Assembly (NCBI GenBank): GCA_028279595.1
Contig: JANQNK010000006.1
Location: forward strand, 32,001-96,000
Reading direction: 5' to 3'
Source of the DNA: Thermoplasmatota archaeon
Lineage (GTDB): Archaea > Thermoplasmatota > JAKEGO01
DNA: 64,000 nt
The position numbers and the translations under genes are program-made. Shown here in pieces: positions 1 through 64,000 of this stretch; the first letter of the stretch is position 1, and every line of letters begins with the position of its first letter. The notes beneath the pieces are model-generated. The model searched no databases. It had not been told where the DNA came from and saw only the letters and a list, made by a program, of their open reading frames with translations.

Positions 1-1
1 G

Positions 2-1039
2 ATGAAAGCAGGAATCGTGACCTACGGTGCGTACGTTCCCTCCTTCCGCATAGCCGCGGAGGAGATAGCGGACACCTGGGGAGAGAACGGACCCGCGATA
101 TCGAGGGGCCTTAACGTCAAGGCCAAGTCGGTGCCCGCTCCGGACGAGGACTCCATAACCATATCTGTCGAGGCATCCCGCAACGCATTGAGGCGGCGGG
201 CGATCGACGCTTCGAGGATAGGTTCTGTCTTCGTCGGATCGGAATCCCCGCCCTACGCAGTCAAGCCGAGCGCGACGGTGCTCGCGGCCGCGATCGGGGC
301 GACGCCCGACATGACCGCTGCGGACCTGGAGTTCGCATGCAAGGCCGGTACGGCCGGAATGCAGGCTGCCCTCGGAATGGTCGAGGCGGGAATGGTCGAC
401 TACGGCCTCGTCGTCGGTGCGGACACATCGCAGGGCCGTCCCGGGGACCCGCTCGAGTACACCGCCTCCGCAGGCGGTGCCGCATACATACTCGGTGCGG
501 ACGATCCGATCGCCACGTTCAATGACATCTACTCCTACACGACCGACACGCCGGACTTCTGGAGGAGGGACCTCCAGCCGTATCCGAGCCACGGCGGCCG
601 GTTCACGGGGAGCCCTGCATACTTCAAGCATATCACGGCCACAACGACCACCGTGATGGAGCGCATGGGAACCTCTCCGGAGGACTACAAGTACGCGATT
701 TTCCACCAGCCGAACGGCAAGTTCCCTCTCAGGATCGGAAAGAAGCTCGGCTTCTCCCCGGAACAGGTGGAGACAGGTCTTCTGGTCCCCTTCATCGGGA
801 ACACCTATTCTGGTTCCATGATGCTCGGTCTGACAGCCGTTCTCGATGCCGCGTCCCCAGGCGACAGGATACTCGCGGTCTCGTACGGTTCCGGTGCGGG
901 TTCGGACGCCTTCGACATCACCGTGACCGACTCCATTGAGAAGATGAGCGAAGCCCCGACCACGATGCAGCAGGTCGAGGGGGGGCGGATGATATCGTAC
1001 GGCGTATACGCCAAGTTCAGACGGAAGATCAGGATGTGA
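2..1039 (+). CDS. mvaS: Hydroxymethylglutaryl-CoA synthase (archaeal type)
   Basis: Motifs GSES, DLEFACKAGT (catalytic Cys), FHQPNGKFP, GNTYSG and SYGSGAGSD; first gene of the HMGS-thiolase-DUF35 operon. Confidence 0.95.
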   Translation: MKAGIVTYGAYVPSFRIAAEEIADTWGENGPAISRGLNVKAKSVPAPDEDSITISVEASRNALRRRAIDASRIGSVFVGSESPPYAVKPSATVLAAAIGATPDMTAADLEFACKAGTAGMQAALGMVEAGMVDYGLVVGADTSQGRPGDPLEYTASAGGAAYILGADDPIATFNDIYSYTTDTPDFWRRDLQPYPSHGGRFTGSPAYFKHITATTTTVMERMGTSPEDYKYAIFHQPNGKFPLRIGKKLGFSPEQVETGLLVPFIGNTYSGSMMLGLTAVLDAASPGDRILAVSYGSGAGSDAFDITVTDSIEKMSEAPTTMQQVEGGRMISYGVYAKFRRKIRM

Positions 1040-1043
1040 TCGC

Positions 1044-2210
1044 GTGAGGAAGGTTGCAGTTATCGGGATCGGCATGACGCCCTTCGGGGAGCTGTGGGAC
1101 AGGTCGCTCAGGACCCTCGGGATCGAGGCCGGGCTCAACGCCATGGTGGATGCCGGAATAACGTCCGAGGAGGTCGATGCTCTCTACGTCGGCAACATGT
1201 CCTCGGGACGTTTCACGAACCAGGAGCATATATCGGCGGTCATTGCGGACCACACGGGACTATCCGCGAGGAACCTGCCTGCCATCCGTGTGGAGGCCGG
1301 CGAGGCCTCCGGTGCTGTCGCGTTCAGGGACGCTTACCTCTCTGTCGCCTCCGAGGTCTACGACATCGTCGTGGTCGGAGGGGCCGAGAAGATGACCGAC
1401 GTCAGCGACGCCATGGCCCACGAGATCTTCGCCACCAGCGTCGATCAGCAGTGGGAGGTGTTCCTCGGCGCCACGGTGCCATCGCTCTACGCGATGATGG
1501 CCCGGCGTCACATGCACGAGTACGGGACGACGAAGGAGCAGCTCGCATCCGTCGCAGTGAACGCTCACAAGAACGGATCGAAGAATCCCAACGCGCAGTT
1601 CAAGAACCAGATCTCCGTGGAAGCGGCCGCGAAGGCGGGAATGGTCGCGTCCCCGTTGGGTATGCTCGACTGCGCTCCGATATCCGATGGTGCCGCAGCT
1701 CTCGTGCTCGCACCACTGGACATTGCCAAGAGGATGACCGACCACCCAGTCGTGATAGCGGGCAGCGGTGTCGCCACCGACACCATCAGCCTTCACCACA
1801 GGGAATCGCTCACCACCATGAGATCGACATCCGTTGCCGCGGACCTTGCGTACAGGCGGTCCGGAATGACACCCGAACACGTCGACATCGCGGAGGTGCA
1901 CGACAACTTCACAATATCCGGGATCATGGCGGTCGAGGACCTCGGGTTCGTCGAGAAGGGACAGGGCGGTCCTGCCTTCGAGAGCGGGAAGTTCGACATC
2001 GAGGGCGACCTCCCGGTGAACACGTCCGGTGGTCTCAAGGCACAGGGACAGCCTCTCGGTGCTATCGGCATCGCGCAGGTGGTCGAGGTGACAAGGCAGC
2101 TCCGCGGGGACGCGGGCGACCGCCAGGTCGACTCGCCCCAGGTGGGTCTGACCCAGTGCGTAGGTGGAACAGGCGGTACTTCCGTCGTACATGTCATGAA
2201 GGTGATCTGA
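1044..2210 (+). CDS. Archaeal acetoacetyl-CoA thiolase-family protein with degenerate active site
   Basis: Thiolase fold motifs (GGAEKMTD, DCAPISDGAAA, VNTSGGLKA), but RVEAGEASG replaces EAACASG, HDNF replaces HDCF and GQP replaces GHP; GTG start. Confidence 0.9.
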   Translation: MRKVAVIGIGMTPFGELWDRSLRTLGIEAGLNAMVDAGITSEEVDALYVGNMSSGRFTNQEHISAVIADHTGLSARNLPAIRVEAGEASGAVAFRDAYLSVASEVYDIVVVGGAEKMTDVSDAMAHEIFATSVDQQWEVFLGATVPSLYAMMARRHMHEYGTTKEQLASVAVNAHKNGSKNPNAQFKNQISVEAAAKAGMVASPLGMLDCAPISDGAAALVLAPLDIAKRMTDHPVVIAGSGVATDTISLHHRESLTTMRSTSVAADLAYRRSGMTPEHVDIAEVHDNFTISGIMAVEDLGFVEKGQGGPAFESGKFDIEGDLPVNTSGGLKAQGQPLGAIGIAQVVEVTRQLRGDAGDRQVDSPQVGLTQCVGGTGGTSVVHVMKVI

Positions 2211-2608
2211 TGGGCGTTGCAAGGTTTTGGCGTGAGAACAGGACCAGGTACAATCTGATCGGCAACAGGTGCCCTACGTGCGAGAAGGCCTTCTTCCCGC
2301 CGAGGGAGCTGTGCCCGACCTGTCACAGGCAGAGCATCGGCAAGATGGTGGAGATCCAGTTCTCCGGCAAGGGCAAGATATACAGTTACTCGGACGTCCA
2401 CGACGCCCCGACCGACTTCTCCGACCAGAGGCCCTACATCATGGCCATCGTCGAGCTCGACGAGGGTCCAAGGATCACGGCGCAGATCGTCGACGCGATC
2501 GACGGTGTCGAGATAGGCATGCCTGTCGAGATGGTGTTCCGTAAGATACGCGAGGAGAGCCCGGAGGGCATCATCCACTACGGTTACAAGTTCAAACCGG
2601 CCCTCTAG
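2210..2608 (+). CDS. DUF35 Zn-ribbon/OB-fold protein (scaffold of the thiolase-HMGS complex)
   Basis: ATG overlaps the thiolase stop (TGATG); MGVARFWRE...CPTC...FPPRELCPTC followed by an OB fold; corresponds to the C-terminal 132 aa of the 504-aa track ORF. Confidence 0.93.
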   Translation: MGVARFWRENRTRYNLIGNRCPTCEKAFFPPRELCPTCHRQSIGKMVEIQFSGKGKIYSYSDVHDAPTDFSDQRPYIMAIVELDEGPRITAQIVDAIDGVEIGMPVEMVFRKIREESPEGIIHYGYKFKPAL

Positions 2609-2844
2609 CCGTGCAGGATGCCCTTGACGGTCACTGGTGAATAGACCGCCTTCATCTCGGAGAGGAGGTTCTCGTAGTACGCCAGGTGCTTCTTGATCAC
2701 CTGGCGGCGCTCCTCGAGGGCTCTCCGCTCCTCACCCATCGCCTCCTTTATCTTGCGGGCGTTCACCTGCAACATCCTCTTCCATCGTTCGTACTCCTTC
2801 AGGGTCTCGACGATGGCGTCGCAGTTGACCTCCTCCGCAGGCAT
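2605..2844 (-). CDS. Small coiled-coil hypothetical protein (79 aa)
   Basis: ORF MPAEEVNCD...; TTTATA box 23-28 nt upstream of the ATG (leaderless-type); charged helical composition. Confidence 0.7.
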   Translation of the reverse strand: MPAEEVNCDAIVETLKEYERWKRMLQVNARKIKEAMGEERRALEERRQVIKKHLAYYENLLSEMKAVYSPVTVKGILHG

Positions 2845-2921
2845 GGGTTTCTGACCGATATATGCGTATAAATAGGTTGCCCAGTGCCCTGGAACCCTGG
2901 CTGCCACTGGAGAACGCCGGT

Positions 2922-5900
2922 CTATCCGAGGTACCTCAATGCCTCTGCCGGGGCCACCTTCGCTGCCCTCCTCGCCGGGCTAACGGTGCTGATGAACGTG
3001 AAGATGTACGAGATCGCTGAAACTGCGAATATCGTGTCCCACGGGATCACGAACTTGGCAGCCTCGAAGTCGAGGTATATGTTGTAACCCAGAATTATCC
3101 CGAGTCCTACCCCGAGGACGATCCCCAGCAATGCTATGAACGACGATTCGATGAGGAAGCTCTTCAGTATCATGTTCCTCTTGAACCCGATTGCACGCAG
3201 CATGCCGATCTGCTGTCTCCGTTCGGTGACCGATCTTATGGTGATGATACCGAGTCCTGCGATCCCGACTACGAGCCCCAGTCCGATGAAGGCCTCGAGC
3301 AGGTAGAAGAAGTTCTTGATCATCGAGAGCTGCGCCTCCAGCTCGGCCTTGATGATGTAGGTCTGCATTCCGTTGGCGATGAACGCGCTCTCCATGTTCT
3401 TGGCGATCCTGTCCTGCTGGTCCTCCGAGAGGCCCCTCCTGAACTTGAACAGGACCAACGAGGATGCGGTGACGTTGAACTCCTCGTTCACGACCGTCGA
3501 ATTGACGAAGATCCCCTGTATTAGCGACTGTTTCATGATCCCGATTATCGTCACGGTATGATTGCCGCCGAAGGGGTCCCGGATGACGACGACCGACCCG
3601 AGCTCTATCTCGACCCCCTCCATCGGAGGACCGAACTCCTCGGGGATGACCGAGTGGTCCACGATTGCCAGTGAGCCGTTGTCCTGCACCGCCCTCCATG
3701 CGTCCTGGTATTTCGGATAGTCCTTCTCGATCCATTCCTCGAGCTCGTAGTCGCTGGAGTTGAAGAAATGCTCCGTGCATCCGATGATCGAATACCAGGT
3801 CCCGTTCTCCTCGAACTCCGGGAACGGACGTGTGTGATTCCGGTATAGTGCCCGTTCCTCGAGATCATCCGGGATGCCTTTCGGGAGGCCATATGTCGCG
3901 GAGAGGGACCTCGACAGAGGGACGATGGTCCGGAAATCATCGAGGTCGAGCGTGTCGTTCATGGATATCTGGGCCTCGACATCGAACAGCGGTGTATTGG
4001 GATTCGTGTACCCTATCATGTGATAGCCGCCGCTCTGCTCCCGTGTGATCTCGTCGATGTTCCCCTCGATCTGACTGATGATCATCGCCGTCGTGGTGAT
4101 GGTGAAGATGATGAGCGTGAACATCGCCAGCGTCATCCCGGTCCTGAACTTCGAGTCCATGGGATAGGAGATGGCCGTCTTGAAGACCGGAACGATGGAC
4201 TTGAACCTGCCGAACACCCTGATGAGCCCCTGGAGCATCAGATGGTTGTTGTAGATGACGATGAAGAGTGCTCCCATTACCATGAATATCCCCGAGAATA
4301 TCCATATCACCATGGAATCCTGCAGATCGAAGCCGAAGAGGCTGAAGAAACCGTAGGGATATGACCACACTGCCAGGATCAGGAACCCGCCGAGGGTGAA
4401 AGCCCGCTCGTCGAGCATCCACCGCCTGAGCAGAAGCGTGAACCCCAGCAGTATTATCGAGAGACCGCCGTAGGCCGGCCACGATTCCAGGTATACAGGT
4501 GATCCCGGGTCGCCGACGGCCATGTAGGTCATGACTGCGCCGAGAAGGATTATGAGGAGTTCGTACTGTCTAAGTACCTGGTCCCTGAACCTGAACACAG
4601 TCCTCTTCAGGGTTCCCAGGTCCGGGTCCAGTTCCTCGATCTCATGGCGGGTGTACCTTGGTTCGGGAATGTTCCTGATGGCCCGGATGATGTTGAGCTT
4701 GCTGACCTTCCACGAGGAGTAGACGATCGTTATGAAAGTGATCATCAGCCCCGCGCTGAAGGCGATCACTAGGCTGTCCGCCGTGAACACGAAGTACTCC
4801 ATTATCGGGAATGCCTCCCCTATGAAGATGTTCGAGAAGGCCAGGATTATCAGCCATGCGACGGCGACACCGACGAACACGCCGATCAGCGCCGCGAAGA
4901 CCGCCAGGAAGGCTCCCTCGAAGAGGAACTGGTACATCAGGTACTTCGCCCTGAGGCCGATGGCCCTCTGGATGCCCATCTCACCCTTCCGCTCCTCGGC
5001 GAGCATCACGAAGATGTTCACCACGAGAAGGACGCCTGCGATTATGCTGAACGCTCCCAGGATGAGGAAGAGCTCCGTCAGCTGTCTGCTTCCCTCGAGC
5101 GCCTGCTCGATGGCCTCCTGCTTTGCCTTGGAAATCGTCAGCGGTACCGGCTGGTTCTGGAGGTAGGGTTCGAGCCCCTTCGCAGCCCTATCGCTGAGCT
5201 CCATCCCCTCGACCTTGTCGCCGACATTGCTGATCTTGAGGTAATTTATCTGGTCGCCGACACCGAGCAGGTCCTGCAGGACATCCAACCGCATGAAGAT
5301 GTTCAGTCCTCCGATCCCCTGGAACATCCCGAATGCGGCCCGTCCCTTGAACTCCACGACCTCGCGGACCCGCACGACCGTCGAGCTGTTGAGCCCGTAG
5401 TACAGTACAAGCTTGTCGCCCCTCTTGACGTCCAGCTCGTCTGCCACCAGCTCGTTGACGAAGACCTCGTCGTCCTCCAGGTCGTTGGAGGTCTGCCTGC
5501 CTCCCCTGGTGGGGTAGAAGCTCCCGAACGCCTTGGATTCATCGTGATCTACACCCCAAAGCTGAAGGCCGGCCTCGGACAGCTTCGTCCTCCTGTCCAA
5601 TACAGAGACCGTCATCGAGATCTCGGGAGAGACGTCCTCGATCACGTTCCCCAAACCCTCGTCGTCGATGTACTGGTTGAGACCCTCGTAGACGGAGTAG
5701 TTGAAGAACGCATACGTGAAGTTCGGCGTGAACGTGAATGCGATCTCGTCGGTCTCGTCGTACGAATCGTAGGCGCTCTTGGTGAAGAGGTTCTCGAGGG
5801 TGTCTCCCACGATCAATGATCCCGATATGATCGCCGTTCCCACCATGAGCCCGCATACGATGATGACCGTGTTGACCTTCCTTCGCGTCAGGTTCCGCAT

Positions 5901-6020
5901 CCCCATCTTCGCAAGGGTCCTGTACTTGATCGCCAGGACACCTACGAATGCGAAGAAAAGGATGACGATCAACAGGAATGAGAGAGCTCCGTCGGACATC
6001 CGATCACTTTCCCTTCCCAT
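2922..6020 (-). CDS. ABC transporter permease, duplicated FtsX/MacB-type
   Basis: Two FtsX signatures (ERKGEMGIQRAIG, ERRQQIGMLRAIG), C-terminal PARRAAKVAPAEALRY, many TM helices; start may be 5999. Confidence 0.92.
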   Translation of the reverse strand: MGRESDRMSDGALSFLLIVILFFAFVGVLAIKYRTLAKMGMRNLTRRKVNTVIIVCGLMVGTAIISGSLIVGDTLENLFTKSAYDSYDETDEIAFTFTPNFTYAFFNYSVYEGLNQYIDDEGLGNVIEDVSPEISMTVSVLDRRTKLSEAGLQLWGVDHDESKAFGSFYPTRGGRQTSNDLEDDEVFVNELVADELDVKRGDKLVLYYGLNSSTVVRVREVVEFKGRAAFGMFQGIGGLNIFMRLDVLQDLLGVGDQINYLKISNVGDKVEGMELSDRAAKGLEPYLQNQPVPLTISKAKQEAIEQALEGSRQLTELFLILGAFSIIAGVLLVVNIFVMLAEERKGEMGIQRAIGLRAKYLMYQFLFEGAFLAVFAALIGVFVGVAVAWLIILAFSNIFIGEAFPIMEYFVFTADSLVIAFSAGLMITFITIVYSSWKVSKLNIIRAIRNIPEPRYTRHEIEELDPDLGTLKRTVFRFRDQVLRQYELLIILLGAVMTYMAVGDPGSPVYLESWPAYGGLSIILLGFTLLLRRWMLDERAFTLGGFLILAVWSYPYGFFSLFGFDLQDSMVIWIFSGIFMVMGALFIVIYNNHLMLQGLIRVFGRFKSIVPVFKTAISYPMDSKFRTGMTLAMFTLIIFTITTTAMIISQIEGNIDEITREQSGGYHMIGYTNPNTPLFDVEAQISMNDTLDLDDFRTIVPLSRSLSATYGLPKGIPDDLEERALYRNHTRPFPEFEENGTWYSIIGCTEHFFNSSDYELEEWIEKDYPKYQDAWRAVQDNGSLAIVDHSVIPEEFGPPMEGVEIELGSVVVIRDPFGGNHTVTIIGIMKQSLIQGIFVNSTVVNEEFNVTASSLVLFKFRRGLSEDQQDRIAKNMESAFIANGMQTYIIKAELEAQLSMIKNFFYLLEAFIGLGLVVGIAGLGIITIRSVTERRQQIGMLRAIGFKRNMILKSFLIESSFIALLGIVLGVGLGIILGYNIYLDFEAAKFVIPWDTIFAVSAISYIFTFISTVSPARRAAKVAPAEALRYLG

Positions 6021-6726
6021 CGTCCGTGAAGTCGCAGACCTCGGCCCCCTTCTCCTCCTTCGTTATAAGGCCGCTGTCCATCCAGATGATCCTGTCGGCA
6101 CGCTGGCCCACCTTGTCGTCGTGGGTTACGATGATGAAGGTCTGCTTGTTCTTCTTGTTGAGCTTGCATATGACGTCCATCACCTCGGTGGAGGTCTTCG
6201 TGTCAAGGTCCCCTGTAGGTTCGTCTGCAAAGACGATCTTGGGCTTGTTGACGAGGGCCCTGGCGATGGTCACCCGCTGCCTCTGACCTCCGGAGAGCTC
6301 GGCAGGCCTGTGGTCGGCCCACTTTCTCAGTCCCACGAGGTCCAGTGTCTTCAACGCCCTCTTCCGTGCCTTTGCGGGCTTGATCCCCGAGACCAGGAGT
6401 GGAAGCTCCACGTTCTCCACCGCTGTCAGTACAGGTAGGAGGTTGTAGAACTGGAATATGAACCCCATGTGTGTCGCCCTGTAATCGGTCTTCTGGTTGT
6501 CCGTCAGGCCCGTGATGTCCATACCCTCGACGTAGACCTTGCCGTCGGTCACGTCATCGAGCCCGGACAGGCAGTTGAGGAGGGTGGTCTTGCCACAACC
6601 CGACGCGCCCATCACGGCAACCATCTCTCCAGCGCGGACATTGAAGTCGATGCCCCTTAGCGCCTCGACCTTCACCTTTCCCGTATCGTATGTCTTGACC
6701 AGTGCCTTCGATTCGATCAGTCCCAC
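6004..6726 (-). CDS. ABC transporter ATP-binding protein, LolD/MacB family
   Basis: Walker A GASGCGKTT, FIFQFYNL, LSGGQRQRV, ADEPTGDLD; GTG start at 6726 follows a GGAGGTG SD. Confidence 0.95.
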   Translation of the reverse strand: MGLIESKALVKTYDTGKVKVEALRGIDFNVRAGEMVAVMGASGCGKTTLLNCLSGLDDVTDGKVYVEGMDITGLTDNQKTDYRATHMGFIFQFYNLLPVLTAVENVELPLLVSGIKPAKARKRALKTLDLVGLRKWADHRPAELSGGQRQRVTIARALVNKPKIVFADEPTGDLDTKTSTEVMDVICKLNKKNKQTFIIVTHDDKVGQRADRIIWMDSGLITKEEKGAEVCDFTDDGKGK

Positions 6727-6883
6727 ATCGACACCTCCGATTGCCGGACAATCCATTTGGGGTATATAATCATGATTATGTTCACCCACGTTACTGTTCT
6801 TATTAAAGACACGAACACGCTGATGTTCCCGATCTTACAGGTATCTAGTAAGATTTATATCGTATCCATCTGATTGATATTGG

Positions 6884-7252
6884 ATGGCGGAGGACGAGCT
6901 CGAGGATTTCTTCGGGTCCGATGAGGAGCGGCGGCGGTTCTTTTCAGACGTCAATGAACCCGCGGTCAAGAGGGAACGTTTCATCACAGGGGTCAACGTC
7001 AACGAGAAGTACTACGAACCCCACAAGCGAGCCTCAGGCACCGTGATAGAGACGAAGCAGCCGAGGTCCTCGGCGAAGACGAAGCATATAGTCCCAGGTG
7101 TCGCGCCGACCGGCGACGACAGGCCGTCAGTGACTTCGATCGAGCGCAGATCGGCGTCGGCGAAGATGACCAAGATGGCCGCCATCGTTCTGGTCGTCTG
7201 CATCTGCATGTTCCTTGTTATCCTGATAATGAGGGGCGGCCTTTTACCATGA
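6884..7252 (+). CDS. Hypothetical protein with C-terminal membrane anchor
   Basis: TTTATA box upstream; charged N-terminus and a single C-terminal hydrophobic helix. Confidence 0.7.
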   Translation: MAEDELEDFFGSDEERRRFFSDVNEPAVKRERFITGVNVNEKYYEPHKRASGTVIETKQPRSSAKTKHIVPGVAPTGDDRPSVTSIERRSASAKMTKMAAIVLVVCICMFLVILIMRGGLLP

Positions 7253-7289
7253 ACGGACCGGAAATGTCACTAATCCAATGACCACATTT

Positions 7290-7589
7290 TCACTCATCGA
7301 GTCGACCGACGGCCTTGAGCTTGCGGTCTATTCCGTGGTCGACGTCGCGGCGGTCGTCGATCTTGACATTGGTGACGATGCGGACCGATCCCTGGTCCGC
7401 AATTGCCATGTGGGCTATCTGGACCGCGTCGAGGGCGGTGTCCAGGTCGGGGGCCTCCACCGTGGTCGACATCGGCCCCACATGTATCTTGAGCCCCGTC
7501 GCCTCGAGAGCGTCTATCGCCTTCCTCACGTACTGGCCCAGGGAATGCCCCTTGTCCACGGGGAACGAACTGATGGATACGACTATCAT
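7290..7589 (-). CDS. MTH1187/YkoF-like thiamine-binding family protein
   Basis: VSISSFPV...VGPMSTTVE...H...VRIVTNVKIDDRRD family pattern. Confidence 0.88.
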   Translation of the reverse strand: MIVVSISSFPVDKGHSLGQYVRKAIDALEATGLKIHVGPMSTTVEAPDLDTALDAVQIAHMAIADQGSVRIVTNVKIDDRRDVDHGIDRKLKAVGRLDE

Positions 7590-7672
7590 CTGATTGCCTC
7601 CGTCCGTTGATGTCAGTGGTGATGATTAACCTTTCTCCCAGAAATGTGATATACCCGGGCATCGGTTCGGAT

Positions 7673-8917
7673 ATGATGACCGATGTGGACTCGATAATCC
7701 GGGGTTCGGTGCTTGCGACAGCGAACGGCCCGGGTCCGTTGACAGGCAAGGCGATGCGGGAGATCGGGACGATCGACGATCCGGCCATTGCCGTCGAGGA
7801 CGGACATATCGTGGACATCGGTCCTGCATCGGACATAGGGTCGGAATATTCAGGCAGGGTCATCGACCTCGATGGATGCACCCTCGTACCCGGATTCGTC
7901 GACCCTCACACTCACGCTCTCTTCGCCGGAACACGGGCCGACGAGGTCGTGATGAGACAGGAGGGGTGGTCGTACCTCGAGGTCCTGAAGGCGGGAGGCG
8001 GAATCCTACGGACCATGAGGGCCGTCCGCGAGGCGACCGACGGCGAGCTCATCATGGAGACCCTTCTCAGGCTCGATCGAATGCTATCTCACGGCACCAC
8101 CACTGCCGAGATCAAGACCGGATACGACCTCAGGCCTGAGGGCGAGGTCCGCCTGCTCGAGGTCATCAACAGCATCAAGCATCCGATGACCATCGTTCCC
8201 ACGTTCCTTGGCGCACATGCCGTTCCACCGGAGTACGACGATCCCAGTGCCTACGTCGACTGTCTCATCGAGGTCCTGCCCGAGGCGGCCAACCTTGCCC
8301 GGTTCTGCGACGTCTTCTGCGAGGACGGCGTATTCGATGTCGAAGTCAGCCGAAGACTGCTCGAGGCCGCGATCGACGCCGGAATGGGCGTCAAGATGCA
8401 CGCCGATGAGATCGAGCCAATCGGCGGTGCGGGACTCGCCGCTTCCCTCGGAGCCAGGAGTGCGGAGCATCTCCTAGCGGCTTCCGATGGGGACCTCAAG
8501 GCGATGGCTGACGCTGGCGTGGTAGCCGTTCTCCTCCCGGGAACATCCTACGTCCTCATGAAGGGCAAGTATGCCGATGCTCGGAAGATGATCGAGATGG
8601 AAATACCAGTCGCGCTCGCCACCGATATCAATCCCAATTGCTGGATGGAATCGATGCAGATGGTCATGTCTTTAGCAGCGTACCAGATGAAGATGCACCC
8701 GGACGAGTGTCTGACCGCCGCGACATTGAACGCCGCACACGCCCTCGACCTTTCGGAGAGGACCGGAAGCCTCGAGGTCGGGAAATGGGCCGATATCGTC
8801 GCGATCGACGCTCCCGATCACATGCACATTCCCTACAGGTTCGGTTCGAACCACGTTCGAGCTGTGATCAAGATGGGCGAGGTCGTCGTCGACAGGAGCC
8901 GGACGTTATGCGATTGA
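7673..8917 (+). CDS. hutI: Imidazolonepropionase
   Basis: PGFVDPHTHALFAGTRADE, GGGILRT, GTTTAEIKTGY, FLGAHAVP, DVFCE, HADE, ALATDINP. Confidence 0.95.
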   Translation: MMTDVDSIIRGSVLATANGPGPLTGKAMREIGTIDDPAIAVEDGHIVDIGPASDIGSEYSGRVIDLDGCTLVPGFVDPHTHALFAGTRADEVVMRQEGWSYLEVLKAGGGILRTMRAVREATDGELIMETLLRLDRMLSHGTTTAEIKTGYDLRPEGEVRLLEVINSIKHPMTIVPTFLGAHAVPPEYDDPSAYVDCLIEVLPEAANLARFCDVFCEDGVFDVEVSRRLLEAAIDAGMGVKMHADEIEPIGGAGLAASLGARSAEHLLAASDGDLKAMADAGVVAVLLPGTSYVLMKGKYADARKMIEMEIPVALATDINPNCWMESMQMVMSLAAYQMKMHPDECLTAATLNAAHALDLSERTGSLEVGKWADIVAIDAPDHMHIPYRFGSNHVRAVIKMGEVVVDRSRTLCD

Positions 8918-9014
8918 ACCGTTCAATTCCGAACGAGGCGCTCGACGCCACCCCTATGGGGCGTCCATGCGCCTCGAGTATGACTGAAAAGAACGAACCT
9001 TGTGAGGATGACAT

Positions 9015-9488
9015 ATGAGGATCCGAAAGAGATACGGCTTGCGGGAGAAGGATTTCAAGAAGGTAACGTCGGGGTTCGTCGAGACATTCGGGATGACGCT
9101 CGACGGCAGCCGTTACGAGGAGGCCGAGACCGACGGGCCGACCATGTATCTCCTCGACGGAACGCCGATCGGATTCGAACTCGAGGGCGAGCTCTATCCC
9201 GCCATCGCGGGGATCATGAAGTTCAATGCGACCAAAAAAGCGGTCACGGTGGACATGGGTGCTGTCAGGTTCCTCGCCAACGGAGCCAACGTCATGGCCC
9301 CGGGCATCGTTGATGCAGATACCTCGATCGAGGTTGGCGACACGGTCTGGGTCCGCGAGGAGTCGCATGGACGACCCCTCAGCGTGGGGAAGGCTACTCA
9401 GAACGGACCCGATATGATCAAGGGTTCCGGGGTTGCCATCGAGACCGTCCACTTCGTCGGCGACAAGATCTGGAAACTGTTCGAATAG
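9015..9488 (+). CDS. PUA-domain RNA-binding protein (DUF1947/MCT-1-like)
   Basis: VTVDMGAVRFLANGANVMAPGIVDAD and H..GDKIW motifs. Confidence 0.9.
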   Translation: MRIRKRYGLREKDFKKVTSGFVETFGMTLDGSRYEEAETDGPTMYLLDGTPIGFELEGELYPAIAGIMKFNATKKAVTVDMGAVRFLANGANVMAPGIVDADTSIEVGDTVWVREESHGRPLSVGKATQNGPDMIKGSGVAIETVHFVGDKIWKLFE

Positions 9489-9514
9489 CCAAATGGACAG
9501 TGAAAGAGGTCGAT

Positions 9515-10477
9515 CTAAGACAGAACGATATCGTAGCACATCTGATCGACCGCTGGAGACACCGACCGTACCTTGTGCTTTGATATCTGGAAGTTGCGTT
9601 CGAAGAGTATCGTGTTCATCGCCTCGTCGATTATCTGGGCGCTCTCCTGGGCGACCATGAGATAGAGATGTATCGTTCCCTGGTCGATGACGCCGAGGGC
9701 GTCGTCCAGGAACTCGAGCGCTCCCGTCGGATGGTTCATTACTATCCTGTCGACCTTCATTCCTCTTCGAGCGAGGGCAGGCACTGCATTGTGCGAATCA
9801 CCTACTATCGTCGTGATCCTCTCGTCGAGGTCGTTGTTCTTCGCGTTCCTGCGGGCAAGCAGAACGGCGACCTCGTTGATGTCCACGGCGAACACGTCGC
9901 ATCCGTTCCGGGCCATGTGGAGCGAGAAGGGTCCGACGCCGCAGAACATGTCCAGAGCGCTCTCGCAATCTGCCATCAGAGCTGTGACTCGCTCCCTCTC
10001 GGTGGCCAGCCTCGGCGAATAGTAGGCGTTCTTCACATCCACTTCCATGTCGAAGCCCGATTCGCGGACGAGCGTGACCGGTACGTCCGGACCGGCCAGG
10101 AGTGTCAGCTCGGGGGTCCGGAACGGTCCGTCGATCCCGGATGTGCAGTAGACGGTCCTGACCTTCTTGTGTCTCTTCAGGACCTCATTGGCCTCTTCCT
10201 CCCCGCAGTCCCGGACTATCGCGATCTCGCCGATGAGGTCGTACGGGATCCGCTTCTCGGCCTCTCGGATCACGAACCTTCCGATGCCCGTGTTAGCGAA
10301 GACGCCGATGTTCGATAGGATGTCGACAGCGTTGTCCGCATCCAGAACGGGGACGAGCAGCCTTTCGGCCGCCCGCCGTGCTGGAGCTGGAGCCAGGGCC
10401 CCTGCGTCGCTCAAAGCCTTCCTCGCCCTCTCGGCGGCCTTGAGCGGAACTGAAACGAAAGGCAGCTCTTCGAGCAT
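9515..10477 (-). CDS. Trm5/Met-10+ family tRNA methyltransferase
   Basis: YDLIGEIAIV, YYSPRLATERERV, DMFCGVGPF, DIN, RIVMNHP. Confidence 0.88.
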   Translation of the reverse strand: MLEELPFVSVPLKAAERARKALSDAGALAPAPARRAAERLLVPVLDADNAVDILSNIGVFANTGIGRFVIREAEKRIPYDLIGEIAIVRDCGEEEANEVLKRHKKVRTVYCTSGIDGPFRTPELTLLAGPDVPVTLVRESGFDMEVDVKNAYYSPRLATERERVTALMADCESALDMFCGVGPFSLHMARNGCDVFAVDINEVAVLLARRNAKNNDLDERITTIVGDSHNAVPALARRGMKVDRIVMNHPTGALEFLDDALGVIDQGTIHLYLMVAQESAQIIDEAMNTILFERNFQISKHKVRSVSPAVDQMCYDIVLS

Positions 10478-10636
10478 CGTACCGAATTCGATTCGTTGGT
10501 ATTAAGTGTTATCGGGACGAGTGGCAATTGACAATCAAAGATGACCCCCCGCCCCACGGCCACCCCGACGTAGAATGAAAACCAAATATTGCATAGTGTG
10601 TCGAGCAGTTTGCCACTGGCTATTCTATACTGTTAA

Positions 10637-12304
<1,668 letters not shown>

Positions 12305-12310
12305 GGGGGA

Positions 12311-12538
12311 TCACTCCGCAACTGTCCAGACCCAGGTCCTCTTCTCGGGCGAGAAGGACCCGACAACCTTCTTCCTGTGCTTGAGCATCATGAGGACCCT
12401 GACGACGCGCTCGGAGCATTCCGCGCCCCTGTGGGCGAGGTCGCTCTCGACGTCCGCCGTGGTGCGCGGGTTCCCGTCGGACAGCAGTCCGAGGATGATA
12501 TCCGCCGCCTCGTCGTCCTGAGTCATCGTCTCGTACAT
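12311..12538 (-). CDS. Small winged-helix-like hypothetical protein
   Basis: 75 aa, helix-rich then a beta-hairpin ending KRTWVW; 6 nt upstream of and co-oriented with the mutase. Confidence 0.65.
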   Translation of the reverse strand: MYETMTQDDEAADIILGLLSDGNPRTTADVESDLAHRGAECSERVVRVLMMLKHRKKVVGSFSPEKRTWVWTVAE

Positions 12539-12604
12539 GGGAATGTGGTTAAAAAGGATTGCCCGATTCCCAAAAGGTTAAAAGGGTCGTTGGCGTGAAG
12601 GGGG

Positions 12605-14203
12605 ATGATGAAGTGGGACAAGCCAACGCTCATCATGGCCGCGATGTTCGTGGCCGTGGGCCTTCTCGCACTGACCATTACCCCTGTGTTCGTCGACGAG
12701 GGCATGCAGGCCTTCGAGGACGAGGAGTCGCTCCTGAATCCGCTTTGGTACATGGCGATGATAGTCCTGCTCGCCCTCGGGATCCTCTTCCTCATCAAGA
12801 TGGGATTCAAGAACGTCATCAGGGCGATCATCTTCTTCGTGTTCTTCATGGCGATATCCTACGTGATCTACCCATTCATGGCGATGTACCTCGAGGGGGA
12901 CACCTCCGAGGAATGGGAGTTGATGGACTTCGGCGACGACGTGGTCGCGATCCAGGTCCTTGACGGTGGTGTTCACAGGGACGCTATTGCGGTCCAGTAC
13001 TCGAACGGGACCACGGTCGTGCACAATAACTTCGGTCCATGGGGGACCCTTCCCAACCTTGATCCGGCAGGGATTGCTGGCAGGACCGCCTACATGGATA
13101 ATTACAGGATCGAAGCCGCAGAGAACGTAACCTCCTGGAACATCAACCACTCCAGCATCGTCGCTGTCCTCAACGTGTCCTCGGCATCCGTCTACGACTA
13201 TCGTCCAGGGACGGGATTCGTGCTCATGACGGCCGATGGAGCGTTATACAAGATCGATTCGAACCTTACCCGGGACAGGATCGTCAAGTACAGCAGACCG
13301 ATCCGACACGTAGAGGCCGTCGATATGTGGGGAGACGACCGCTACGAGATCATCGTCCTTGAGGGAGATAACGTACACATACTCTACGGAGACGGATACG
13401 CCACCGATTGGGTGGTCTCCGATATCCTCGGGGAACTCGAAGCGGTGGACGCCGGAGCCGGCGAGTGGGACGGGGACGACGATACCGTCGAGCTCTTCGT
13501 CGTGGCCGATGGAAAGGTCTACAGCATCGAGATATTCACTGGATCATACGACATGAACGAAGTACTGGCCTCGCCGCAGTTCATAGCCAGCATCATCGCG
13601 ATGACCCTTGCAATCGCACTCGCAGGACTCCTCTGGTTCTGGCCGGAATGGTACGTCCTGGACACCCTCGGCGTCGTGATCGCCGCGGGCATCGCTTCCC
13701 TTATCGGAATATCCTTCGCCCCTCTTCCCGCAATAGTCCTGCTTCTCGGTCTTATAGTCTACGACGCTGTCGCTGTTTATCAATCGAAGCACATGATAGC
13801 GTTGGCCGACGAAGCGGTGGAGCAGCATCTCCCTCTCCTCGTGGTGATCCCGAAGGAGAAGGGATACAGCTACATGGACCAGGGTTCCATCAGGGAGCAG
13901 ATCGATAAGGGCGAGGAGCGCGAGGCGATGTTCCTCGGCCTCGGAGACCTCATCATACCGACGGTACTGGTCGTTTCATCCTACAGGTTCCTGGACCCAT
14001 CGACGAGCTTCCTGGGTTTCGGAGGGAATCTCGTGGTCGCCCTCGGAACGATGGTCGGGATCCTGGGTGGATTCATCTTCCTGAGCTACCAGGTCGCGAG
14101 CGGGAAACCCCAGGCCGGACTGCCCGCCCTCAACTCGGGCGCACTCGCTGGTTTCTGCGCCTCGGCGGTCGTGGTCTACGGCTCCCTCGGCTTCCTGCTG
14201 TGA
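12605..14203 (+). CDS. Presenilin-family (GxGD) intramembrane aspartyl protease PSH with large insertion
   Basis: VYDAVAVY..KHM..LA, FLGLGDLIIP, PQAGLPALN; about 9 TM helices. Confidence 0.92.
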   Translation: MMKWDKPTLIMAAMFVAVGLLALTITPVFVDEGMQAFEDEESLLNPLWYMAMIVLLALGILFLIKMGFKNVIRAIIFFVFFMAISYVIYPFMAMYLEGDTSEEWELMDFGDDVVAIQVLDGGVHRDAIAVQYSNGTTVVHNNFGPWGTLPNLDPAGIAGRTAYMDNYRIEAAENVTSWNINHSSIVAVLNVSSASVYDYRPGTGFVLMTADGALYKIDSNLTRDRIVKYSRPIRHVEAVDMWGDDRYEIIVLEGDNVHILYGDGYATDWVVSDILGELEAVDAGAGEWDGDDDTVELFVVADGKVYSIEIFTGSYDMNEVLASPQFIASIIAMTLAIALAGLLWFWPEWYVLDTLGVVIAAGIASLIGISFAPLPAIVLLLGLIVYDAVAVYQSKHMIALADEAVEQHLPLLVVIPKEKGYSYMDQGSIREQIDKGEEREAMFLGLGDLIIPTVLVVSSYRFLDPSTSFLGFGGNLVVALGTMVGILGGFIFLSYQVASGKPQAGLPALNSGALAGFCASAVVVYGSLGFLL

Positions 14204-14350
14204 GTCCGCGCTCGATGACTACCCGAGGGGTCATCAACGCGTCTCGATATTGATCATGAATGGGGTATCACTGGTTCGTCGAACACCGTTGATGTCCGGT
14301 CCGTTGGCAAAGGATTAAATGGCACAGCATTATCTCCGGGCGGTGACACC

Positions 14351-15592
14351 ATGGAACGGCTTTCCGGAATAATCAGGGAGCAGATCAAGAAACCGTCCCC
14401 CATAAGGCAGATCATGAAGATGGCCGCCAGGGAGAACATATTGGCCATGGGCCTTGACCCTGACGACGTGATCTCCTACGGTGGAGGCTGGGTCAACCAC
14501 CCGGCGCCCCCGCGGCTCATCGAGATATACTCCGAGATCATCAACGATCCCGAGGCGTTCCATACCACCGGCGGGTACAGCCCAACACCCGGAATGCCCC
14601 CCATGAAGGACGCGCTCTGCAAGCTCGAGGGGACCCTCGCGGGCCAGGACATTGGACCGGAGAACATCATCGTCGGACAGAGCAGTACCCAGACCACACA
14701 CGACCTGTTCGTATCGATCATGGACCCGGGCGACACCCTGCTGATCCCGGACCCGTCCTATGCGAACTATCCCGGTCAGCTATCGTTCGCCGTCCCCGGA
14801 GCCAAGCTCGCTCGGTTCCCGGTGTTCGACCCGGAGTCCTGGGAGTTCGCCCCGGACACAGATGCGATAATCGAATCCGTCAAGACTGCCGTTTCCGAGC
14901 TCGGACCGAAGGCAGTCCTATTCCCCGCACCTGACAATCCCACGAGCAAGGTCCTCCCGCAGGAGGTCGTCGAGGGCATCGCCGACATAACCGAGGACGC
15001 GGGCGCGTTCCTCATTTTCGACATGGCCTACAGGACACAGATGTTCGTTGACCCGCCAGCATACTATGGCTGGTCCCCGAGGGAACGCGAGAACCTGATC
15101 TACCTCCACTCGAACTCGAAATGGGGCCGGGGCCTCGGCCGCAGGCTCGCATGGCTCGTCGCGTCCAATGACGTGATCGACGCCATGGAGAGGATACAGC
15201 AGTGCACCATACTCTGTCCCGACACACTGCATCAGATGGCGATGACGTCCTATCTCGAGGAGTCCATCGAAGACGGCTCCCTCGTCAACTATCTGCGCGA
15301 GGTCAACGAGATGTATCGGACCGCCGCGAGGATGACGCTGCAGGCGATCGACGAGCACATCGGGTACCCGAGGACTGATCCCGACGGCGGCCTCTATACC
15401 GTCATGAAGGTCTCGACGGACGCCGACGAGTTCGTTCCCGAGGTGCTGAAGAACACCGGGGTCCTCTTCATCCCCGGAGGAGGATTCGGACCCGCCCTCA
15501 AGGAGGGTGTTCGGATATCCTACGGCCCCCTCGTAAGCAGTCTTGAGCGCATCGAGGAGGGAATGGAGCGGGTCGGCAAGCACCTTGCCTAG
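14351..15592 (+). CDS. PLP-dependent aminotransferase class I/II
   Basis: PDPSYANY, PDNPT, DMAY, HSNSK...GRRLAW, PGGGF, VRISY. Confidence 0.9.
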   Translation: MERLSGIIREQIKKPSPIRQIMKMAARENILAMGLDPDDVISYGGGWVNHPAPPRLIEIYSEIINDPEAFHTTGGYSPTPGMPPMKDALCKLEGTLAGQDIGPENIIVGQSSTQTTHDLFVSIMDPGDTLLIPDPSYANYPGQLSFAVPGAKLARFPVFDPESWEFAPDTDAIIESVKTAVSELGPKAVLFPAPDNPTSKVLPQEVVEGIADITEDAGAFLIFDMAYRTQMFVDPPAYYGWSPRERENLIYLHSNSKWGRGLGRRLAWLVASNDVIDAMERIQQCTILCPDTLHQMAMTSYLEESIEDGSLVNYLREVNEMYRTAARMTLQAIDEHIGYPRTDPDGGLYTVMKVSTDADEFVPEVLKNTGVLFIPGGGFGPALKEGVRISYGPLVSSLERIEEGMERVGKHLA

Positions 15593-15680
15593 CATCACCC
15601 GATGGTGTATTAACGGAAAATCGCCTGAAACTATCGAAAACCTACTCTAAACGCATAATATTTTAATGGTGAATATTGAT

Positions 15681-15724
15681 AAAATAACGGTTATTTTGAC
15701 ATATAACCGCAAAAAATATATATA
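15681..15724 (+). promoter_or_regulatory. Pilin promoter: palindrome AAAATAAC-G-GTTATTTT followed by BRE/TATA (AAAAAA-TATATATA)
   Basis: Perfect 8-bp inverted repeat at 15681-15697; TATA at 15717-15724; GGAGG SD at 15761-15765. Confidence 0.6.
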
Positions 15725-15773
15725 CACACCTAACCTTACTGAGATTCGGAAAAGTCCGATGGAGGATTGGCAA

Positions 15774-16367
15774 ATGATAAAGAAAATATGGAAGGACGAG
15801 GAGGCAGTATCTCCCGTTATCGCCGTCATTCTGATGGTGGCGATCACTGTCGTGCTGGCTGCCGTTCTCTACGTATGGGCGCAGAGTTTCGCTGGAGATC
15901 AGTCTGGCGTGACTACCATCGCCTGGCAAGTTAGTGTGGAAGGGAACAACTACATCATCGAGATAATCGATGTGAACTCGGAGAGTCTGGATGAGGTCGG
16001 CTGGTCCGTTCTCAACACGAACAGGCTCGTGACCACGTGGGAGAACATACACAACCCGAGCGACGACATCCGTATGGAAGGAGACTTAATGGACGTCAAC
16101 TTCACTCAGTCAGCTTACAATGCTGCTGACGAGCAGGCGTACAACAAGTTCTACTCCCAGGACCCGATCGTGCCGGGAGAGACCCTAAACCACACGCTCT
16201 GTGTAGTCTTCATGGATGTAAACGCTGATGGTAAGCTCAGCAGCGGTGACGTCATTTGGATCCGTTCTGAGGAGAACAATGGCTGTGCAGACGAGGACTT
16301 CCGCTTCCGTATGATCAACAACAAGGAAAGCCAAGCATACGGTGAGCTCGTCCTACCTGGCACCTGA
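15774..16367 (+). CDS. Archaeal type IV pilin/archaellin-like protein
   Basis: Class III signal peptide KDEEA/VSPVIAVILMVAITVVLAAVLYVW; start reassigned to the ATG after GGAGG; C-terminal DVNADGKLSSGD. Confidence 0.92.
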   Translation: MIKKIWKDEEAVSPVIAVILMVAITVVLAAVLYVWAQSFAGDQSGVTTIAWQVSVEGNNYIIEIIDVNSESLDEVGWSVLNTNRLVTTWENIHNPSDDIRMEGDLMDVNFTQSAYNAADEQAYNKFYSQDPIVPGETLNHTLCVVFMDVNADGKLSSGDVIWIRSEENNGCADEDFRFRMINNKESQAYGELVLPGT

Positions 16368-16392
16368 ACAAGGTCAGCCATTAAAACCAAGG

Positions 16393-16433
16393 GTAAATGG
16401 GCTTCGGCCCATTTACTTTAATATTTTTTTTTT
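16393..16433 (+). terminator. Hairpin plus poly-T terminator of the pilin gene
   Basis: GTAAATGGGC-TTCG-GCCCATTTAC 10-bp stem with a cUUCGg loop, then a 10-T run. Confidence 0.85.
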
Positions 16434-16547
16434 GTTCTTTCTCCCAATGTGAGTCACGTCGACTACCATCGAATATCATCGGTGATCAACTCTGACCATG
16501 GGTGATGGATGGTCTTCTGAAAATGATATGTTTTTCAGACGTCTCGA

Positions 16548-17246
16548 TCAATAACCGTACAGTGGGCCGAGGACCATCAGGCCGTCGTCACCGACGTCCA
16601 GGACGAACTTCTCCATGTCGTGCTTCACGGCACGCATCTTCTTGATCTGGAGGTACCTCCTGACGTTCTGGGTCGTCTCGACCACTCCCAGCTCGATCAC
16701 GCCGTCCACGAGGAACAGCATGGTCTCCGCTCCCGCATAGGACTCCGTGAGGCCGATCCTCTCCATGATTATGGTCGTTGTGAGGTCGTTCTCCCTGAGG
16801 GTGTTGAAGAAGTGGTACATCTCACGTCTCGGGTCGTCGATGTCCACAAGGGAGTAGAGGGCTCCCAGGGAGTCGATGACCACGTACTTGAACCTCTCCT
16901 CGTTCTGCCTCTTGAAGGAGATGATGATGGAGAGGATCATCCTGAGGAAGGCGAGGTGCTTCTCCTCTCCCCTGAACTTCCTCCTCAGGCTGTTGTAATC
17001 GACGATCTTGAGGCGCTCCTCGACACCGATCCCGAGGGAGTTGAGGTTGTGATTGAGGCTCTGACCCCCCTCCTCGAGCGTAATGTAGATGCCCAGGGTG
17101 TCGTCCCTCTGGCATTGAGCGGCGATGAGCGAGTAGGCGAAGCTGGACTTCAGGGTGCCGCCCTCACCCACTATGGCGAGGGCTATGGTATGGTCGATAT
17201 CCGTCTTGAATATCTTGTCGAGCCCCTTAACGGAATCCCGGAACAC
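16548..17246 (-). CDS. KaiC/RAD55-family ATPase (single domain)
   Basis: GLDKIF, variant Walker A GEGGTLKS, YITLEE, VVIDSL, FLVDGVIEL, RYLQIKKMR. Confidence 0.88.
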   Translation of the reverse strand: MFRDSVKGLDKIFKTDIDHTIALAIVGEGGTLKSSFAYSLIAAQCQRDDTLGIYITLEEGGQSLNHNLNSLGIGVEERLKIVDYNSLRRKFRGEEKHLAFLRMILSIIISFKRQNEERFKYVVIDSLGALYSLVDIDDPRREMYHFFNTLRENDLTTTIIMERIGLTESYAGAETMLFLVDGVIELGVVETTQNVRRYLQIKKMRAVKHDMEKFVLDVGDDGLMVLGPLYGY

Positions 17247-17356
17247 CTGCTCTCACCGGTGCCTCATCGTAATTTTGGTTATAAAGGTTTGTGATTGCCA
17301 AACGCACGATTCGGATGCGGGAATAGCCTCAAATACCCAAAACCGTTTCGAGTGGC

Positions 17357-18409
17357 ATGGACCGTACCATCACTATGGCCCACGGCGCAGGCGGCGAGGT
17401 CATGATGGGCCTAGTCGAGAAGGTCATTGTCGCAGGCCTGGCAGACCTTGCGCCGGATTCCCCCGTCCCGCTGACATCTCTGGAGGACGGTGCAGTCGTC
17501 GGGGACATGGTATTCACCACCGACGCTCACACGGTGTCACCCCTTTTCTTCCCGGGAGGCGACATCGGATCGCTCTCCATTGCAGGCACCATTAACGACG
17601 TGGCTGTTATGGGTGCCGAACCGATCGCTTTGTCCCTCGCCCTCGTGCTCGAGGAGGGATTGCCGATCGAGGACCTCGAGAGGATAGTCGCCAGCGTACG
17701 TTCGACCTGCGAGGAGGCGGGGGTCGGCGTCGTCACAGGAGACACCAAGGTTATGGAGAAGGGTGCGGTGGACGGCGTTGTCACATGTACATCCGGTATC
17801 GGCAGAAGGCATCCCGCACTTGACGGGAACCTCTCCGCGGTCGGCGAGGTCCGTGAACCACCCGAATGGCCGTCCGACGCAGCAGTGGCGGCCAGAGATG
17901 TCATCATCGTCTCGGGGACGATCGGGGATCATGGTACTTCGATACTGACCACGAGGGAGACCTACGGGTTCGAGATGGACGTCCCCTCGGACGTCGCTCC
18001 ACTGAACCGATTGATCGGTAACGCGCTGGGGATCGGCGGCGTGGTCGCGATGAAGGACCCGACCCGCGGAGGCGTCGCCAATGCACTCAATGAATGGTCG
18101 TCGAAATCGAACGTCGGCATAATGATGGACGAGGCAGCGCTTCCGATCAGGGACGATGTGAGTTCCGTCTGCGATCTACTGGGAATCGACCCTCTGGAGA
18201 TCGGCAACGAGGGCAAGGTCCTGATAGCTGTGATCCCGGAGAAGGCAGAAGAGGTCCTGGAAGCCGTGAGGTGCTCGCCGCACGGTGCCGACGCGACGAT
18301 CATCGGCCGTGCCGACCCGTCGTTCGAGGGTGTCGTCCTTGAGACCACCGTGGGCGGACGTCGATATGTCGATCCCCCGTCGGGAGACCCCGTCCCGCGT
18401 ATATGCTGA
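17357..18409 (+). CDS. hypE: Hydrogenase maturation carbamoyl dehydratase HypE
   Basis: HGAGG, TTDAHTVSPLFFPGGDIG, GDTKV, MKDPTRGG, NEGK, C-terminal PRIC. Confidence 0.95.
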   Translation: MDRTITMAHGAGGEVMMGLVEKVIVAGLADLAPDSPVPLTSLEDGAVVGDMVFTTDAHTVSPLFFPGGDIGSLSIAGTINDVAVMGAEPIALSLALVLEEGLPIEDLERIVASVRSTCEEAGVGVVTGDTKVMEKGAVDGVVTCTSGIGRRHPALDGNLSAVGEVREPPEWPSDAAVAARDVIIVSGTIGDHGTSILTTRETYGFEMDVPSDVAPLNRLIGNALGIGGVVAMKDPTRGGVANALNEWSSKSNVGIMMDEAALPIRDDVSSVCDLLGIDPLEIGNEGKVLIAVIPEKAEEVLEAVRCSPHGADATIIGRADPSFEGVVLETTVGGRRYVDPPSGDPVPRIC

Positions 18410-18475
18410 TCCTCCGACATCACATTCGGCCACCCCCCGCTCAACTTTTATATAACGACCGTACCCTCACCGTCC

Positions 18476-19333
18476 ATGCTCCTGCCGGACTATTACGAGG
18501 AGGACCTGGCCGAGGTCCTGAAAGGGCTCGAACCCAACCTCGCATCGGACATGCCGGCGGGGGATTTCATAGAGATCCAACCCACTGATGGAAGGGTATG
18601 CGCGGTCGACGGCGGTTCGGCGGTGCTGTTCGACGGCGGGTCCTTCACCATCGCCGCCGCCCGGGCAGGCAGTGTCCTTTACGATGGTCCTGCATCTGTC
18701 GACGAGGAAGTGTCGAGGATCTCCATCCGTCTGTTCGGTTCGAACGAGATCGACAGTGACGGCGGGTTCATGGAACCGATATCGTCGTGGCGCGCAGGAC
18801 TCGAGGAGGCGGCATCGATCGAGGCCATCGGCGACCTCGAGACCGGGGATGTACTGGCCATAGACGGTGCACTGGTGGGAGCAGGAGCCGGGTCGAGGAC
18901 CGAGAGGATCCTATCCGCGGCCGCTGACCGCGGTGTCAGGGTCGTCGGGGTGTCGAAGAAGACGAGGCTCGTGCACGTAGGAAGGCCAGCTGTGATGAAT
19001 GCGATGCTCTCTGCGGAGGCAGGCGGGGTAGGCCGACCATGGTACGTCCCTCTCATGGACCGTGGAGGAGTGACCACATCCATCGCGATGCTCCATTCGA
19101 TATCCACGTTCGCGTTCAGGATAGACCATACGGACCCATCGGCCCTGGACGTTCTTGCAGCGGCCTCGGGAGACCCTGTCTATCCCGGCTATCCATATCC
19201 CCTCGCCAGGGCGCACAACGCCGTGGCGATCCACAAACCGACCTCCCGCGGTCTGAGGTCGCTCCTTGCAGAGATGTGCAGGGAGTTGGACGGACTGGAG
19301 GACTTCCACGATGTGCTGGACCGCAACTGGTGA
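18476..19333 (+). CDS. nurA: NurA-family nuclease
   Basis: AVDGG, IDGAL, VGVSK, GYPYPLARAHN motifs; adjacent to HerA. Confidence 0.88.
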   Translation: MLLPDYYEEDLAEVLKGLEPNLASDMPAGDFIEIQPTDGRVCAVDGGSAVLFDGGSFTIAAARAGSVLYDGPASVDEEVSRISIRLFGSNEIDSDGGFMEPISSWRAGLEEAASIEAIGDLETGDVLAIDGALVGAGAGSRTERILSAAADRGVRVVGVSKKTRLVHVGRPAVMNAMLSAEAGGVGRPWYVPLMDRGGVTTSIAMLHSISTFAFRIDHTDPSALDVLAAASGDPVYPGYPYPLARAHNAVAIHKPTSRGLRSLLAEMCRELDGLEDFHDVLDRNW

Positions 19334-20865
19334 ATGAGGGTTTGATGATGACGATCGGAAGGATAACCGGACGGGACATGACGCAGATCCGCGTGAGGAC
19401 CGCCGAGACCGACGTGGAGGTCGGGGAGATCCTGGTGGCCGACGACGGTGGCGCCAGGTTCCTGCTCAGGGTGGTGAATATAGTCTACGGCATCGAGGGC
19501 GGCAGCGACGAATGGGCAGACAGGGCGGCTGGCTCCATGATCGCCGCGGACCGGGTCGGAGGTGAGACCGTCATGCACGACGAGGACCGCCGTCTCTACA
19601 ACGGTCTAGAATGCACGATCCTCGGCCGGATCGACGACGGGTTCAAGAGGGCCAAATCATTGCCAAGGCATTTCACACCAGTACGGAGGGCGGACGGGAC
19701 CGACCTGGCCGTGCTGGCCGAATGCATGGGGCCATTATCCGTGGGTTCGCTGAGGTCCGGCAGCAGGGAGATAGACCTGGCCGTCGGTCTCGATCCCGGC
19801 GAGATACCGTACCACATAGGGATATTCGCCACGACCGGGATGGGCAAGAGCAACCTGATGAAGGTCCTCGCCTCCTCGATGATCGGACACGGTGGGTGCG
19901 GTATGCTCATACTGGACCCCCATGGGGAATACTACGACGGTGGCGTCTCCGGCAAGGGGCTTATCCACGACCCGAGGCGCGGGCGCATCCAGGTCTACAG
20001 CTCGCGCGACCTTTCGGGCCCCCACAGGTCGATAGCCATTAGCTCACGGGAGATCGAGATCGAGGACCTGATGAACATCTACACGTTCAGCCGGGCCCAG
20101 AGCGATGCCTTCCAGAGCGCCAGGCGGGTGTACAAGGACAGGTGGTTGGACAGCCTGATGAGAAAGGAGGTCAACGAACTCGCGAACGACCTGCTGGGCA
20201 CGCAGGACGTCTCGCTACATGTCATCAAGCGGAGGCTTGCGAACCTGTTCAGGTCGAACATATTGACGGAGGATGCCACGATATCGATGACCGGCAACAT
20301 CCACCGGGAGCTTTCCGAAGGCAAGGTCGTCCTGGTCGACACATCAGCGCTCGGTGAGACCGAGGAGCTCCTGGTCAGCGTCGTCCTGGCAAGGGCGGTC
20401 CTCAACAGGAACAAGGAATCGTTCCTGGATCCCGCGAAACAGGGGCGCTCCATTCCCATGCTGATATCCATCGAGGAGGCCCAGAGGGTCCTCTACCGTC
20501 CGGACGAGGGCAGGACCAGGAACATCTTCGCCGAGATCGCCCGGGAGGGCAGGAAGTTCAATACCGGACTGTGTGCGATCTCCCAGCAGCCGAAACTCAT
20601 CGACCCCGAGGTGCTCTCGCAATTCAACACGCACGTCATCCTTGGTCTCTCGGACAGGAAGGACCGCGAGATCCTGCGGGACAGCGCGAAACAGGACATC
20701 GGACCCCTTGCAAACGAGATCCAGACGCTGATGGCGGGGGAGGCCGTACTGACCTCTCCAGGAAGACCGTTCCCGATACCCCTCAAGGTCCCGTTGTACG
20801 AGGATGTCATCCCGACGGACGGCGGTGCGGAGCCGAAGCGACGCACTGACGACCTGTTCTATTGA
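19330..20865 (+). CDS. herA: HerA-family helicase/ATPase
   Basis: N-terminal HAS barrel, HIGIFATTGMGKSN, LDPHGEY, IEEAQR, IAREGRKF, SQQP; GTG overlapping the nurA stop (or ATG at 19345). Confidence 0.92.
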   Translation: MNEGLMMTIGRITGRDMTQIRVRTAETDVEVGEILVADDGGARFLLRVVNIVYGIEGGSDEWADRAAGSMIAADRVGGETVMHDEDRRLYNGLECTILGRIDDGFKRAKSLPRHFTPVRRADGTDLAVLAECMGPLSVGSLRSGSREIDLAVGLDPGEIPYHIGIFATTGMGKSNLMKVLASSMIGHGGCGMLILDPHGEYYDGGVSGKGLIHDPRRGRIQVYSSRDLSGPHRSIAISSREIEIEDLMNIYTFSRAQSDAFQSARRVYKDRWLDSLMRKEVNELANDLLGTQDVSLHVIKRRLANLFRSNILTEDATISMTGNIHRELSEGKVVLVDTSALGETEELLVSVVLARAVLNRNKESFLDPAKQGRSIPMLISIEEAQRVLYRPDEGRTRNIFAEIAREGRKFNTGLCAISQQPKLIDPEVLSQFNTHVILGLSDRKDREILRDSAKQDIGPLANEIQTLMAGEAVLTSPGRPFPIPLKVPLYEDVIPTDGGAEPKRRTDDLFY

Positions 20866-21011
20866 TACGGCCTCGAACCGACAACCAGAACTGTCCCCGA
20901 ACCCTACGCCCCCAACCCCGACGTGGATCGAAAATGAGGACTGAGATCACTGGAGAGTTCGACAGTGGTCGATTCCGGTAAAAGGATTAATAAGGGTAGT
21001 GCTGGATTCCA

Positions 21012-21452
21012 GTGGGTACAGGGGGTGATGGAACGACCGCTTTCAACTCCACCATTCGTCTTGAGAGGACCCGAGAGGGGGACATCGTCGACGTCACAGA
21101 GAAGGTAAGGGCCGAGATATCGAAGTCCGGGATAATGAACGGTATCTGCCTCGTCTTCGTAGCTGGCGCAACAGGTGCGATGTCCGTAATCGAGTACGAG
21201 CCCGGCCTTTTGGAGGATTTCCCCGAAGCGCTCGAGCGCCTCGTGCCCAAGGGCCACACGTACCAGCATCACCTCAGGTGGCACGACGGGAACGGCCATT
21301 CCCACGTCAGGGCCACCCTGCTGAAACCGGACATCTCTGTCCCGGTCATCGACGGAAAGGCCAAGCTGGGCCAATGGCAGCAGATCATATTCCTGGAACT
21401 CGACGTGAAGGAGCGGGAGAGGGAGCTCTACGTCCAGATCGTCGGCGAGTGA
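21012..21452 (+). CDS. YjbQ/UPF0047 family protein
   Basis: EYEPGL, HDGNGHSHVRATL, LGQWQQIIFLELD. Confidence 0.92.
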   Translation: MGTGGDGTTAFNSTIRLERTREGDIVDVTEKVRAEISKSGIMNGICLVFVAGATGAMSVIEYEPGLLEDFPEALERLVPKGHTYQHHLRWHDGNGHSHVRATLLKPDISVPVIDGKAKLGQWQQIIFLELDVKERERELYVQIVGE

Positions 21453-21465
21453 ACTCGGATTCATC

Positions 21466-21525
21466 GGACCTAGATGATGATATACACCGCTGATAGTGAT
21501 GACCCCTATGAGTGCTGATAGGTCC
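21466..21525 (+). ncRNA. Box C/D sRNA (2'-O-methylation guide), predicted to target C34 of pre-tRNA-Met
   Basis: GGACCTA terminal stem; C box ATGATGA 21474-80; D' CTGA 21490-93; C' GTGATGA 21496-502; guide CCCCTATGAGTG; D CTGA 21515-18; TAGGTCC closing stem. Confidence 0.9.
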
Positions 21526-21625
21526 CCGTGAGCGGGTCACTGGCACTGCCGGTCGACCCTGGCATCCGTCCTGCCGAGGTTAACTTTATTAATACCCGGT
21601 CCAATCGGCGCCCGGTGTCCATAAT

Positions 21626-22405
21626 ATGTCAAAGGAAGAGGTCTATGGATTGCTTATGCGCGTTCCCGGGATGACCGAGGAACTGGCCGGCAAGGTGTTC
21701 GACGCTGGGTTCACCGACAAGGAGAAGCTCTACCAGGCTGCTGTCGGCGAACTCGAGGTCGTCGAGGGCATAGACTATGCCATGGCCAACAACATCCAGT
21801 CGATCGTAAGGAAGGGTGTGCTCGTAGGCGACGTCACCAAGGATGAAGAGGAGGCCGCCGAGGGCGAGGCAGAGCCCACCGAGGAGAAGAAATCCACCCC
21901 GGTCGACATGATCATGGGTATGATAGCCGGGATAATCGGAGCGATAATGGGCATCATCAAGAAGGTCATCGGGATGGTCACGGGCGGAAAGAAGGAGGCC
22001 AAACCGGCCGCCGAGACACCGACCGAGACCCCTGCCGAACCGGCAGCCCCGGAGGCACCGGCCGAGCCCGCCCCGCCTGTCGAGGAGCCCACTGCGGAAG
22101 AGCCACCGGCCGAGGCACCTCCCGCTGAGACACCAGCACCCGAACCAGTACCGGAACCAGCGCCCGAACCTGTGCAGGAGTCCGCGCCCGAACCGGCTCC
22201 AATGCCTTCACCGACGGAGGGAGATGCTCTGGAAGGCACGGTCGCCAAGATCAAAGGTGCGTTCGACGTCGACGAATCCGCGGCGATGGCCCTGATAGGA
22301 GCAGGTTTCACCGATGTCGATAAGATCAGGTCGGCAGACCTCATCCAGCTCGCCGAGATCGAGGGCATAACGCTTTCGATCGCCAAGAAGATCAAGAGTG
22401 CGTGA
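21626..22405 (+). CDS. Helix-hairpin-helix domain protein with amphipathic helix and Pro/Glu/Ala-rich linker
   Basis: N- and C-terminal HhH-type repeats (AGFTD...L..VEGI / AGFTD...LAEIEGI), central MIMGMIAGIIGAIMGIIKKVIG and a PEP/AEP low-complexity linker. Confidence 0.8.
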   Translation: MSKEEVYGLLMRVPGMTEELAGKVFDAGFTDKEKLYQAAVGELEVVEGIDYAMANNIQSIVRKGVLVGDVTKDEEEAAEGEAEPTEEKKSTPVDMIMGMIAGIIGAIMGIIKKVIGMVTGGKKEAKPAAETPTETPAEPAAPEAPAEPAPPVEEPTAEEPPAEAPPAETPAPEPVPEPAPEPVQESAPEPAPMPSPTEGDALEGTVAKIKGAFDVDESAAMALIGAGFTDVDKIRSADLIQLAEIEGITLSIAKKIKSA

Positions 22406-22411
22406 TCGACC

Positions 22412-23176
22412 ATGATCCCGGACCTTCCGGTTCTCGAAGAACTCTCGAGGGTAGCAAAGGCCCTCTCCCGGAACGGTTGGGCCGAGGCGAATGCCGGCAA
22501 CATATCGGTCCGGGTTCCGGACCTTTCTCCAGAGGAGTTCGACGTCGGACCCTTGATCGAGAGCGACTCACGGTATCCGCTGCTGGCGGGACGCGCGGTC
22601 CTCGTGACGAGGTCCGGAAGCAGGATGCGGGACATCGCCGAGGACCCCAAGAACAACATGATCCTGGTCAAGGTCGAGTACGGTGCCTACTCCATCCTGG
22701 CAGGCGAGGGAAGACCGACGTACGAGATGCCGATCCACCTGTCCGTTCACGATATGCTCCTCACGAGCAGGCCCGAGAACAAGGCGGTCATCCATGCGCA
22801 CCCCACCGACCTGCTGGCGTTCTGTCAGCTCGGGATAAACGACATCTCCGGTACGCTGTACAAGGTCCATCCCGAGGCATATTTCCACGTTCCGGACGGG
22901 ATCGAGGTCGTGGACTACCTCGTGCCGGGATCGGACGAGCTGGCAGAGGCCAGCGTCGCCGCGTTGGAGAGCGCCCATATAGCGGTATGGAACAAGCATG
23001 GAGCGATATCCACCGGAGAGACCCTGTCCGACTGCCTGGATGTCATCGAGATCGTGAACAAGGCCGCCGCCATCTACCTCAGTGCAGTGACCGCGGGAGC
23101 CCACGGGCCGGCCGTCGGACTGTCCGAAGAGGAGATCGAGATCACCCTTGCTGCAAGGGACAGCTTGTCCGAATAG
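22412..23176 (+). CDS. Class II aldolase, rhamnulose-1-phosphate aldolase-like
   Basis: GWAEANAGNIS, TRSGSRMRD, PTYE..IH, VIHAHPT, WNKHG. Confidence 0.85.
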   Translation: MIPDLPVLEELSRVAKALSRNGWAEANAGNISVRVPDLSPEEFDVGPLIESDSRYPLLAGRAVLVTRSGSRMRDIAEDPKNNMILVKVEYGAYSILAGEGRPTYEMPIHLSVHDMLLTSRPENKAVIHAHPTDLLAFCQLGINDISGTLYKVHPEAYFHVPDGIEVVDYLVPGSDELAEASVAALESAHIAVWNKHGAISTGETLSDCLDVIEIVNKAAAIYLSAVTAGAHGPAVGLSEEEIEITLAARDSLSE

Positions 23177-23225
23177 ACAGAGCCACCGCTAACGGATCGC
23201 TCCTCTAACAATTATCTTGATCCAA

Positions 23226-23525
23226 TCAGTATTCGCGCCACGTGTGGTTGCACTTGACGCACTTGTAGATGCGGGTCTCGGGCTCGTCCGCAGCCCTCGT
23301 CTGCCGGATCATCCAGTACGCCTCCTTGTGCTCGCATTTGGGACATTCTATCCGGGTCTTCGGCAGGGTCAAGCCATCCTCGAGGATGAGCATCTCGTTC
23401 TCCTCGACCTCGGACCTGATGACCGTTTCCTCGGTCTTTCCCTTCGAGGCCTTACCGCATTTAGGACATAAGAGCTCCCCTTCCTTGTGGACGAGGAATG
23501 AATTGCATTTCTTGCAGAATGGCAT
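23226..23525 (-). CDS. tfs: Transcription factor S
   Basis: Two Zn ribbons; QTRAADEPETRIYKCVKCNHTWREY with the acidic DE pair. Confidence 0.96.
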   Translation of the reverse strand: MPFCKKCNSFLVHKEGELLCPKCGKASKGKTEETVIRSEVEENEMLILEDGLTLPKTRIECPKCEHKEAYWMIRQTRAADEPETRIYKCVKCNHTWREY

Positions 23526-23584
23526 CGGACCACCGATTATGACCTCTGATATAAATACGTAACCCTAGGTCGAACGTGTTCCGT

Positions 23585-24526
23585 TCAGTCCCTGATACCC
23601 TCTTCCATTACCGTGAAGACAGCCTCTCCCTCGGGGAGGTTGGGTGAATCGATGAGCCGCGCTATCCGCTTTCCGCCCTTCGACTTCCTCAAGTAGATCC
23701 TGAAAGTTGCGGTGTGGCCGACGATATGGCCGCCGATCGGCTTCGTGGGATCGCCGAAGAACATGTCCGGCTTGGACTGGACCTGGTTCGTGACGGCCAC
23801 GAGGGCGTTGTTGAGGTCCGAGAAACGCTGGAGTGAATGAAGATGCTTGTTTAGCTTCTGCTGGCGCTCGGCCAACGCACCCCTCCCTAGGTACTCGGCC
23901 CTGAAGTGCGCCGTAAGGGAGTCTACGATGAGCAATTTGACCGGTATCCCCTCGGCCACCTCCCTCGCCTTGTCGGCGAGGAGCATCTGGTGGTGCGAGT
24001 TGAATGCGCGTGCGACGTGTATCTTCGAAAGGGCTTCCTCGGGGTCGATACCGACGCCGTTGGCCATCTGGACGATCCTCTCTGGTCTGAAGGTGTTCTC
24101 GGTGTCGACCATGATCACATGGCCCTCCATGCCCCCGTCCTCCACGGGGAGCTGGACGTTGACCGCAAGCTGGTGGACGATCTGGGTCTTCCCTGAACCG
24201 TATTCCCCGAAGAGCTCCGTGATGGCCTTGGTCTCGAACCCTCCGCCGAGAAGTGAATCGAGCGCTTCCGAGCCCGATGTGAGCTTGCCGACGAGCTGTC
24301 TCTCCTCCATGACCTCCAGTCCTGTCTGGAAGTTGCCGATGTCCGCCTCCTTCTTGGCCGCCGCGATGATCTTCGCTCCGGCCGCCTCCCCGATGTCCGC
24401 CGCGTTCGAGAGTTCGGAAGGGCTCGTCACGGCCAGCGACATGAGGTCCTTGTATCCTGCGTCCCTCAGCTTCTGGGCTGTCGTGGGTCCGACTCCCGGC
24501 AGGTCTTCGATGCTCGTCTCGTCCAT
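23585..24526 (-). CDS. radA: DNA repair and recombination protein RadA
   Basis: [45 protein letters not shown]; no intein. Confidence 0.98.
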
Positions 24527-24633
24527 GGCGCTCGAAGGGTCAGTCCGATTATAAGCATTTCGCGGGGGGGTGGATGAAAGTTATCGGGAAAGCATATTAA
24601 CCACTGGGACCATACGGGAACGGGGGGTCGGAA

Positions 24634-25104
24634 ATGCTCTGCGAGATGTGCGGAACGGAGACGGGTTTTATCAAAACAGTGTCGATAGATGGAGCCATGC
24701 TCAGGGTCTGCGACAGATGCGCAAAGTTCGGCACCGAGGTCAAGGCGCCTGCAAGGCCGGTCAAGGCGCAGGGAGGGGTCCCTCGTCCCATCGTAAAGCG
24801 AAAGGAGCGCGACATATACGATGAGATCCAGACCGACCTCGCCGACGACTTTCCGAAGCGGATACAGCGTGCGAGGAACGCCATGGGCCTCAATCAAGAG
24901 GAACTTGGGAAGAAGATCGGAGAGAGGAAGTCGGTGATACAGAAACTCGAGCACGGCGACATGATCCCGACCAACAAGTTGATCGGCAAGCTCGAGCGTT
25001 TCCTCAACATCAAGCTCCGGGTGCCGCGGCGCGAGGAGCACAAGAGGGCTCCGGCCGAAAGACGGCCCGTGACAATCGGCGACCTCATTGACCTCGAAAA
25101 GTGA
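24634..25104 (+). CDS. Archaeal multiprotein bridging factor aMBF1
   Basis: CEMCG...VCDRCAKFG Zn ribbon, XRE-type HTH, C-terminal TIGD. Confidence 0.93.
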   Translation: MLCEMCGTETGFIKTVSIDGAMLRVCDRCAKFGTEVKAPARPVKAQGGVPRPIVKRKERDIYDEIQTDLADDFPKRIQRARNAMGLNQEELGKKIGERKSVIQKLEHGDMIPTNKLIGKLERFLNIKLRVPRREEHKRAPAERRPVTIGDLIDLEK

Positions 25105-25137
25105 AGTTATTTAACGGATGGACCCCCTTCACCGTCG

Positions 25138-27792
25138 ATGACGGAGGACGGTTCCGAATTCTACCGTGAGAACGACTACGCTCGTTTCGAGTGTCCCACC
25201 TGCGGTTCCGTCTACTGGGCCCTCGAGGACAAGGGGACCTGCACTGACGCTCCCTGCAGCGAGTACAGCCTGACGGGCGAGGGTCTTTTCTCTCAGTCAT
25301 TCGGCATGGACGAGATGCGTCAGTGGTTCATAGATTTCTTCGCGGACAGGGGACATGCCCCTGTCGACCCATTCCCCGTTGTCGCACGGTGGCGGGACGA
25401 CGTCTATCTGACCATCGCCTCGATCGCCGCGTTCCAGCCCCACGTCACCTCGGGCGCCGTCCCACCGCCGGCCAACCCGCTCGTCATATCCCAGCCATGC
25501 ATCAGGCTCAACGACCTCCCCTCGGTCGGACGCACCGGCCGCCACGTCACGACCTTCGAGATGATGGCGAACCACGCTTTCAACGAGGAGGAGGAGATCT
25601 ACTGGATAGACCAGACCTTGCGATACGCGCACGAGATGTTCACTTCCCTCGGAGTTCCAGCGGTGGACATCGTCTACAAGGAGAACCCATGGGTCGGAGG
25701 CGGGAACGGCGGCGAGGCTGTCGAGGTGATAATCGGCGGTCTCGAGCTGGCGACCCTGGTCTTCATGCACTACGTCGAGGACCCCGACGGCGAGGTCGAG
25801 CTGAAGGGCCAGCGCTTCTCCCCGATGCCCCGGAGGATCGTGGACACGGGCTACGGCCTCGAGAGGTTCGTGTGGGCGTCATCCGGTGCTCCAACCATCT
25901 ACGACGCGATAATACCCGAACTCGTCGAGGCGCTGGTGGCAGAGGCTGGCGTTGAAAGACCGTCCGACGACCTGCTCCTCAAGTACGTCGCTCTGTATGC
26001 CCTCGAGGTGCCGAGACCAGAGATAGTCGCAAGGCTTTCGGAGCAGTTCGGCATCGAAGCGGACGAACTCGACTCCTCACTCGGTGCCATGGAGGACATA
26101 TACGTCATAGCCGACCACATCCGAACCCTTGTCAGGATGCTCGGCGACGGAATAGTGCCCTCGAACGCCAAGGCTGGATATCTCGCCAGGCTCGTCCTCA
26201 GGCGGGCGGAGAGGCTCCGCATCCAGTACGGCATATCCTCACTATCGCAGCACTCACGTTCAGTGATATCTCGATACATGCCCCAGTACGGTGACTTCGC
26301 CGACAGGATCGTCGAGATCGTCGACCTCGAGGCCGAGAGGTTCGCATCGACCATGGAGAAAGGCCGCAGACTGGTGGAACGCCAGCTGAGCGGTACCGTG
26401 ACCACCGACGACCTCATCCAGTACTACGACACCTACGGGATCGCCCCCGACATCGTGGCCGAGGTCGGAGCGGAGAAGGGGATAACGATCGATGAGCCAG
26501 ACGACTTCCTCGCGGAAGTGGCCGAGCTCCACTCGAGGCCCGAGCCGAAGGAGAGGGCGCAGGTGCGTGACCTTCCCGCGACCACGGCAAAGTACTACGA
26601 GGCACCGTCGTTCGAGTTCGACGCCGTGGTGACCGCCGTCGATGGAGACGATGTGATCCTCGACGTAACCCAGTTCTATCCGGAGGGCGGGGGGCAGCCT
26701 GGTGACGAAGGTTATCTCGAGTCCGGTGGCGGGAGGTTCAATGTCGTGAGGACCGTACGGGAAGGCGCGGCCATCCTCCACACGACCCCCGGACATTCCC
26801 TGAAGGCCGGGGACGCTGTCCACGGCGCCATCGACCCCGAGCGTAGGATGGCCCACGCAAGACATCACACTGCGACACATCTCATCATAGGCGCATCGAG
26901 GAAGGTGCTCGGCAGGCACGTCTGGCAGGCAGGGTCCCAGCTCGACGTCGATGGTGCGAGGCTGGATGTGACCCACCACAGACCCTTGACCGAGGAGGAG
27001 GTCAGGGACATAGAGAGGACAGCGAACATCAACGTCCTCGAGGACATCGAAGTCTCGGTCTCCACGATGCACCGGAACGAGGCCGACAGGGTACATGGCC
27101 ACAGGCTCTACCAGGGCGGACCTCCCGCCGGACCGGACGTCCGGATCGTCGCCCTCGACGACTTCGACGTTCAGGCCTGTGGTGGCACGCACGTGGAACG
27201 GACGGGTCAGATCGGCATGATCAGGATCACAGGGACAGAACGCATCCAGGACGGGGTGGAGAGGATTCACTTCTCGGCAGGCATGGCCGCCCTGGACGAC
27301 GTCGTCCAGGAATCGGAACTGCTCCATAGCGCTGCCCGTGCCCTCAATGTCCAGGTCCCCGAACTCCCCAAGACGGCAGAACGCTTCTTCAACGAGTGGA
27401 AGGACCTCAGGAAGCGGAGCGAGGATCTGTCTGCCAGACTATCATCCGTTCTGTTCCAGCGCGAGGCGGAGACCGCCGAGAGGATAGGCGGGACACCGGT
27501 CATCGTTGCCATGATGGACGAGGACGTGGGACTCGGCCTGGCGAAATACCTCGTCGAGCTCGAGGACCCGGCCGTTGCGGTCATAGGCACCCCCACCGGG
27601 CGGGTGATCGCGGCATCCAACGTTGAGAGCGTCGACGCCAACGGGATCGTCAGGGAGGCAGCCTCCGTGATGGGCGGCGGCGGAGGGGGGAACGCCCGGA
27701 TCGCACAGGGCGGAGGACCTCAGAAGGAGAAGCTGGAGGAGGCCGTGAATGCAGCGGTCGAAGCAGTGCGCAGAGCGATCGGAGGGAGCTAG
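25138..27792 (+). CDS. alaS: Alanine--tRNA ligase
   Basis: RWRDDVYLTIASIA.FQP, DTGYGLER, FYPEGGGQP, HHTATH, QACGGTH, GGGGG. Confidence 0.98.
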   Translation: MTEDGSEFYRENDYARFECPTCGSVYWALEDKGTCTDAPCSEYSLTGEGLFSQSFGMDEMRQWFIDFFADRGHAPVDPFPVVARWRDDVYLTIASIAAFQPHVTSGAVPPPANPLVISQPCIRLNDLPSVGRTGRHVTTFEMMANHAFNEEEEIYWIDQTLRYAHEMFTSLGVPAVDIVYKENPWVGGGNGGEAVEVIIGGLELATLVFMHYVEDPDGEVELKGQRFSPMPRRIVDTGYGLERFVWASSGAPTIYDAIIPELVEALVAEAGVERPSDDLLLKYVALYALEVPRPEIVARLSEQFGIEADELDSSLGAMEDIYVIADHIRTLVRMLGDGIVPSNAKAGYLARLVLRRAERLRIQYGISSLSQHSRSVISRYMPQYGDFADRIVEIVDLEAERFASTMEKGRRLVERQLSGTVTTDDLIQYYDTYGIAPDIVAEVGAEKGITIDEPDDFLAEVAELHSRPEPKERAQVRDLPATTAKYYEAPSFEFDAVVTAVDGDDVILDVTQFYPEGGGQPGDEGYLESGGGRFNVVRTVREGAAILHTTPGHSLKAGDAVHGAIDPERRMAHARHHTATHLIIGASRKVLGRHVWQAGSQLDVDGARLDVTHHRPLTEEEVRDIERTANINVLEDIEVSVSTMHRNEADRVHGHRLYQGGPPAGPDVRIVALDDFDVQACGGTHVERTGQIGMIRITGTERIQDGVERIHFSAGMAALDDVVQESELLHSAARALNVQVPELPKTAERFFNEWKDLRKRSEDLSARLSSVLFQREAETAERIGGTPVIVAMMDEDVGLGLAKYLVELEDPAVAVIGTPTGRVIAASNVESVDANGIVREAASVMGGGGGGNARIAQGGGPQKEKLEEAVNAAVEAVRRAIGGS

Positions 27793-27845
27793 TAGGCAGG
27801 CGGGCTTGACAATGACATTCATCTATCGTACCGGAGTGTTCTGAG

Positions 27846-28733
27846 ATGGACGACGAGACCATCGAGAAGTACAGGGAGGCAGGGCGCATCGCTGCAAAGG
27901 CGCGAGACCTCGGCAGGTCGCTCGTGGTCGAGGGTGCGGGGATGCTCGACGTCGTTGACAAGATCGAGAGGAGCATCACCGACAACGGCGGCGGCCTCGC
28001 CTTCCCAGTGAACCTCTCCATCGACAACGAGGCTGCCCACTTCACACCGCGGACCGCGGATACCGGGGCTGTCTTCAAGAGGGGACAACTAGTCAAGATA
28101 GACGTCGGCGCCCACGTCGACGGGTACATCGCGGACACGGCCACCACAGTGGAGATCGGGACCCACGAGTGGTCGCACCTGGTGAAGGCGTCGGAGGAGG
28201 CCCTCAAGGCCGCCATCGAGACCATCGGAGAGGCGCCCCTGGCGATCGTCGGAAGGACCATCCAGGACACGATCCACGGGTTCGGGTACGAACCGGTGGA
28301 GAACCTGACGGGCCATTCCCTCGACCACTACGAACTCCACGCCGGGATCAGCGTTCCGAACGTCGAGCGCGGCATCGCGGGGACCGTACCACCGGGTACA
28401 GCAGTCGCCATCGAGCCGTTCGCGTCCACAGGTACCGCAAAGGTGTCGGGTAAGGTCCTCGGGAACATCTACATATTCAAGAAGGAGGTCAACCTGAAGA
28501 ACCCGGATGCGACCCAGCTCCAGAGGTTCCTGATGGGAAGACCGGCGCTCCCGATAAGCGAACGCGCCTGCGCCCGAGTATCCAAGAACGTCCAGAAGTC
28601 GCTCGCCATCCTTATGCGCCGGCGGGGCGTCTACGGCTACCCCGTCCTTGCAGACGAGCCCGGTTCCATGGTGTCCCAGGCGGAGCACACGGTCCTCGTG
28701 CTGGACGGCCAGAAGATCATCACGACTAGATGA
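27846..28733 (+). CDS. map: Type II methionine aminopeptidase
   Basis: AFPVNLS.DNEAAHFTP, KIDVGAHVDGYIADTA, NLTGH, AIEPF, QAEHT. Confidence 0.96.
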   Translation: MDDETIEKYREAGRIAAKARDLGRSLVVEGAGMLDVVDKIERSITDNGGGLAFPVNLSIDNEAAHFTPRTADTGAVFKRGQLVKIDVGAHVDGYIADTATTVEIGTHEWSHLVKASEEALKAAIETIGEAPLAIVGRTIQDTIHGFGYEPVENLTGHSLDHYELHAGISVPNVERGIAGTVPPGTAVAIEPFASTGTAKVSGKVLGNIYIFKKEVNLKNPDATQLQRFLMGRPALPISERACARVSKNVQKSLAILMRRRGVYGYPVLADEPGSMVSQAEHTVLVLDGQKIITTR

Positions 28734-28779
28734 CACCGTCCGCAACCCCTATCTATTGGTCATTGCATTCCTCTACCGA

Positions 28780-29244
28780 GTGAAGCCCCATATCATCGAC
28801 AGCAAGTTCCTCGAGAACCCCAGGCCCTTCTTCGTTCAGTCGGCACTCGCGTCGTTGATCATATTCCTCACGCTGCTGATAATGGGCTTCATCAGCCCCG
28901 TGATCGTCGCTGCAATGGGCGCGACGACGTTCATTGTCTTCGCCATGCCAGAGGCCTCCACGGCGGGCGTCCGTTCGATACTCGGAGGCCACATGATCGG
29001 TCTTGCCAGCGGACTCGCGTTCGCATGGTCGCCCTATCCCGTCATCGGCGCCTCCCTGGCCGTCGGAGTGTCCATCCTCCTGATGGTCGTCATGGATGCA
29101 GAGCACCCGCCTGCCGCCGGAACGGCCCTCGGCGTCGCCCTTCTGGGATACAGCGCACCGTCCGTCGTCTTCATCATCGGGGCTGCCTCCCTGCTCGCCC
29201 TGATCCATCGGGGCCTTCGTCGTTGGATGGTCGATCTCGTGTGA
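28780..29244 (+). CDS. HPP family membrane protein
   Basis: AMGATTFIVF.MP, GGH, EHPPAAGTAL; probable GTG start at 28780. Confidence 0.85.
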   Translation: MKPHIIDSKFLENPRPFFVQSALASLIIFLTLLIMGFISPVIVAAMGATTFIVFAMPEASTAGVRSILGGHMIGLASGLAFAWSPYPVIGASLAVGVSILLMVVMDAEHPPAAGTALGVALLGYSAPSVVFIIGAASLLALIHRGLRRWMVDLV

Positions 29245-29353
29245 GCGAATTGTGAATTCAACCTTTATTTGTTATTTATTTCAAGTTGTGCATTAATTTA
29301 CATTTCAGAAATCAATCAGGTCCATGTTTTTCAGTAACTAATATTCATTTCCA

Positions 29354-29440
29354 GATCTAAATGAAGGTGTTCCATAGGGAAATTGTCAGGTACTGGCTCC
29401 TGAATACTCCGATACTTTGGATAGGACTTTCATTTAGATC
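29354..29440 (+). other. Candidate structured RNA/DNA element (15-bp closing stem with three internal hairpins)
   Basis: GATCTAAATGAAGGT pairs with ACTTTCATTTAGATC; internal TTCC/GGAA, TCAGG/CCTGA and TCCGA/TTGGA hairpins. Confidence 0.4.
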
Positions 29441-29547
29441 AGCAACGGAACAGGTGAGACTTAACTTAGAGTATTAATTTATTCAATTAGCAGAAATTCT
29501 TAAGTAGGAAGCAATTTATTTATTGGAGTTGAAATGGAGGCATAGCA

Positions 29548-30171
29548 ATGACGAAATCGAGATTGAGCTCGTCCGTTGACGATGTGATGAAGGAGATCGA
29601 ATCGCTGCAGAAGGAGATACAGAAGGTGGGCAAGAAGGCGTTCCAGGAGGGCGATTACGTCCGAACGAAGCTGCTTATCGAGACATCCGCGAGGATGGAT
29701 TCACTCAAGGAGAAGTTCAACGAGACCGGAAGCGACCTTTCCGACCTCTACGAGGAGGTCGCCGGTCATCTCAAGGCGATACCCGCTGGCAAGACCCGGA
29801 GGACCACCAAGAGGATCCCGCGGGGCAAGAAGACCCCCGAGGAGGACTACAAGATCCCGATCCTCAAGGCCCTGATGGACCTGGACGGTAAGGGCAAGAC
29901 GTCCGACGTACTCGACAAGGTGCACCATCGAATGAAGAACACGCTGAACGAGTTCGACAAACAGCCGGTGCCGTCCGTCCCGTCGCAGCAGAGGTGGAGA
30001 CACACCGCGCAGATCGTCAGGAACAAGATGGTCAAGGAGGGTCTCATCAAGAACGATTCTCCTCGAGGGGAATGGGAGATATCCGCTGCCGGCAAGAAGA
30101 TGGTGGCCCCTAAGAAGTCCACTTCGAAGAAATCCACTTCGAAGAAGACCGACACGAAGAAGAAGAAGTGA
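29548..30171 (+). CDS. Mrr N-terminal-type winged-helix protein with N-terminal coiled coil and Lys-rich tail
   Basis: TPEEDYKIPILKAL...RWRHTAQ..R..MVKEGLI...SPRGEWEIS..G; no catalytic domain; GGAGG SD. Confidence 0.82.
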   Translation: MTKSRLSSSVDDVMKEIESLQKEIQKVGKKAFQEGDYVRTKLLIETSARMDSLKEKFNETGSDLSDLYEEVAGHLKAIPAGKTRRTTKRIPRGKKTPEEDYKIPILKALMDLDGKGKTSDVLDKVHHRMKNTLNEFDKQPVPSVPSQQRWRHTAQIVRNKMVKEGLIKNDSPRGEWEISAAGKKMVAPKKSTSKKSTSKKTDTKKKK

Positions 30172-30174
30172 AGG

Positions 30175-30813
30175 TCAGCGCCGCCGCTTCCGAATCACTT
30201 TCCTCGCATATCTTATTCCGGACTGGGTCGCGTCCAGGCTGGAGACGACGGCGTTCCTCGCCTTCCTCTCCCCCTCCTCGGCCCTGTCCAGGGTCCTCAT
30301 GAGGTGTCTGCCACCCCAGGTCACGGTCTCACCTGGATACGAACGGTCCACATGCGTCCTGTCGAGGAGATACCATCCAACCATCATCGACGGTCCACTC
30401 ACAAGCGAGAACAGGATGATGGCGAAGCTCCCGATCAGCGACGAGAGGAAGAGGCCGATGAGGACCAGCGACATGAGCCGGACCGCTAGGAAGGCTCCAG
30501 TGAGAAGAACGACCCCCGAGACGAGCAGTCCTGCGATCAGACCAAGGGGTTTGCCGATCATCACGTGACGCCGGCTCAGTCCGTGCTCCCGAAGGACCCT
30601 CAGGTCGTGAAGCCATCGTGCCAGTTTGTATCCCTTCAACCTGGCCGAGATGATAATCCATACGGAAATGACCAGCGATATCGAAGGTATCACCCTCTGT
30701 GGCCCCTCCGTGTCCTCGAGGATCCTGAGGTCCTCTGTGATGCTGATGAACATCATAATGAGGCCTGCCATGACGAGCAGGGCGCCGCGGGCCTTCGGGG
30801 AACCCATCGACAT
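30175..30813 (-). CDS. Hypothetical membrane protein
   Basis: About four hydrophobic helices and a basic C-terminus; fills the gap between flanking genes. Confidence 0.65.
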   Translation of the reverse strand: MSMGSPKARGALLVMAGLIMMFISITEDLRILEDTEGPQRVIPSISLVISVWIIISARLKGYKLARWLHDLRVLREHGLSRRHVMIGKPLGLIAGLLVSGVVLLTGAFLAVRLMSLVLIGLFLSSLIGSFAIILFSLVSGPSMMVGWYLLDRTHVDRSYPGETVTWGGRHLMRTLDRAEEGERKARNAVVSSLDATQSGIRYARKVIRKRRR

Positions 30814-30864
30814 CCGAATCGATTCACGGTATTAGACGATACCCTTTTCTACCGGTAAGGGAAC

Positions 30865-32631
30865 TTGGCGAGGATGCCAAAACCCTTCCTGGGAAAACTA
30901 GACCTCAAGTGGTGTCTAACGTGCAACGTCCCACTCCTCCATGACGAATGCTCGACGTGCGGCGGTCAGGTGAAGGAAGTCACCTACAGTCCCCCAGGCG
31001 ACATAAGGCCAGCGTTCGAGCAGGACATGGTCATCATCCATCGGGCGATCGGTGAGTTCGATCCCGAGGTCGACATGCTCAAGGGCGTCGTTCTGCTCAA
31101 TGCGATCTCATCGAAGTACGAGCTCGAGGAGGTCATCTCCGGAGGCCAGGTACTGGGATTCCTCCGGGAGAGGCGCTCCTTCGCCCCAAGGGCCGACTTC
31201 GCCGCCGCGATCCGTCCGAGGACGAAGGTGGTCGTAGCTGATCCCGGCGCCCGTCCCTCGCTCATGAAGAGCTCCAATCTTATGACACCGGGCGTTCTGT
31301 CGATGTCAGAGGGCATCGAGGTGGGCGACGAGGTGGTCGTCAAAGTCGACGGCGAGACGATCGCGACCGGCAAGGCGAGGATATCTTCGAGCGATATCGG
31401 GACAGTCAAGAAGGGCGTGGCCGTCAAGGTCCGCCACCGGATAGAAGGTCACACGTTCCCGGACGTCGAAAGCACCCTGGACGATGCCGTAGCTGCGAAC
31501 GCCGAGGCCCTTGCGAGGATCGAACGGAAGGCGGTCAAGGGCGTCCAGCGAGCATGGGAGTCCACGGAGAAGGCGAAGATGGTATCGTTCTCCGGCGGCA
31601 AGGACAGCCTCGCGACGCTCCTGCTCGTCCTGGAGGCTGGCTACAGGCCCACGATGTTCTTCGTCGACACGGGCGTGGAACTGCCAGGCACTCTGGATTA
31701 CATCGCGAACACGGCTGCCAGCCATGGCCTCGATCTGATGGTCGCCGACGCCGGCGACGCCTTCCTCGAGGGTCTCGAGCACTTCGGCCCTCCCGCCAAG
31801 GACTACAGATGGTGTTGCAAGACGAACAAGCTCGGACCGACAGCGAGGGCGATCGGGGAGCGGTTCCCCGATGGCGTACTGGCATTCATCGGCCAGAGGA
31901 TGTACGAATCCCAGGCCCGTGCCAGACAGGGTTCCAGCTGGAACAATCCGTGGGTGCCCGGTCAGGCTGCCTTCTCTCCCATCCAGACGTGGACCGCTCT
32001 CCATGTCTGGCTCTACCTCAACTGGAAGGGCGCCGAGGCGAATCCCTGGTACTTCAAGGGCCTCGAGCGGATCGGCTGCTCCGTCTGCCCGGCTGCCGAC
32101 GAGAACGAGGGCGCCGTTATCGCGGAGCACGTCGACATGCGATGGTGGAACGAACTCCTCGAGAAGTATGCCGAGACGGTCGGCCTGCCGCCCGAATGGG
32201 CGCATGCCCACTGGAGATGGCGCCGGCCCAGGGACTGGGGTGTCGAGGCAGACAGGATCGAGCACACGACGCGCCATTCGGAAGCCCTTGTCTTCGGCCA
32301 GGACGACAACACGACCGTCGTCGAGGGCCCACGCGAAGGCGATGAAAGGCTCCTGCCGATCCTCGATCGCTGCGACATCACCTTGATAAGGTCGGAGGAC
32401 AGCATCGCCATCGGCGGCGAGGACAGGCAGAAGGCACTGGAGCTGATGATACGCGGGCGGTCCTGCGTCGGGTGCGGGATTTGCACGGTCAGGTGCCCCA
32501 CTGGCGCGCTCCAACTCAGGAACACGAAGGTGGAACTGAAGGAAGAGAAGTGTGTCCGATGCCTCGAATGCCTTGGTCCTTGTCCGGTCGTCGATTTCCA
32601 TCCTTTGAGGTTCAGACCGAGGATGGATTGA
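30865..32631 (+). CDS. PAPS reductase-family protein with PUA and 4Fe-4S domains
   Basis: N-terminal WCLTCNVP Zn motif, PUA domain, SFSGGKDS, RWCCKTNK, RIGCSVCP, two CxxCxxCxxxCP motifs. Confidence 0.9.
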   Translation: MARMPKPFLGKLDLKWCLTCNVPLLHDECSTCGGQVKEVTYSPPGDIRPAFEQDMVIIHRAIGEFDPEVDMLKGVVLLNAISSKYELEEVISGGQVLGFLRERRSFAPRADFAAAIRPRTKVVVADPGARPSLMKSSNLMTPGVLSMSEGIEVGDEVVVKVDGETIATGKARISSSDIGTVKKGVAVKVRHRIEGHTFPDVESTLDDAVAANAEALARIERKAVKGVQRAWESTEKAKMVSFSGGKDSLATLLLVLEAGYRPTMFFVDTGVELPGTLDYIANTAASHGLDLMVADAGDAFLEGLEHFGPPAKDYRWCCKTNKLGPTARAIGERFPDGVLAFIGQRMYESQARARQGSSWNNPWVPGQAAFSPIQTWTALHVWLYLNWKGAEANPWYFKGLERIGCSVCPAADENEGAVIAEHVDMRWWNELLEKYAETVGLPPEWAHAHWRWRRPRDWGVEADRIEHTTRHSEALVFGQDDNTTVVEGPREGDERLLPILDRCDITLIRSEDSIAIGGEDRQKALELMIRGRSCVGCGICTVRCPTGALQLRNTKVELKEEKCVRCLECLGPCPVVDFHPLRFRPRMD

Positions 32632-32634
32632 CGT

Positions 32635-34650
32635 TCAATCCTTCAGTTCATCGAGGTCGACGAAATGGTCGAGCGCCTCGGGGTTCGCTAGCGCGTCCCT
32701 GTTCCTCACTTCATTCCCGTGAACCACCTTTCTAACCGCGAGTTCGACCTTCTTCCCCGAGATCGTCCGCGGGATGTCCGGGACCTGGATCACCTTCGCT
32801 GGCACATGCCGGGGCGTGGTGTTGGAACGAATCGTCGTCTTGATCCTCTTGACCAGGTCCTCATCGAGCTCAAGCCCCTCCTTCAAGATAACGAAGAGTA
32901 CCACCCTGGTATCGTCCTCCCAGTCCTGGCCGATGACTATGCTGTCGACCACCTCGTCGACGGTCATCACCTGGCGGTAGATCTCGGCCGTTCCGATGCG
33001 GATGCCTCCGGGATTGAGGGTCGCGTCCGACCTCCCGACCATGACGATCCCATCGTGCTCCGTTATCGTGATGAAGTCGCCGTGTCGCCAGACGTTTGGA
33101 TAGACGTCGAAGTAGGCGCTGTGGTACTTCTCATCGCCCGGGTCGTTCCAGAAGTAGATCGGCTGTGACGGGAACGAGGCGGTGCAGACCAACTCTCCAT
33201 TGACCCCCCTTACGGGATTACCGTCCTCGTCGAACGCATCCACCTTCATCCCCAGGCCTCTGACCTGGAGCTCTCCCGCCCAGACCGGCAGGGTGGGATT
33301 GCCGAGACCGAAGCACGAGATGATATCCGTACCGCCCGCTATCGAGGCGAGGTTGATGTCCTCCTTGATCTCCCTGTACACGAACTGGAAGCTCTCGATG
33401 GAGAGCGGCGACCCGGTGGATGTCATGGTCCTCAACGTTCCCAGCGAGTACTCCTCTCCCGGTCTGAGCCCGGACTTCTCCACTGCGCTGAGGTACCTGG
33501 CGCTGGTCCCGAAGATTGTCATGCCCTCGTCGTCCGCAAGCTGGAACAACCGGTCTGGGCCTGGGAAGAACGGATTCCCGTCGTAGAGTAATAGCGTTGC
33601 ACCTATGGAAAGGGACGACACCAACCAGTTCCACATCATCCATCCGCACGTCGTGAAGTAGAATATCCGGTCCGACGGCTTTAGGTCGGTGTGAAGCCCC
33701 AGCTCCTTCATGTGCTGGAGCAGTGTTCCTCCCGCGCCGTGCACAATGCACTTTGGCACACCGGTCGTGCCGGAGGAGTACATTATGTAGACGGGGTGGT
33801 GGAAGGGAAGCTGGGCGAAATCGATCTCCGGGACCGGTCCGTCCCCGATCAGGTCTTCGAACCCTATGGCCTTCGGGACCGCTCCCAGGTCCAGGTCGGT
33901 GCCGTTGTTCCATGAAAGGAGAGGAACGACCACGACCCTTTCGATCGAGGGTATCTGTTCCATGACGCTCCTCACTCGCTCCAGGGAGTCGAACTCCTTC
34001 CCGTTGTACAGATACCCGTCCGCAGTGAACAGGACCTTCGGTCCGATCTGGCCGAAGCGGTCGAAGACGCCCTTGATACCGAAGTCGGGGGAGCACGAGG
34101 ACCATATCGCCCCTATGCTGGTGGTAGCGAGCATTGCGGCCACGGTCTCTATCATGTTCGGCATGAAACCGGCGACCCTGTCCCCCTCGACCACGCCCTC
34201 CCTCCTCAGGGCGGCCGCGGTCCTTGAGACGAGGTCGAGAAGCTCGCTGTAGGATATCGATCTGCGCTTGCTGGATTCGGCGGTGAATACGAGGGCATCG
34301 ACGTTGCTGGGGTCCCGACCGTCCAGGATCCTTCCACCGAACGTCGTGGGCTTGCCGAGCGGGAACCTGAGAAGGTTCTCGGCGAAGTTGGTCCTGGAGC
34401 CCGAGAACCATCTGGACCTCATCATGTCGTCGCCGTCGGTAAGGACCTCGTCCCATCCCTTCGAACCGAGGATGGCGGTGTACTCCCAAAGGTATTGCCA
34501 GAAATCCGCACGCTCGTTCACGGACCATTCCCACATGGCACCATAGTCCTGGAGGTCCAGGCCCTTGCGGTCGTTTAGCCAGGTTCGGAAATGTGTCATG
34601 TTGGCTTTCCCGACCCGTTCGGCCGACGGCGTCCACAGAGGTCCATCCAT
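32635..34650 (-). CDS. Acetoacetate--CoA ligase (acetoacetyl-CoA synthetase)
   Basis: WSSCSPDFG, YSSGTTGVPKCIVH, FTTCGWMMWNW, GGTDI, GRSDATLNPGGIRIGTAEIY, SGKKVELAV. Confidence 0.95.
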   Translation of the reverse strand: MDGPLWTPSAERVGKANMTHFRTWLNDRKGLDLQDYGAMWEWSVNERADFWQYLWEYTAILGSKGWDEVLTDGDDMMRSRWFSGSRTNFAENLLRFPLGKPTTFGGRILDGRDPSNVDALVFTAESSKRRSISYSELLDLVSRTAAALRREGVVEGDRVAGFMPNMIETVAAMLATTSIGAIWSSCSPDFGIKGVFDRFGQIGPKVLFTADGYLYNGKEFDSLERVRSVMEQIPSIERVVVVPLLSWNNGTDLDLGAVPKAIGFEDLIGDGPVPEIDFAQLPFHHPVYIMYSSGTTGVPKCIVHGAGGTLLQHMKELGLHTDLKPSDRIFYFTTCGWMMWNWLVSSLSIGATLLLYDGNPFFPGPDRLFQLADDEGMTIFGTSARYLSAVEKSGLRPGEEYSLGTLRTMTSTGSPLSIESFQFVYREIKEDINLASIAGGTDIISCFGLGNPTLPVWAGELQVRGLGMKVDAFDEDGNPVRGVNGELVCTASFPSQPIYFWNDPGDEKYHSAYFDVYPNVWRHGDFITITEHDGIVMVGRSDATLNPGGIRIGTAEIYRQVMTVDEVVDSIVIGQDWEDDTRVVLFVILKEGLELDEDLVKRIKTTIRSNTTPRHVPAKVIQVPDIPRTISGKKVELAVRKVVHGNEVRNRDALANPEALDHFVDLDELKD

Positions 34651-34780
34651 TGGAGCAATCCCATATCAAGAATCGTCTACTGGGTTCTTATCGTTTTCCC
34701 GCTGCCGTCCGGGACCAGAATGATGTCCAGACTCCGAGAATCCCCATAAGACTAAATACTCACAATCCGATTCTCACACG

Positions 34781-36943
34781 GTGCGTATGATGGGATGGCA
34801 CTGGATGATGCTAGCATGTATCGTTACACTGTTAACGGTAGGAGCGGCGACGGGCGACACCCTCGTGGTGGACGATGACGAAGGGGACTGGGCCGGGTTC
34901 ACGACCCTGCAGAGCGCGATTTACAATGCCTCCGCAGGGGACACGATCAGGGTCTATGACGGGACATACGGCGAGAACGTCGTCGTGAACGTCAGCGTCT
35001 CGATAGTCGGGAACGTTACCCAGCAGAGCCTGGTACTCGGCGACAGGTCGAGCTGGACGATCCGCGTCGAGGCCGCGGAGACGACCATCGAGGCCCTCAG
35101 GATACGGGGCGGCTCGGCGACGTCTGGATACGCCGCCGTCATAATCGCATCCGCAGATGGCGTGACGATCGCCAATTGTTCCATTTTGGATAACGACGGG
35201 ACCGGGGTCCTCGTCACGGACGTGAACAGCGTGGATATTATCGATTGCGGGATCTACGACACCGATGGACATGGCGTGCTCCTAGACGATGTCACCGACG
35301 CCACACTGAGTGGCGTGGATTTCACCGACTGCAGTCTTTTCATCACAGGGGCCGGTGAATCGAGATACGACACACACAGCATTACAGACTGTACCGTGAA
35401 CGGCGGCACCCTATTCTACAGGGAGAACTCACCTTCGGTGGTGGTTCCGGCAAGCGTGGGCCAGGTCATACTTGCGAAATGCAGCGCGGTCCTGATACGG
35501 GAGCTGAACATCACTGGAAAGGGCAGTGTCGGCATCATGCTCGCCCACTGCGACTTCATACCAGATCTGATCGAGATCGACGGATGCATCCTCGACGGAA
35601 TGATGTACGGCGTCTATCTGCACAAGGTATCCAACGTCACCGTCAAGAACAGCACGATCTCGGACTTCTCCGACACAGGGATAACTGTCAGCTCGGGCTC
35701 AGTCGATGTCCATATCGCGGAGAACGCCATCGATGACGGCCTTTACGGGATCCAGGCGTCCTCGGTGTACGGACTCACGGTCCTGAACTGCACGCTGGAC
35801 GGTAACGTCCAGGCTGGCATCCAGCTCACGTCGGGCTGCGACGGTTCTGAACTTACAAACCTCGTGATAAGGGATTCCTGGATCGGTCTTGCAGTGTCCG
35901 ACTCGGATGACGTATCGGTATCCAACGTCACCTCCGGAGGCAACGGGAGGCTCGGGGCGGAGTTCGACACCTGTGATGGCCTTGTGATCGACAGCAGTCT
36001 ATTCCACAACAACAGCGCTGGGGGGTTGGAGCTGATCGATTGCGATTCGCCGCTGGTCTCCTTCTCCGGGATCTGGGACAACTCGGGCGCTGGGATCGCC
36101 CTTTCCGGGAACGGCGCGTTCATCACCAACGATACCATTGCCGGGAACTCCGGGAACGGGATCGAGATAGACGGCCAGCTCCATGAGGTCAAGTGGTGCG
36201 ACGTCCTGGACAACCAGTACGGGATCTACATTCTGGAGACCGCGTCGAACCTGACGATCAGGATGAACGCCCTGGGTTCGAACGAGGGCTACGGGGTCTA
36301 CTGCGACTCCGACCTCGAGAACATCACCTTCCTGAGGAACAACTTCACCGACAACAATGCTGGATTGGTCCAGGCCTACGACGTGCTGAACCACACTTGG
36401 GATGACGGCCTCCGCGGTAACTGGTGGGACGACCACGAGAGCGTCGACGAGAATGCCGACGGGGTCTGGGACGATCCCTATTCGATCGATGGACCGGGCG
36501 ATGCGGAGGACCGGTACCCTCTCAGGGGCGCGGCCGATGTCCTTCACGTTGCGCTGTTCAGCGACATCGAAGGAGATGCGGTCGAAGGCCAGACCGTACG
36601 AATAATCGTCTCGATAACCGTCGAGGTAGCGAAGAAGGACGCCTCGGTCAGGATATTCCGCGAGGATGTCGTCGTGCATTCCGAGAGCATCGACCTGGTC
36701 AAGGGTAGGAACTTCGTTTACTACGAATGGGAGGCAACGGTAGGAGACCACAACTACCGTGCCGTGGCCGAGGGCAGGACGACGGACGAGGATTCGATAT
36801 CACTCACTGTCATCCCGGCGGACGACAGCGAACCCGAGACCGAGGAGGGTGTGCCCGCGTGGGCACTCGCAGCAACAATGCTCTTCGTATCGGCCCTGGT
36901 GGTCTTCAATCTAAGGCGTTTCTTCCTGCCGAAGAAGGAGTGA
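34781..36943 (+). CDS. Secreted right-handed parallel beta-helix (NosD/CASH) surface protein with C-terminal TM anchor
   Basis: Signal peptide, VVDDD.G.W...AI..AS.GDTI.VY.GTY.E cap, GI.L repeats, GNWWDD...DPY.I, C-terminal TM plus basic tail. Confidence 0.88.
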   Translation: MRMMGWHWMMLACIVTLLTVGAATGDTLVVDDDEGDWAGFTTLQSAIYNASAGDTIRVYDGTYGENVVVNVSVSIVGNVTQQSLVLGDRSSWTIRVEAAETTIEALRIRGGSATSGYAAVIIASADGVTIANCSILDNDGTGVLVTDVNSVDIIDCGIYDTDGHGVLLDDVTDATLSGVDFTDCSLFITGAGESRYDTHSITDCTVNGGTLFYRENSPSVVVPASVGQVILAKCSAVLIRELNITGKGSVGIMLAHCDFIPDLIEIDGCILDGMMYGVYLHKVSNVTVKNSTISDFSDTGITVSSGSVDVHIAENAIDDGLYGIQASSVYGLTVLNCTLDGNVQAGIQLTSGCDGSELTNLVIRDSWIGLAVSDSDDVSVSNVTSGGNGRLGAEFDTCDGLVIDSSLFHNNSAGGLELIDCDSPLVSFSGIWDNSGAGIALSGNGAFITNDTIAGNSGNGIEIDGQLHEVKWCDVLDNQYGIYILETASNLTIRMNALGSNEGYGVYCDSDLENITFLRNNFTDNNAGLVQAYDVLNHTWDDGLRGNWWDDHESVDENADGVWDDPYSIDGPGDAEDRYPLRGAADVLHVALFSDIEGDAVEGQTVRIIVSITVEVAKKDASVRIFREDVVVHSESIDLVKGRNFVYYEWEATVGDHNYRAVAEGRTTDEDSISLTVIPADDSEPETEEGVPAWALAATMLFVSALVVFNLRRFFLPKKE

Positions 36944-36947
36944 TCCG

Positions 36948-37505
36948 TCAGTAGAGGTAATCGGCGACCTCTTCCTCGGTGTATACGACCCCGAGCCCCA
37001 GCGCGATCCTGTTGACGAAGTTGAAATACGATGTGACGAGGTTTATGTTCAGGATGTCCTCGTCGGACCATCCGGCCTCTCTCAGCGACTCCACATCGGA
37101 CGGGTCCATTTCCTCAGGGGTCCGCGTCAGCTTCTCCGCGTACTCCAGCATCCTCATCTGCGGCTCTGGAAGCCTCTCGAGCGTGTAGTCGTGACTGACC
37201 CGCCTCACCCGGGGTTGGTCATTCCAGTATTTGTTCAGCGCCTCGCCATGGTGGCTCACACAGTATGCACAGTCGTTCACGTTGGACACGACCACGGCAA
37301 TGAGCTCGCGGTCCTCGCGGCTCAGGCCCATACGGTCGTACATCAGGTTCCTGTACAGGGTCATGTGGTCCCGCATGGACGATGGGTTCAGGCTGTGGAC
37401 CTTCATGATGTTGGCGACCTTTCCCCTGCTCTTGGCTATCTGCTCATAGACGCCCTTGAGCTCGCCCTCGGCCGTCCTCTCGTCCACAGTCCTTATCCAC
37501 GGCAT
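36948..37505 (-). CDS. Peroxidase-related AhpD/carboxymuconolactone decarboxylase family protein
   Basis: ELIAVVVS..NDCAYCVSHH, YFNFVNRIA.GLG. Confidence 0.92.
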   Translation of the reverse strand: MPWIRTVDERTAEGELKGVYEQIAKSRGKVANIMKVHSLNPSSMRDHMTLYRNLMYDRMGLSREDRELIAVVVSNVNDCAYCVSHHGEALNKYWNDQPRVRRVSHDYTLERLPEPQMRMLEYAEKLTRTPEEMDPSDVESLREAGWSDEDILNINLVTSYFNFVNRIALGLGVVYTEEEVADYLY

Positions 37506-37519
37506 CTTCAGAGCCCCCG

Positions 37520-39571
37520 TTACGCATCAGGGTCGTCCGATTTCAACCTTTCCATCATCTTCTCTGGGTCCAGGACCGGCAATTCGCAGGCTCCCCCCTT
37601 GCATAGGTAGGCTGCTGCCTTCCCGTCGACCCTCTGATACGGTCCGACGAACTCGGCGACGTCCACAAGGCCATCGACAGTAACGAGAGATGTCACATTG
37701 GGTAGGAAGTCGCCGTTCAATCGATCGATGAAGGACCTGGCATCGCCCTCCAGGTCACCGACGATGACGACCTCCCAGGAACCCATGTATGCGGACCAGA
37801 TGCCGGAGGTCAGATGTGAATGTCCTGAAGGCATGTGGGCCGCTCGCCTCGGGATCGCCGATGTGAGCCGGGAGGCTGCCTCGTCCAGGTCAGGGTCACC
37901 GGTGAGCCTTGACAGTCGGACGAGGTTGTTGAGGGCGACCGAGTTGCCGGACGGGACGGCCCCGTCGTAGAACTCCTTCCTCCTGAATAGCAGACTCTCG
38001 CCGTCGTCCGGTGTCGAGAAGAAGGAGCCGTCCTGGTCGATGAAGTGCTCCATCATCGTCCTGTTGAGATGGACGGCGGTCGAAAGGACCTCGGGATCGT
38101 AGGTCGCCTGATAGAGCTCTATCAATCCCCAGACAAGGAACGCGTGGTCGTCGAGCTGTCCCGGTACGGACGCATCGCCGTTCCTGAACCTGTGGAGTAG
38201 CCTGCCGTCGGACGTCATCATGTTCTCCTTCAGGAACCGTACCGCCCTCCCGGCGGCCTCGGAATACCTGGGTTCGCCGAACGCCCGCGACGCCTTGGCA
38301 AGGGCCGCTATGGCAAGACCGTTCCAGTCGGTCAACACCTTGTCGTCCATCGACGGTCGGGTCCTGCCCTCCCGCGCTTCCATCAGGGTCTTGAGAGGTC
38401 CAGCGACCTCTTCCGGAGAACGTGTTGGACCATCCCGGGATAGATGGAGGATGTTGAGGCCTTTCCTGCCCTCGGGATCCCTGAAGTTGCCGCCGCCCCT
38501 CACATTGAAGGTGGATGTCAATAGGTCGGCATCCTCTCCAAGGATGTCCACGATCTCCTCCATCGTCCAAAGATAGAACTTCCCCTCCTCGCCCTCGCTG
38601 TCCGCATCCTCGGCGGAATGGAACCCTCCCAGAGGTGACGAGAGGTCCCTGAGCACGTAGTCGAGGACGTCCCTTGCGGTCGAGGCATACAGCTCATTGC
38701 CGGTAGCCAGATATGCCTCTGTGTACGCCATCGCCAGCAGCGCCTGGTCGTAGAGCATCTTCTCGAAGTGCGGGACGAGCCATCGCTCGTCCGTGGAGTA
38801 TCGATGGAAACCGGATCCGACGTGGTCATAGATGCCGCCCCGCCTCATATGGTCCAGCGTGTTCTCGACCATATCGAGCGCGGAACTGTCCCCCGACGAC
38901 CTCCAGTACCTCAGGAGGAACATCATGTCATGCGGGGAGGGGAACTTCGGGGCCGGCCCGAACCCTCCGTGCCTGGCGTCATATCGCCCCGCGAACTGCT
39001 CGTGGGCGAGGGCGAGCACCGAGCTGTCGACACCATGTGATGCCCTCTCGATGGAGGCCTTCCTGACCTCCCGGGCAACGTTTGCGGCCGTTTCGACCAC
39101 ATCGTTCCGCTGCTCCGTCCAGACGGACGCGAGTTTCGGGACGAGGTCGAGCATTCCGGCCATGCCGAACCTCGGCACCTTTGGAATGTAAGTGGCGGCG
39201 AAGAAGGGTTCGCCCTCGGGCGTCATGACGATCGTGAGCGGCCATCCCCCTTGTCCGGTCATCATCTGGCAGACCTGCATGTAGACCGAATCGACGTCCG
39301 GTCTCTCCTCCCTGTCCACCTTGATGTTCACGAAGGCCTCGTTCATCAGTCCGGCGACCTCCTCGTCCTCGAACGACTCCCTGGCCATTACATGGCACCA
39401 GTGGCACGTAGAGTATCCGATCGACAGGAAGATCGGTCTTCCCTGTTCCCTGGCAGCCTCGAAGGCCTCATCGCCCCAAGGGTACCAGTCGACGGGGTTA
39501 TCGGCATGCTGCAGAAGGTACGGACTGACCTCTTTCGCCAAACGGTTGGATCCTGAAGGAACATCCATCAT
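37520..39571 (-). CDS. YyaL/SSP411 thioredoxin-domain protein
   Basis: [46 protein letters not shown]. Confidence 0.95.
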
Positions 39572-39624
39572 CGTAATCCCCGATAGGACGAGGAAGCGTC
39601 GTCTTTTAAATGGTCATCCCCGAA

Positions 39625-39978
39625 TCAGGACGCCCTGCCCTTCTCCGCCAGCCATGAGCAGGTACCGATCTCCGTACGGCGCCGGAGGTCGCGGATGATC
39701 TTCTCCTTGTGAATATCCGCCTGCGGGTCGTCCGGGTCCTTCACGTTCATGTAGACCTCGCAGGGGAACTCGGCACAGTCGCCGCAGTGCTCGTACCCCT
39801 TGTCCGTGATACAGCAGTCATAGATCGGACAGGAATCGAACTCGACGGTCTCGAGCTTGGTCCAGAACACCTTTCCCGCGACGGCCGGACATCCCGGGCA
39901 GACGGACTCATAGCACGAGCAATCGCCGCAGTAGACACCGCATGCGGCGGCCATCTTGAGGTCCGAGTCGCAGGTCAT
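39625..39978 (-). CDS. DUF3795 Cys-rich protein
   Basis: CGVYCGDC...CPGC...CPIYDCC...HCGDC.EFPC. Confidence 0.85.
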   Translation of the reverse strand: MTCDSDLKMAAACGVYCGDCSCYESVCPGCPAVAGKVFWTKLETVEFDSCPIYDCCITDKGYEHCGDCAEFPCEVYMNVKDPDDPQADIHKEKIIRDLRRRTEIGTCSWLAEKGRAS

Positions 39979-40036
39979 GTTCTACGATGATGACATTCTG
40001 GTATTAATCCATTACCTACGGGGGACGACGGCCGGT

Positions 40037-40810
40037 TCAGCGTTCGAAGACATCGAAGCTGTAGTGGAGCTTGTTGTCGGCGTCGCGCTTCCCGACCTTG
40101 CTGTCGGTCCTCTCCCATTCCTCCCAGAAGATCTTCGGGAACCTCACGTCCCCGGCGAAGCCGCCCTGGATCCTGGTCAGGTACATCTTCTCCGCCAGTG
40201 GAAGGAACTGGTCATATATCTCCGCCCCTCCGGCTACGAAGACCTCTCCGCCGACGGACCCGCCGACGATGAGCGCATCGACGATGTCATGGACAACGGT
40301 GACACCCTCGTGCTCGTAGTCCTCGTTCTTGGAGATGACGATGTTAGCCCTGCCCTCGAGGACCCCCATGGTCTCGAAGGTCTTTCGTCCCATGATGACA
40401 GCGTGCCCCATGGTGACCTTCTTGAAGAACTCACGATCGTTCGGGAGGTCCCAGGGTAGGTCGCCGTCCCGTCCGATGACATCGTTCTGGGCAACGGCGG
40501 CGATCAGCGATATGGACATGAAGGGCTTCTCCTTCAGGGGAGGCCTCCTCTTCCGGCGCTGGACCGTGGATGGTACGTCGCCTCCAGGGTGAGGGCGTCG
40601 TCGACCTCGCTTCTTCCTTACAGGTCTCTTGCTGGCTTCCTCGACGCCGGTAATGGTGACTCCAGGGGTTCCCTGGTCCACGACCTCGATATCGATGATC
40701 TCGGCCTGAACGTTCTCGTCTCCAGAAATCGGGGCTTCCGCCTGGGAGGGCTCATCTTTACTTTCCCGTCGCCGGCCCCAGCGACCGTCCTTTCTGCTAC
40801 GTTTGGACAT
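40037..40810 (-). CDS. folA: Dihydrofolate reductase with N-terminal basic extension
   Basis: IAAVAQNDVIG..GDLPW.LP.D, IMGRKTFE, GGAEIY, GDVRFP; core domain 40037-40519. Confidence 0.9.
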   Translation of the reverse strand: MSKRSRKDGRWGRRRESKDEPSQAEAPISGDENVQAEIIDIEVVDQGTPGVTITGVEEASKRPVRKKRGRRRPHPGGDVPSTVQRRKRRPPLKEKPFMSISLIAAVAQNDVIGRDGDLPWDLPNDREFFKKVTMGHAVIMGRKTFETMGVLEGRANIVISKNEDYEHEGVTVVHDIVDALIVGGSVGGEVFVAGGAEIYDQFLPLAEKMYLTRIQGGFAGDVRFPKIFWEEWERTDSKVGKRDADNKLHYSFDVFER

Positions 40811-40995
40811 TTGCCCATCCCGGCCGTACCCCTCGGCCAATTCTGGATACGGATAATAGAATAAGAATCTATCGGAGATTATGGGGGCCCCGATCCCGGT
40901 GAAGGCGCCCTCCTCCCGCCGAATGGCGATGACCCGACCGACCCCGGAGGCATATTTTTAATACGGTCAACACAATCACCGACGGGGGAGCGAGG

Positions 40996-42477
40996 ATGAT
41001 ATCGATGAGTTCGAGAGGACCGATGTATCTGATAGCGTTCCTGCTATCGACCATACTTCTCCTTCCAGGGGCCGCTGCGGAGAGCTCCACGCCTGCGGAC
41101 GTACTCCACGACAACATCTTCATCATCGTCCTGCTGATCATCGCGATCGTGGCATTCGCGATCGTCTATACCCTGCTGTCCAGGAAGCTCAAGAGGTTCA
41201 AGAAGAGGCGGACGAAGAAGCTCGGCAGGAAGGCCGCGGAGCTCGTGGTGTTCACGGTGAAGGCGGTCTACTGGATAATCGCACTCACTGTGTTGCTGAA
41301 CATCGCGGGCCGGATCGACGTCCTTGCGGACAGCGACCTTTTCCCGTGGCTCCTTGACCTCCTCAACATCGGTCTGACCTTTGTCATCCTTCTGCTCGTG
41401 ATGAGGATACTCCTCATCGTCGTGAACGATGTCACCAACAGGATGAAGAACTCGAAGAAGGGCGTCCTGAAGGGCGTGCCACCGACGACGTTCATACTGA
41501 TACAGTTCGTCCTCCGCTACCTGATAATCTTCATCTTCGGCGTCACGATAATGCTGATATTCCTCGCGAAGCTCGGTCTCTACGATCTGATCTCGGGCAG
41601 CATCAGCGATTTCCTAGTTAGCAATTCCAACTACATCTCGTTCATCGTCGTCCTGGTCGTGATCGCGTTCGTCGCGAAGAAGTTCATACACATCTTCATC
41701 GACGACCTGAAGAAGCGTCAGGACAAGTTCTCGCCCGAGATGATGGACACAGCCGAGAAGGCGCTGACGATCGTCATCTACGGCCTGTTCGCCCTGATCA
41801 TCGTATTCGCGATACTCTCGATGGCGGGCATGGCCGAGCTCGGACAGACCATCCTGGTGATGATGATCACCATGACCGGTATCGTCGTGGCGATGGTCGC
41901 TACCGGGTCCATCGGCAACATCCTGTCAGGAATGGTCCTCCAGAGCATGAAGCCTTTCGAGGTCGGCGACAGGGTGAAGATAGCGGAGTACACAGGCGAC
42001 GTCGAGGAGATGACCCTGGTCTTCACACGGATCAGGACCCTGAGCAACGAGGTCGTCGACGTTCCGAACAACAACGTCCTCGCACAGGAGATATTCAACT
42101 ACACGGCCGCGGAGACAGTCACGATCGACGTCACCGCTGGGATCGGATACGAGGTCCCCGTGGAACTGGTCAGGAAGCTCATGCTCGAGGGCGCGGTGGC
42201 GACGGACGAGGTGCTCAAGGAGCCAGCCCCGGTCTGCCTGGCCACGGACTTCGGCGATTACGCGATTAACTACGTCCTCAAGGCGGCGACCGACCGTCCT
42301 ACCGATATCCCGATGATAAGGTCCAAGCTCATCGAGAACGTCCAGAGGTCCTTCTACGAGGCGGGCGTCGAGATCCTCTCACCCATGTACATCGTGAGAA
42401 GGGGCGAGGAACCGCCCGACGCGGTCGAGGTGCGGCGTCGGTACGAATCCCTGAGGTCGGAAGGGAAGGAGACGTGA
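40996..42477 (+). CDS. MscS family mechanosensitive channel with extra N-terminal TM helices
   Basis: GNILSG....KPFEVGDRV.I...GDVEE....T.IRT...V.VPN; C-terminal gating-domain motifs. Confidence 0.92.
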   Translation: MISMSSRGPMYLIAFLLSTILLLPGAAAESSTPADVLHDNIFIIVLLIIAIVAFAIVYTLLSRKLKRFKKRRTKKLGRKAAELVVFTVKAVYWIIALTVLLNIAGRIDVLADSDLFPWLLDLLNIGLTFVILLLVMRILLIVVNDVTNRMKNSKKGVLKGVPPTTFILIQFVLRYLIIFIFGVTIMLIFLAKLGLYDLISGSISDFLVSNSNYISFIVVLVVIAFVAKKFIHIFIDDLKKRQDKFSPEMMDTAEKALTIVIYGLFALIIVFAILSMAGMAELGQTILVMMITMTGIVVAMVATGSIGNILSGMVLQSMKPFEVGDRVKIAEYTGDVEEMTLVFTRIRTLSNEVVDVPNNNVLAQEIFNYTAAETVTIDVTAGIGYEVPVELVRKLMLEGAVATDEVLKEPAPVCLATDFGDYAINYVLKAATDRPTDIPMIRSKLIENVQRSFYEAGVEILSPMYIVRRGEEPPDAVEVRRRYESLRSEGKET

Positions 42478-42484
42478 TGTTGAT

Positions 42485-42907
42485 ATGATAAAGCTCGGAG
42501 ACAAGGTGACCCTGGAATACACGCTCGCGCTCACCGATGGAACGGTCCTCGAGGAGGCCGGCAAGGATGAACCCTTAACCGTGGAGGTCGGCAAGGCCGA
42601 CATCATGGAGAGTGTCGAAAGGGCGCTGGTCGGCATGGAGGCAGGACAGGACAAGCTCGTCGAGGTGGCACCGGCCGACGCCTTCGGAGAGGTGAACCCC
42701 GATCTGGCCATCATGGTACCGTTCGACGACTATCCCGAGGGAATGTCACTGAAGCCCGGAGAGACGTTCATGCTCCCTCTCCCGAGCGGCGATTCCGTTC
42801 CCGCCCGTGTCACGGGCCTCGACGAGAAAGGGGTGACGATAGACCTGAACCATCCATTGGCCGGGGAGACCCTGATAGTCAAGATAAATGTCATAACGGT
42901 CGTATAG
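42485..42907 (+). CDS. FKBP-type peptidyl-prolyl isomerase (SlyD-like)
   Basis: V.LEYTL, ERAL.GM..G, DAFGE, IDLNHPLAGETL. Confidence 0.92.
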   Translation: MIKLGDKVTLEYTLALTDGTVLEEAGKDEPLTVEVGKADIMESVERALVGMEAGQDKLVEVAPADAFGEVNPDLAIMVPFDDYPEGMSLKPGETFMLPLPSGDSVPARVTGLDEKGVTIDLNHPLAGETLIVKINVITVV

Positions 42908-42914
42908 GCATCGA

Positions 42915-43670
42915 TCAAACATGCCTGAGGTTCTCGCGCCATATCTCCAACAGCTTGGCCACGACCTCGTATTCGTGCTGATATCTTTTCGGATTCAACT
43001 TCGTTAATTGGGCCTCGAGGTAGGTCTCGATCGTCGTGTCCGGGATGTACCTGAAGAGGCCGTAACCCCAGAGTTTCGTAGGATTCCTAGGATTCGAGTA
43101 GAAGTCCCAGAACCTCAGCCGTGCCCGTTTTGGTATCTTGATCGACGTGTCCGGGTCCCCGGTGAGGATGGTGCTCCCGTAGCGCTCGTCCATCCGGTGT
43201 CCGACCACCCTCAGGAACCCGAAGATGACCCGGTCCTCCTCCGAGTCCTTGGGTCCGCGAGTCGTCATGAGGGCCAGCTTGCCGACGAGCTCGTCCTCCG
43301 CCTTGATGGACTTCCCCGGCCTCCTGTCAGAGATGACCCCCGAACCGAACTCGTTCTTGGTGAAGATCCTGCACTCGTAGCACGGGTATTTCCCAACGCG
43401 CTTCCTCTCGCCCTTCTCGAGCTGGTTGCACGGGTTGTCGTCCTGGGTGCACCAGGCGTGTTTCGCATCGTGGATGTTCCATTTCCGACCCTTCGGTCCG
43501 CAGGGTCTGGAATAATCGCTGTCCAGCCAGTTGCACTTGAACGCCAGGTTCTTGTCGGTCTTGAACCGACCCCCCGCGAGCATCCGTTCCATCTCTCCCT
43601 CGAGGTACTCCTGTCTGCATACCTTGCAGCGTGTCCAGACGGTCCCATGCTTGCAGAACCCCGACGGCAT
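42915..43670 (-). CDS. Cys-rich hypothetical protein
   Basis: CKH...CKVC knuckle; NLAFKCNW, WC...C, CYEC, LALMTTR...EEDRVIFG, FWDFY, WGYGLFRY. Confidence 0.75.
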   Translation of the reverse strand: MPSGFCKHGTVWTRCKVCRQEYLEGEMERMLAGGRFKTDKNLAFKCNWLDSDYSRPCGPKGRKWNIHDAKHAWCTQDDNPCNQLEKGERKRVGKYPCYECRIFTKNEFGSGVISDRRPGKSIKAEDELVGKLALMTTRGPKDSEEDRVIFGFLRVVGHRMDERYGSTILTGDPDTSIKIPKRARLRFWDFYSNPRNPTKLWGYGLFRYIPDTTIETYLEAQLTKLNPKRYQHEYEVVAKLLEIWRENLRHV

Positions 43671-43906
43671 TTCCAACGTACCCCTGGCTGTCCGACCCGC
43701 ATGCTGTCTGACGGAAGTTCATCAATGCGATCCCCCACATCTCCTTCCTATCATATACAGCAGGCCTGCTGCGGGCCTTGGTAACCCCCTATAGGAACCG
43801 GTAACTACTTGTTACTTTTGGCAGTCGAAAAACAGTCTGGCTTGACAATGAGTTTGCCGAATATGGGCAGGGTTCTATGGATGGACCATTGGAAGGAATG
43901 ATGTGC

Positions 43907-44034
43907 GGACGCCGTCCTTACAGCCAGCCGAGGTGCTGTTCGGACGGACGACGCCCTTCGCTGCGGCTGTGATCTATCACCTCTTGCGGCGTCTAGCCGC
44001 ACCCGGCCGTGAAGCCGGGCACCTCAAGAACTAC
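43907..44034 (-). ncRNA. Structured small RNA, HgcC-family-like
   Basis: 128-nt GC-rich intergenic element with its own TATA-like CTTAAA (44050-55); stems GUUCUUG/UAAGGAC, CCCGGC/GCCGGG, GCGGC/GCCGC, GAGGUG/CACCUC; family assignment is from recalled similarity only. Confidence 0.6.
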
Positions 44035-44112
44035 ATCGGTCCAGGGATGTTTAAGTTTTACGTCCAGGCCTTACGTTAATTCCGATAATTTTCTTCGGAA
44101 TATGCGGAACGG

Positions 44113-44820
44113 TCACAGGCGCGACAACCATTCGTAGGACAACCACGCCTTCCATGCCGATAGCACGGCGATGAACGCAAGGCCAAGTACGAAGGCCCCA
44201 AAGTTGAAGGGAAGGAGCACACCGGCGAGCAGCGTCGCGATCGTTCCGAACATCGCTGAATAGGTCCCCTTCTTCAGGTCCCATCTCTGGATCCGGTAGG
44301 CCGTCGCCGTCATTATCAATGCGGCCACCGCGAGCAGCAGGACGACCGTCTCGCCCATCAGGACCGCGGCCATCAGGATCGCGAGCGTCCCGATTGCGAC
44401 GGCGGATGCGAGTCTCATAGCCAACGTCGGGTCGAAACCACCTGTATCGCGTCCAGCCAACCTTCCTTCGATCAGCCTGTGGACGGCCTGGACGTTCCAT
44501 CTGTTCCTGTCGTCCTCGAGTCGCTCCCGGTCCTCTTCCTCGATGAACTCGGAGACTATGCTGACCTTCGTACCCTTCTCGGTCTTCGAGAACTCGATGT
44601 GGAGCTCCTCGCCCTTCGCTTCAAGGGAGACCGGTGTAAGCGCTTCGATCCGCTTTTTCTTCCTCGCGGCCCTGTCGACCTTGAACTGGATATCACTGAG
44701 CGCCTTGAGGGTGGAATTGAACACCTTCGAGTATGGGTGCTCGTATGTAACGCTCTTCTTGGAGCTGTTGGCGGAGCGTCCGAAGTCCTCTTTCGGAGTC
44801 CCCTTCTCTTCCTCTCCCAC
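44113..44820 (-). CDS. Hypothetical membrane protein (soluble N-terminal alpha/beta domain plus about four TM helices)
   Basis: Coding-like composition; hydrophobic C-terminal half. Confidence 0.7.
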   Translation of the reverse strand: MGEEEKGTPKEDFGRSANSSKKSVTYEHPYSKVFNSTLKALSDIQFKVDRAARKKKRIEALTPVSLEAKGEELHIEFSKTEKGTKVSIVSEFIEEEDRERLEDDRNRWNVQAVHRLIEGRLAGRDTGGFDPTLAMRLASAVAIGTLAILMAAVLMGETVVLLLAVAALIMTATAYRIQRWDLKKGTYSAMFGTIATLLAGVLLPFNFGAFVLGLAFIAVLSAWKAWLSYEWLSRL

Positions 44821-44857
44821 GGAAGCGGATGCGTTTACGATTCAAAAAGGTTGTTCG

Positions 44858-45658
44858 TCATGTGGTCCATTTGTGGTTGCACATCGGACATTTCCACTTG
44901 CCCAGTAATGTCTTTTTGATTGAGCCACGCTGTCCACATGCCATGCAGACAGTAGGTCCCTTGCCAGCGTTAGGGAATCCTCGTTCCTTTACCATCCTTC
45001 GGAAGTATTCCCGTCCCTCGGGGTCCGGGATGTCATGTATGCTCGTGTACTTCATTCCCTTCCATTGATATACATCATCCGAGCCAGTCTGGGTCTTCAG
45101 CCCATTGCTGTATTTTCCTTGCCTATCGAGGAATGACATGACGAGGTCGAACTCGTCTCTCATTTGCGACGACATCTCGGTGTCAGGTACCTTAACGGTG
45201 ACGTCTCCCAACGATATCTGGAGAAATCTGACTGGATAGAGGTCATCGAAGGATCGCGCTTCTTGATCATATCCGGTTGACAGGATGCGAAGGAAGTTCT
45301 CCTTCATCGACGGAGGCAACCTGTTGACCTCGTCCCTGTTGATAACCCATACGGTAAGTTTCATGGAGAATCTGCCCTCCTCAAGTCTCTTGTCGAACAT
45401 GTCACGTTTCCCCCTCCTCTCTAGATCCTCTATGAAGTGGTAGTAAAGTCCCGACCATTCTTTTGGAGGTGTCCCCTTGAAACCATCGGTGGAAACCGTG
45501 TGTGACTTGCGCTCAGTGACTATTGGTTCTACCGCACTGAATACGATCTCTGCATCTCCTTTAGGTACGTCATCGATGGACTGATAGGTCTCAACATCGC
45601 CCTCTTTCGTGAGAACGATCGTCCCATCTTTCTTAATACTGACATTCGCCCTGCCCAT
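44858..45658 (-). CDS. Hypothetical protein with C-terminal Zn ribbon
   Basis: ATG at 45658 (MGRANVS) downstream of a CTTAAA box; CMAC...CPMC; lower GC than the flanks. Confidence 0.7.
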   Translation of the reverse strand: MGRANVSIKKDGTIVLTKEGDVETYQSIDDVPKGDAEIVFSAVEPIVTERKSHTVSTDGFKGTPPKEWSGLYYHFIEDLERRGKRDMFDKRLEEGRFSMKLTVWVINRDEVNRLPPSMKENFLRILSTGYDQEARSFDDLYPVRFLQISLGDVTVKVPDTEMSSQMRDEFDLVMSFLDRQGKYSNGLKTQTGSDDVYQWKGMKYTSIHDIPDPEGREYFRRMVKERGFPNAGKGPTVCMACGQRGSIKKTLLGKWKCPMCNHKWTT

Positions 45659-46000
45659 TTTGACACCCAGTCCATCGAATGTTGTTAGAGTTTTAAGTTT
45701 ATCGGTGTGACCAAGATACCGAAACCCGCACTGTAGGTAACTGCTTGATGGATTCACGATCTTGCACTGAATACACCTTAGGGTAGTAATTAAAGGGTAT
45801 GTTTTTATAGAAAATTGATAATGCCCGGCTGATATTCTCACATTCTCGCCGTAATTCGGCGATTAGTGGAATATCCTCATAATTTGCGAGAAATCAAACG
45901 AGTTCATGTTCCTTTGTTGCTCAGCAGTTCGCAACTGTCCATATCAATTTCAACCACCTCTCCGAAGGCTATTTATCGGAGTGACGGTTCATTCGGTAAC

Positions 46001-46645
46001 ATGAACAAGAGGAGCCTCGAGATAACGCTCGAACGGGTCCCGCCGATACCTGAACCGGATGCGGAACTCGAACAGTACAGCACACCCGCCACGGTCGCTG
46101 CGGACCTGGTCTACACCGCTTTCATGCTGGGCGACGTCGATGACATGAACATCGTCGACCTCGGGTGCGGCACTGGTATCCTGGCGATCGGGGCCTCACT
46201 ACTCGGGGCTGAGAAGGTCACAGCAATAGACATCGACCCGGAGAGCCTGGAGGTAGGCCGGGAGTCGGCGGAGGAGCTCGGAGCTGAGGTCGAGTTCATC
46301 GAAGGGGACATCTCTATCCTCGAGGAGAGGTGCGATACCATCATAATGAATCCGCCATTCGGCGCACAGACGAAGCACGCCGACAGGGCGTTCATAGAGA
46401 AGGCCATCGAGCTGTCCAATGTGATCTACTCCCTTCACAACGGAAATACGGCGGACTTCATTCGCGGTTTCGCTGCAGAGCTCGAGGCGGGTGTGACGCG
46501 CGAGTGGGACTACGAGTTCACCATCAAGAAGCAGTTCGACTTCCATTCCCACGACAGGGTGGACGTCGACGTTACGGCCTTTCGTATAGTACCCGGTCGA
46601 TATCACATCGCATCCGACGATGATGAGGAAGAGGACGGATACTGA
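46001..46645 (+). CDS. METTL5-family N6-adenine RNA methyltransferase
   Basis: LEQYSTP, DLGCGTGILAIG, MNPPFG, ADRAF, YSLH; start reassigned to MNKRSLE. Confidence 0.9.
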   Translation: MNKRSLEITLERVPPIPEPDAELEQYSTPATVAADLVYTAFMLGDVDDMNIVDLGCGTGILAIGASLLGAEKVTAIDIDPESLEVGRESAEELGAEVEFIEGDISILEERCDTIIMNPPFGAQTKHADRAFIEKAIELSNVIYSLHNGNTADFIRGFAAELEAGVTREWDYEFTIKKQFDFHSHDRVDVDVTAFRIVPGRYHIASDDDEEEDGY

Positions 46646-46657
46646 TCGGTAAGGCCG

Positions 46658-47368
46658 TCATACAGTTCTCGAAGGGCAGATGTCATTGAGAATGCAGTTC
46701 TGACACAGCGGTCTCCTGGCGTCGCATACCTGCCGTCCGTGACGGATGATATTGATGTGGACATCGAGGTATCGCTCCTCGGGAAACATGTCGGCCAGAA
46801 TCTCGTGGGCCTTCTCCCTGGAGACCTTCTCCCCGATCAACCCTAGGCGCTTCGTGACTCGATGGACGTGGGTGTCGACAGGGAATGCAGGTATCCCGAG
46901 GGAGAACTGGAGGACTATGGCCGCTGTCTTCGGACCGACGCCGTTCATGGAGATCAGATACTCGTGGGCTTCATCGGGTCCCATGTCCGAAAGGTAATCG
47001 AGGTTCAACTTCCCTGTCTCTTCCTTTATCTGACGTAGTGCGCCCACTATGTACGATGCCTTTGCCTTGGCGAGTCCGCAGACGTAGATGGCTTCTTCTA
47101 TCTCGCCGATCTCTGCAGCGAGGACCTCCTCCCATGTCGGGAAGCGGTCCCGCAGCTCCATCCACGCCCTGTCCCTGTTGACATCGTTCGTGTTCTGGGA
47201 GAGTATGGTCAGAACGAGCTCCTCGAGCGGAGGCATTTGCCTTACCGTCGGGATGCCGTACTCGTCGCGGAGCCGGTCGGCCACAACGAGGGCTTCCGCT
47301 GGGATCCGTTTTGTCTCGGGGTCCACGTCCCCTATCTCAGAATTGTTGTCATGGCCCGGCGGGCTCAT
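46658..47368 (-). CDS. nth: Endonuclease III family HhH-GPD DNA glycosylase
   Basis: ILSQNT.D, GVGPKTA, FPVDTHVHRV, C..RRP.C..C.L...CP Fe-S loop. Confidence 0.9.
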   Translation of the reverse strand: MSPPGHDNNSEIGDVDPETKRIPAEALVVADRLRDEYGIPTVRQMPPLEELVLTILSQNTNDVNRDRAWMELRDRFPTWEEVLAAEIGEIEEAIYVCGLAKAKASYIVGALRQIKEETGKLNLDYLSDMGPDEAHEYLISMNGVGPKTAAIVLQFSLGIPAFPVDTHVHRVTKRLGLIGEKVSREKAHEILADMFPEERYLDVHINIIRHGRQVCDARRPLCQNCILNDICPSRTV

Positions 47369-47562
47369 GTCGGCCTCTCGAGGACCTTCTTGTAGGAGGT
47401 CACGTAGCCGGCGATCCTGTTCTTGAGGCGAGACGACTGGATCGACGCGAGCTCCGCTACCATCTCCTTGTTGTGCTCGAAGTCATCCGTGAACTTGTCC
47501 GGATACCTCTCAAGGAGGTCGATCGCGACACGCTTTATGTACGTCGGTCTGATGTTGCCCAT
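47365..47562 (-). CDS. rps17e: 30S ribosomal protein S17e
   Basis: MGNIRPTYIKR...FT.DFEHNK...KNRIAGYVT. Confidence 0.97.
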   Translation of the reverse strand: MGNIRPTYIKRVAIDLLERYPDKFTDDFEHNKEMVAELASIQSSRLKNRIAGYVTSYKKVLERPT

Positions 47563-47706
47563 TCTGTCTCACCGTAGGTGTGCCATACCGAAAGGGTATA
47601 TTATAGTTTTGCTGGAATACGAAGGGAAACATCTGCATGAATCGTGCACAAAACATGTCCAGAGGGTCGTCGAAAGGCCTAAAAGGGGTGAGGTGGAATC
47701 ACTTGC

Positions 47707-47862
47707 ATGCCCCACGAGGAATGGAAGTTCAGCGACAATGACATCTGCCCGGTTTGCGGCAAGAAGAACTTCTGTACCGAACACCAGTACATGAACAGGT
47801 CGTGGTGGGAGGAGTACCAGAAGACCTTCGTCTCGTGGCGAAAGGTGGACGAGGAGGAATAA
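47707..47862 (+). CDS. CPxCG-type zinc-finger microprotein (51 aa)
   Basis: Translated by hand: MPHEEWKFSDNDICPVCGKKNFCTEHQYMNRSWWEEYQKTFVSWRKVDEEE; GGTGAGGTG SD-like sequence upstream; stop 2 nt from the trpS stop. Confidence 0.7.
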   Translation: MPHEEWKFSDNDICPVCGKKNFCTEHQYMNRSWWEEYQKTFVSWRKVDEEE

Positions 47863-47864
47863 GC

Positions 47865-49163
47865 TCAGTCGTCCATGTATTCTTTGACGATATCCCTGGC
47901 AGCCTCGCGTTTCTCGGCAAGGTCGGAAAGGAACGACTCGAGGAGCTCGGCCGCCTGGGCCTTGCAGGCACCGCAGAGACGGTCGCCGTCCAGGCACTCC
48001 TTCCTGACGGCCGCCAGTTCGTCGTCGCTCTCGATCAGATGGAAGTTGAACATCTCGTAGACGCTGCAGATGTCGGGTTCACCGCCCTGCTCCCTCTGTT
48101 CCTCTGCAGTGGTCCGCCCACCGGTCACTGCCGCCTTCATCTTCTTGATGGCCTCTTCCGGCGTGTCGGTCAGGAATATCGCGCTCTCCGGTATGGACGA
48201 CGACATCTTGCCGCCGGTCAGGGCGGTCATGAACATGTTGTAGGACGATGACGGGGCGAAGAAACCGTACGATCCGCGGGAATGCTCGAGTTCGAGCATC
48301 CTCAGGTTCGCTTCCTCGACGGACATCTCAGGGTAAAGTGCTCTGTACGGTTTGTTGGCCTCGACCTTGCCATGCTTGAGCAGCTCGGTCTCGGCGGCGT
48401 CCAGGTCCTCCATCGGCCTGTCGCCCTTCAGGAACACACCGGTCCCCTGTTCTGTCTCCTGTACGCTGTAGTAGCGGAATGCCTTGGCGATATCCCGGCT
48501 AAGTCTGATGTGCGGGTCCTGATCGACCCCGACAGGCACGATCGTCGGCCTCGGCCCTCCATACTTGTCGAGCTGGACGTGGAGGATGTCCCCCACCTGG
48601 ACGAGAGGGCTCATGATATGCGACATGTTGGTCTCGTCGGTGAACCCGTAGACCGCCTTCATCGTCGACCAGTTGACGGGCCGCGACATCTCGAAGGCGA
48701 TGTCCATGACATCCTTCCTCTTCGATTGCGAATAGATGCTGGTCCGTTCCTGGGGAAGACCAAGCGCGATATAGTTCAGTATGTACTCCTCGATCGCCAA
48801 ATGACGGCTCTCATCGAGAGGCACTCCCCGGGCACCCCAAGCCTCAATGTCGGCCACAGCGACGAAGACGTCGGCCCCCCACCTGTGATATGCCAGTACC
48901 TGGTCGAGCACCATCTTGTGTCCGAAGTGCATCTTCCCGGAAGGGGCGAGACCGGTCAAAACCGCGAAACCTGTCCCATCGACTATCGCCCTGTGGACTG
49001 GATCGAAGCCGCGACAACCGAAGACCACCCCCCTCCGGAACTGTATGGGTGGGTCAGGCATCGGGAACCGTTCCATGGAGAACTGCTCGATACCGAACTT
49101 CTCGATGAGCCTCCCGTAATCGTACGTCTCCGACGCCCACGGGTCGATCCTGTCCTCGGGCAT
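47865..49163 (-). CDS. trpS: Tryptophan--tRNA ligase
   Basis: PSGKMHFGH, VPVGVDQDPHIRL.RD, KMSSS, A.TGGR. Confidence 0.97.
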   Translation of the reverse strand: MPEDRIDPWASETYDYGRLIEKFGIEQFSMERFPMPDPPIQFRRGVVFGCRGFDPVHRAIVDGTGFAVLTGLAPSGKMHFGHKMVLDQVLAYHRWGADVFVAVADIEAWGARGVPLDESRHLAIEEYILNYIALGLPQERTSIYSQSKRKDVMDIAFEMSRPVNWSTMKAVYGFTDETNMSHIMSPLVQVGDILHVQLDKYGGPRPTIVPVGVDQDPHIRLSRDIAKAFRYYSVQETEQGTGVFLKGDRPMEDLDAAETELLKHGKVEANKPYRALYPEMSVEEANLRMLELEHSRGSYGFFAPSSSYNMFMTALTGGKMSSSIPESAIFLTDTPEEAIKKMKAAVTGGRTTAEEQREQGGEPDICSVYEMFNFHLIESDDELAAVRKECLDGDRLCGACKAQAAELLESFLSDLAEKREAARDIVKEYMDD

Positions 49164-49259
49164 GAGCCTGGAACGACGGATGGTTAGTTAAAGTTTGTCG
49201 AGTGACCATGTTCTCATGAGGACAGTTCATTATTTGTATAGGGGTACAAATCCGACAGC

Positions 49260-49544
49260 ATGGACCACTGGGGACCGACTCAGGTGGCCTGCAACTGCGG
49301 AAAGGAGGTCTTCTCTGTCAGACGAGAGGAGAAGGGACCGATGATCCTCAAGTGCTTCGAGTGTGGCCGCGATCAGTTGTGGACGACACCAGACGATTTC
49401 AGCGGATATATCCGATGTCACAAGTGCGATGGATTGACCTTCTATGTCTACAGTCCATCGGAGGAGACAGATGAGCTTTGCTTTCAGCTGATTTGCACAG
49501 AGGACGGCACGATATCCTTTCTGAACAGGGGTTCTCCCGAGTAG
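49260..49544 (+). CDS. Small double Zn-ribbon-like hypothetical protein
   Basis: CNCG...CFECG...CHKCD...CTEDG, internally repeated pattern. Confidence 0.65.
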   Translation: MDHWGPTQVACNCGKEVFSVRREEKGPMILKCFECGRDQLWTTPDDFSGYIRCHKCDGLTFYVYSPSEETDELCFQLICTEDGTISFLNRGSPE

Positions 49545-49645
49545 GTCACGATGGTGACCACTGGTCGTAGAAGGGCGTGGGATCGGAAGCTCGTGAATGG
49601 GCATTCTTCAAACATCCTTAAATACGGAAATGGGAATGAAGTGAC

Positions 49646-50425
49646 GTGTCCTGGGTCACGTTCATGCGGGGGAAGAAATCCACGTCCTGGCGTCTCTTCA
49701 AGTTCCTGTTCCCCATAGCCCTCGCTGCACTCTACGGACTGCTCCTCTTCCTCATGCTCAACTGGGAGACGTTCCAGGTGGTGGGCGGTGGTCTTCTCGT
49801 CTACTTCGTGCCGCCAGCCGGTAAGGAATCCGTCATTCCCGCCATGGTCGCCCTTGGCATCGATCCGATGTTCGCGGCACTCAACGTCGCCCTCGTGGAC
49901 ATCTTCGGGGCGATATTCCTCGCGTGGAACTTCGACCTCTTCGAGAAGATACCTGGCGTCGGCTGGGTCATCATGAAGATCGAGAAGAAGTCGCTCGAGA
50001 CATTGGACAAGAACCCGTGGATGGACGAGGTCGCATTCGTCGGGCTCATCATATTCGTCATCGTACCATTCCAGGGTAGCGGCGCAGTCGGCGCATCTAT
50101 CCTCGGGAACATAATCGCCATGAAGCCGGAGAAGGTGCTCCTGGCCGTCGAGATAGGAGCCATAGTGGGAACCCTCGCGATCGCTTACCTCTCTAGCGTC
50201 TTCATCGCGTTGATATTCACGAACATCCTCTATGCGTTCGTGTTAGTGGCATTGCTGGCCGTATTCTTCCTGATGATGATGAAGGTCAAGGACAGGGCCG
50301 TGAGGAAGCACGAGGAGAAGGTCAGGAACGGAACTGCCAAACCGGTGGTGAGGCAGACCCGGAGATACAATCCTGAAGAGGACAAGGGTAAGAAGCCCAA
50401 AGGTAAGGGGAAGGTGAAGAAATGA
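49646..50425 (+). CDS. Membrane protein, putative small multidrug export (COG2426-like) family
   Basis: PPAGKESVIP, GLIIFVIVPFQGSGA; multiple TM helices; ATGA-coupled to the next gene. Confidence 0.78.
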   Translation: MSWVTFMRGKKSTSWRLFKFLFPIALAALYGLLLFLMLNWETFQVVGGGLLVYFVPPAGKESVIPAMVALGIDPMFAALNVALVDIFGAIFLAWNFDLFEKIPGVGWVIMKIEKKSLETLDKNPWMDEVAFVGLIIFVIVPFQGSGAVGASILGNIIAMKPEKVLLAVEIGAIVGTLAIAYLSSVFIALIFTNILYAFVLVALLAVFFLMMMKVKDRAVRKHEEKVRNGTAKPVVRQTRRYNPEEDKGKKPKGKGKVKK

Positions 50426-51363
50426 AGATTCTGGTAACAGGCGGGGCCGGGTTCATCGGCTCGCATCTCGTGGACAGGCTGGTGGCCGACGACCACGACG
50501 TCGTCGTCATGGACAACCTCAGCGGCGGCAACCTCGATATGATAAAGAACCATCTCGGCGCGATAGAGATCGTCCAGGGCGACATCACGGTCGAGGCGGA
50601 CCTGGTGAACGTCATGGACGACGTGGAGGTGCTCTTCCATCTGGCAGCGGACCCCGATGTCCGGGCCGGGTTCAAGAGGTCGGCCTTCCAGATCGAACAG
50701 AACCTGGTGGGCACGTACAACCTGCTGGACGCCATCGTCGACACCGACGTAAAGATGTTCGCCTTCACCTCTACATCCACGGTCTACGGGAACGCCACCA
50801 TCATTCCGACACCCGAGGAATACGGACCGCTGCTGCCGATATCGGTGTACGGGGCAACAAAGCTTGCCTGCGAGGGGCTCATTTCGGCATTCTCCGACAA
50901 CTACGGCTTCGATTCCGTCCTTTACAGGTTCGCGAACGTGGTGGGACCCCGCTCCACACACGGGGTGATATTCGATTTCGTCAACAAGTTGAGAACGAAC
51001 CCTTCCGAACTCGAGATACTCGGCGATGGGACCCAGAGGAAATCGTACTTCTCCGTCTCAGACTGCATCGAGGCCATGGTGCACGGCTGGAAGAACACCA
51101 GCGGATGCGAACCGTACAACATCGGATCCGTGGACGTCATCGACGTTACGACGCTGGCGAACATCGTCGTGGAGGAGATGGGACTCGAGGACGTGAAGTA
51201 CAGGTACACAGGCGGGGTCGGCGGTGCCGGCTGGAAGGGCGACGTGAAGTACATGCAGCTCGCCATCGACAAGATGGCAGGGATAGGCTGGAAACCGCTC
51301 CACGACAGCTCCGAGGCGGTCAGACTGGCCGTTCGGCACATAATCGGAACTGCCTCGATCTGA
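50422..51363 (+). CDS. NAD-dependent epimerase/dehydratase (UDP-glucose 4-epimerase-like)
   Basis: TGGAGFIGSH, HLAA, STSTVYG, YGATK, R.ANVVG. Confidence 0.93.
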   Translation: MKILVTGGAGFIGSHLVDRLVADDHDVVVMDNLSGGNLDMIKNHLGAIEIVQGDITVEADLVNVMDDVEVLFHLAADPDVRAGFKRSAFQIEQNLVGTYNLLDAIVDTDVKMFAFTSTSTVYGNATIIPTPEEYGPLLPISVYGATKLACEGLISAFSDNYGFDSVLYRFANVVGPRSTHGVIFDFVNKLRTNPSELEILGDGTQRKSYFSVSDCIEAMVHGWKNTSGCEPYNIGSVDVIDVTTLANIVVEEMGLEDVKYRYTGGVGGAGWKGDVKYMQLAIDKMAGIGWKPLHDSSEAVRLAVRHIIGTASI

Positions 51364-51398
51364 AGATCCGGAATTGAGGCGCGGGAAATTACTCTTCT

Positions 51399-52298
51399 CT
51401 ACACCGGAGGACGTCCGGATACCGTTTCGTGGATGCACTGGGCCAGGGTCGTGACCTCCCTGACGTTCACGGGGCTCCTGTCCAGCGTGTTAAGCCATTC
51501 CAGAGGGATGCCCGAGCGTCCCCAGGCGGCTCCGGCCATCGCACCCGTGACGGCAGCGAACGTATCGGTGTCTCCACCCATGCTCACGGCGTTCACGACC
51601 GCTTCGTGGAAATCCTTCGAGTGTGAAAGGGACCTGTATGCTGCATGCACCGTACGAAGCGCCATGCATTTGCTCGTGATGTCCACGTCGTTCAGACCCC
51701 TGGCCATCGCGTCGGCGACCTTGGGGTCCATCGTGACCATGCGTGCCTGTGCGTGCTCGAGGGCATCGTCCAGGTCCTCCTGAAGTATGAATGCCACGGA
51801 GAGGGTTATACCGACTGCGGAATTGATGCAGACGGGCGAAGCATGGGTTATCCTGGAAACATCCGCGGCTGTCTGGAGCATCACATCCTCGCCTGCCTGG
51901 CCGAACAGACCTATCGGCGCCGTCCTCATGACGGACCCATTGCCTTCCGCCTCCCTGCCGAGCATCCTGAGCGTCCTCTTGCCGGAATCGTGCCAGGATA
52001 CGCCCTCCTTCAGCATCTGCAGGGCGATGTAGGTCGTCCTCCCGATCGTGGTCGGACCTGTCTCGAACCACGAGAGGAATTCCCTCGAGATGTCCTCCGG
52101 ATCTATCCGCTTCTTCCTGCAGAGGCTCCTGGCCACGGCCAGTGTCATCTCGGTGTCATCGGTGACTAGCGGTACAAGTGGGGTCTTGACCTCGCCGAAC
52201 CGTTCCCATATCTGATGGCTGGTCATTCCCTCGAACGGGGCTCCCATCATATCCCCTACGGCCGTTCCCAGAAGGGTACCGGAGAACTTGTCCAACAT
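51399..52298 (-). CDS. ADP-ribosylglycohydrolase (DraG/ARH family)
   Basis: G.AVGD.MG.P.E, TDDT, GNGSVMR..P, TH, GGDTDT.AA..GA.AGA..G. Confidence 0.94.
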   Translation of the reverse strand: MLDKFSGTLLGTAVGDMMGAPFEGMTSHQIWERFGEVKTPLVPLVTDDTEMTLAVARSLCRKKRIDPEDISREFLSWFETGPTTIGRTTYIALQMLKEGVSWHDSGKRTLRMLGREAEGNGSVMRTAPIGLFGQAGEDVMLQTAADVSRITHASPVCINSAVGITLSVAFILQEDLDDALEHAQARMVTMDPKVADAMARGLNDVDITSKCMALRTVHAAYRSLSHSKDFHEAVVNAVSMGGDTDTFAAVTGAMAGAAWGRSGIPLEWLNTLDRSPVNVREVTTLAQCIHETVSGRPPV

Positions 52299-52512
52299 CT
52301 AAGATCCCGTTCCATCGAACGTACTCATAGTAATTAGTATTTGCTGTGAGAACGGGTGGTTATCTGCCATTTTACAGAGGGGGCCAGTATGGTCGAAATC
52401 ACCCTGAGGAGGGGTGCTACCCCTCAATATGCGGAAACAGGTCGAAATCGAGGTGTAGAACATGGTGAATTTGGGTTATCACCATGGTGTATCTGCTTAC
52501 CACCAAATTAGG

Positions 52513-52520
52513 TATATAAG
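52513..52520 (+). promoter_or_regulatory. TATA box of the microprotein operon
   Basis: TATATAAG about 45 nt upstream of ATG 52562; GAGGAGAGG SD at 52549-57. Confidence 0.6.
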
Positions 52521-52561
52521 GGTATGAGCGAGATTTCATCTCAAGTGTGAGGAGAGGTAAA

Positions 52562-52660
52562 ATGTGGCGAGATAAGAAGTTCCGGGCGGAAAAATTCCGC
52601 ATGGGCCTCAAGCGCTACATGCTTGTCGAAGGCAAGCTGATACCGATCCTCAAGGAATGA
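52562..52660 (+). CDS. Basic microprotein (32 aa)
   Basis: MWRDKKFRAEKFRMGLKRYMLVEGKLIPILKE; strong SD; its stop overlaps an ATG in frame with the next ORF. Confidence 0.6.
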   Translation: MWRDKKFRAEKFRMGLKRYMLVEGKLIPILKE

Positions 52661-52677
52661 TGCGGGGGAATGAAAAC

Positions 52678-52812
52678 ATGGTGGATGACTTCATCGATGG
52701 GTTCGAGGCTGCTACGGACCTTATACTCAGACGTCTGGGAGACGAGAACACGGAGGATGCAAAGCGCTACCTCCAGACCATGCTCGTTACGATCCAGGCG
52801 AAGAGGAACTGA
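52678..52812 (+). CDS. Helical microprotein (44 aa; 50 aa if started at 52660)
   Basis: MVDDFIDGFEAATDLILRRLGDENTEDAKRYLQTMLVTIQAKRN; genome-typical codons; followed by a terminator. Confidence 0.65.
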   Translation: MVDDFIDGFEAATDLILRRLGDENTEDAKRYLQTMLVTIQAKRN

Positions 52813-52838
52813 TCACGCTGATCTATCACCTCCTCTGT

Positions 52839-52891
52839 GGTTATAATCGCCGCGGTCCCCTTTATGGCGATTATAACCCTTCTTTTTTTTT
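52839..52891 (+). terminator. Hairpin plus poly-T terminator
   Basis: GGTTATAATCGCC / GGCGATTATAACC perfect 13-bp inverted repeat, then a T-tract. Confidence 0.82.
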
Positions 52892-53081
52892 CTTGGGGGC
52901 TTTACTCCTTCAATCTTGATTTCATTCGATGCTTTCTCGCGTTCAGGACCACCATTACCTTCAATTTCTGTATACTAGAGACATTGATCGATAGTGAATC
53001 TCATCTTTTTCCCCCTCCGACGAGGACATATTGATAAGGGGTCCCAATATTAACCATCCAGAGGACGACGAGGGAAGCGCG

Positions 53082-54926
53082 ATGGACGAGGAGGACGAGG
53101 GCACGACGGTCGACAAGGCCACCGATGATACTGAGACACCCGGGCAAGGTCCTGGAGCGGTCCCGGAAGAGGAGGACCCCAGGCTCGCGGGGGAGACAAG
53201 GGTCGGTGACCTGTCTGCGAAGATGTTCTGGTCGCCGTCACCGGCGCGGTCGACCGCACTGATGCTCGTCCTTTCTATCATCCTTGGACTTCCACTGTTC
53301 TATCGGGGCGGGGTCCCCCTTTACAGACAGCCTCTTTTACCCGTGGCCATAGCTGGCATATTCGCCTCAGCGGTCCTGACTGCCTACATCACGCAGTGGT
53401 ACTCGTCTAGGGAGGGGATAATGTATCCCAGGCGGGCGTTCCTCCTCTCGTTCGTAGGCGTCGGAGTCGCCATACCAGGCGTCCTCTTCGGACGTGTCAT
53501 TCCCGGCGGAAGCGCCCTCGTCATGGTGGGCCTGGCAAGTCCTGTCTGGATCCGCCACGTTACGCTTGTCGGCACCTCCGCTCCAAGGCACGTCAGGAAC
53601 CTTCCAGTATCCTTACTGCAGACACTGCTAATGGCGTGCGCCACGGTACCGTTCATCGGGATCACACCGTTCGAGGTCCTGGTCCTCGCCAATGCCTCCA
53701 TCGCTTTCCTTGCCGGAGCATTCCTGTTCCTGGCAATCGTCTCGGGACCGATGAAGCGCGTATTCGGGATCACTCCCTACGAGCTCCTCGTCAGCGGACT
53801 GGAGCACTTCACGACCAGCGGCGGCCTGGAGGGCGAGTCGTTCTTCTACGACATCTCGGCAACTACTACTGTCTGGTACTCTTACATACGGATCAGGCGC
53901 GAGAGGAAGCCAGACACTCATCTGGTCACGACCACGCTCCATCCAGGCCCATTCGGGCTGTTCGGTGGGAGCGACCTCCCGACGAAGCTGAAGGCGGCGA
54001 CCGGGTGGCGCAACCTCATGGTCTTCCACGGTCCCTCTGGACATGACATGAACCCCCCCAGGTCGGAGGACGTCGAGCGTTTTGGCAACGAGATCCGCGA
54101 TGCTGCCAAAGGCCTGACTGTCGATGGAGGCGCGTCGGAGCCGCAGATATCCACGGCGGGGGACATCCGGTTACAATCGCAGTCGATCGGGGGAACTGCT
54201 GTGGTGTCCGCCACCAGGGCTCCCGAGCCCACCGACGACATCGACCCCGCGACAGGCCTATCTGTAATAGATACTGTAAAGAGGACCACGGGAAGGGAAC
54301 GTGGCTTCTTCATCGACGCTCACAACTCCCTCGAGCCCGGGGTCGGCAGCATATTCTACGGCGATCCCAGGGCCAACGCCATGCTGGAGACCGCGAAGGG
54401 GATCGCGCTAGGTCCAGACGGCGATTTCAAGGCCGGCTATTCGGAACGGTCATCTCTCGAGATCGGAGGCGACCTCGGGGACATGGGAGTCCAGGCCCTC
54501 GTCGTCGAGACTGGCAGCGTCCGAACCGCCTACGTCCTTCTGGACGGCAACAACATCGTCATCGGTATCAGGGACAAGCTGGTCTCCGCCGCTTCGGACC
54601 TCGTGGACCTGATCGAGGTCCATACGACCGACAACCATTCCGTCAACAGGACCATCGGAGGCTACAGGCCCGTCGGCCTGGAGACGCCAGTACCGGTCCT
54701 GAGGCGGGCTGTACGGAACGCCGTGAAGGCCGCGATCGCGGACCTTGCCGACGCGAAGGCGGGCGGTGTCGAAGGGACCATCGACGAATTCCCGGTCCTC
54801 GGACACGGGACCACCGCAAAACTGACCGCGATGGTGAACGCGACAGCTGGGACGACCCGATGGGCCTTCGTATCATCGATGTTCGTGGCCGTCGTGTGGA
54901 GCCTGATACCGATCATCGCCTGGTGA
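53082..54926 (+). CDS. DUF2070 family membrane protein
   Basis: N-terminal TM bundle; HPGPF...GGSDLP, FHG...HD.NP, IDAHN, DGNN, TTDNH.VN. Confidence 0.88.
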   Translation: MDEEDEGTTVDKATDDTETPGQGPGAVPEEEDPRLAGETRVGDLSAKMFWSPSPARSTALMLVLSIILGLPLFYRGGVPLYRQPLLPVAIAGIFASAVLTAYITQWYSSREGIMYPRRAFLLSFVGVGVAIPGVLFGRVIPGGSALVMVGLASPVWIRHVTLVGTSAPRHVRNLPVSLLQTLLMACATVPFIGITPFEVLVLANASIAFLAGAFLFLAIVSGPMKRVFGITPYELLVSGLEHFTTSGGLEGESFFYDISATTTVWYSYIRIRRERKPDTHLVTTTLHPGPFGLFGGSDLPTKLKAATGWRNLMVFHGPSGHDMNPPRSEDVERFGNEIRDAAKGLTVDGGASEPQISTAGDIRLQSQSIGGTAVVSATRAPEPTDDIDPATGLSVIDTVKRTTGRERGFFIDAHNSLEPGVGSIFYGDPRANAMLETAKGIALGPDGDFKAGYSERSSLEIGGDLGDMGVQALVVETGSVRTAYVLLDGNNIVIGIRDKLVSAASDLVDLIEVHTTDNHSVNRTIGGYRPVGLETPVPVLRRAVRNAVKAAIADLADAKAGGVEGTIDEFPVLGHGTTAKLTAMVNATAGTTRWAFVSSMFVAVVWSLIPIIAW

Positions 54927-55036
54927 ATGTGCATTTCGGTCCCTCGAACCGCTGACAATTCCAGATCCTGCCTGCCATCAGGTATTAAATATCCAGACCT
55001 GGATTCCTATAATGCAGGACCGAAGGAGGACGCAGA

Positions 55037-58000
55037 ATGAGGCCAATGATGATGCTGATAGTTTTCGCCATGTTGGTGGCTGTTGCCGGTATAGCGAATG
55101 GGGCGGACATTGTCGTCGACGACACGACCGGGGACTGGCAGGACTATGACTCGATCGCGGATGCGGTGAACGCTGCCTCGGACGGGGATGACATATACGT
55201 CTACGCAGGCTACTATTCGGAGAACGTAACGGTCAAGAAGGACGTTTCTATCATCGGGAACGGGACCTCGGTGACACAGGTATCGGGTACTGGACCGACC
55301 TTCTACGTAAGGGCCAACGGTACATCCCTTTCGGGTATGAAGATAACCAGTTCGACATGGGGACAGCCGGCGATCCACCTCAACTATGCATGGGACATCG
55401 TCGTCGAGGACATCAACATCACCTCGGCCCACCAGGGCGTGGACATCGACTATGGCGGCAACATCACCATCAAGGGCATATCGATCAACAGGACCGCTGC
55501 CAGGGGATTCGAGATATGGTACGCTGAAGGGGTCACGATAGAGGACGCCTATCTCTGGTGGACGAGCGGTTGGGGTTACTACATCCTCTACACCGACAGC
55601 ATTGACATAATCGATCCCTTCTGCAGGCTTAGCTCGGCCTACAGCATATACATGGGGACATGCGACTGGGTCAATATCACGTCTCCGACCTTTCAGAACT
55701 CCGGCGTCTACGTCAGGGGTATCAACGATATGACGATCACGGATGCGACGTTCTCTCTGACGGACACCTACTCGGCGAACGCCCTCGACATCGGCGGGAA
55801 CCGGATCCTGGTCGACAACGTGCAGATCACGGATTACTACAACGCGATCAACGTGGTCGGGGCGGACAACATCACGGTACAGAACAGCGTGATAACGGGA
55901 ACGTCATCGAACTCGCTGGATGTCTATGACGGCAATGGATATATGGTTAAGAACGTCACCATCGATGGTGGGTTCACGGGTATCGACTTCGACCACAGCG
56001 ATTACCCGCGAATAATGGATTGCACCATTACCAACTCGACGCACGGGCTGCGGGTCGCTTCCTGCTATCGGCCCCGGATCTGGAACAACACCATCCGCGA
56101 CTGCGAGTACAACTTCGGATACGACGGCATCTACGATGACCATTTCAGGCCCTACCTGCCAGGAAACAACTCGGTGGACGGTCGGACGATCAAATACTAT
56201 TACGGGATCGACAACCAGACATTCGTCGGGAAGGATGACGACATCGGCTACCTGATCGTTGCGTTCTGCGACAATCTGACATTCCAGCAGCTCGACCTGA
56301 ACCACAACAACGAGGGCATATGGATGTACAAGAGCAAGAACATATTCTTCGAGGATTATGACATCGTCCATGTCTTCTACAAGGGGGTCAGGTCGTTCTA
56401 TTGCGAGCGACTGTATTTCGACAATGGGTTCATCAGCGAGAGCAGTGACATGGGATTCCACTTCTCCAACACCGACGACATCGGGATAACCTCGTTGACT
56501 GCGAACGGCACCTACGAGCTCTTCATGACCTCCGCGGTGGACCGTCTGACAGTCAACTGGGTGAACATCACCAATACGACCAGGATGCACTGGTCAGTGG
56601 ACGAGGGCCGTCTGGAGAACGTCACCTGGTACAATCAGAGCTTCCTCTACAGCGCCTACACCAGCGGATGCATCTTCAATAACATCGACCTCGAGTATGG
56701 CATGTTCAGGGTCCATCAGACCTGGAACAACAGCTTCTACAACGTCACCGTCCAATCGATACCGACCACATATACTGGGTTCTGGGCAGAGAGCGGGTCG
56801 TACGATAACCTGTTCGAGAACTTCGACGTCGGGAACGGAGATTACTACGGTATGAGACTCGACGGCAACTGCAACTGGAACACGCTGAGGAACGTCACGG
56901 TTCACGACGTGAAGTACGCCCTCCAGTTCAACAACGCCGGAAAGAACACGCTGATAGATGTCAACCTGACCGGCGACTACGCGGTCTGTTTCGATCCCGA
57001 TCCATATACTCCATTGGACCGACCATGGATGCAATACGTGACCAATTCGACTGCGAACGGGCTGCCCATCCTCTGGATAGTCGACGAGGATGGCACCGAG
57101 TACTATGAAGATTACGGGTTCATCGGTGTCGCCAGGTCCAACGATGTCACCGTGTCTGGCTCGATCCTCACTCCGAACAGGTACGGTTTCGTGATGTGGA
57201 AGGGTACGAACTCGACCTTCGAAACCATCAATGCGACCGATCAGGAGCTCGCCGGATTCTATCTGATACACTCGTCCAACAACACATTCGGCCCCTTGAG
57301 GTCATATCCGGGAAGGACCCAGGACCGGGCTCTGTTCGCCAGGCTCTGCGACAACATGACCATCCACGACGCCGAGATCATGTGGTTCGATCAGCAGGGG
57401 ATCCTATTGGAGAGCTGCGACAACACCACCATAATGAACTCGACATTCCAGGACGATTACGACGGACACAGTGCCACTTCAGTTGCGATAAAGGTTGACC
57501 GGGGTAACTGGAACACGGTGGAGAACTGCAATATCTCCCATTGGGATGTGGGTGTCCATCTCTTCGGAGCGTACTCTTGGGAGGACCCGTCATTCAGGAA
57601 CCGCGTCAGCAACTGCTCGTTCTACGATATTCTGTCGACAAGTGACGCGACCGCGATATACCAGGAACGGGGAACCAATTACGAGATCATAGGGAACGTG
57701 ATCAACGTATCGTGTGTAGGCATCTACCTGTATCAAGTCGAGGACGTCAATGTGAGCCGTAACTGGATAAAATCGGTAAAGAGCTGGACGACCTACACCT
57801 ATGACTACGGGCTAAGGGTGTCAACGAGCTCCTCCGGGATCGTATACGACAACGCCTTCCAGAACACGAAGAACGTCCTGGACGATTCGGGACTGGTATG
57901 GAACGTGTCCAAGCAGGCGCTGGATTGGCCCAATTCGACGAACGTGGTCGGTGGCCCTTCGATAGGCGGCAATTATTATTCGGACTACGATGGCAGGGAT

Positions 58001-59626
58001 GTCGATTACGATGGGATCGGTGAATGGGAATACAATGTCACTGGCTCCGCTGGATCGGTCGATCATCTACCTCTGTCGAATGACGTCTATCCATGGATAC
58101 GGTCCTGTGACGAGAACGGAACGCTCAAGGACGAGTTCTACACCGGTGAGCACGTATGGATCAAGGGTCGGGCCGCCCATAATTATTCATGGGTCGTGTT
58201 CAGCATGCCGTACTATCATAGAGACTGGCCAACTGAATATTCCGCGATCTGGATCGCAGAAGTAGTGCGAGGCGATTTCCATGAAGAATCCGAAACGAAG
58301 ATCACCTCGGGCAAGTCCGATATCCTGCTCACGCTCTACGGCGAACCCAGACCTCACCAACCCGACGCCCAGGACAACGGCAGCGAGGTAGGAAAGGACT
58401 ATGGTGTCCTCTTCATCGACAGGACGAACACCACGACTGGCTCCGGTGTCGTTGAATCCTATCCTTCCAATGGTTCCATGATGCCGATGACCGCAACGAA
58501 TGCCACGGACTATCCTGATACCCCCAACGGCACGTTCGTCCATGGGACCTTCGAGATCGCGATCGACCTCCGGCGCCTTACCTGGAACGATACGGGCACC
58601 CAGGTCGTCCTCAAGCTACCGGACACCGCACCGACTGGATACACCCTATGGAAGTACGGTCCGACCCCGACGAACTCGAGCGACCATTGGTACGAGTATC
58701 CACTCGGGGACAACGACGGTGACCGATACGTGACCTTCGATCTGACCGATGGAGCCTTGGGCGATGACGACCTCACCGACGATAATAACATCACTGCGGT
58801 CTTCGGATTGGTGCTCTCGAACCTCACCCACTTGGACGATATGATGATATCGGGGAACTATACATTCGGCGATGGGACATACTATCTCAACGACACATTC
58901 GAGGACGGTATCTTCCACGTCACCGGCTCCGATTTCATCATCGACTGCAGCAACACGACCTTCATCGGTGACGGTACCGGGACCTGCTTCTACTTCGACA
59001 ATTGTACGAACGTCACACTCATCGGTGCCAGGATAGAGGATTACGACATCGGGCTCGAGATCATCAACTCCGATATAACCTGTCCCGACCTGGCGGTCTA
59101 CCCGGTCTCTTGGGGCGCCGTGCTCGATCCGTCGACGGCCGTCTTCATCAATTGCACCTTCGACGAGGGATTCAGCGTGGACGCCGGCAGCAAGGTCATC
59201 GTGATGAACTATCTCCATGTCCATGTGAAGGACGCCGGGGGCGATGACGTCGAGGGTGCCGACCTCCGTGTGACGGACAACAACGAGTCCGTCTACGCGA
59301 CAGAGTACTACGGCGGCCGGGACGGCAACGTCCTTACCACTGGCGACAACGACAATCAGACCGGTCCCGACGGTCACGTATGGTTCATTCCGGTGACCTA
59401 CTGCGTCTATGACGGGTCCGATTCTCCGACCTACAACGATACACATGTCTATGTCCGATGGAGGCTTTGGACCGACGACACGGACGTCAACATGTCGACG
59501 TCGAAATTGGTGACGTTCCAGGCGGACACATACATCCCGGAGTACCCGATGATGACCGCCCTTCTCATGCTCACCGTCGTGGCATTTGCACCGATGCTCC
59601 TCCGGAGGCGGAGACGGAAGGATTGA
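55037..59626 (+). CDS. Large beta-helix surface glycoprotein with choice-of-anchor-U-like domain and PEF-CTERM-like sorting signal
   Basis: Signal peptide, tandem PbH1/NosD blocks, WKYGPTP...HWY...LTDGALGDDDL, C-terminal IPEY + TM + RRRRRK. Confidence 0.9.
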   Translation: MRPMMMLIVFAMLVAVAGIANGADIVVDDTTGDWQDYDSIADAVNAASDGDDIYVYAGYYSENVTVKKDVSIIGNGTSVTQVSGTGPTFYVRANGTSLSGMKITSSTWGQPAIHLNYAWDIVVEDINITSAHQGVDIDYGGNITIKGISINRTAARGFEIWYAEGVTIEDAYLWWTSGWGYYILYTDSIDIIDPFCRLSSAYSIYMGTCDWVNITSPTFQNSGVYVRGINDMTITDATFSLTDTYSANALDIGGNRILVDNVQITDYYNAINVVGADNITVQNSVITGTSSNSLDVYDGNGYMVKNVTIDGGFTGIDFDHSDYPRIMDCTITNSTHGLRVASCYRPRIWNNTIRDCEYNFGYDGIYDDHFRPYLPGNNSVDGRTIKYYYGIDNQTFVGKDDDIGYLIVAFCDNLTFQQLDLNHNNEGIWMYKSKNIFFEDYDIVHVFYKGVRSFYCERLYFDNGFISESSDMGFHFSNTDDIGITSLTANGTYELFMTSAVDRLTVNWVNITNTTRMHWSVDEGRLENVTWYNQSFLYSAYTSGCIFNNIDLEYGMFRVHQTWNNSFYNVTVQSIPTTYTGFWAESGSYDNLFENFDVGNGDYYGMRLDGNCNWNTLRNVTVHDVKYALQFNNAGKNTLIDVNLTGDYAVCFDPDPYTPLDRPWMQYVTNSTANGLPILWIVDEDGTEYYEDYGFIGVARSNDVTVSGSILTPNRYGFVMWKGTNSTFETINATDQELAGFYLIHSSNNTFGPLRSYPGRTQDRALFARLCDNMTIHDAEIMWFDQQGILLESCDNTTIMNSTFQDDYDGHSATSVAIKVDRGNWNTVENCNISHWDVGVHLFGAYSWEDPSFRNRVSNCSFYDILSTSDATAIYQERGTNYEIIGNVINVSCVGIYLYQVEDVNVSRNWIKSVKSWTTYTYDYGLRVSTSSSGIVYDNAFQNTKNVLDDSGLVWNVSKQALDWPNSTNVVGGPSIGGNYYSDYDGRDVDYDGIGEWEYNVTGSAGSVDHLPLSNDVYPWIRSCDENGTLKDEFYTGEHVWIKGRAAHNYSWVVFSMPYYHRDWPTEYSAIWIAEVVRGDFHEESETKITSGKSDILLTLYGEPRPHQPDAQDNGSEVGKDYGVLFIDRTNTTTGSGVVESYPSNGSMMPMTATNATDYPDTPNGTFVHGTFEIAIDLRRLTWNDTGTQVVLKLPDTAPTGYTLWKYGPTPTNSSDHWYEYPLGDNDGDRYVTFDLTDGALGDDDLTDDNNITAVFGLVLSNLTHLDDMMISGNYTFGDGTYYLNDTFEDGIFHVTGSDFIIDCSNTTFIGDGTGTCFYFDNCTNVTLIGARIEDYDIGLEIINSDITCPDLAVYPVSWGAVLDPSTAVFINCTFDEGFSVDAGSKVIVMNYLHVHVKDAGGDDVEGADLRVTDNNESVYATEYYGGRDGNVLTTGDNDNQTGPDGHVWFIPVTYCVYDGSDSPTYNDTHVYVRWRLWTDDTDVNMSTSKLVTFQADTYIPEYPMMTALLMLTVVAFAPMLLRRRRRKD

Positions 59627-59856
59627 GGTCCAATTATCACCGATCTACGTAAGTTCGTCGGTCGTCGAACCCCTTCCGTGAAAAACCGCATCGGAAGAGA
59701 TGTCAAAAATAACGGAAGTTCCGTGAAAAAAACCCCCGGAAAATGCCCTATACATTATTACATGGCTACGACAACGTTTAAAAACCCCATGTTCGTTACC
59801 TAAGGCATCGGGTCTAGCCACCCGAATGACAAACTAAGAGAGAGGTGACTACGGAT

Positions 59857-62800
59857 ATGCAAAGAATTGTGGTTGGAGCTAGCAGAATGCTTGCTCTTGT
59901 GATAGTTGGAGTAGCTGTATTGCTTGCGATCAGCATGGTCGCGACCGGGGCTAACTACGTCGTAGATGACGACAGTGGGACCTGGCGCGATTACGCCACG
60001 GTCGGTGAGGCGATCACGGCTGCTTCGGATGGAGATACGATCGATGTGTACGAAGGGACGTACAACGAGGACCTCGCGATCGCCGAGGAGCTGACGTTCA
60101 CCGGTAACGGCACCGGGACGATCATCAACGGCGACCACGACATAACCTCGGGCAGCGTCTACTTCTCGATGATCAACTTCACCAACACGTCCCCGACGGA
60201 CTACACCATCGTCGTGGATGCGTCCGGTGGGAACATCGACGTTCTCGAGTGGGAGGACTGTTACTTCGTACTCGGAGGATATGCCGGAATACACCTTGGT
60301 GGTGACACCGGTACCACGAACACGATCTCGAACGTCCTCATATCAAACACAGAGTTCTGGGGTCCGGCCAGCAAGGCCGCGAACCCGTTCAAGACTGGCG
60401 GCACATTCGCCACACCCGGCCTGGGTGTTGCGATCGACGACCTCGACTTCGTCGAGAACTCCGTCGTCCGCTGTTCGATACCCATCCTTCTGGAGGACAA
60501 CAACGTGAACGATGTCCTCATGGATGACAACACCTTCACTGGAACGGATGGTATCATCTACATCTACGGAGACAGCAGCCCGACCGGCGTGCTGTCGAAC
60601 TTCGTGTTCACCAACAACGAGATCGATGACACGAACTCGTACGGCGTGGCCGTTGGCTACCCGAACGGGACCTTCTCCGCTTCCAACCTCGGAACGGGGA
60701 ACATGGTCAACATGAACAACATCGACGTCGCTGGCGCCTACGGCATCGGCGGTCTCAGCAACTTCATGGGCGGAACACTTGACGGCTCGTCCAACTGGTG
60801 GGGCGCGACCGACGGCCCGAGCGGCTATGGCTCCGGCAGCGGTACCCCGATCACGGACGGCGTCATGTACAATCCGTATTACACCGAGATGGTCGGCAAT
60901 GTGACCAACACGCTCGTGATCGACTTCACCAAGTCACGAACTGTGAACGGATTCACAGGTACCATCGACTCGATATCGATCCCAACTGGCCAGACCGGTA
61001 CTATCATGAATTCGGACATCACCCTTGCCGGCGGCCTTGACATCGATGGGACGCTCATCATATCGGATTCGACGATAAGGGTCGGAGACACCATCTACGT
61101 GGATGGGATGTGGGTCTTCGAGGACAGCAAGAACACGCTGTACGCCCAGGACATCGTCATCAACGCGACGACCTACTGGAACAACTCGAACATCGTCATG
61201 GACTGTGTCAACGACGGCGATTATGCGATAAACGTCACCTCGACAGGATCGCTCTATGTGAACGACGACACGGTAATCACTGCAAACCTGACGAACCGCG
61301 AGTACAACTTCTGGGTATGGGACGGGGCGACCTTCGAGGTCCGAGACTCGACGATCAGCGAGGTCGGATATGTCGGAGGCGAGAACCCCTACAACCTATC
61401 CGTGTACATCGAGGCCGATGATGTGGTCCTCATCAACAACACCTTCGAGAACAACTGGTGGGGTCCGGTCTTCGCTTCGGGCGCCGACGACGGTGTGATA
61501 TATCACAACAGGCTCTTCGGCGAGCAGTTCGACGCTCTCGATTACGGTTCCAACAATGATTGGGACTACAACAACTGGTCGACCTACGCGGGATCCGACA
61601 GCGATGGGGATCATATCGGGGATTCAGCCTTTGCCATTGGTGGACTCTCTCTCTCCACCGATGACCATCCTCTGATGGATCCGATCCACTCGTGGATATG
61701 GGTGAACGGCAGCTTCGGTTCCGAGGGTCCAGTCTGGTACGACACGATCAACGAGGGTTACCGCGCTGTACTGCCCGGAATGGGCATCTACGTGTACAAC
61801 GGCACGTACGACGAACAGCTGACGATAACCAAGGACGGGATCACCCTTCAGGGCAGAAGCACCACAGACACGATAATCCAGCCGACCGCCGCGGTGGTCG
61901 CTGGAACGTATGACATCGAGATCGACGTCTCGAACGTCACCATCTTCGGCTTCCTGCTCGACTTCAACGGCGCGACCGATTCCCGCCAGGGGAACGCGAT
62001 CGTGGTCAGCGACTTCGGCGGACCCGTCGCGAGGAACGTCATGATCCGCGACAACGTGATCTACTCCGGCGACACAAGCCAGGCGATCCAGACCGGCAAG
62101 GATGCGGACATAGGCGGACTCGTCATCCGTGACAACATCATCTACTGCGACTGGGACAACCTCGGCGAGGGTGTCTACATCAACCCGTGGAACGGCACCG
62201 GCAACGTGACGATCTACATGAACGAGATCTACGGCTACCTGTTCTCCGGGATCAGCATCGAGGCCAGCAACGTCAACGCGGCCTTCAACACGATCGACAG
62301 CAACACGACCGCCGGGTTCTACGGCATCAGGGTGATCGACCTCTATGCGTCGCCCACGACCAAGACCGGCATAATCATCGACAACAACACGATCTCGAAC
62401 TGCGGGGACGGCATACGCCTCGGAACGACCACCGACGAGGACTCCGACATGACCGTCACCATCACCTCGAACGACATCCAGGACTGCGACGACGGTATCG
62501 ACGTCCGCTACGGCATCAACGCAAACTCCGTCGCGAACTGGAACTCGATATACAACAACAACAACTACAACGTGAACAGCATGGGCATAACCGTGCTGGA
62601 CGCGGACTTCAACTACTGGGGCGCCACGGACGAGCCGACGATCGCAGCGACGTTCTCGGACATGAACGATCTCGACTACAGCCCCTGGTACGATGCGACC
62701 TTCACGACCCTTTACTATGCTGATACCGCCGACCCGGTGACCACGCTCACCGTGGGGACGCCGAGCACGGGAGCCGGTCCGTACTATGTCACCGACGCGA

Positions 62801-64000
62801 CCGACCTGAACCTCAGCGCCACCGACGGCAACGGCACCGGTGTGGACGAGATCTACTACAGGATCTGGTACAACGCCGATCCATGGAGCGGATGGCTCAC
62901 CTACTCCGGCGACTTCCAGCTGAGCGGCGAGTGCACCCACCACGTGGAGTTCTACGCCGAGGACAACATCGGCAATACGGAAATGGTTCAGAACGAGACC
63001 TTCTATGTGGACCTCACCGCACCGACGACGACCGAGACCATCGGATCACCGTCGTCAGGCACATGGATCACGTCCTCGACCTCGATCAGCTATGCCGCGA
63101 CCGATGCGGGATGCAATGGCGGCGTCGGACTGGACGAGATATACTACAACCACTGGTACGGCGGCACCTGGGACGGCTACGTGACCTACAGCGGTGCAAT
63201 TACCCTCGCTGGCGAGGGCACCCACCACATCCTGGTCTACGCTGACGACCTGCTCGCGAACTCCGAGACCCCGACCAACTACACATACACACTCGATGAC
63301 ACGGCACCCGTCACCACCAACACGGTCGGGACGCCCAACTCCGGAATGTACGTGACATCTGCGACCACGTTCACACTGGGAGCGACCGACACGGGTGGTG
63401 TCGGAGTCGCTACCACAGAATACCGTGTCTACAACGGCGCCACCTGGACCGGATGGACCACCTATGCGGCTCCGTTCACACTTCCGGGGATCGATGGCAC
63501 CTACTTCATCGAGTTCAACTCCACCGACCTGGTTGCGAACGCGGAATCGACCAACAACGAGACCTACATAGTGGACGACACCGACCCCGTGAGCGTCAAG
63601 TACGTGGGAACCCCGCGGAACGGCACGATGGGAATGTGGGTGAACCAGTCGACCGTGTTCAACTTCACCGCGAACGACACCGGCGCCGGCATAGACGAGA
63701 TCTACTACAGGATCTGGACCGGCGGCGATCCGTGGGGCTCGTGGAACACATATTCGGGCAACTGGACATTCGGCGAGGACTGCTTCCACATAATCGAGTG
63801 GTACGCGGAGGACCTCGTGGGCAATGTTGAGGCGACACAGAACCAGACGCATTACGTCGACTCCGAGGGTCCGTGGTCCTACATATGGGTCGGAGAACCG
63901 AGCTTCAGGTTCAACGTGACGACCTCGACCGTCTTCAACCTTACCGCGTTCGACAACGGATGCAACTTCGGCGTCGGAGGCGAGATGATAATGTACAGGC
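59857..64000 (+). CDS. Very large secreted beta-helix plus Ig-like repeat surface protein (3' truncated; absent from the ORF track)
   Basis: GAGGTGA SD; MQRIVVGASRMLALVIVGVAVLLAISMVATGANYVVDDDSGTWRDY...; no in-frame stop noticed to the window end (>1380 aa). Confidence 0.9.
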   Translation, partial: MQRIVVGASRMLALVIVGVAVLLAISMVATGANYVVDDDSGTWRDYATVGEAITAASDGDTIDVYEGTYNEDLAIAEELTFTGNGTGTIINGDHDITSGSVYFSMINFTNTSPTDYTIVVDASGGNIDVLEWEDCYFVLGGYAGIHLGGDTGTTNTISNVLISNTEFWGPASKAANPFKTGGTFATPGLGVAIDDLDFVENSVVRCSIPILLEDNNVNDVLMDDNTFTGTDGIIYIYGDSSPTGVLSNFVFTNNEIDDTNSYGVAVGYPNGTFSASNLGTGNMVNMNNIDVAGAYGIGGLSNFMGGTLDGSSNWWGATDGPSGYGSGSGTPITDGVMYNPYYTEMVGNVTNTLVIDFTKSRTVNGFTGTIDSISIPTGQTGTIMNSDITLAGGLDIDGTLIISDSTIRVGDTIYVDGMWVFEDSKNTLYAQDIVINATTYWNNSNIVMDCVNDGDYAINVTSTGSLYVNDDTVITANLTNREYNFWVWDGATFEVRDSTISEVGYVGGENPYNLSVYIEADDVVLINNTFENNWWGPVFASGADDGVIYHNRLFGEQFDALDYGSNNDWDYNNWSTYAGSDSDGDHIGDSAFAIGGLSLSTDDHPLMDPIHSWIWVNGSFGSEGPVWYDTINEGYRAVLPGMGIYVYNGTYDEQLTITKDGITLQGRSTTDTIIQPTAAVVAGTYDIEIDVSNVTIFGFLLDFNGATDSRQGNAIVVSDFGGPVARNVMIRDNVIYSGDTSQAIQTGKDADIGGLVIRDNIIYCDWDNLGEGVYINPWNGTGNVTIYMNEIYGYLFSGISIEASNVNAAFNTIDSNTTAGFYGIRVIDLYASPTTKTGIIIDNNTISNCGDGIRLGTTTDEDSDMTVTITSNDIQDCDDGIDVRYGINANSVANWNSIYNNNNYNVNSMGITVLDADFNYWGATDEPTIAATFSDMNDLDYSPWYDATFTTLYYADTADPVTTLTVGTPSTGAGPYYVTDATDLNLSATDGNGTGVDEIYYRIWYNADPWSGWLTYSGDFQLSGECTHHVEFYAEDNIGNTEMVQNETFYVDLTAPTTTETIGSPSSGTWITSSTSISYAATDAGCNGGVGLDEIYYNHWYGGTWDGYVTYSGAITLAGEGTHHILVYADDLLANSETPTNYTYTLDDTAPVTTNTVGTPNSGMYVTSATTFTLGATDTGGVGVATTEYRVYNGATWTGWTTYAAPFTLPGIDGTYFIEFNSTDLVANAESTNNETYIVDDTDPVSVKYVGTPRNGTMGMWVNQSTVFNFTANDTGAGIDEIYYRIWTGGDPWGSWNTYSGNWTFGEDCFHIIEWYAEDLVGNVEATQNQTHYVDSEGPWSYIWVGEPSFRFNVTTSTVFNLTAFDNGCNFGVGGEMIMYR
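62722..64000 (+). repeat. Tandem ~97-aa Ig-like/OmpL47-type domain repeats within the last CDS
   Basis: Recurring D..AP.T...VG.P...VT..T...L.ATD...GVDEIYY...W..Y...L.G...H.IE.Y..D..GN.E units; four complete plus one partial. Confidence 0.8.

Follow-up and report, generated by a model that had tools for sequence, protein, structure and literature searches.

A three-gene operon spans positions 2–2608 of the window (the whole 64,000-nucleotide stretch of Thermoplasmatota DNA that was analysed) and comprises the following genes.

2–1039, forward strand: HMG-CoA synthase (HMGCS), 345 aa, catalytic residues intact, TIGR00748 score of 551 bits against a cut-off of 353
1044–2210, forward strand: Cys-less thiolase-fold protein, putative non-catalytic subunit, 388 aa, GTG start, with Glu87, His286-Asp287-Asn288-Phe, Gln336 and Cys372
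2210–2608, forward strand: DUF35 scaffold protein, 132 aa, rubredoxin-like zinc ribbon and OB fold

HMGCS and the thiolase-like gene are separated by 4 nt, and the thiolase-like gene overlaps the DUF35 gene by 1 nt (TGATG). The HMGCS–thiolase–DUF35 order was present in 29/29 orthologues found (40 relatives sampled). The window HMGCS, the sole HMGCS found in the genome, matched chain I of 6ESQ with an E value of 1.2e-142. Its catalytic tetrad Glu81/Cys113/His235/Asn267 is present and was kept in 100/100 neighbouring HMGCS genes examined. The DUF35 protein is free-standing and contains only zf-ChsH2 and OB domains, with matches to PF12172 (5e-10) and PF01796 (1.7e-20); its zinc-ribbon cysteines C21, C24, C35 and C38 are invariant in 27 orthologues. 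These results agree with the original prediction that HMGCS and DUF35 are intact and that the operon is tightly coupled. In addition, an XRE-type regulator gene was observed immediately upstream of the operon.

The thiolase-like protein carries the Pfam domains Thiolase_N and Thiolase_C_1. Its score against the NCBIfam subfamily NF004720 (528 bits) is above the cut-off of 420, and that against the equivalog NF053570 (AcCoTHIOL_METTL; 523.5 bits) is below the cut-off of 600. The AlphaFold2 model (pLDDT 86.6) superposed on the thiolase of 6ESQ/6ET9 with a TM score of 0.95–0.96 and an rmsd of 1.4–1.6 Å; in the model, the archaeal thiolase fold is kept in the Cys-less protein.

Catalytic residues and selection in the thiolase-like protein

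The residues were placed by aligning the protein, with phmmer, to the thiolases in the solved archaeal structures 6ESQ (E = 4.6e-111) and 7YVY (2.7e-103). At the nucleophile site, RVEAGEASG stands against RVEAACASG, so that Cys is replaced by Glu87. At the HDCF site (EVHDNF vs. EVHDCF), the acid/base Cys is replaced by Asn288, with His286 (oxyanion hole) and Asp287 present. At the GHP site (GQPLGA vs. GHALGA/GHPVGA), the catalytic His is replaced by Gln336, which also aligns to the GHP His of the classical thiolase of the same genome. Finally, TQCVGGTGG stands against aaNVGGTGG/TQNIGGTG, with Asn replaced by Cys372. The alignments thus bore out all four proposed substitutions. The further proposal that Cys372 occupies the classical CxG site held in part: it fits the T-x-C-x-G-G motif by pattern, but neither BLASTP nor MAFFT aligned the segment cleanly. 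From the sequence pattern, Cys372 is likely equivalent to the CxG Cys of classical thiolases.

With the nucleophilic Cys, the acid/base Cys of HDCF and the His of GHP each exchanged for another residue, formation of an acetyl-enzyme or of acetoacetyl-CoA by the known mechanism is impossible. This result is in line with the claim that the subunit cannot perform the normal condensation, all residues for the acetyl-Cys ping-pong reaction being absent. Cys-bearing orthologues show C/H/C/H at positions 87/286/288/336 in 56/59 cases, and the other three differ at one position. Judged by these comparisons, the residue pattern of the thiolase-like protein is not due to chance.

The gene is nevertheless constrained. 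Measured against a 91%-identical relative, the thiolase-like gene had a dN/dS of 0.066, compared with 0.059 for HMGCS and 0.12 for DUF35; purifying selection on the thiolase-like gene is as strong as that on HMGCS. The thiolase/HMGCS distance ratio is only modestly higher in Cys-less lineages (1.40) than in Cys lineages (1.03). At 84 positions, the identical residue is at least 90% conserved in both the Cys-bearing and the Cys-less group, including the HD of HDxF, DCxPxSDG, NxSGGLK and GxPxGA. Of the positions that Cys-bearing orthologues conserve, just 13 are relaxed in the Cys-less group, among them C87, C288 and H336 together with the sequence neighbours A86 and F289. From these motifs alone, we infer that the complex interface and the CoA site are probably retained.

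Distribution of the Cys-less form in Thermoplasmatota

The nucleophilic Cys is kept by only 5/120 of the nearest homologues. A tree was built from 110 HMGCS-linked orthologues, 51 Cys-less and 59 Cys-bearing (the latter group being defined by Cys87). The Cys-less orthologues fall within Thermoplasmatota, in Thermoplasmata MAGs, Methanomassiliicoccales and Methanomethylophilaceae, and the Cys was present in all other archaea and bacteria sampled. In FastTree, the 51 Cys-less rows form a single clade with a support of 92. When the trait columns were masked, the free IQ-TREE search needed two changes, and constraining the Cys-less rows to one clade gave a tree better by 7.2 lnL units (p-AU 0.62). 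On this phylogeny, loss of the Cys is ancient, arose once or at most twice, and characterises a large Thermoplasmatota clade. A survey of Thermoplasmatota homologues, which the original prediction had proposed, thus found Cys loss to be widespread in the clade and no peculiarity of one gene.

Position 87 of the 51 Cys-less rows holds Gly in 27, Asp in 16, Glu in 4 and Ser in 4. Positions 288 (N/A/S/D) and 336 (H/Q/R/F/Y/N) drift in a lineage-specific manner. Since position 87 is unfixed and 288 and 336 are drifting, the pattern looks like decay that followed an initial inactivating mutation; had a new catalytic solution arisen, fixation would be expected, unlike what is seen at position 87 in this clade. 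On the other hand, His286-Asp287 is nearly invariant, and Asp87 occurs with His336 in 13/16 of the Asp rows. These two features could equally mean that in some lineages a ligand-directed or catalytic function persists. A change from Cys to Asp takes two nucleotide changes.

Proposed role of the subunit and source of acetoacetyl-CoA

The original prediction had offered two options, and that of a retained structural/CoA-binding scaffold is the best-supported reading: essential residues are lost, the gene is under purifying selection, and the genomic partnership is conserved, in synteny with an intact HMGCS, as is characteristic of a pseudoenzyme. We therefore consider it probable that the protein is a pseudoenzyme kept as a structural/CoA-docking partner of HMGCS, and that acetoacetyl-CoA comes from a thiolase II of bacterial type whose gene lies elsewhere. 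In this scheme, the protein, orthologous to the subunit that makes acetoacetyl-CoA in the archaeal thiolase/HMGCS/DUF35 complex, would have lost its nucleophilic Cys, HDCF Cys and GHP His, and would have been retained because HMGCS and DUF35 still need a structural core. The subunit probably also contributes to the CoA/pantetheine docking site that the members of the complex share. Acetoacetyl-CoA would be made by the thiolase II and, in this genome, perhaps also by an archaeal-type thiolase/DUF35 pair and an acetoacetate-CoA ligase, and would reach HMGCS by diffusion rather than channelling. We infer that the three proteins would still assemble, that the thiolase-like pocket would still bind CoA, and that the classical thiolase would be the one feeding the mevalonate pathway. 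Complex prediction for HMGCS, DUF35 and the thiolase-like protein (own alignments) gave a score of 0.91, yet still 0.81 when an unrelated protein replaced HMGCS.

Since the subunit lacks the thiolase residues, acetoacetyl-CoA must enter the pathway from elsewhere. A search of the genome for other Cys-intact thiolases, as had been suggested, found three, one of them a canonical thiolase II (G000 C4:48978-50132). The archaeal-type thiolase/DUF35 pair also lies on C4, and the acetoacetate-CoA ligase gene lies within the window at 32635–34650. The predicted alteration of mevalonate entry is consequently upheld as regards an outside source of acetoacetyl-CoA, whereas the new chemistry proposed with it is not, given the three Cys-intact thiolases and the ligase. 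Most simply, entry would be altered in that a bacterial-type thiolase has taken the place of the archaeal one.

Classical thiolase II (TIGR01930) was detected in 21/21 Cys-less genomes sampled (20 over the cut-off; in G007 as a contig-end fragment) and Cys87 was kept in 8/8 examinable sampled genomes without a classical thiolase, a co-occurrence without statistical weight because it reflects only one or two evolutionary events. G034 (99% complete) and G009 (94%) have no Cys-intact thiolase-fold gene other than classical thiolase II, whose Cys/NEAF/GHP/CxG motifs were confirmed; by gene content, motifs aside, the inventory of G004 and G015 (99% complete) is alike. Partly decayed Cys-bearing forms (CHCN and CHYH) were confined to genomes with a classical thiolase. 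Acetoacetate-CoA ligase was rejected as a general substitute, being over the cut-off in only 9/41 genomes and unlinked to the Cys-less state. No HMG-CoA reductase gene was detected in this assembly, which is 86% complete. The gene is present in 39/41 genomes, including the same family, so its absence here is read as an assembly gap and the mevalonate pathway as in use across the clade.

Alternatively, the protein could still be an enzyme with a rearranged site, in which Glu87 would serve as the base, Cys372, newly gained at the classical CxG site, as the thiol and His286 as the oxyanion hole, with an Asp87–His336 pair in the Asp-bearing relatives. The thioester chemistry proposed for such a site is condensation, thiolysis or acyl transfer. 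A carboxylate at position 87 in 20/51 Cys-less rows, the Asp87/His336 pairing, the near-invariant His286-Asp287 and purifying selection equal to that on HMGCS would all fit. Cys372 occurs in all known members of its family (P0001, P0004, P0005 and P0006; 74–100% identity) and in no other lineage examined, but its conservation is little informative, since identity is 74–91%, dN/dS is 0.07 and Asn stands at this position in the next relative (G002, of the same order). Moreover, more than half of the clade has Gly87, mostly with a non-His residue at 336, so such chemistry cannot explain why the clade retained the gene. Thiolases have a single CoA tunnel, which makes a non-covalent two-substrate Claisen condensation sterically hard. 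We regard a rearranged active site as unlikely.

A ligand-binding regulatory subunit, which would bind or sense CoA or acyl-CoA and modulate HMGCS without being needed for assembly, is likewise improbable. The DC(S/A)PxSDG pantetheine loop, the HD of HDxF and the pocket-lining loops are kept, the pantetheine-loop motif shows a clade-wide switch from Ser211 to Ala (96%), and the XRE-type gene lies directly upstream; however, this role overlaps the scaffold/CoA-docking reading, and the retained motifs may be purely structural.

It is very unlikely that the lost chemistry was regained by an HMGCS-like triad of Cys372 thiol, Glu87 base and His286 oxyanion hole, such that acetoacetyl-CoA would again be made or processed. 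Still less credit can be given to an Ltp2/Sal-type retro-aldolase or hydratase partner, or a PhlC/MucB-type acyltransferase, acting on a substrate other than acetyl-CoA. A thiolase fold with a DUF35 partner is indeed found in Ltp2–ChsH2, Sal–Shy, PhlABC and MucABC, although as weaker structure matches. The Tyr302/Cys304 of Sal and the paired Tyr of Ltp2 (PMC12329534) face His286, Asn288 and Gln336 here, and PhlC/MucB keep the Cys, lack HDxF and have an HMGS-like partner without E-C-H-N (PMC12960953), the reverse of the present case. Furthermore, the match to the mevalonate-pathway thiolase (4.6e-111) contrasts with 1.3e-36 for Ltp2 and 5.9e-33 for PhlC, and the free-standing DUF35 gene belongs with an adjoining bona fide HMGCS. 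Both identities were rejected after these residue tests, and the Ltp2-like non-covalent chemistry raised in the original prediction fell with them, as the aldolase Tyr/Tyr or Tyr/Cys pair is absent and the aldolase DUF35 forms one polypeptide with a hydratase.

An artefact of sequencing or assembly, or a pseudogene in decay, has practically no probability, because the identical E/N/Q/C pattern recurs in two independent assemblies (JGI metagenome contig P0004, 91% identity; NCBI MAG P0006, 74%), the reading frame is open with the dN/dS of 0.066 given above, and the Cys-less trait is common to the whole clade.

Literature searches found no paper describing a Cys-less or pseudo-thiolase in archaeal mevalonate operons; the nearest remark concerns many 'other AACT homologs' without the catalytic CH motif (PMC6107057). 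If the pseudoenzyme reading is correct, a large Thermoplasmatota clade that includes gut methanogens (Methanomassiliicoccales, Methanomethylophilaceae) has kept the genes of the complex with a thiolase subunit predicted not to work. Mevalonate entry in these organisms may then proceed via a bacterial-type thiolase II, bypassing the known channel. HMGCS seems to require its partner for a purpose besides substrate supply, and a structural/CoA-docking role of the thiolase subunit thereby becomes directly testable. Many database entries would also be wrong: JGI labels Cys-less members 'acetyl-CoA C-acetyltransferase', which misleads metabolic reconstructions.

Comparison with known systems

In the archaeal thiolase/HMGCS/DUF35 complex, channelling of acetoacetyl-CoA into HMGCS draws the endergonic thiolase reaction forward. 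The complex of Methanothermococcus thermolithotrophicus (PDB 6ESQ/6ET9) was reportedly described by Vogeli et al. in PNAS in 2018. The present protein is an orthologue of its thiolase subunit (48% identity, E = 4.6e-111, model TM 0.95–0.96), and the two systems share the three-gene arrangement, intact HMGCS and DUF35, and most active-site loop motifs. They differ in the replacement here of the nucleophilic Cys by Glu, the HDCF Cys by Asn and the GHP His by Gln.

Sulfolobus tokodaii ST0096 (PDB 4YZO; E = 5.4e-56) likewise combines an archaeal SCP2-type thiolase fold with a non-Cys nucleophile site. It has Ser at that site and an HDMA motif and, unlike the Gln336 protein, keeps the GHP His. We know of no assigned function for ST0096.

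The aldolases Ltp2–ChsH2(DUF35) (6OK1) and Sal–Shy(DUF35) (9MYR; PMC12329534) also have a thiolase fold without the nucleophilic Cys and pair with DUF35. They differ in their Tyr/Tyr or Tyr/Cys pairs, in a DUF35 that forms the C-terminal domain of a MaoC-type hydratase, and in a far more distant sequence.

PhlABC/MucABC (SmaATase) and the P. fluorescens ACAT/HMGS–DUF35 are tripartite thiolase-superfamily complexes (PMC12960953). They resemble the present system in this architecture and in the retention of one catalytically dead thiolase-fold subunit. There, the HMGS-like subunit died and the ACAT-like one works; here, the ACAT-like subunit appears dead and HMGCS is intact. The Thermoplasmatota complex, which remains in primary metabolism, would thus be the mirror image of PhlABC/MucABC.

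Catalytic residues and fold of the operon thiolase

The operon at the start of the window is tightly spaced, with a gap of 4 nt between the HMGCS and thiolase-fold genes and an overlap of 1 nt (TGATG) between the thiolase-fold and DUF35 genes.

2-1039, + strand: HMG-CoA synthase (HMGCS; TIGR00748, 551 bits; match to 6ESQ chain I, 1.2e-142)
1044-2210, + strand: thiolase-fold protein, 388 aa, between HMGCS and DUF35
2210-2608, + strand: DUF35 protein, 132 aa (zinc ribbon and OB fold)

About 12 nt separate the HMGCS start from the end of a gene for a 225-aa XRE-type HTH protein, which lies upstream just outside the window (contig C11 of the source genome G000, 31315-31989), and a 92% identical gene occupies the same position at another locus (L118:4272-4949).

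End-to-end HMMER alignments of the thiolase-fold protein to the thiolase of the M. thermolithotrophicus complex (6ESQ_A, E = 4.6e-111) and to the P. furiosus thiolase (7YVY, 2.7e-103) placed Glu87 at the nucleophilic cysteine, Asn288 at the cysteine of HDCF, Gln336 at the histidine of GHP, and Cys372 at the asparagine of the archaeal enzymes, bearing out the four substitutions named in the original prediction. The GHP histidine of the classical thiolase from the same genome also paired with Gln336, and Cys372 matched the classical T-x-C-x-G-G motif by pattern, in a segment where the automatic alignments were not clean. The protein scored 523.5 with the NCBIfam equivalog model for the archaeal enzyme, below the cut-off of 600. 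Its AlphaFold2 model (pLDDT 86.6) superposed on the 6ESQ/6ET9 thiolase with a TM score of 0.95-0.96 and an rmsd of 1.4-1.6 Å, so the thiolase fold is intact. A solved archaeal "thiolase-like protein" (PDB 4YZO, S. tokodaii ST0096), with Ser at the aligned nucleophile position and HDMA for HDCF, can serve as a structural comparison for proteins of this fold that lack the cysteine. We know of no published function for ST0096.

Distribution and origin of the Cys-less state

The loss of the cysteine is neither an artefact nor local. The same Glu/Asn/Gln/Cys pattern was found in two homologues, P0004 from a JGI metagenome contig (91% identical) and P0006 from an NCBI Thermoplasmata MAG (74% identical), which disposes of the assembly error considered in the original prediction. 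Only 5 of the 120 nearest homologues in a collection of 5.8 billion proteins have Cys at position 87, and the others have Gly, Asp, Ser, Glu, or Ala. Of 40 relatives from within the phylum, 29 carry a close orthologue, always in the order HMGCS-thiolase-DUF35 (29/29), and 20 of these 29 lack the nucleophilic cysteine.

The Cys state tracks taxonomy among 80 named loci of GTDB species genomes. The cysteine was kept in all sampled Methanosarcinales, Methanomicrobiales, Methanobacteriales, Methanocellales, Hadesarchaea, Micrarchaeota, and Altiarchaea sequences, and in all sampled bacteria with an archaeal-type operon; residues 87/286/288/336 were C/H/C/H throughout the Cys-keeping taxa save one Methanophagales sequence (C/H/S/H). 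The Cys-less taxa were Thermoplasmata MAGs, Methanomassiliicoccales, and Methanomethylophilaceae. In four relatives from Thermoplasmatota families without a classical thiolase (G020, G030, G023, and G039; loci L138, L141, L142, and L143, respectively), the HMGCS-linked thiolase keeps Cys87 and His336 and has HDAF, with Ala for the acid/base Cys of HDCF. If a working enzyme, it would need another base.

In a FastTree phylogeny of 110 orthologues, with the paralogue of G000 as outgroup, the 51 Cys-less rows formed a single clade (support 92). After masking of 15 trait-related columns, two changes were needed in a quick IQ-TREE search, of which the starred branches force only one, and a tree constrained to one clade was better than the free search by 7.2 log-likelihood units (p-AU 0.62). 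These trees suggest that Cys87 was lost once or twice, probably in one old loss followed by drift. The Cys-less rows carry Gly (27), Asp (16), Glu (4), or Ser (4) at position 87; Asn, Ala, Ser, or Asp at position 288, where two rows retain Cys; and His (19), Gln (13), Arg (7), Phe, Tyr, or Asn at position 336. A spread of this kind is what one expects when an inactivating hit is followed by separate decay, in each lineage, of partner residues that no longer serve a purpose, and not when a new catalytic solution has become fixed.

Possible alternative sources of acetoacetyl-CoA

A search of the genome for other Cys-intact thiolases, suggested with the original prediction, recovered three further thiolase-fold genes with intact catalytic residues, all on contig C4; the window itself adds an acetoacetate-CoA ligase.

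C4:48978-50132: classical thiolase II (NKVCGSG, NEAF, GHP, CLGGG; TIGR01930, 458 bits)
C4:219095-220243: divergent classical-type thiolase, adjoining a 3-hydroxyacyl-CoA dehydrogenase
C4:233083-234222: archaeal-type thiolase (AACGSS, HDCF, GHP, HNVGG), with an SDR and a hydratase-like gene upstream and its own DUF35 downstream
C4:233083-234595 (= L006:1468-3043): the same archaeal-type thiolase taken together with its DUF35
Window 32635-34650, - strand: acetoacetate-CoA ligase (TIGR01217, 919 bits against a cut-off of 521)

The ligase, about 30 kb from the mevalonate operon, represents an ATP-driven, thiolase-independent route to acetoacetyl-CoA. Among 41 related genomes, 9 have it above the cut-off, a patchy distribution that showed no correlation with the Cys-less state.

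A TIGR01930 thiolase was present in all 21 Cys-less genomes, G000 included, in one as a contig-end fragment. Two relatives, G034 (99% complete) and G009 (94%), have no other thiolase-fold gene with an intact Cys, as checked by motifs; by gene content, G004 and G015 (99% complete) appear to have the same set. Conversely, Cys87 was kept in the HMGCS-linked gene of all eight examinable genomes without a classical thiolase, and partly decayed Cys-bearing forms (CHCN, CHYH) were found only in genomes also having one. This co-occurrence is consistent with a replacement model, but given the shared ancestry of these lineages and the one or two origins of the trait, it is not a statistical test.

Elsewhere in the window, the large subunit of methylmalonyl-CoA mutase (10637-12304, - strand; PF01642, 739 bits) was identified, and an acyl-CoA carboxylase adjoins the classical thiolase on C4; this gene content suggests that acyl-CoA metabolism is active in the organism. 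The window also encodes two large NosD/right-handed beta-helix proteins (55037-59626, + strand, 1529 aa; 34781-36943, + strand, 720 aa). An open-ended ORF (59845-64000, + strand; 1385 aa or longer) has no Pfam match.

Constraint on the Cys-less protein and its proposed role

The thiolase-like gene of the Cys-less lineage is still strongly constrained. Against a 91%-identical relative, dN/dS was 0.066 for this gene, 0.059 for HMGCS, and 0.12 for both DUF35 and the neighbouring FtsX-type permease. The same residue is at least 90% conserved in both the Cys-bearing and the Cys-less groups at 84 positions, including His286-Asp287, the DCxPxSDG loop, NxSGGLK, and GxPxGA. Of the positions that Cys-bearing orthologues conserve, the Cys-less clade has relaxed only 13, namely the three catalytic residues, their sequence neighbours A86 and F289, and G41, V83, A132, F145, P146, Y149, H251, and T341; a single position has changed to another conserved residue (Ser211, replaced by Ala in 96% of Cys-less rows). 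The thiolase/HMGCS distance ratio, taken for genes from the same genomes, is 1.03 for Cys-bearing and 1.40 for Cys-less lineages, a modest relaxation consistent with lost catalytic and retained structural constraints. The Glu/Cys/His/Asn residues of HMGCS were kept in 100 of 100 neighbours examined. HMG-CoA reductase (PF00368) was present in 39 of 41 genomes and was not found in the 86%-complete assembly of G000 or in one 63%-complete genome; its absence from G000 is probably an assembly gap, because those 39 genomes include the same family.

Archaeal thiolase II genes have been inferred to be of bacterial origin (Hoshino & Gaucher, PMC6107057). We consider it likely that a bacterial-type thiolase II, the putative feeding enzyme, took over acetoacetyl-CoA synthesis, that the archaeal thiolase then lost its nucleophile, and that the Cys-less protein was kept since HMGCS and DUF35 would still need it for a presumed complex. 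There it would form the dimeric core and one wall of the fused CoA-binding chamber, a hallmark of this complex architecture (PMC12960953), and it may still dock CoA, as its conserved motifs in the pantetheine loop and the pocket suggest. The protein may instead have a regulatory ligand-binding role, which overlaps with a scaffold function and which sequence cannot tell apart from it. Individual lineages may also have re-arranged the active site (Glu87/Cys372/His286 in this protein, Asp87/His336 in relatives), but in a clade where most members have Gly87 this cannot be why the gene was kept.

Literature searches turned up no description of a thiolase subunit lacking the cysteine in an archaeal mevalonate operon; the case tested here is that of Thermoplasmatota. 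The Ltp2 aldolase comparison in the original prediction fails, as the Tyr/Tyr or Tyr/Cys pairs of Ltp2/Sal (PMC12329534) are absent and their DUF35 is fused to a hydratase, whereas here DUF35 is a separate 132-aa protein. An acyltransferase of the PhlC/MucB kind was likewise rejected, the operon being the mirror image of that situation (PMC12960953). The C4:233083-234595 pair, with the SDR and hydratase-like gene upstream of it, has a layout similar to that of the module for the fatty-acid synthase complex in the archaeon S. acidocaldarius (bioRxiv 10.1101/2024.07.05.601840).

Follow-up and report, generated by a model that had tools for sequence, protein, structure and literature searches.

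A compact archaeal box C/D sRNA predicted to guide 2'-O-methylation of C34 on intron-containing elongator pre-tRNA-Met in a Thermoplasmatota genome

Does the element at positions 21466-21525 of this DNA specify a working guide RNA and, if it does, which nucleotide of which RNA would be modified? The window, i.e. the whole stretch of 64,000 nucleotides that was analysed, corresponds to G000:C11:32001-96000, where G000 denotes this genome (2.29 Mb in 21 contigs, 58% G+C). A preliminary description, made from the letters of the sequence, had read the element as an unannotated box C/D sRNA directed at the wobble cytidine of an intron-containing pre-tRNA-Met.

The RNA is 60 nt long and has the form GGACCUA-g-AUGAUGA-UAUACACCG-CUGA-ua-GUGAUGA-CCCCUAUGAGUG-CUGA-UAGGUCC (Table 1). 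The four perfect boxes and 7-bp terminal stem named in the preliminary description were all found at the correct coordinates. Its derivation of the target was equally sound, the complement of the D guide being CACUCAUAGGGG and the D+5 position the C of CAU. Both strands of the 2.29-Mb genome were scanned with a strict four-box pattern ([AG]TGATGA, 8-14 nt, CTGA, 1-12 nt, NTGATGA, 8-14 nt, CTGA). The sole match was 21466-21525, and five first-order Markov simulations of the genome gave 0 matches. RF00095, a generic model of Pyrococcus C/D RNAs, likewise had its top genome-wide match here. In the predicted fold the terminal stem is closed, and the energy is -15.8 kcal/mol (z = -3.0 relative to shuffled sequences). 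Compared with the archaeal spacer length of about 12 nt, the D spacer is of full length (12 nt) whereas the D' spacer is short (9 nt); D' spacers of 9-10 nt recur among homologues from Methanomassiliicoccales. Symmetric, correctly spaced C/D and C'/D' halves are tied to efficient methylation in studies cited as refs 21 and 31 of PMC7229835, and the own result of that paper is that the two halves are functionally independent. By these features of the sequence, 21466-21525 is confirmed as a genuine archaeal box C/D guide sRNA.

Table 1. Features of the sRNA locus and of the gene upstream (positions of the window)
Feature	Positions	Strand	Basis or remark
UPF0047 (YjbQ-like) gene	21012-21452	+	Pfam PF01894, 117.8 bits
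Terminal stem, 5' arm GGACCTA (GGACCUA)	21466-21472	+	7-bp perfect complement of 21519-21525; canonical C/D kink-turn stem
Unpaired G	21473	+	Sequence layout
Box C ATGATGA (AUGAUGA)	21474-21480	+	Perfect RUGAUGA; core columns invariant or nearly so in alignment A1
D' spacer TATACACCG (RNA UAUACACCG), 9 nt	21481-21489	+	Sequence layout; probably no working guide
Box D' CTGA (CUGA)	21490-21493	+	At consensus; nearly invariant in A1
Loop TA, 2 nt	21494-21495	+	Short loop UA(G) between D' and C'
Box C' GTGATGA (GUGAUGA)	21496-21502	+	At consensus; conserved in A1; K-loop with D' across UA(G)
D guide CCCCTATGAGTG (RNA CCCCUAUGAGUG), 12 nt	21503-21514	+	Complementary to elongator pre-tRNA-Met (anticodon loop and intron G1-G3)
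Box D CTGA (CUGA)	21515-21518	+	At consensus
Terminal stem, 3' arm TAGGTCC (UAGGUCC)	21519-21525	+	Perfect reverse complement of the 5' arm

The target of the D guide was looked for among the tRNAs of the genome. ARAGORN called two CAU tRNAs, one initiator and one elongator tRNA-Met. The initiator has A1-U72 and three G-C pairs at the base of the anticodon stem, and is without an intron. The single elongator tRNA-Met gene (G1-C72) is located at G000:C7:48510-48601 on the minus strand, a contig other than C11, which carries the sRNA; no tRNA was called by ARAGORN in the window itself. The gene is interrupted at 37/38 by a 17-nt intron, GGGAUUCCGCCUGAGGC, with GGG directly after A37. An intron-bearing tRNA-Met with an intron beginning GGG had been predicted to lie elsewhere in the genome, and this gene is its counterpart. 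The genome is 86% complete, and a second tRNA-Met copy or a tRNA-Ile2(CAU) could be missing from the assembly. ARAGORN called only 33 tRNAs in the whole genome, several of them with doubtful introns of 185-1206 nt; neither tRNA-Ile2(CAU) nor tRNA-Trp is in this set, and small introns were also called in tRNA-Tyr and tRNA-Ala(CGC).

Counted from box D, positions 2-11 of the guide make an uninterrupted run of 10 Watson-Crick pairs with A31-A37 and intron G1-G3, the target bases in register being A31-C32-U33-C34-A35-U36-A37-G-G-G. Positions 1 and 12 of the guide are mismatched to pre-tRNA-Met, and 10 of the 12 positions pair. Guide position 5 pairs with C34, and thus the D+5 rule picks the wobble cytidine in the actual tRNA-Met gene, in the register that had been proposed. 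The target sequence given beforehand was correct in its core and not at its edge: the gene has GACTCATAGGGA rather than CACTCATAGGGG, and the 10-bp core ACTCATAGGG is present. The preliminary description would have been abandoned had no tRNA-Met gene contained CACTCATAGG. That string is indeed absent, because its first C is a G in the gene, yet the same 10-bp core is there. The number of ten-mer matches expected by chance is about 0.02, and pre-tRNA-Met is the sole assembled stable RNA that matches the guide in the right register with at most two mismatches.

The precursor folds as a canonical bulge-helix-bulge in which C32-A35 pair with intron UGAG in a 4-bp central helix and both splice sites lie in 3-nt bulges. 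The duplex between guide and precursor has an energy of -18.0 kcal/mol; spliced tRNA-Met and the initiator tRNA, which offer 7 contiguous pairs each, give -8.3 and -8.2 kcal/mol, respectively. Archaeal C/D RNPs use a maximum of 10 bp, 9-10 bp being effective, and an 8-bp substrate was left unmodified in vitro (PMC7229835). With 10 pairs on the precursor against 7 on the other two tRNAs, these limits leave the intron-containing precursor as the only plausible substrate. Since the intron contributes three of the ten pairs, the unspliced precursor would be the substrate and methylation should precede endonuclease splicing.

To which family does the sRNA belong? At gathering thresholds no Rfam match was obtained in the whole window. 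Permissive searches gave sR41 (RF01126) as the best match, with 30.5 bits and an E value of 1.5e-5 (cut-off 54), together with snoPyro_CD at 25.9 bits, below its gathering cut-off, and sR-tMet (RF02163) at 25.3 bits (cut-off 50). The sR41 and sR-tMet consensus sequences have a common guide, GCCCUAUGAG(C/U)G, and each resembles one lineage, either compact and Thermococci-like or long and haloarchaeal-like. In this family the D guide has the form NCCCUAUGAGYG and adjoins box D; CCCCUAUGAGUG, followed by CUGA, fits that form. The comparison with Haloferax sR-tMet drawn in the preliminary description was apt, as the Rfam consensus of that RNA has the same guide, GCCCUAUGAGUG.

An exact 15-mer scan for guide plus box D, with one genome per species in the comparison across lineages, detected the pattern in 55 of 201 Thermoplasmatota genomes (reversed control, 0). 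It was also present in haloarchaea, Thermococci, Methanomassiliicoccales, other Thermoplasmata, Marine Group III, Hydrothermarchaeales and Methanohalobium. Scattered bacterial matches were taken as chance, C boxes being absent in every case inspected. Alignment A1 was built from 43 homologues. The boxes are invariant or nearly so, the guide core CCCUAUGAG is invariant, and the D' spacer is free to vary. The terminal stem covaries: 77% of cells are paired, compared with 50% in shuffles, and the covariation score of 0.72 (0.22 when shuffled) was reached by 0 of 500 shuffles and collapses in slid registers. A covariance model, R1, scores this sRNA at 62.9 bits, the sequence itself being one of the 43 members of the training set. 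The view of the sRNA as a compact functional equivalent of sR-tMet is supported, with the refinement that it is not an invention of this lineage, the family being spread through Thermoplasmatota, Thermococci, haloarchaea and other groups. Judged by guide, target and architecture, the sRNA is a new, unannotated member of a known guide family; in sequence and size it is closer to the compact Pyrococcus form than to the long haloarchaeal one.

The relation between guide and intron was examined across relatives, for 25 of which the elongator tRNA-Met gene was recovered. All 13 relatives with the exact guide and a readable tRNA-Met have the same 10-bp pairing with C34 at D+5; their introns, 17 to roughly 88 nt long and otherwise unrelated, all begin with GGG. 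R1 adds variant guides, in which the D box or guide position 1 is altered, in four GGG-intron genomes (G120, G034, G006 and G095). The guide is thus present in 17 of 19 GGG-intron genomes. In the two others, G036 and G078, no tRNA-Met guide was found by the covariance model or the relaxed pattern; a single pattern match in G036 was rejected as a tRNA-Met guide, its guide sequence being unrelated. The guide was found in 0 of 6 genomes without a GGG intron, three of them intronless (G018, G063, G171) and three with non-GGG introns (G003, G005, G014). The genomes are related and not independent, so the counts are descriptive and carry no statistical test; they fit a functional link between guide and intron.

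These observations bear on whether the sRNA might instead act mainly on spliced or initiator tRNA-Met, which have the CUCAUA loop in common, with the match to the intron being incidental. Both tRNAs do provide 7 contiguous pairs to the guide, and in M. maripaludis and P. furiosus the initiator tRNA-Met is reported to carry Cm34 (PMC7668247). Such a role is nevertheless unlikely. Seven pairs amount to only -8.3 and -8.2 kcal/mol, in a system where even an 8-bp substrate was not modified in vitro. The CCC of the guide is invariant in 43 homologues and GGG stands in 13 of 13 introns, which is hard to explain unless these pairs matter. Furthermore, the guide is absent where tRNA-Met is intronless (0/3), or in 0/6 when non-GGG introns are counted as well.

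The sRNA gene is free-standing on contig C11, between the genes for UPF0047 and an HHH protein and outside any tRNA intron. The stop codon of UPF0047 lies 13 nt before the sRNA stem, and in the 40 nt upstream of the sRNA no TATA-like A/T-rich box was seen by eye. A relative of the same family (G001) keeps the order HerA, UPF0047, sRNA, HHH protein, and one of the same order (G002) keeps UPF0047 followed by the sRNA; the flanks diverge in both while the position of the sRNA after UPF0047 holds. As there is no TATA-like box and the stop codon is only 13 nt upstream, the 3' end of the UPF0047 mRNA is the likeliest source of the sRNA. The sRNA thus probably has no promoter of its own and would be co-transcribed with UPF0047 and processed from the 3' end of that transcript, which would be a common arrangement for archaeal C/D sRNAs (PMC7994747).

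The lack of a recognisable promoter of its own, together with scores below the Rfam gathering thresholds, would also suit a look-alike, arisen by chance or by decay, from which no stable RNA is made. A look-alike is very improbable. No other site in the 2.29 Mb fits the strict four-box pattern, nor does any in the simulated genomes, and the place of the element after UPF0047 has been kept in G001 and G002 in spite of diverging flanks. Its stem covaries in 43 homologues and its guide fits the predicted target in a working register. A genuine sRNA, probably made from the UPF0047 transcript, is the reading followed below.

The preliminary description had found no identifiable target for the D' spacer, and none was detected here in the assembled 16S, partial 23S or 29 tRNAs. 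The best match, 16S CGGTGAATG, has a central mismatch, and exact 9-mer complements of the spacer occur 13 times in the genome, where about 17 are expected by chance. The D' spacers of this sRNA, G001 and G002 share nothing. In many relatives the tRNA-Met sRNA is a dual guide (loci L052, L095, L113, L148, L202 and L208 among them). Their D' guide, AAGAGGGUCAG, is complementary at 11 of 11 positions to 23S CUGACCCUCUU, just before AAGGUAGCG. The 23S site CUGACCCUCUU-AAGGUAGCG is kept in this genome (G000:C11:about 201271-201281), and no carrier of a AAGAGGGUCAG-type guide, neither an sRNA nor another locus, was found in this assembly. From the sequences compared, this sRNA and its two nearest relatives seem to have lost the second, 23S-directed guide. 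The D' spacer is probably inert as a guide, and the role of the D' half is most likely structural only.

A relaxed scan added one further C/D candidate to the genome, at G000:C19:132007-132054 on the plus strand (locus L139). Its layout is GTGATGA-TGAACGCCTCG-CCGA-TCA-TTGACGA-CTGATGGGCAAG-CTGA, closed by a 7-bp G+C-rich terminal stem. The D' guide of this candidate forms 9 Watson-Crick pairs and one G-U pair with 16S TGAGGCGTTCT; its D guide gave no target in the assembled rRNA or tRNAs. A guide near-identical to that of L139, CUGAUGGGCGAG, is seen again in other lineages, in one case (G017) serving as D' guide in a tRNA-Met sRNA. At G000:C19:257243-257258 (+; loci L138 and L206), 16 nt are identical to D guide plus box D, CCCCTATGAGTGCTGA. 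The identity extends to 21 of 23 bases when a C'-like flank is included, and about 0.001 such matches are expected by chance. This copy lies in sense at about codons 21-26 of an ORF of at least 539 aa that has a signal-peptide-like start and no Pfam match. It provides a perfect second 12-mer complement and was considered as a paralogue or a target of the sRNA. It was rejected as an sRNA, being a sense copy inside an ORF and without C and C' boxes.

The proteins that such a guide would employ are encoded in the genome, all above the Pfam cut-offs: fibrillarin (G000:C9:34099-34677), Nop5 (G000:C15:15109-15531) and L7Ae (on C11). A tRNA splicing endonuclease, also above the cut-off, is encoded at G000:C18:259662-260420 (+) by one ORF of 409 aa that contains two endonuclease domains. 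The fibrillarin and Nop5 genes are on different contigs and hence not adjacent, at least in this assembly.

Taken as a whole, the element is very probably a compact box C/D sRNA that guides Cm34 formation on unspliced elongator pre-tRNA-Met, with a D' side of structural function. The sequence allows boxes C and D, together with the 7-bp stem, to form a kink-turn and C'/D' to form a K-loop. As in the archaeal C/D RNPs characterised so far, both motifs would recruit L7Ae first and afterwards a dimer of Nop5 with two fibrillarins. Positions 2-11 of the D guide would pair with A31-A37 and the intron GGG of pre-tRNA-Met and, in doing so, open the 4-bp central helix of the bulge-helix-bulge (C32-A35 with intron UGAG). 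This pairing would place C34 against the fifth guide base before box D, the site at which fibrillarin would attach the 2'-O-methyl group, giving Cm34.

Guide binding has to open the central helix of the bulge-helix-bulge, and chaperone roles have been proposed for C/D sRNAs (PMC7994747). The sRNA could on these grounds be mainly a folding or splicing chaperone of pre-tRNA-Met, or a shield of C34 from another enzyme, with methylation secondary or absent. The likelihood of this is slight. C34 is exactly at D+5 in every lineage checked, and conservation extends to the two features that set the catalytic register, box D and the 12-nt spacing. In addition, where PMC4033218 and PMC6601510 treat the Haloferax homologue, citing Joardar 2011, Cm34 is listed as a C/D RNP product. 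Methylation of C34 thus remains the preferred function of the sRNA.

The task proposed for the sRNA has precedents. Grosjean et al. 2008 described that Cm34 of the intron-containing tRNA-Met of Haloferax is guided by a free-standing, non-intronic C/D sRNA (PMC2584109). The paper gives the same as the prediction for Pyrococcus sR49 and reports 18 such candidates, with part of the intron taking part in the pairing (PMC2584109). Two reviews, in their passages on sR-tMet, credit the experimental demonstration to Joardar et al. 2011 (RNA Biol 8:782; PMC4033218, PMC6601510). Like Pyrococcus sR41 (RF01126; sR49 in PMC2584109), the present sRNA is a free-standing gene of about 50-60 nt with canonical boxes. 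The two also agree in a D guide of the form (G/A)CCCUAUGAG(C/U)G adjoining box D and in their predicted target, C34 of intron-containing elongator tRNA-Met. It differs from sR41 in an unrelated and shorter D' spacer (9 nt as against about 11) and in guide position 2, which is U and not C, fitting A31 of this tRNA. Its host is a Thermoplasmatota archaeon of 58% G+C and not one of the hyperthermophilic Thermococci.

With Haloferax volcanii sR-tMet (RF02163) it has in common the D guide core, the C34 target on pre-tRNA-Met and the presence of intron bases in the duplex. The haloarchaeal forms measure 61-67 nt and have AUGACGA as box C, CCGA as box D and a long, structured D'-C' insert, whereas this sRNA, which is 60 nt long and combines four consensus boxes with a loop of 2-3 nt, does not belong to that subtype. 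The dual-guide tRNA-Met sRNAs of other Thermoplasmatota and related lineages resemble it in boxes, D guide and stem register in A1, and differ in that many of them have the D' guide AAGAGGGUCAG, which this sRNA does not carry. A functional likeness extends to human SNORD97 and SCARNA97, C/D RNPs that direct Cm34 of elongator tRNA-Met(CAU) (PMC6601510). These are a eukaryotic, intron-encoded snoRNA and scaRNA, and the likeness drawn here is one of function.

A wider and more tentative proposal is that the tRNA-Met intron and the guide have become co-dependent in Thermoplasmatota, the leading GGG being kept by the need of the guide and the two being lost jointly. In this order, the proposal continues, the sRNA may have been cut from a dual (tRNA-Met and 23S) to a single guide that would derive from the 3' end of the UPF0047 mRNA, and the genome may retain only about two C/D sRNAs, this one included. 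As a whole this is possible, with the balance of probability somewhat against it. The task, the RNA family and the mechanism were already known, and the known mechanism is unchanged. What is mildly new is that this order seems to have lost the second guide, that the genome has so small a C/D repertoire, and that guide and GGG intron occur together across the phylum.

For the biology of the family, the sRNA closes a gap in the annotation of a sparsely sampled lineage of Thermoplasmatota, and curated Rfam models miss most of the tRNA-Met C34 guide family outside Pyrococcus and haloarchaea. Cm34 limits tRNA-Met to AUG and guards against reading of the isoleucine codon AUA (PMC7668247). Because this modification restricts decoding to AUG, its guide would belong to the core decoding machinery. 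The occurrence of the guide in 17/19 genomes with a GGG intron, as against 0/6 without, lends modest comparative support to the older idea that some archaeal tRNA introns are kept for modification enzymes.
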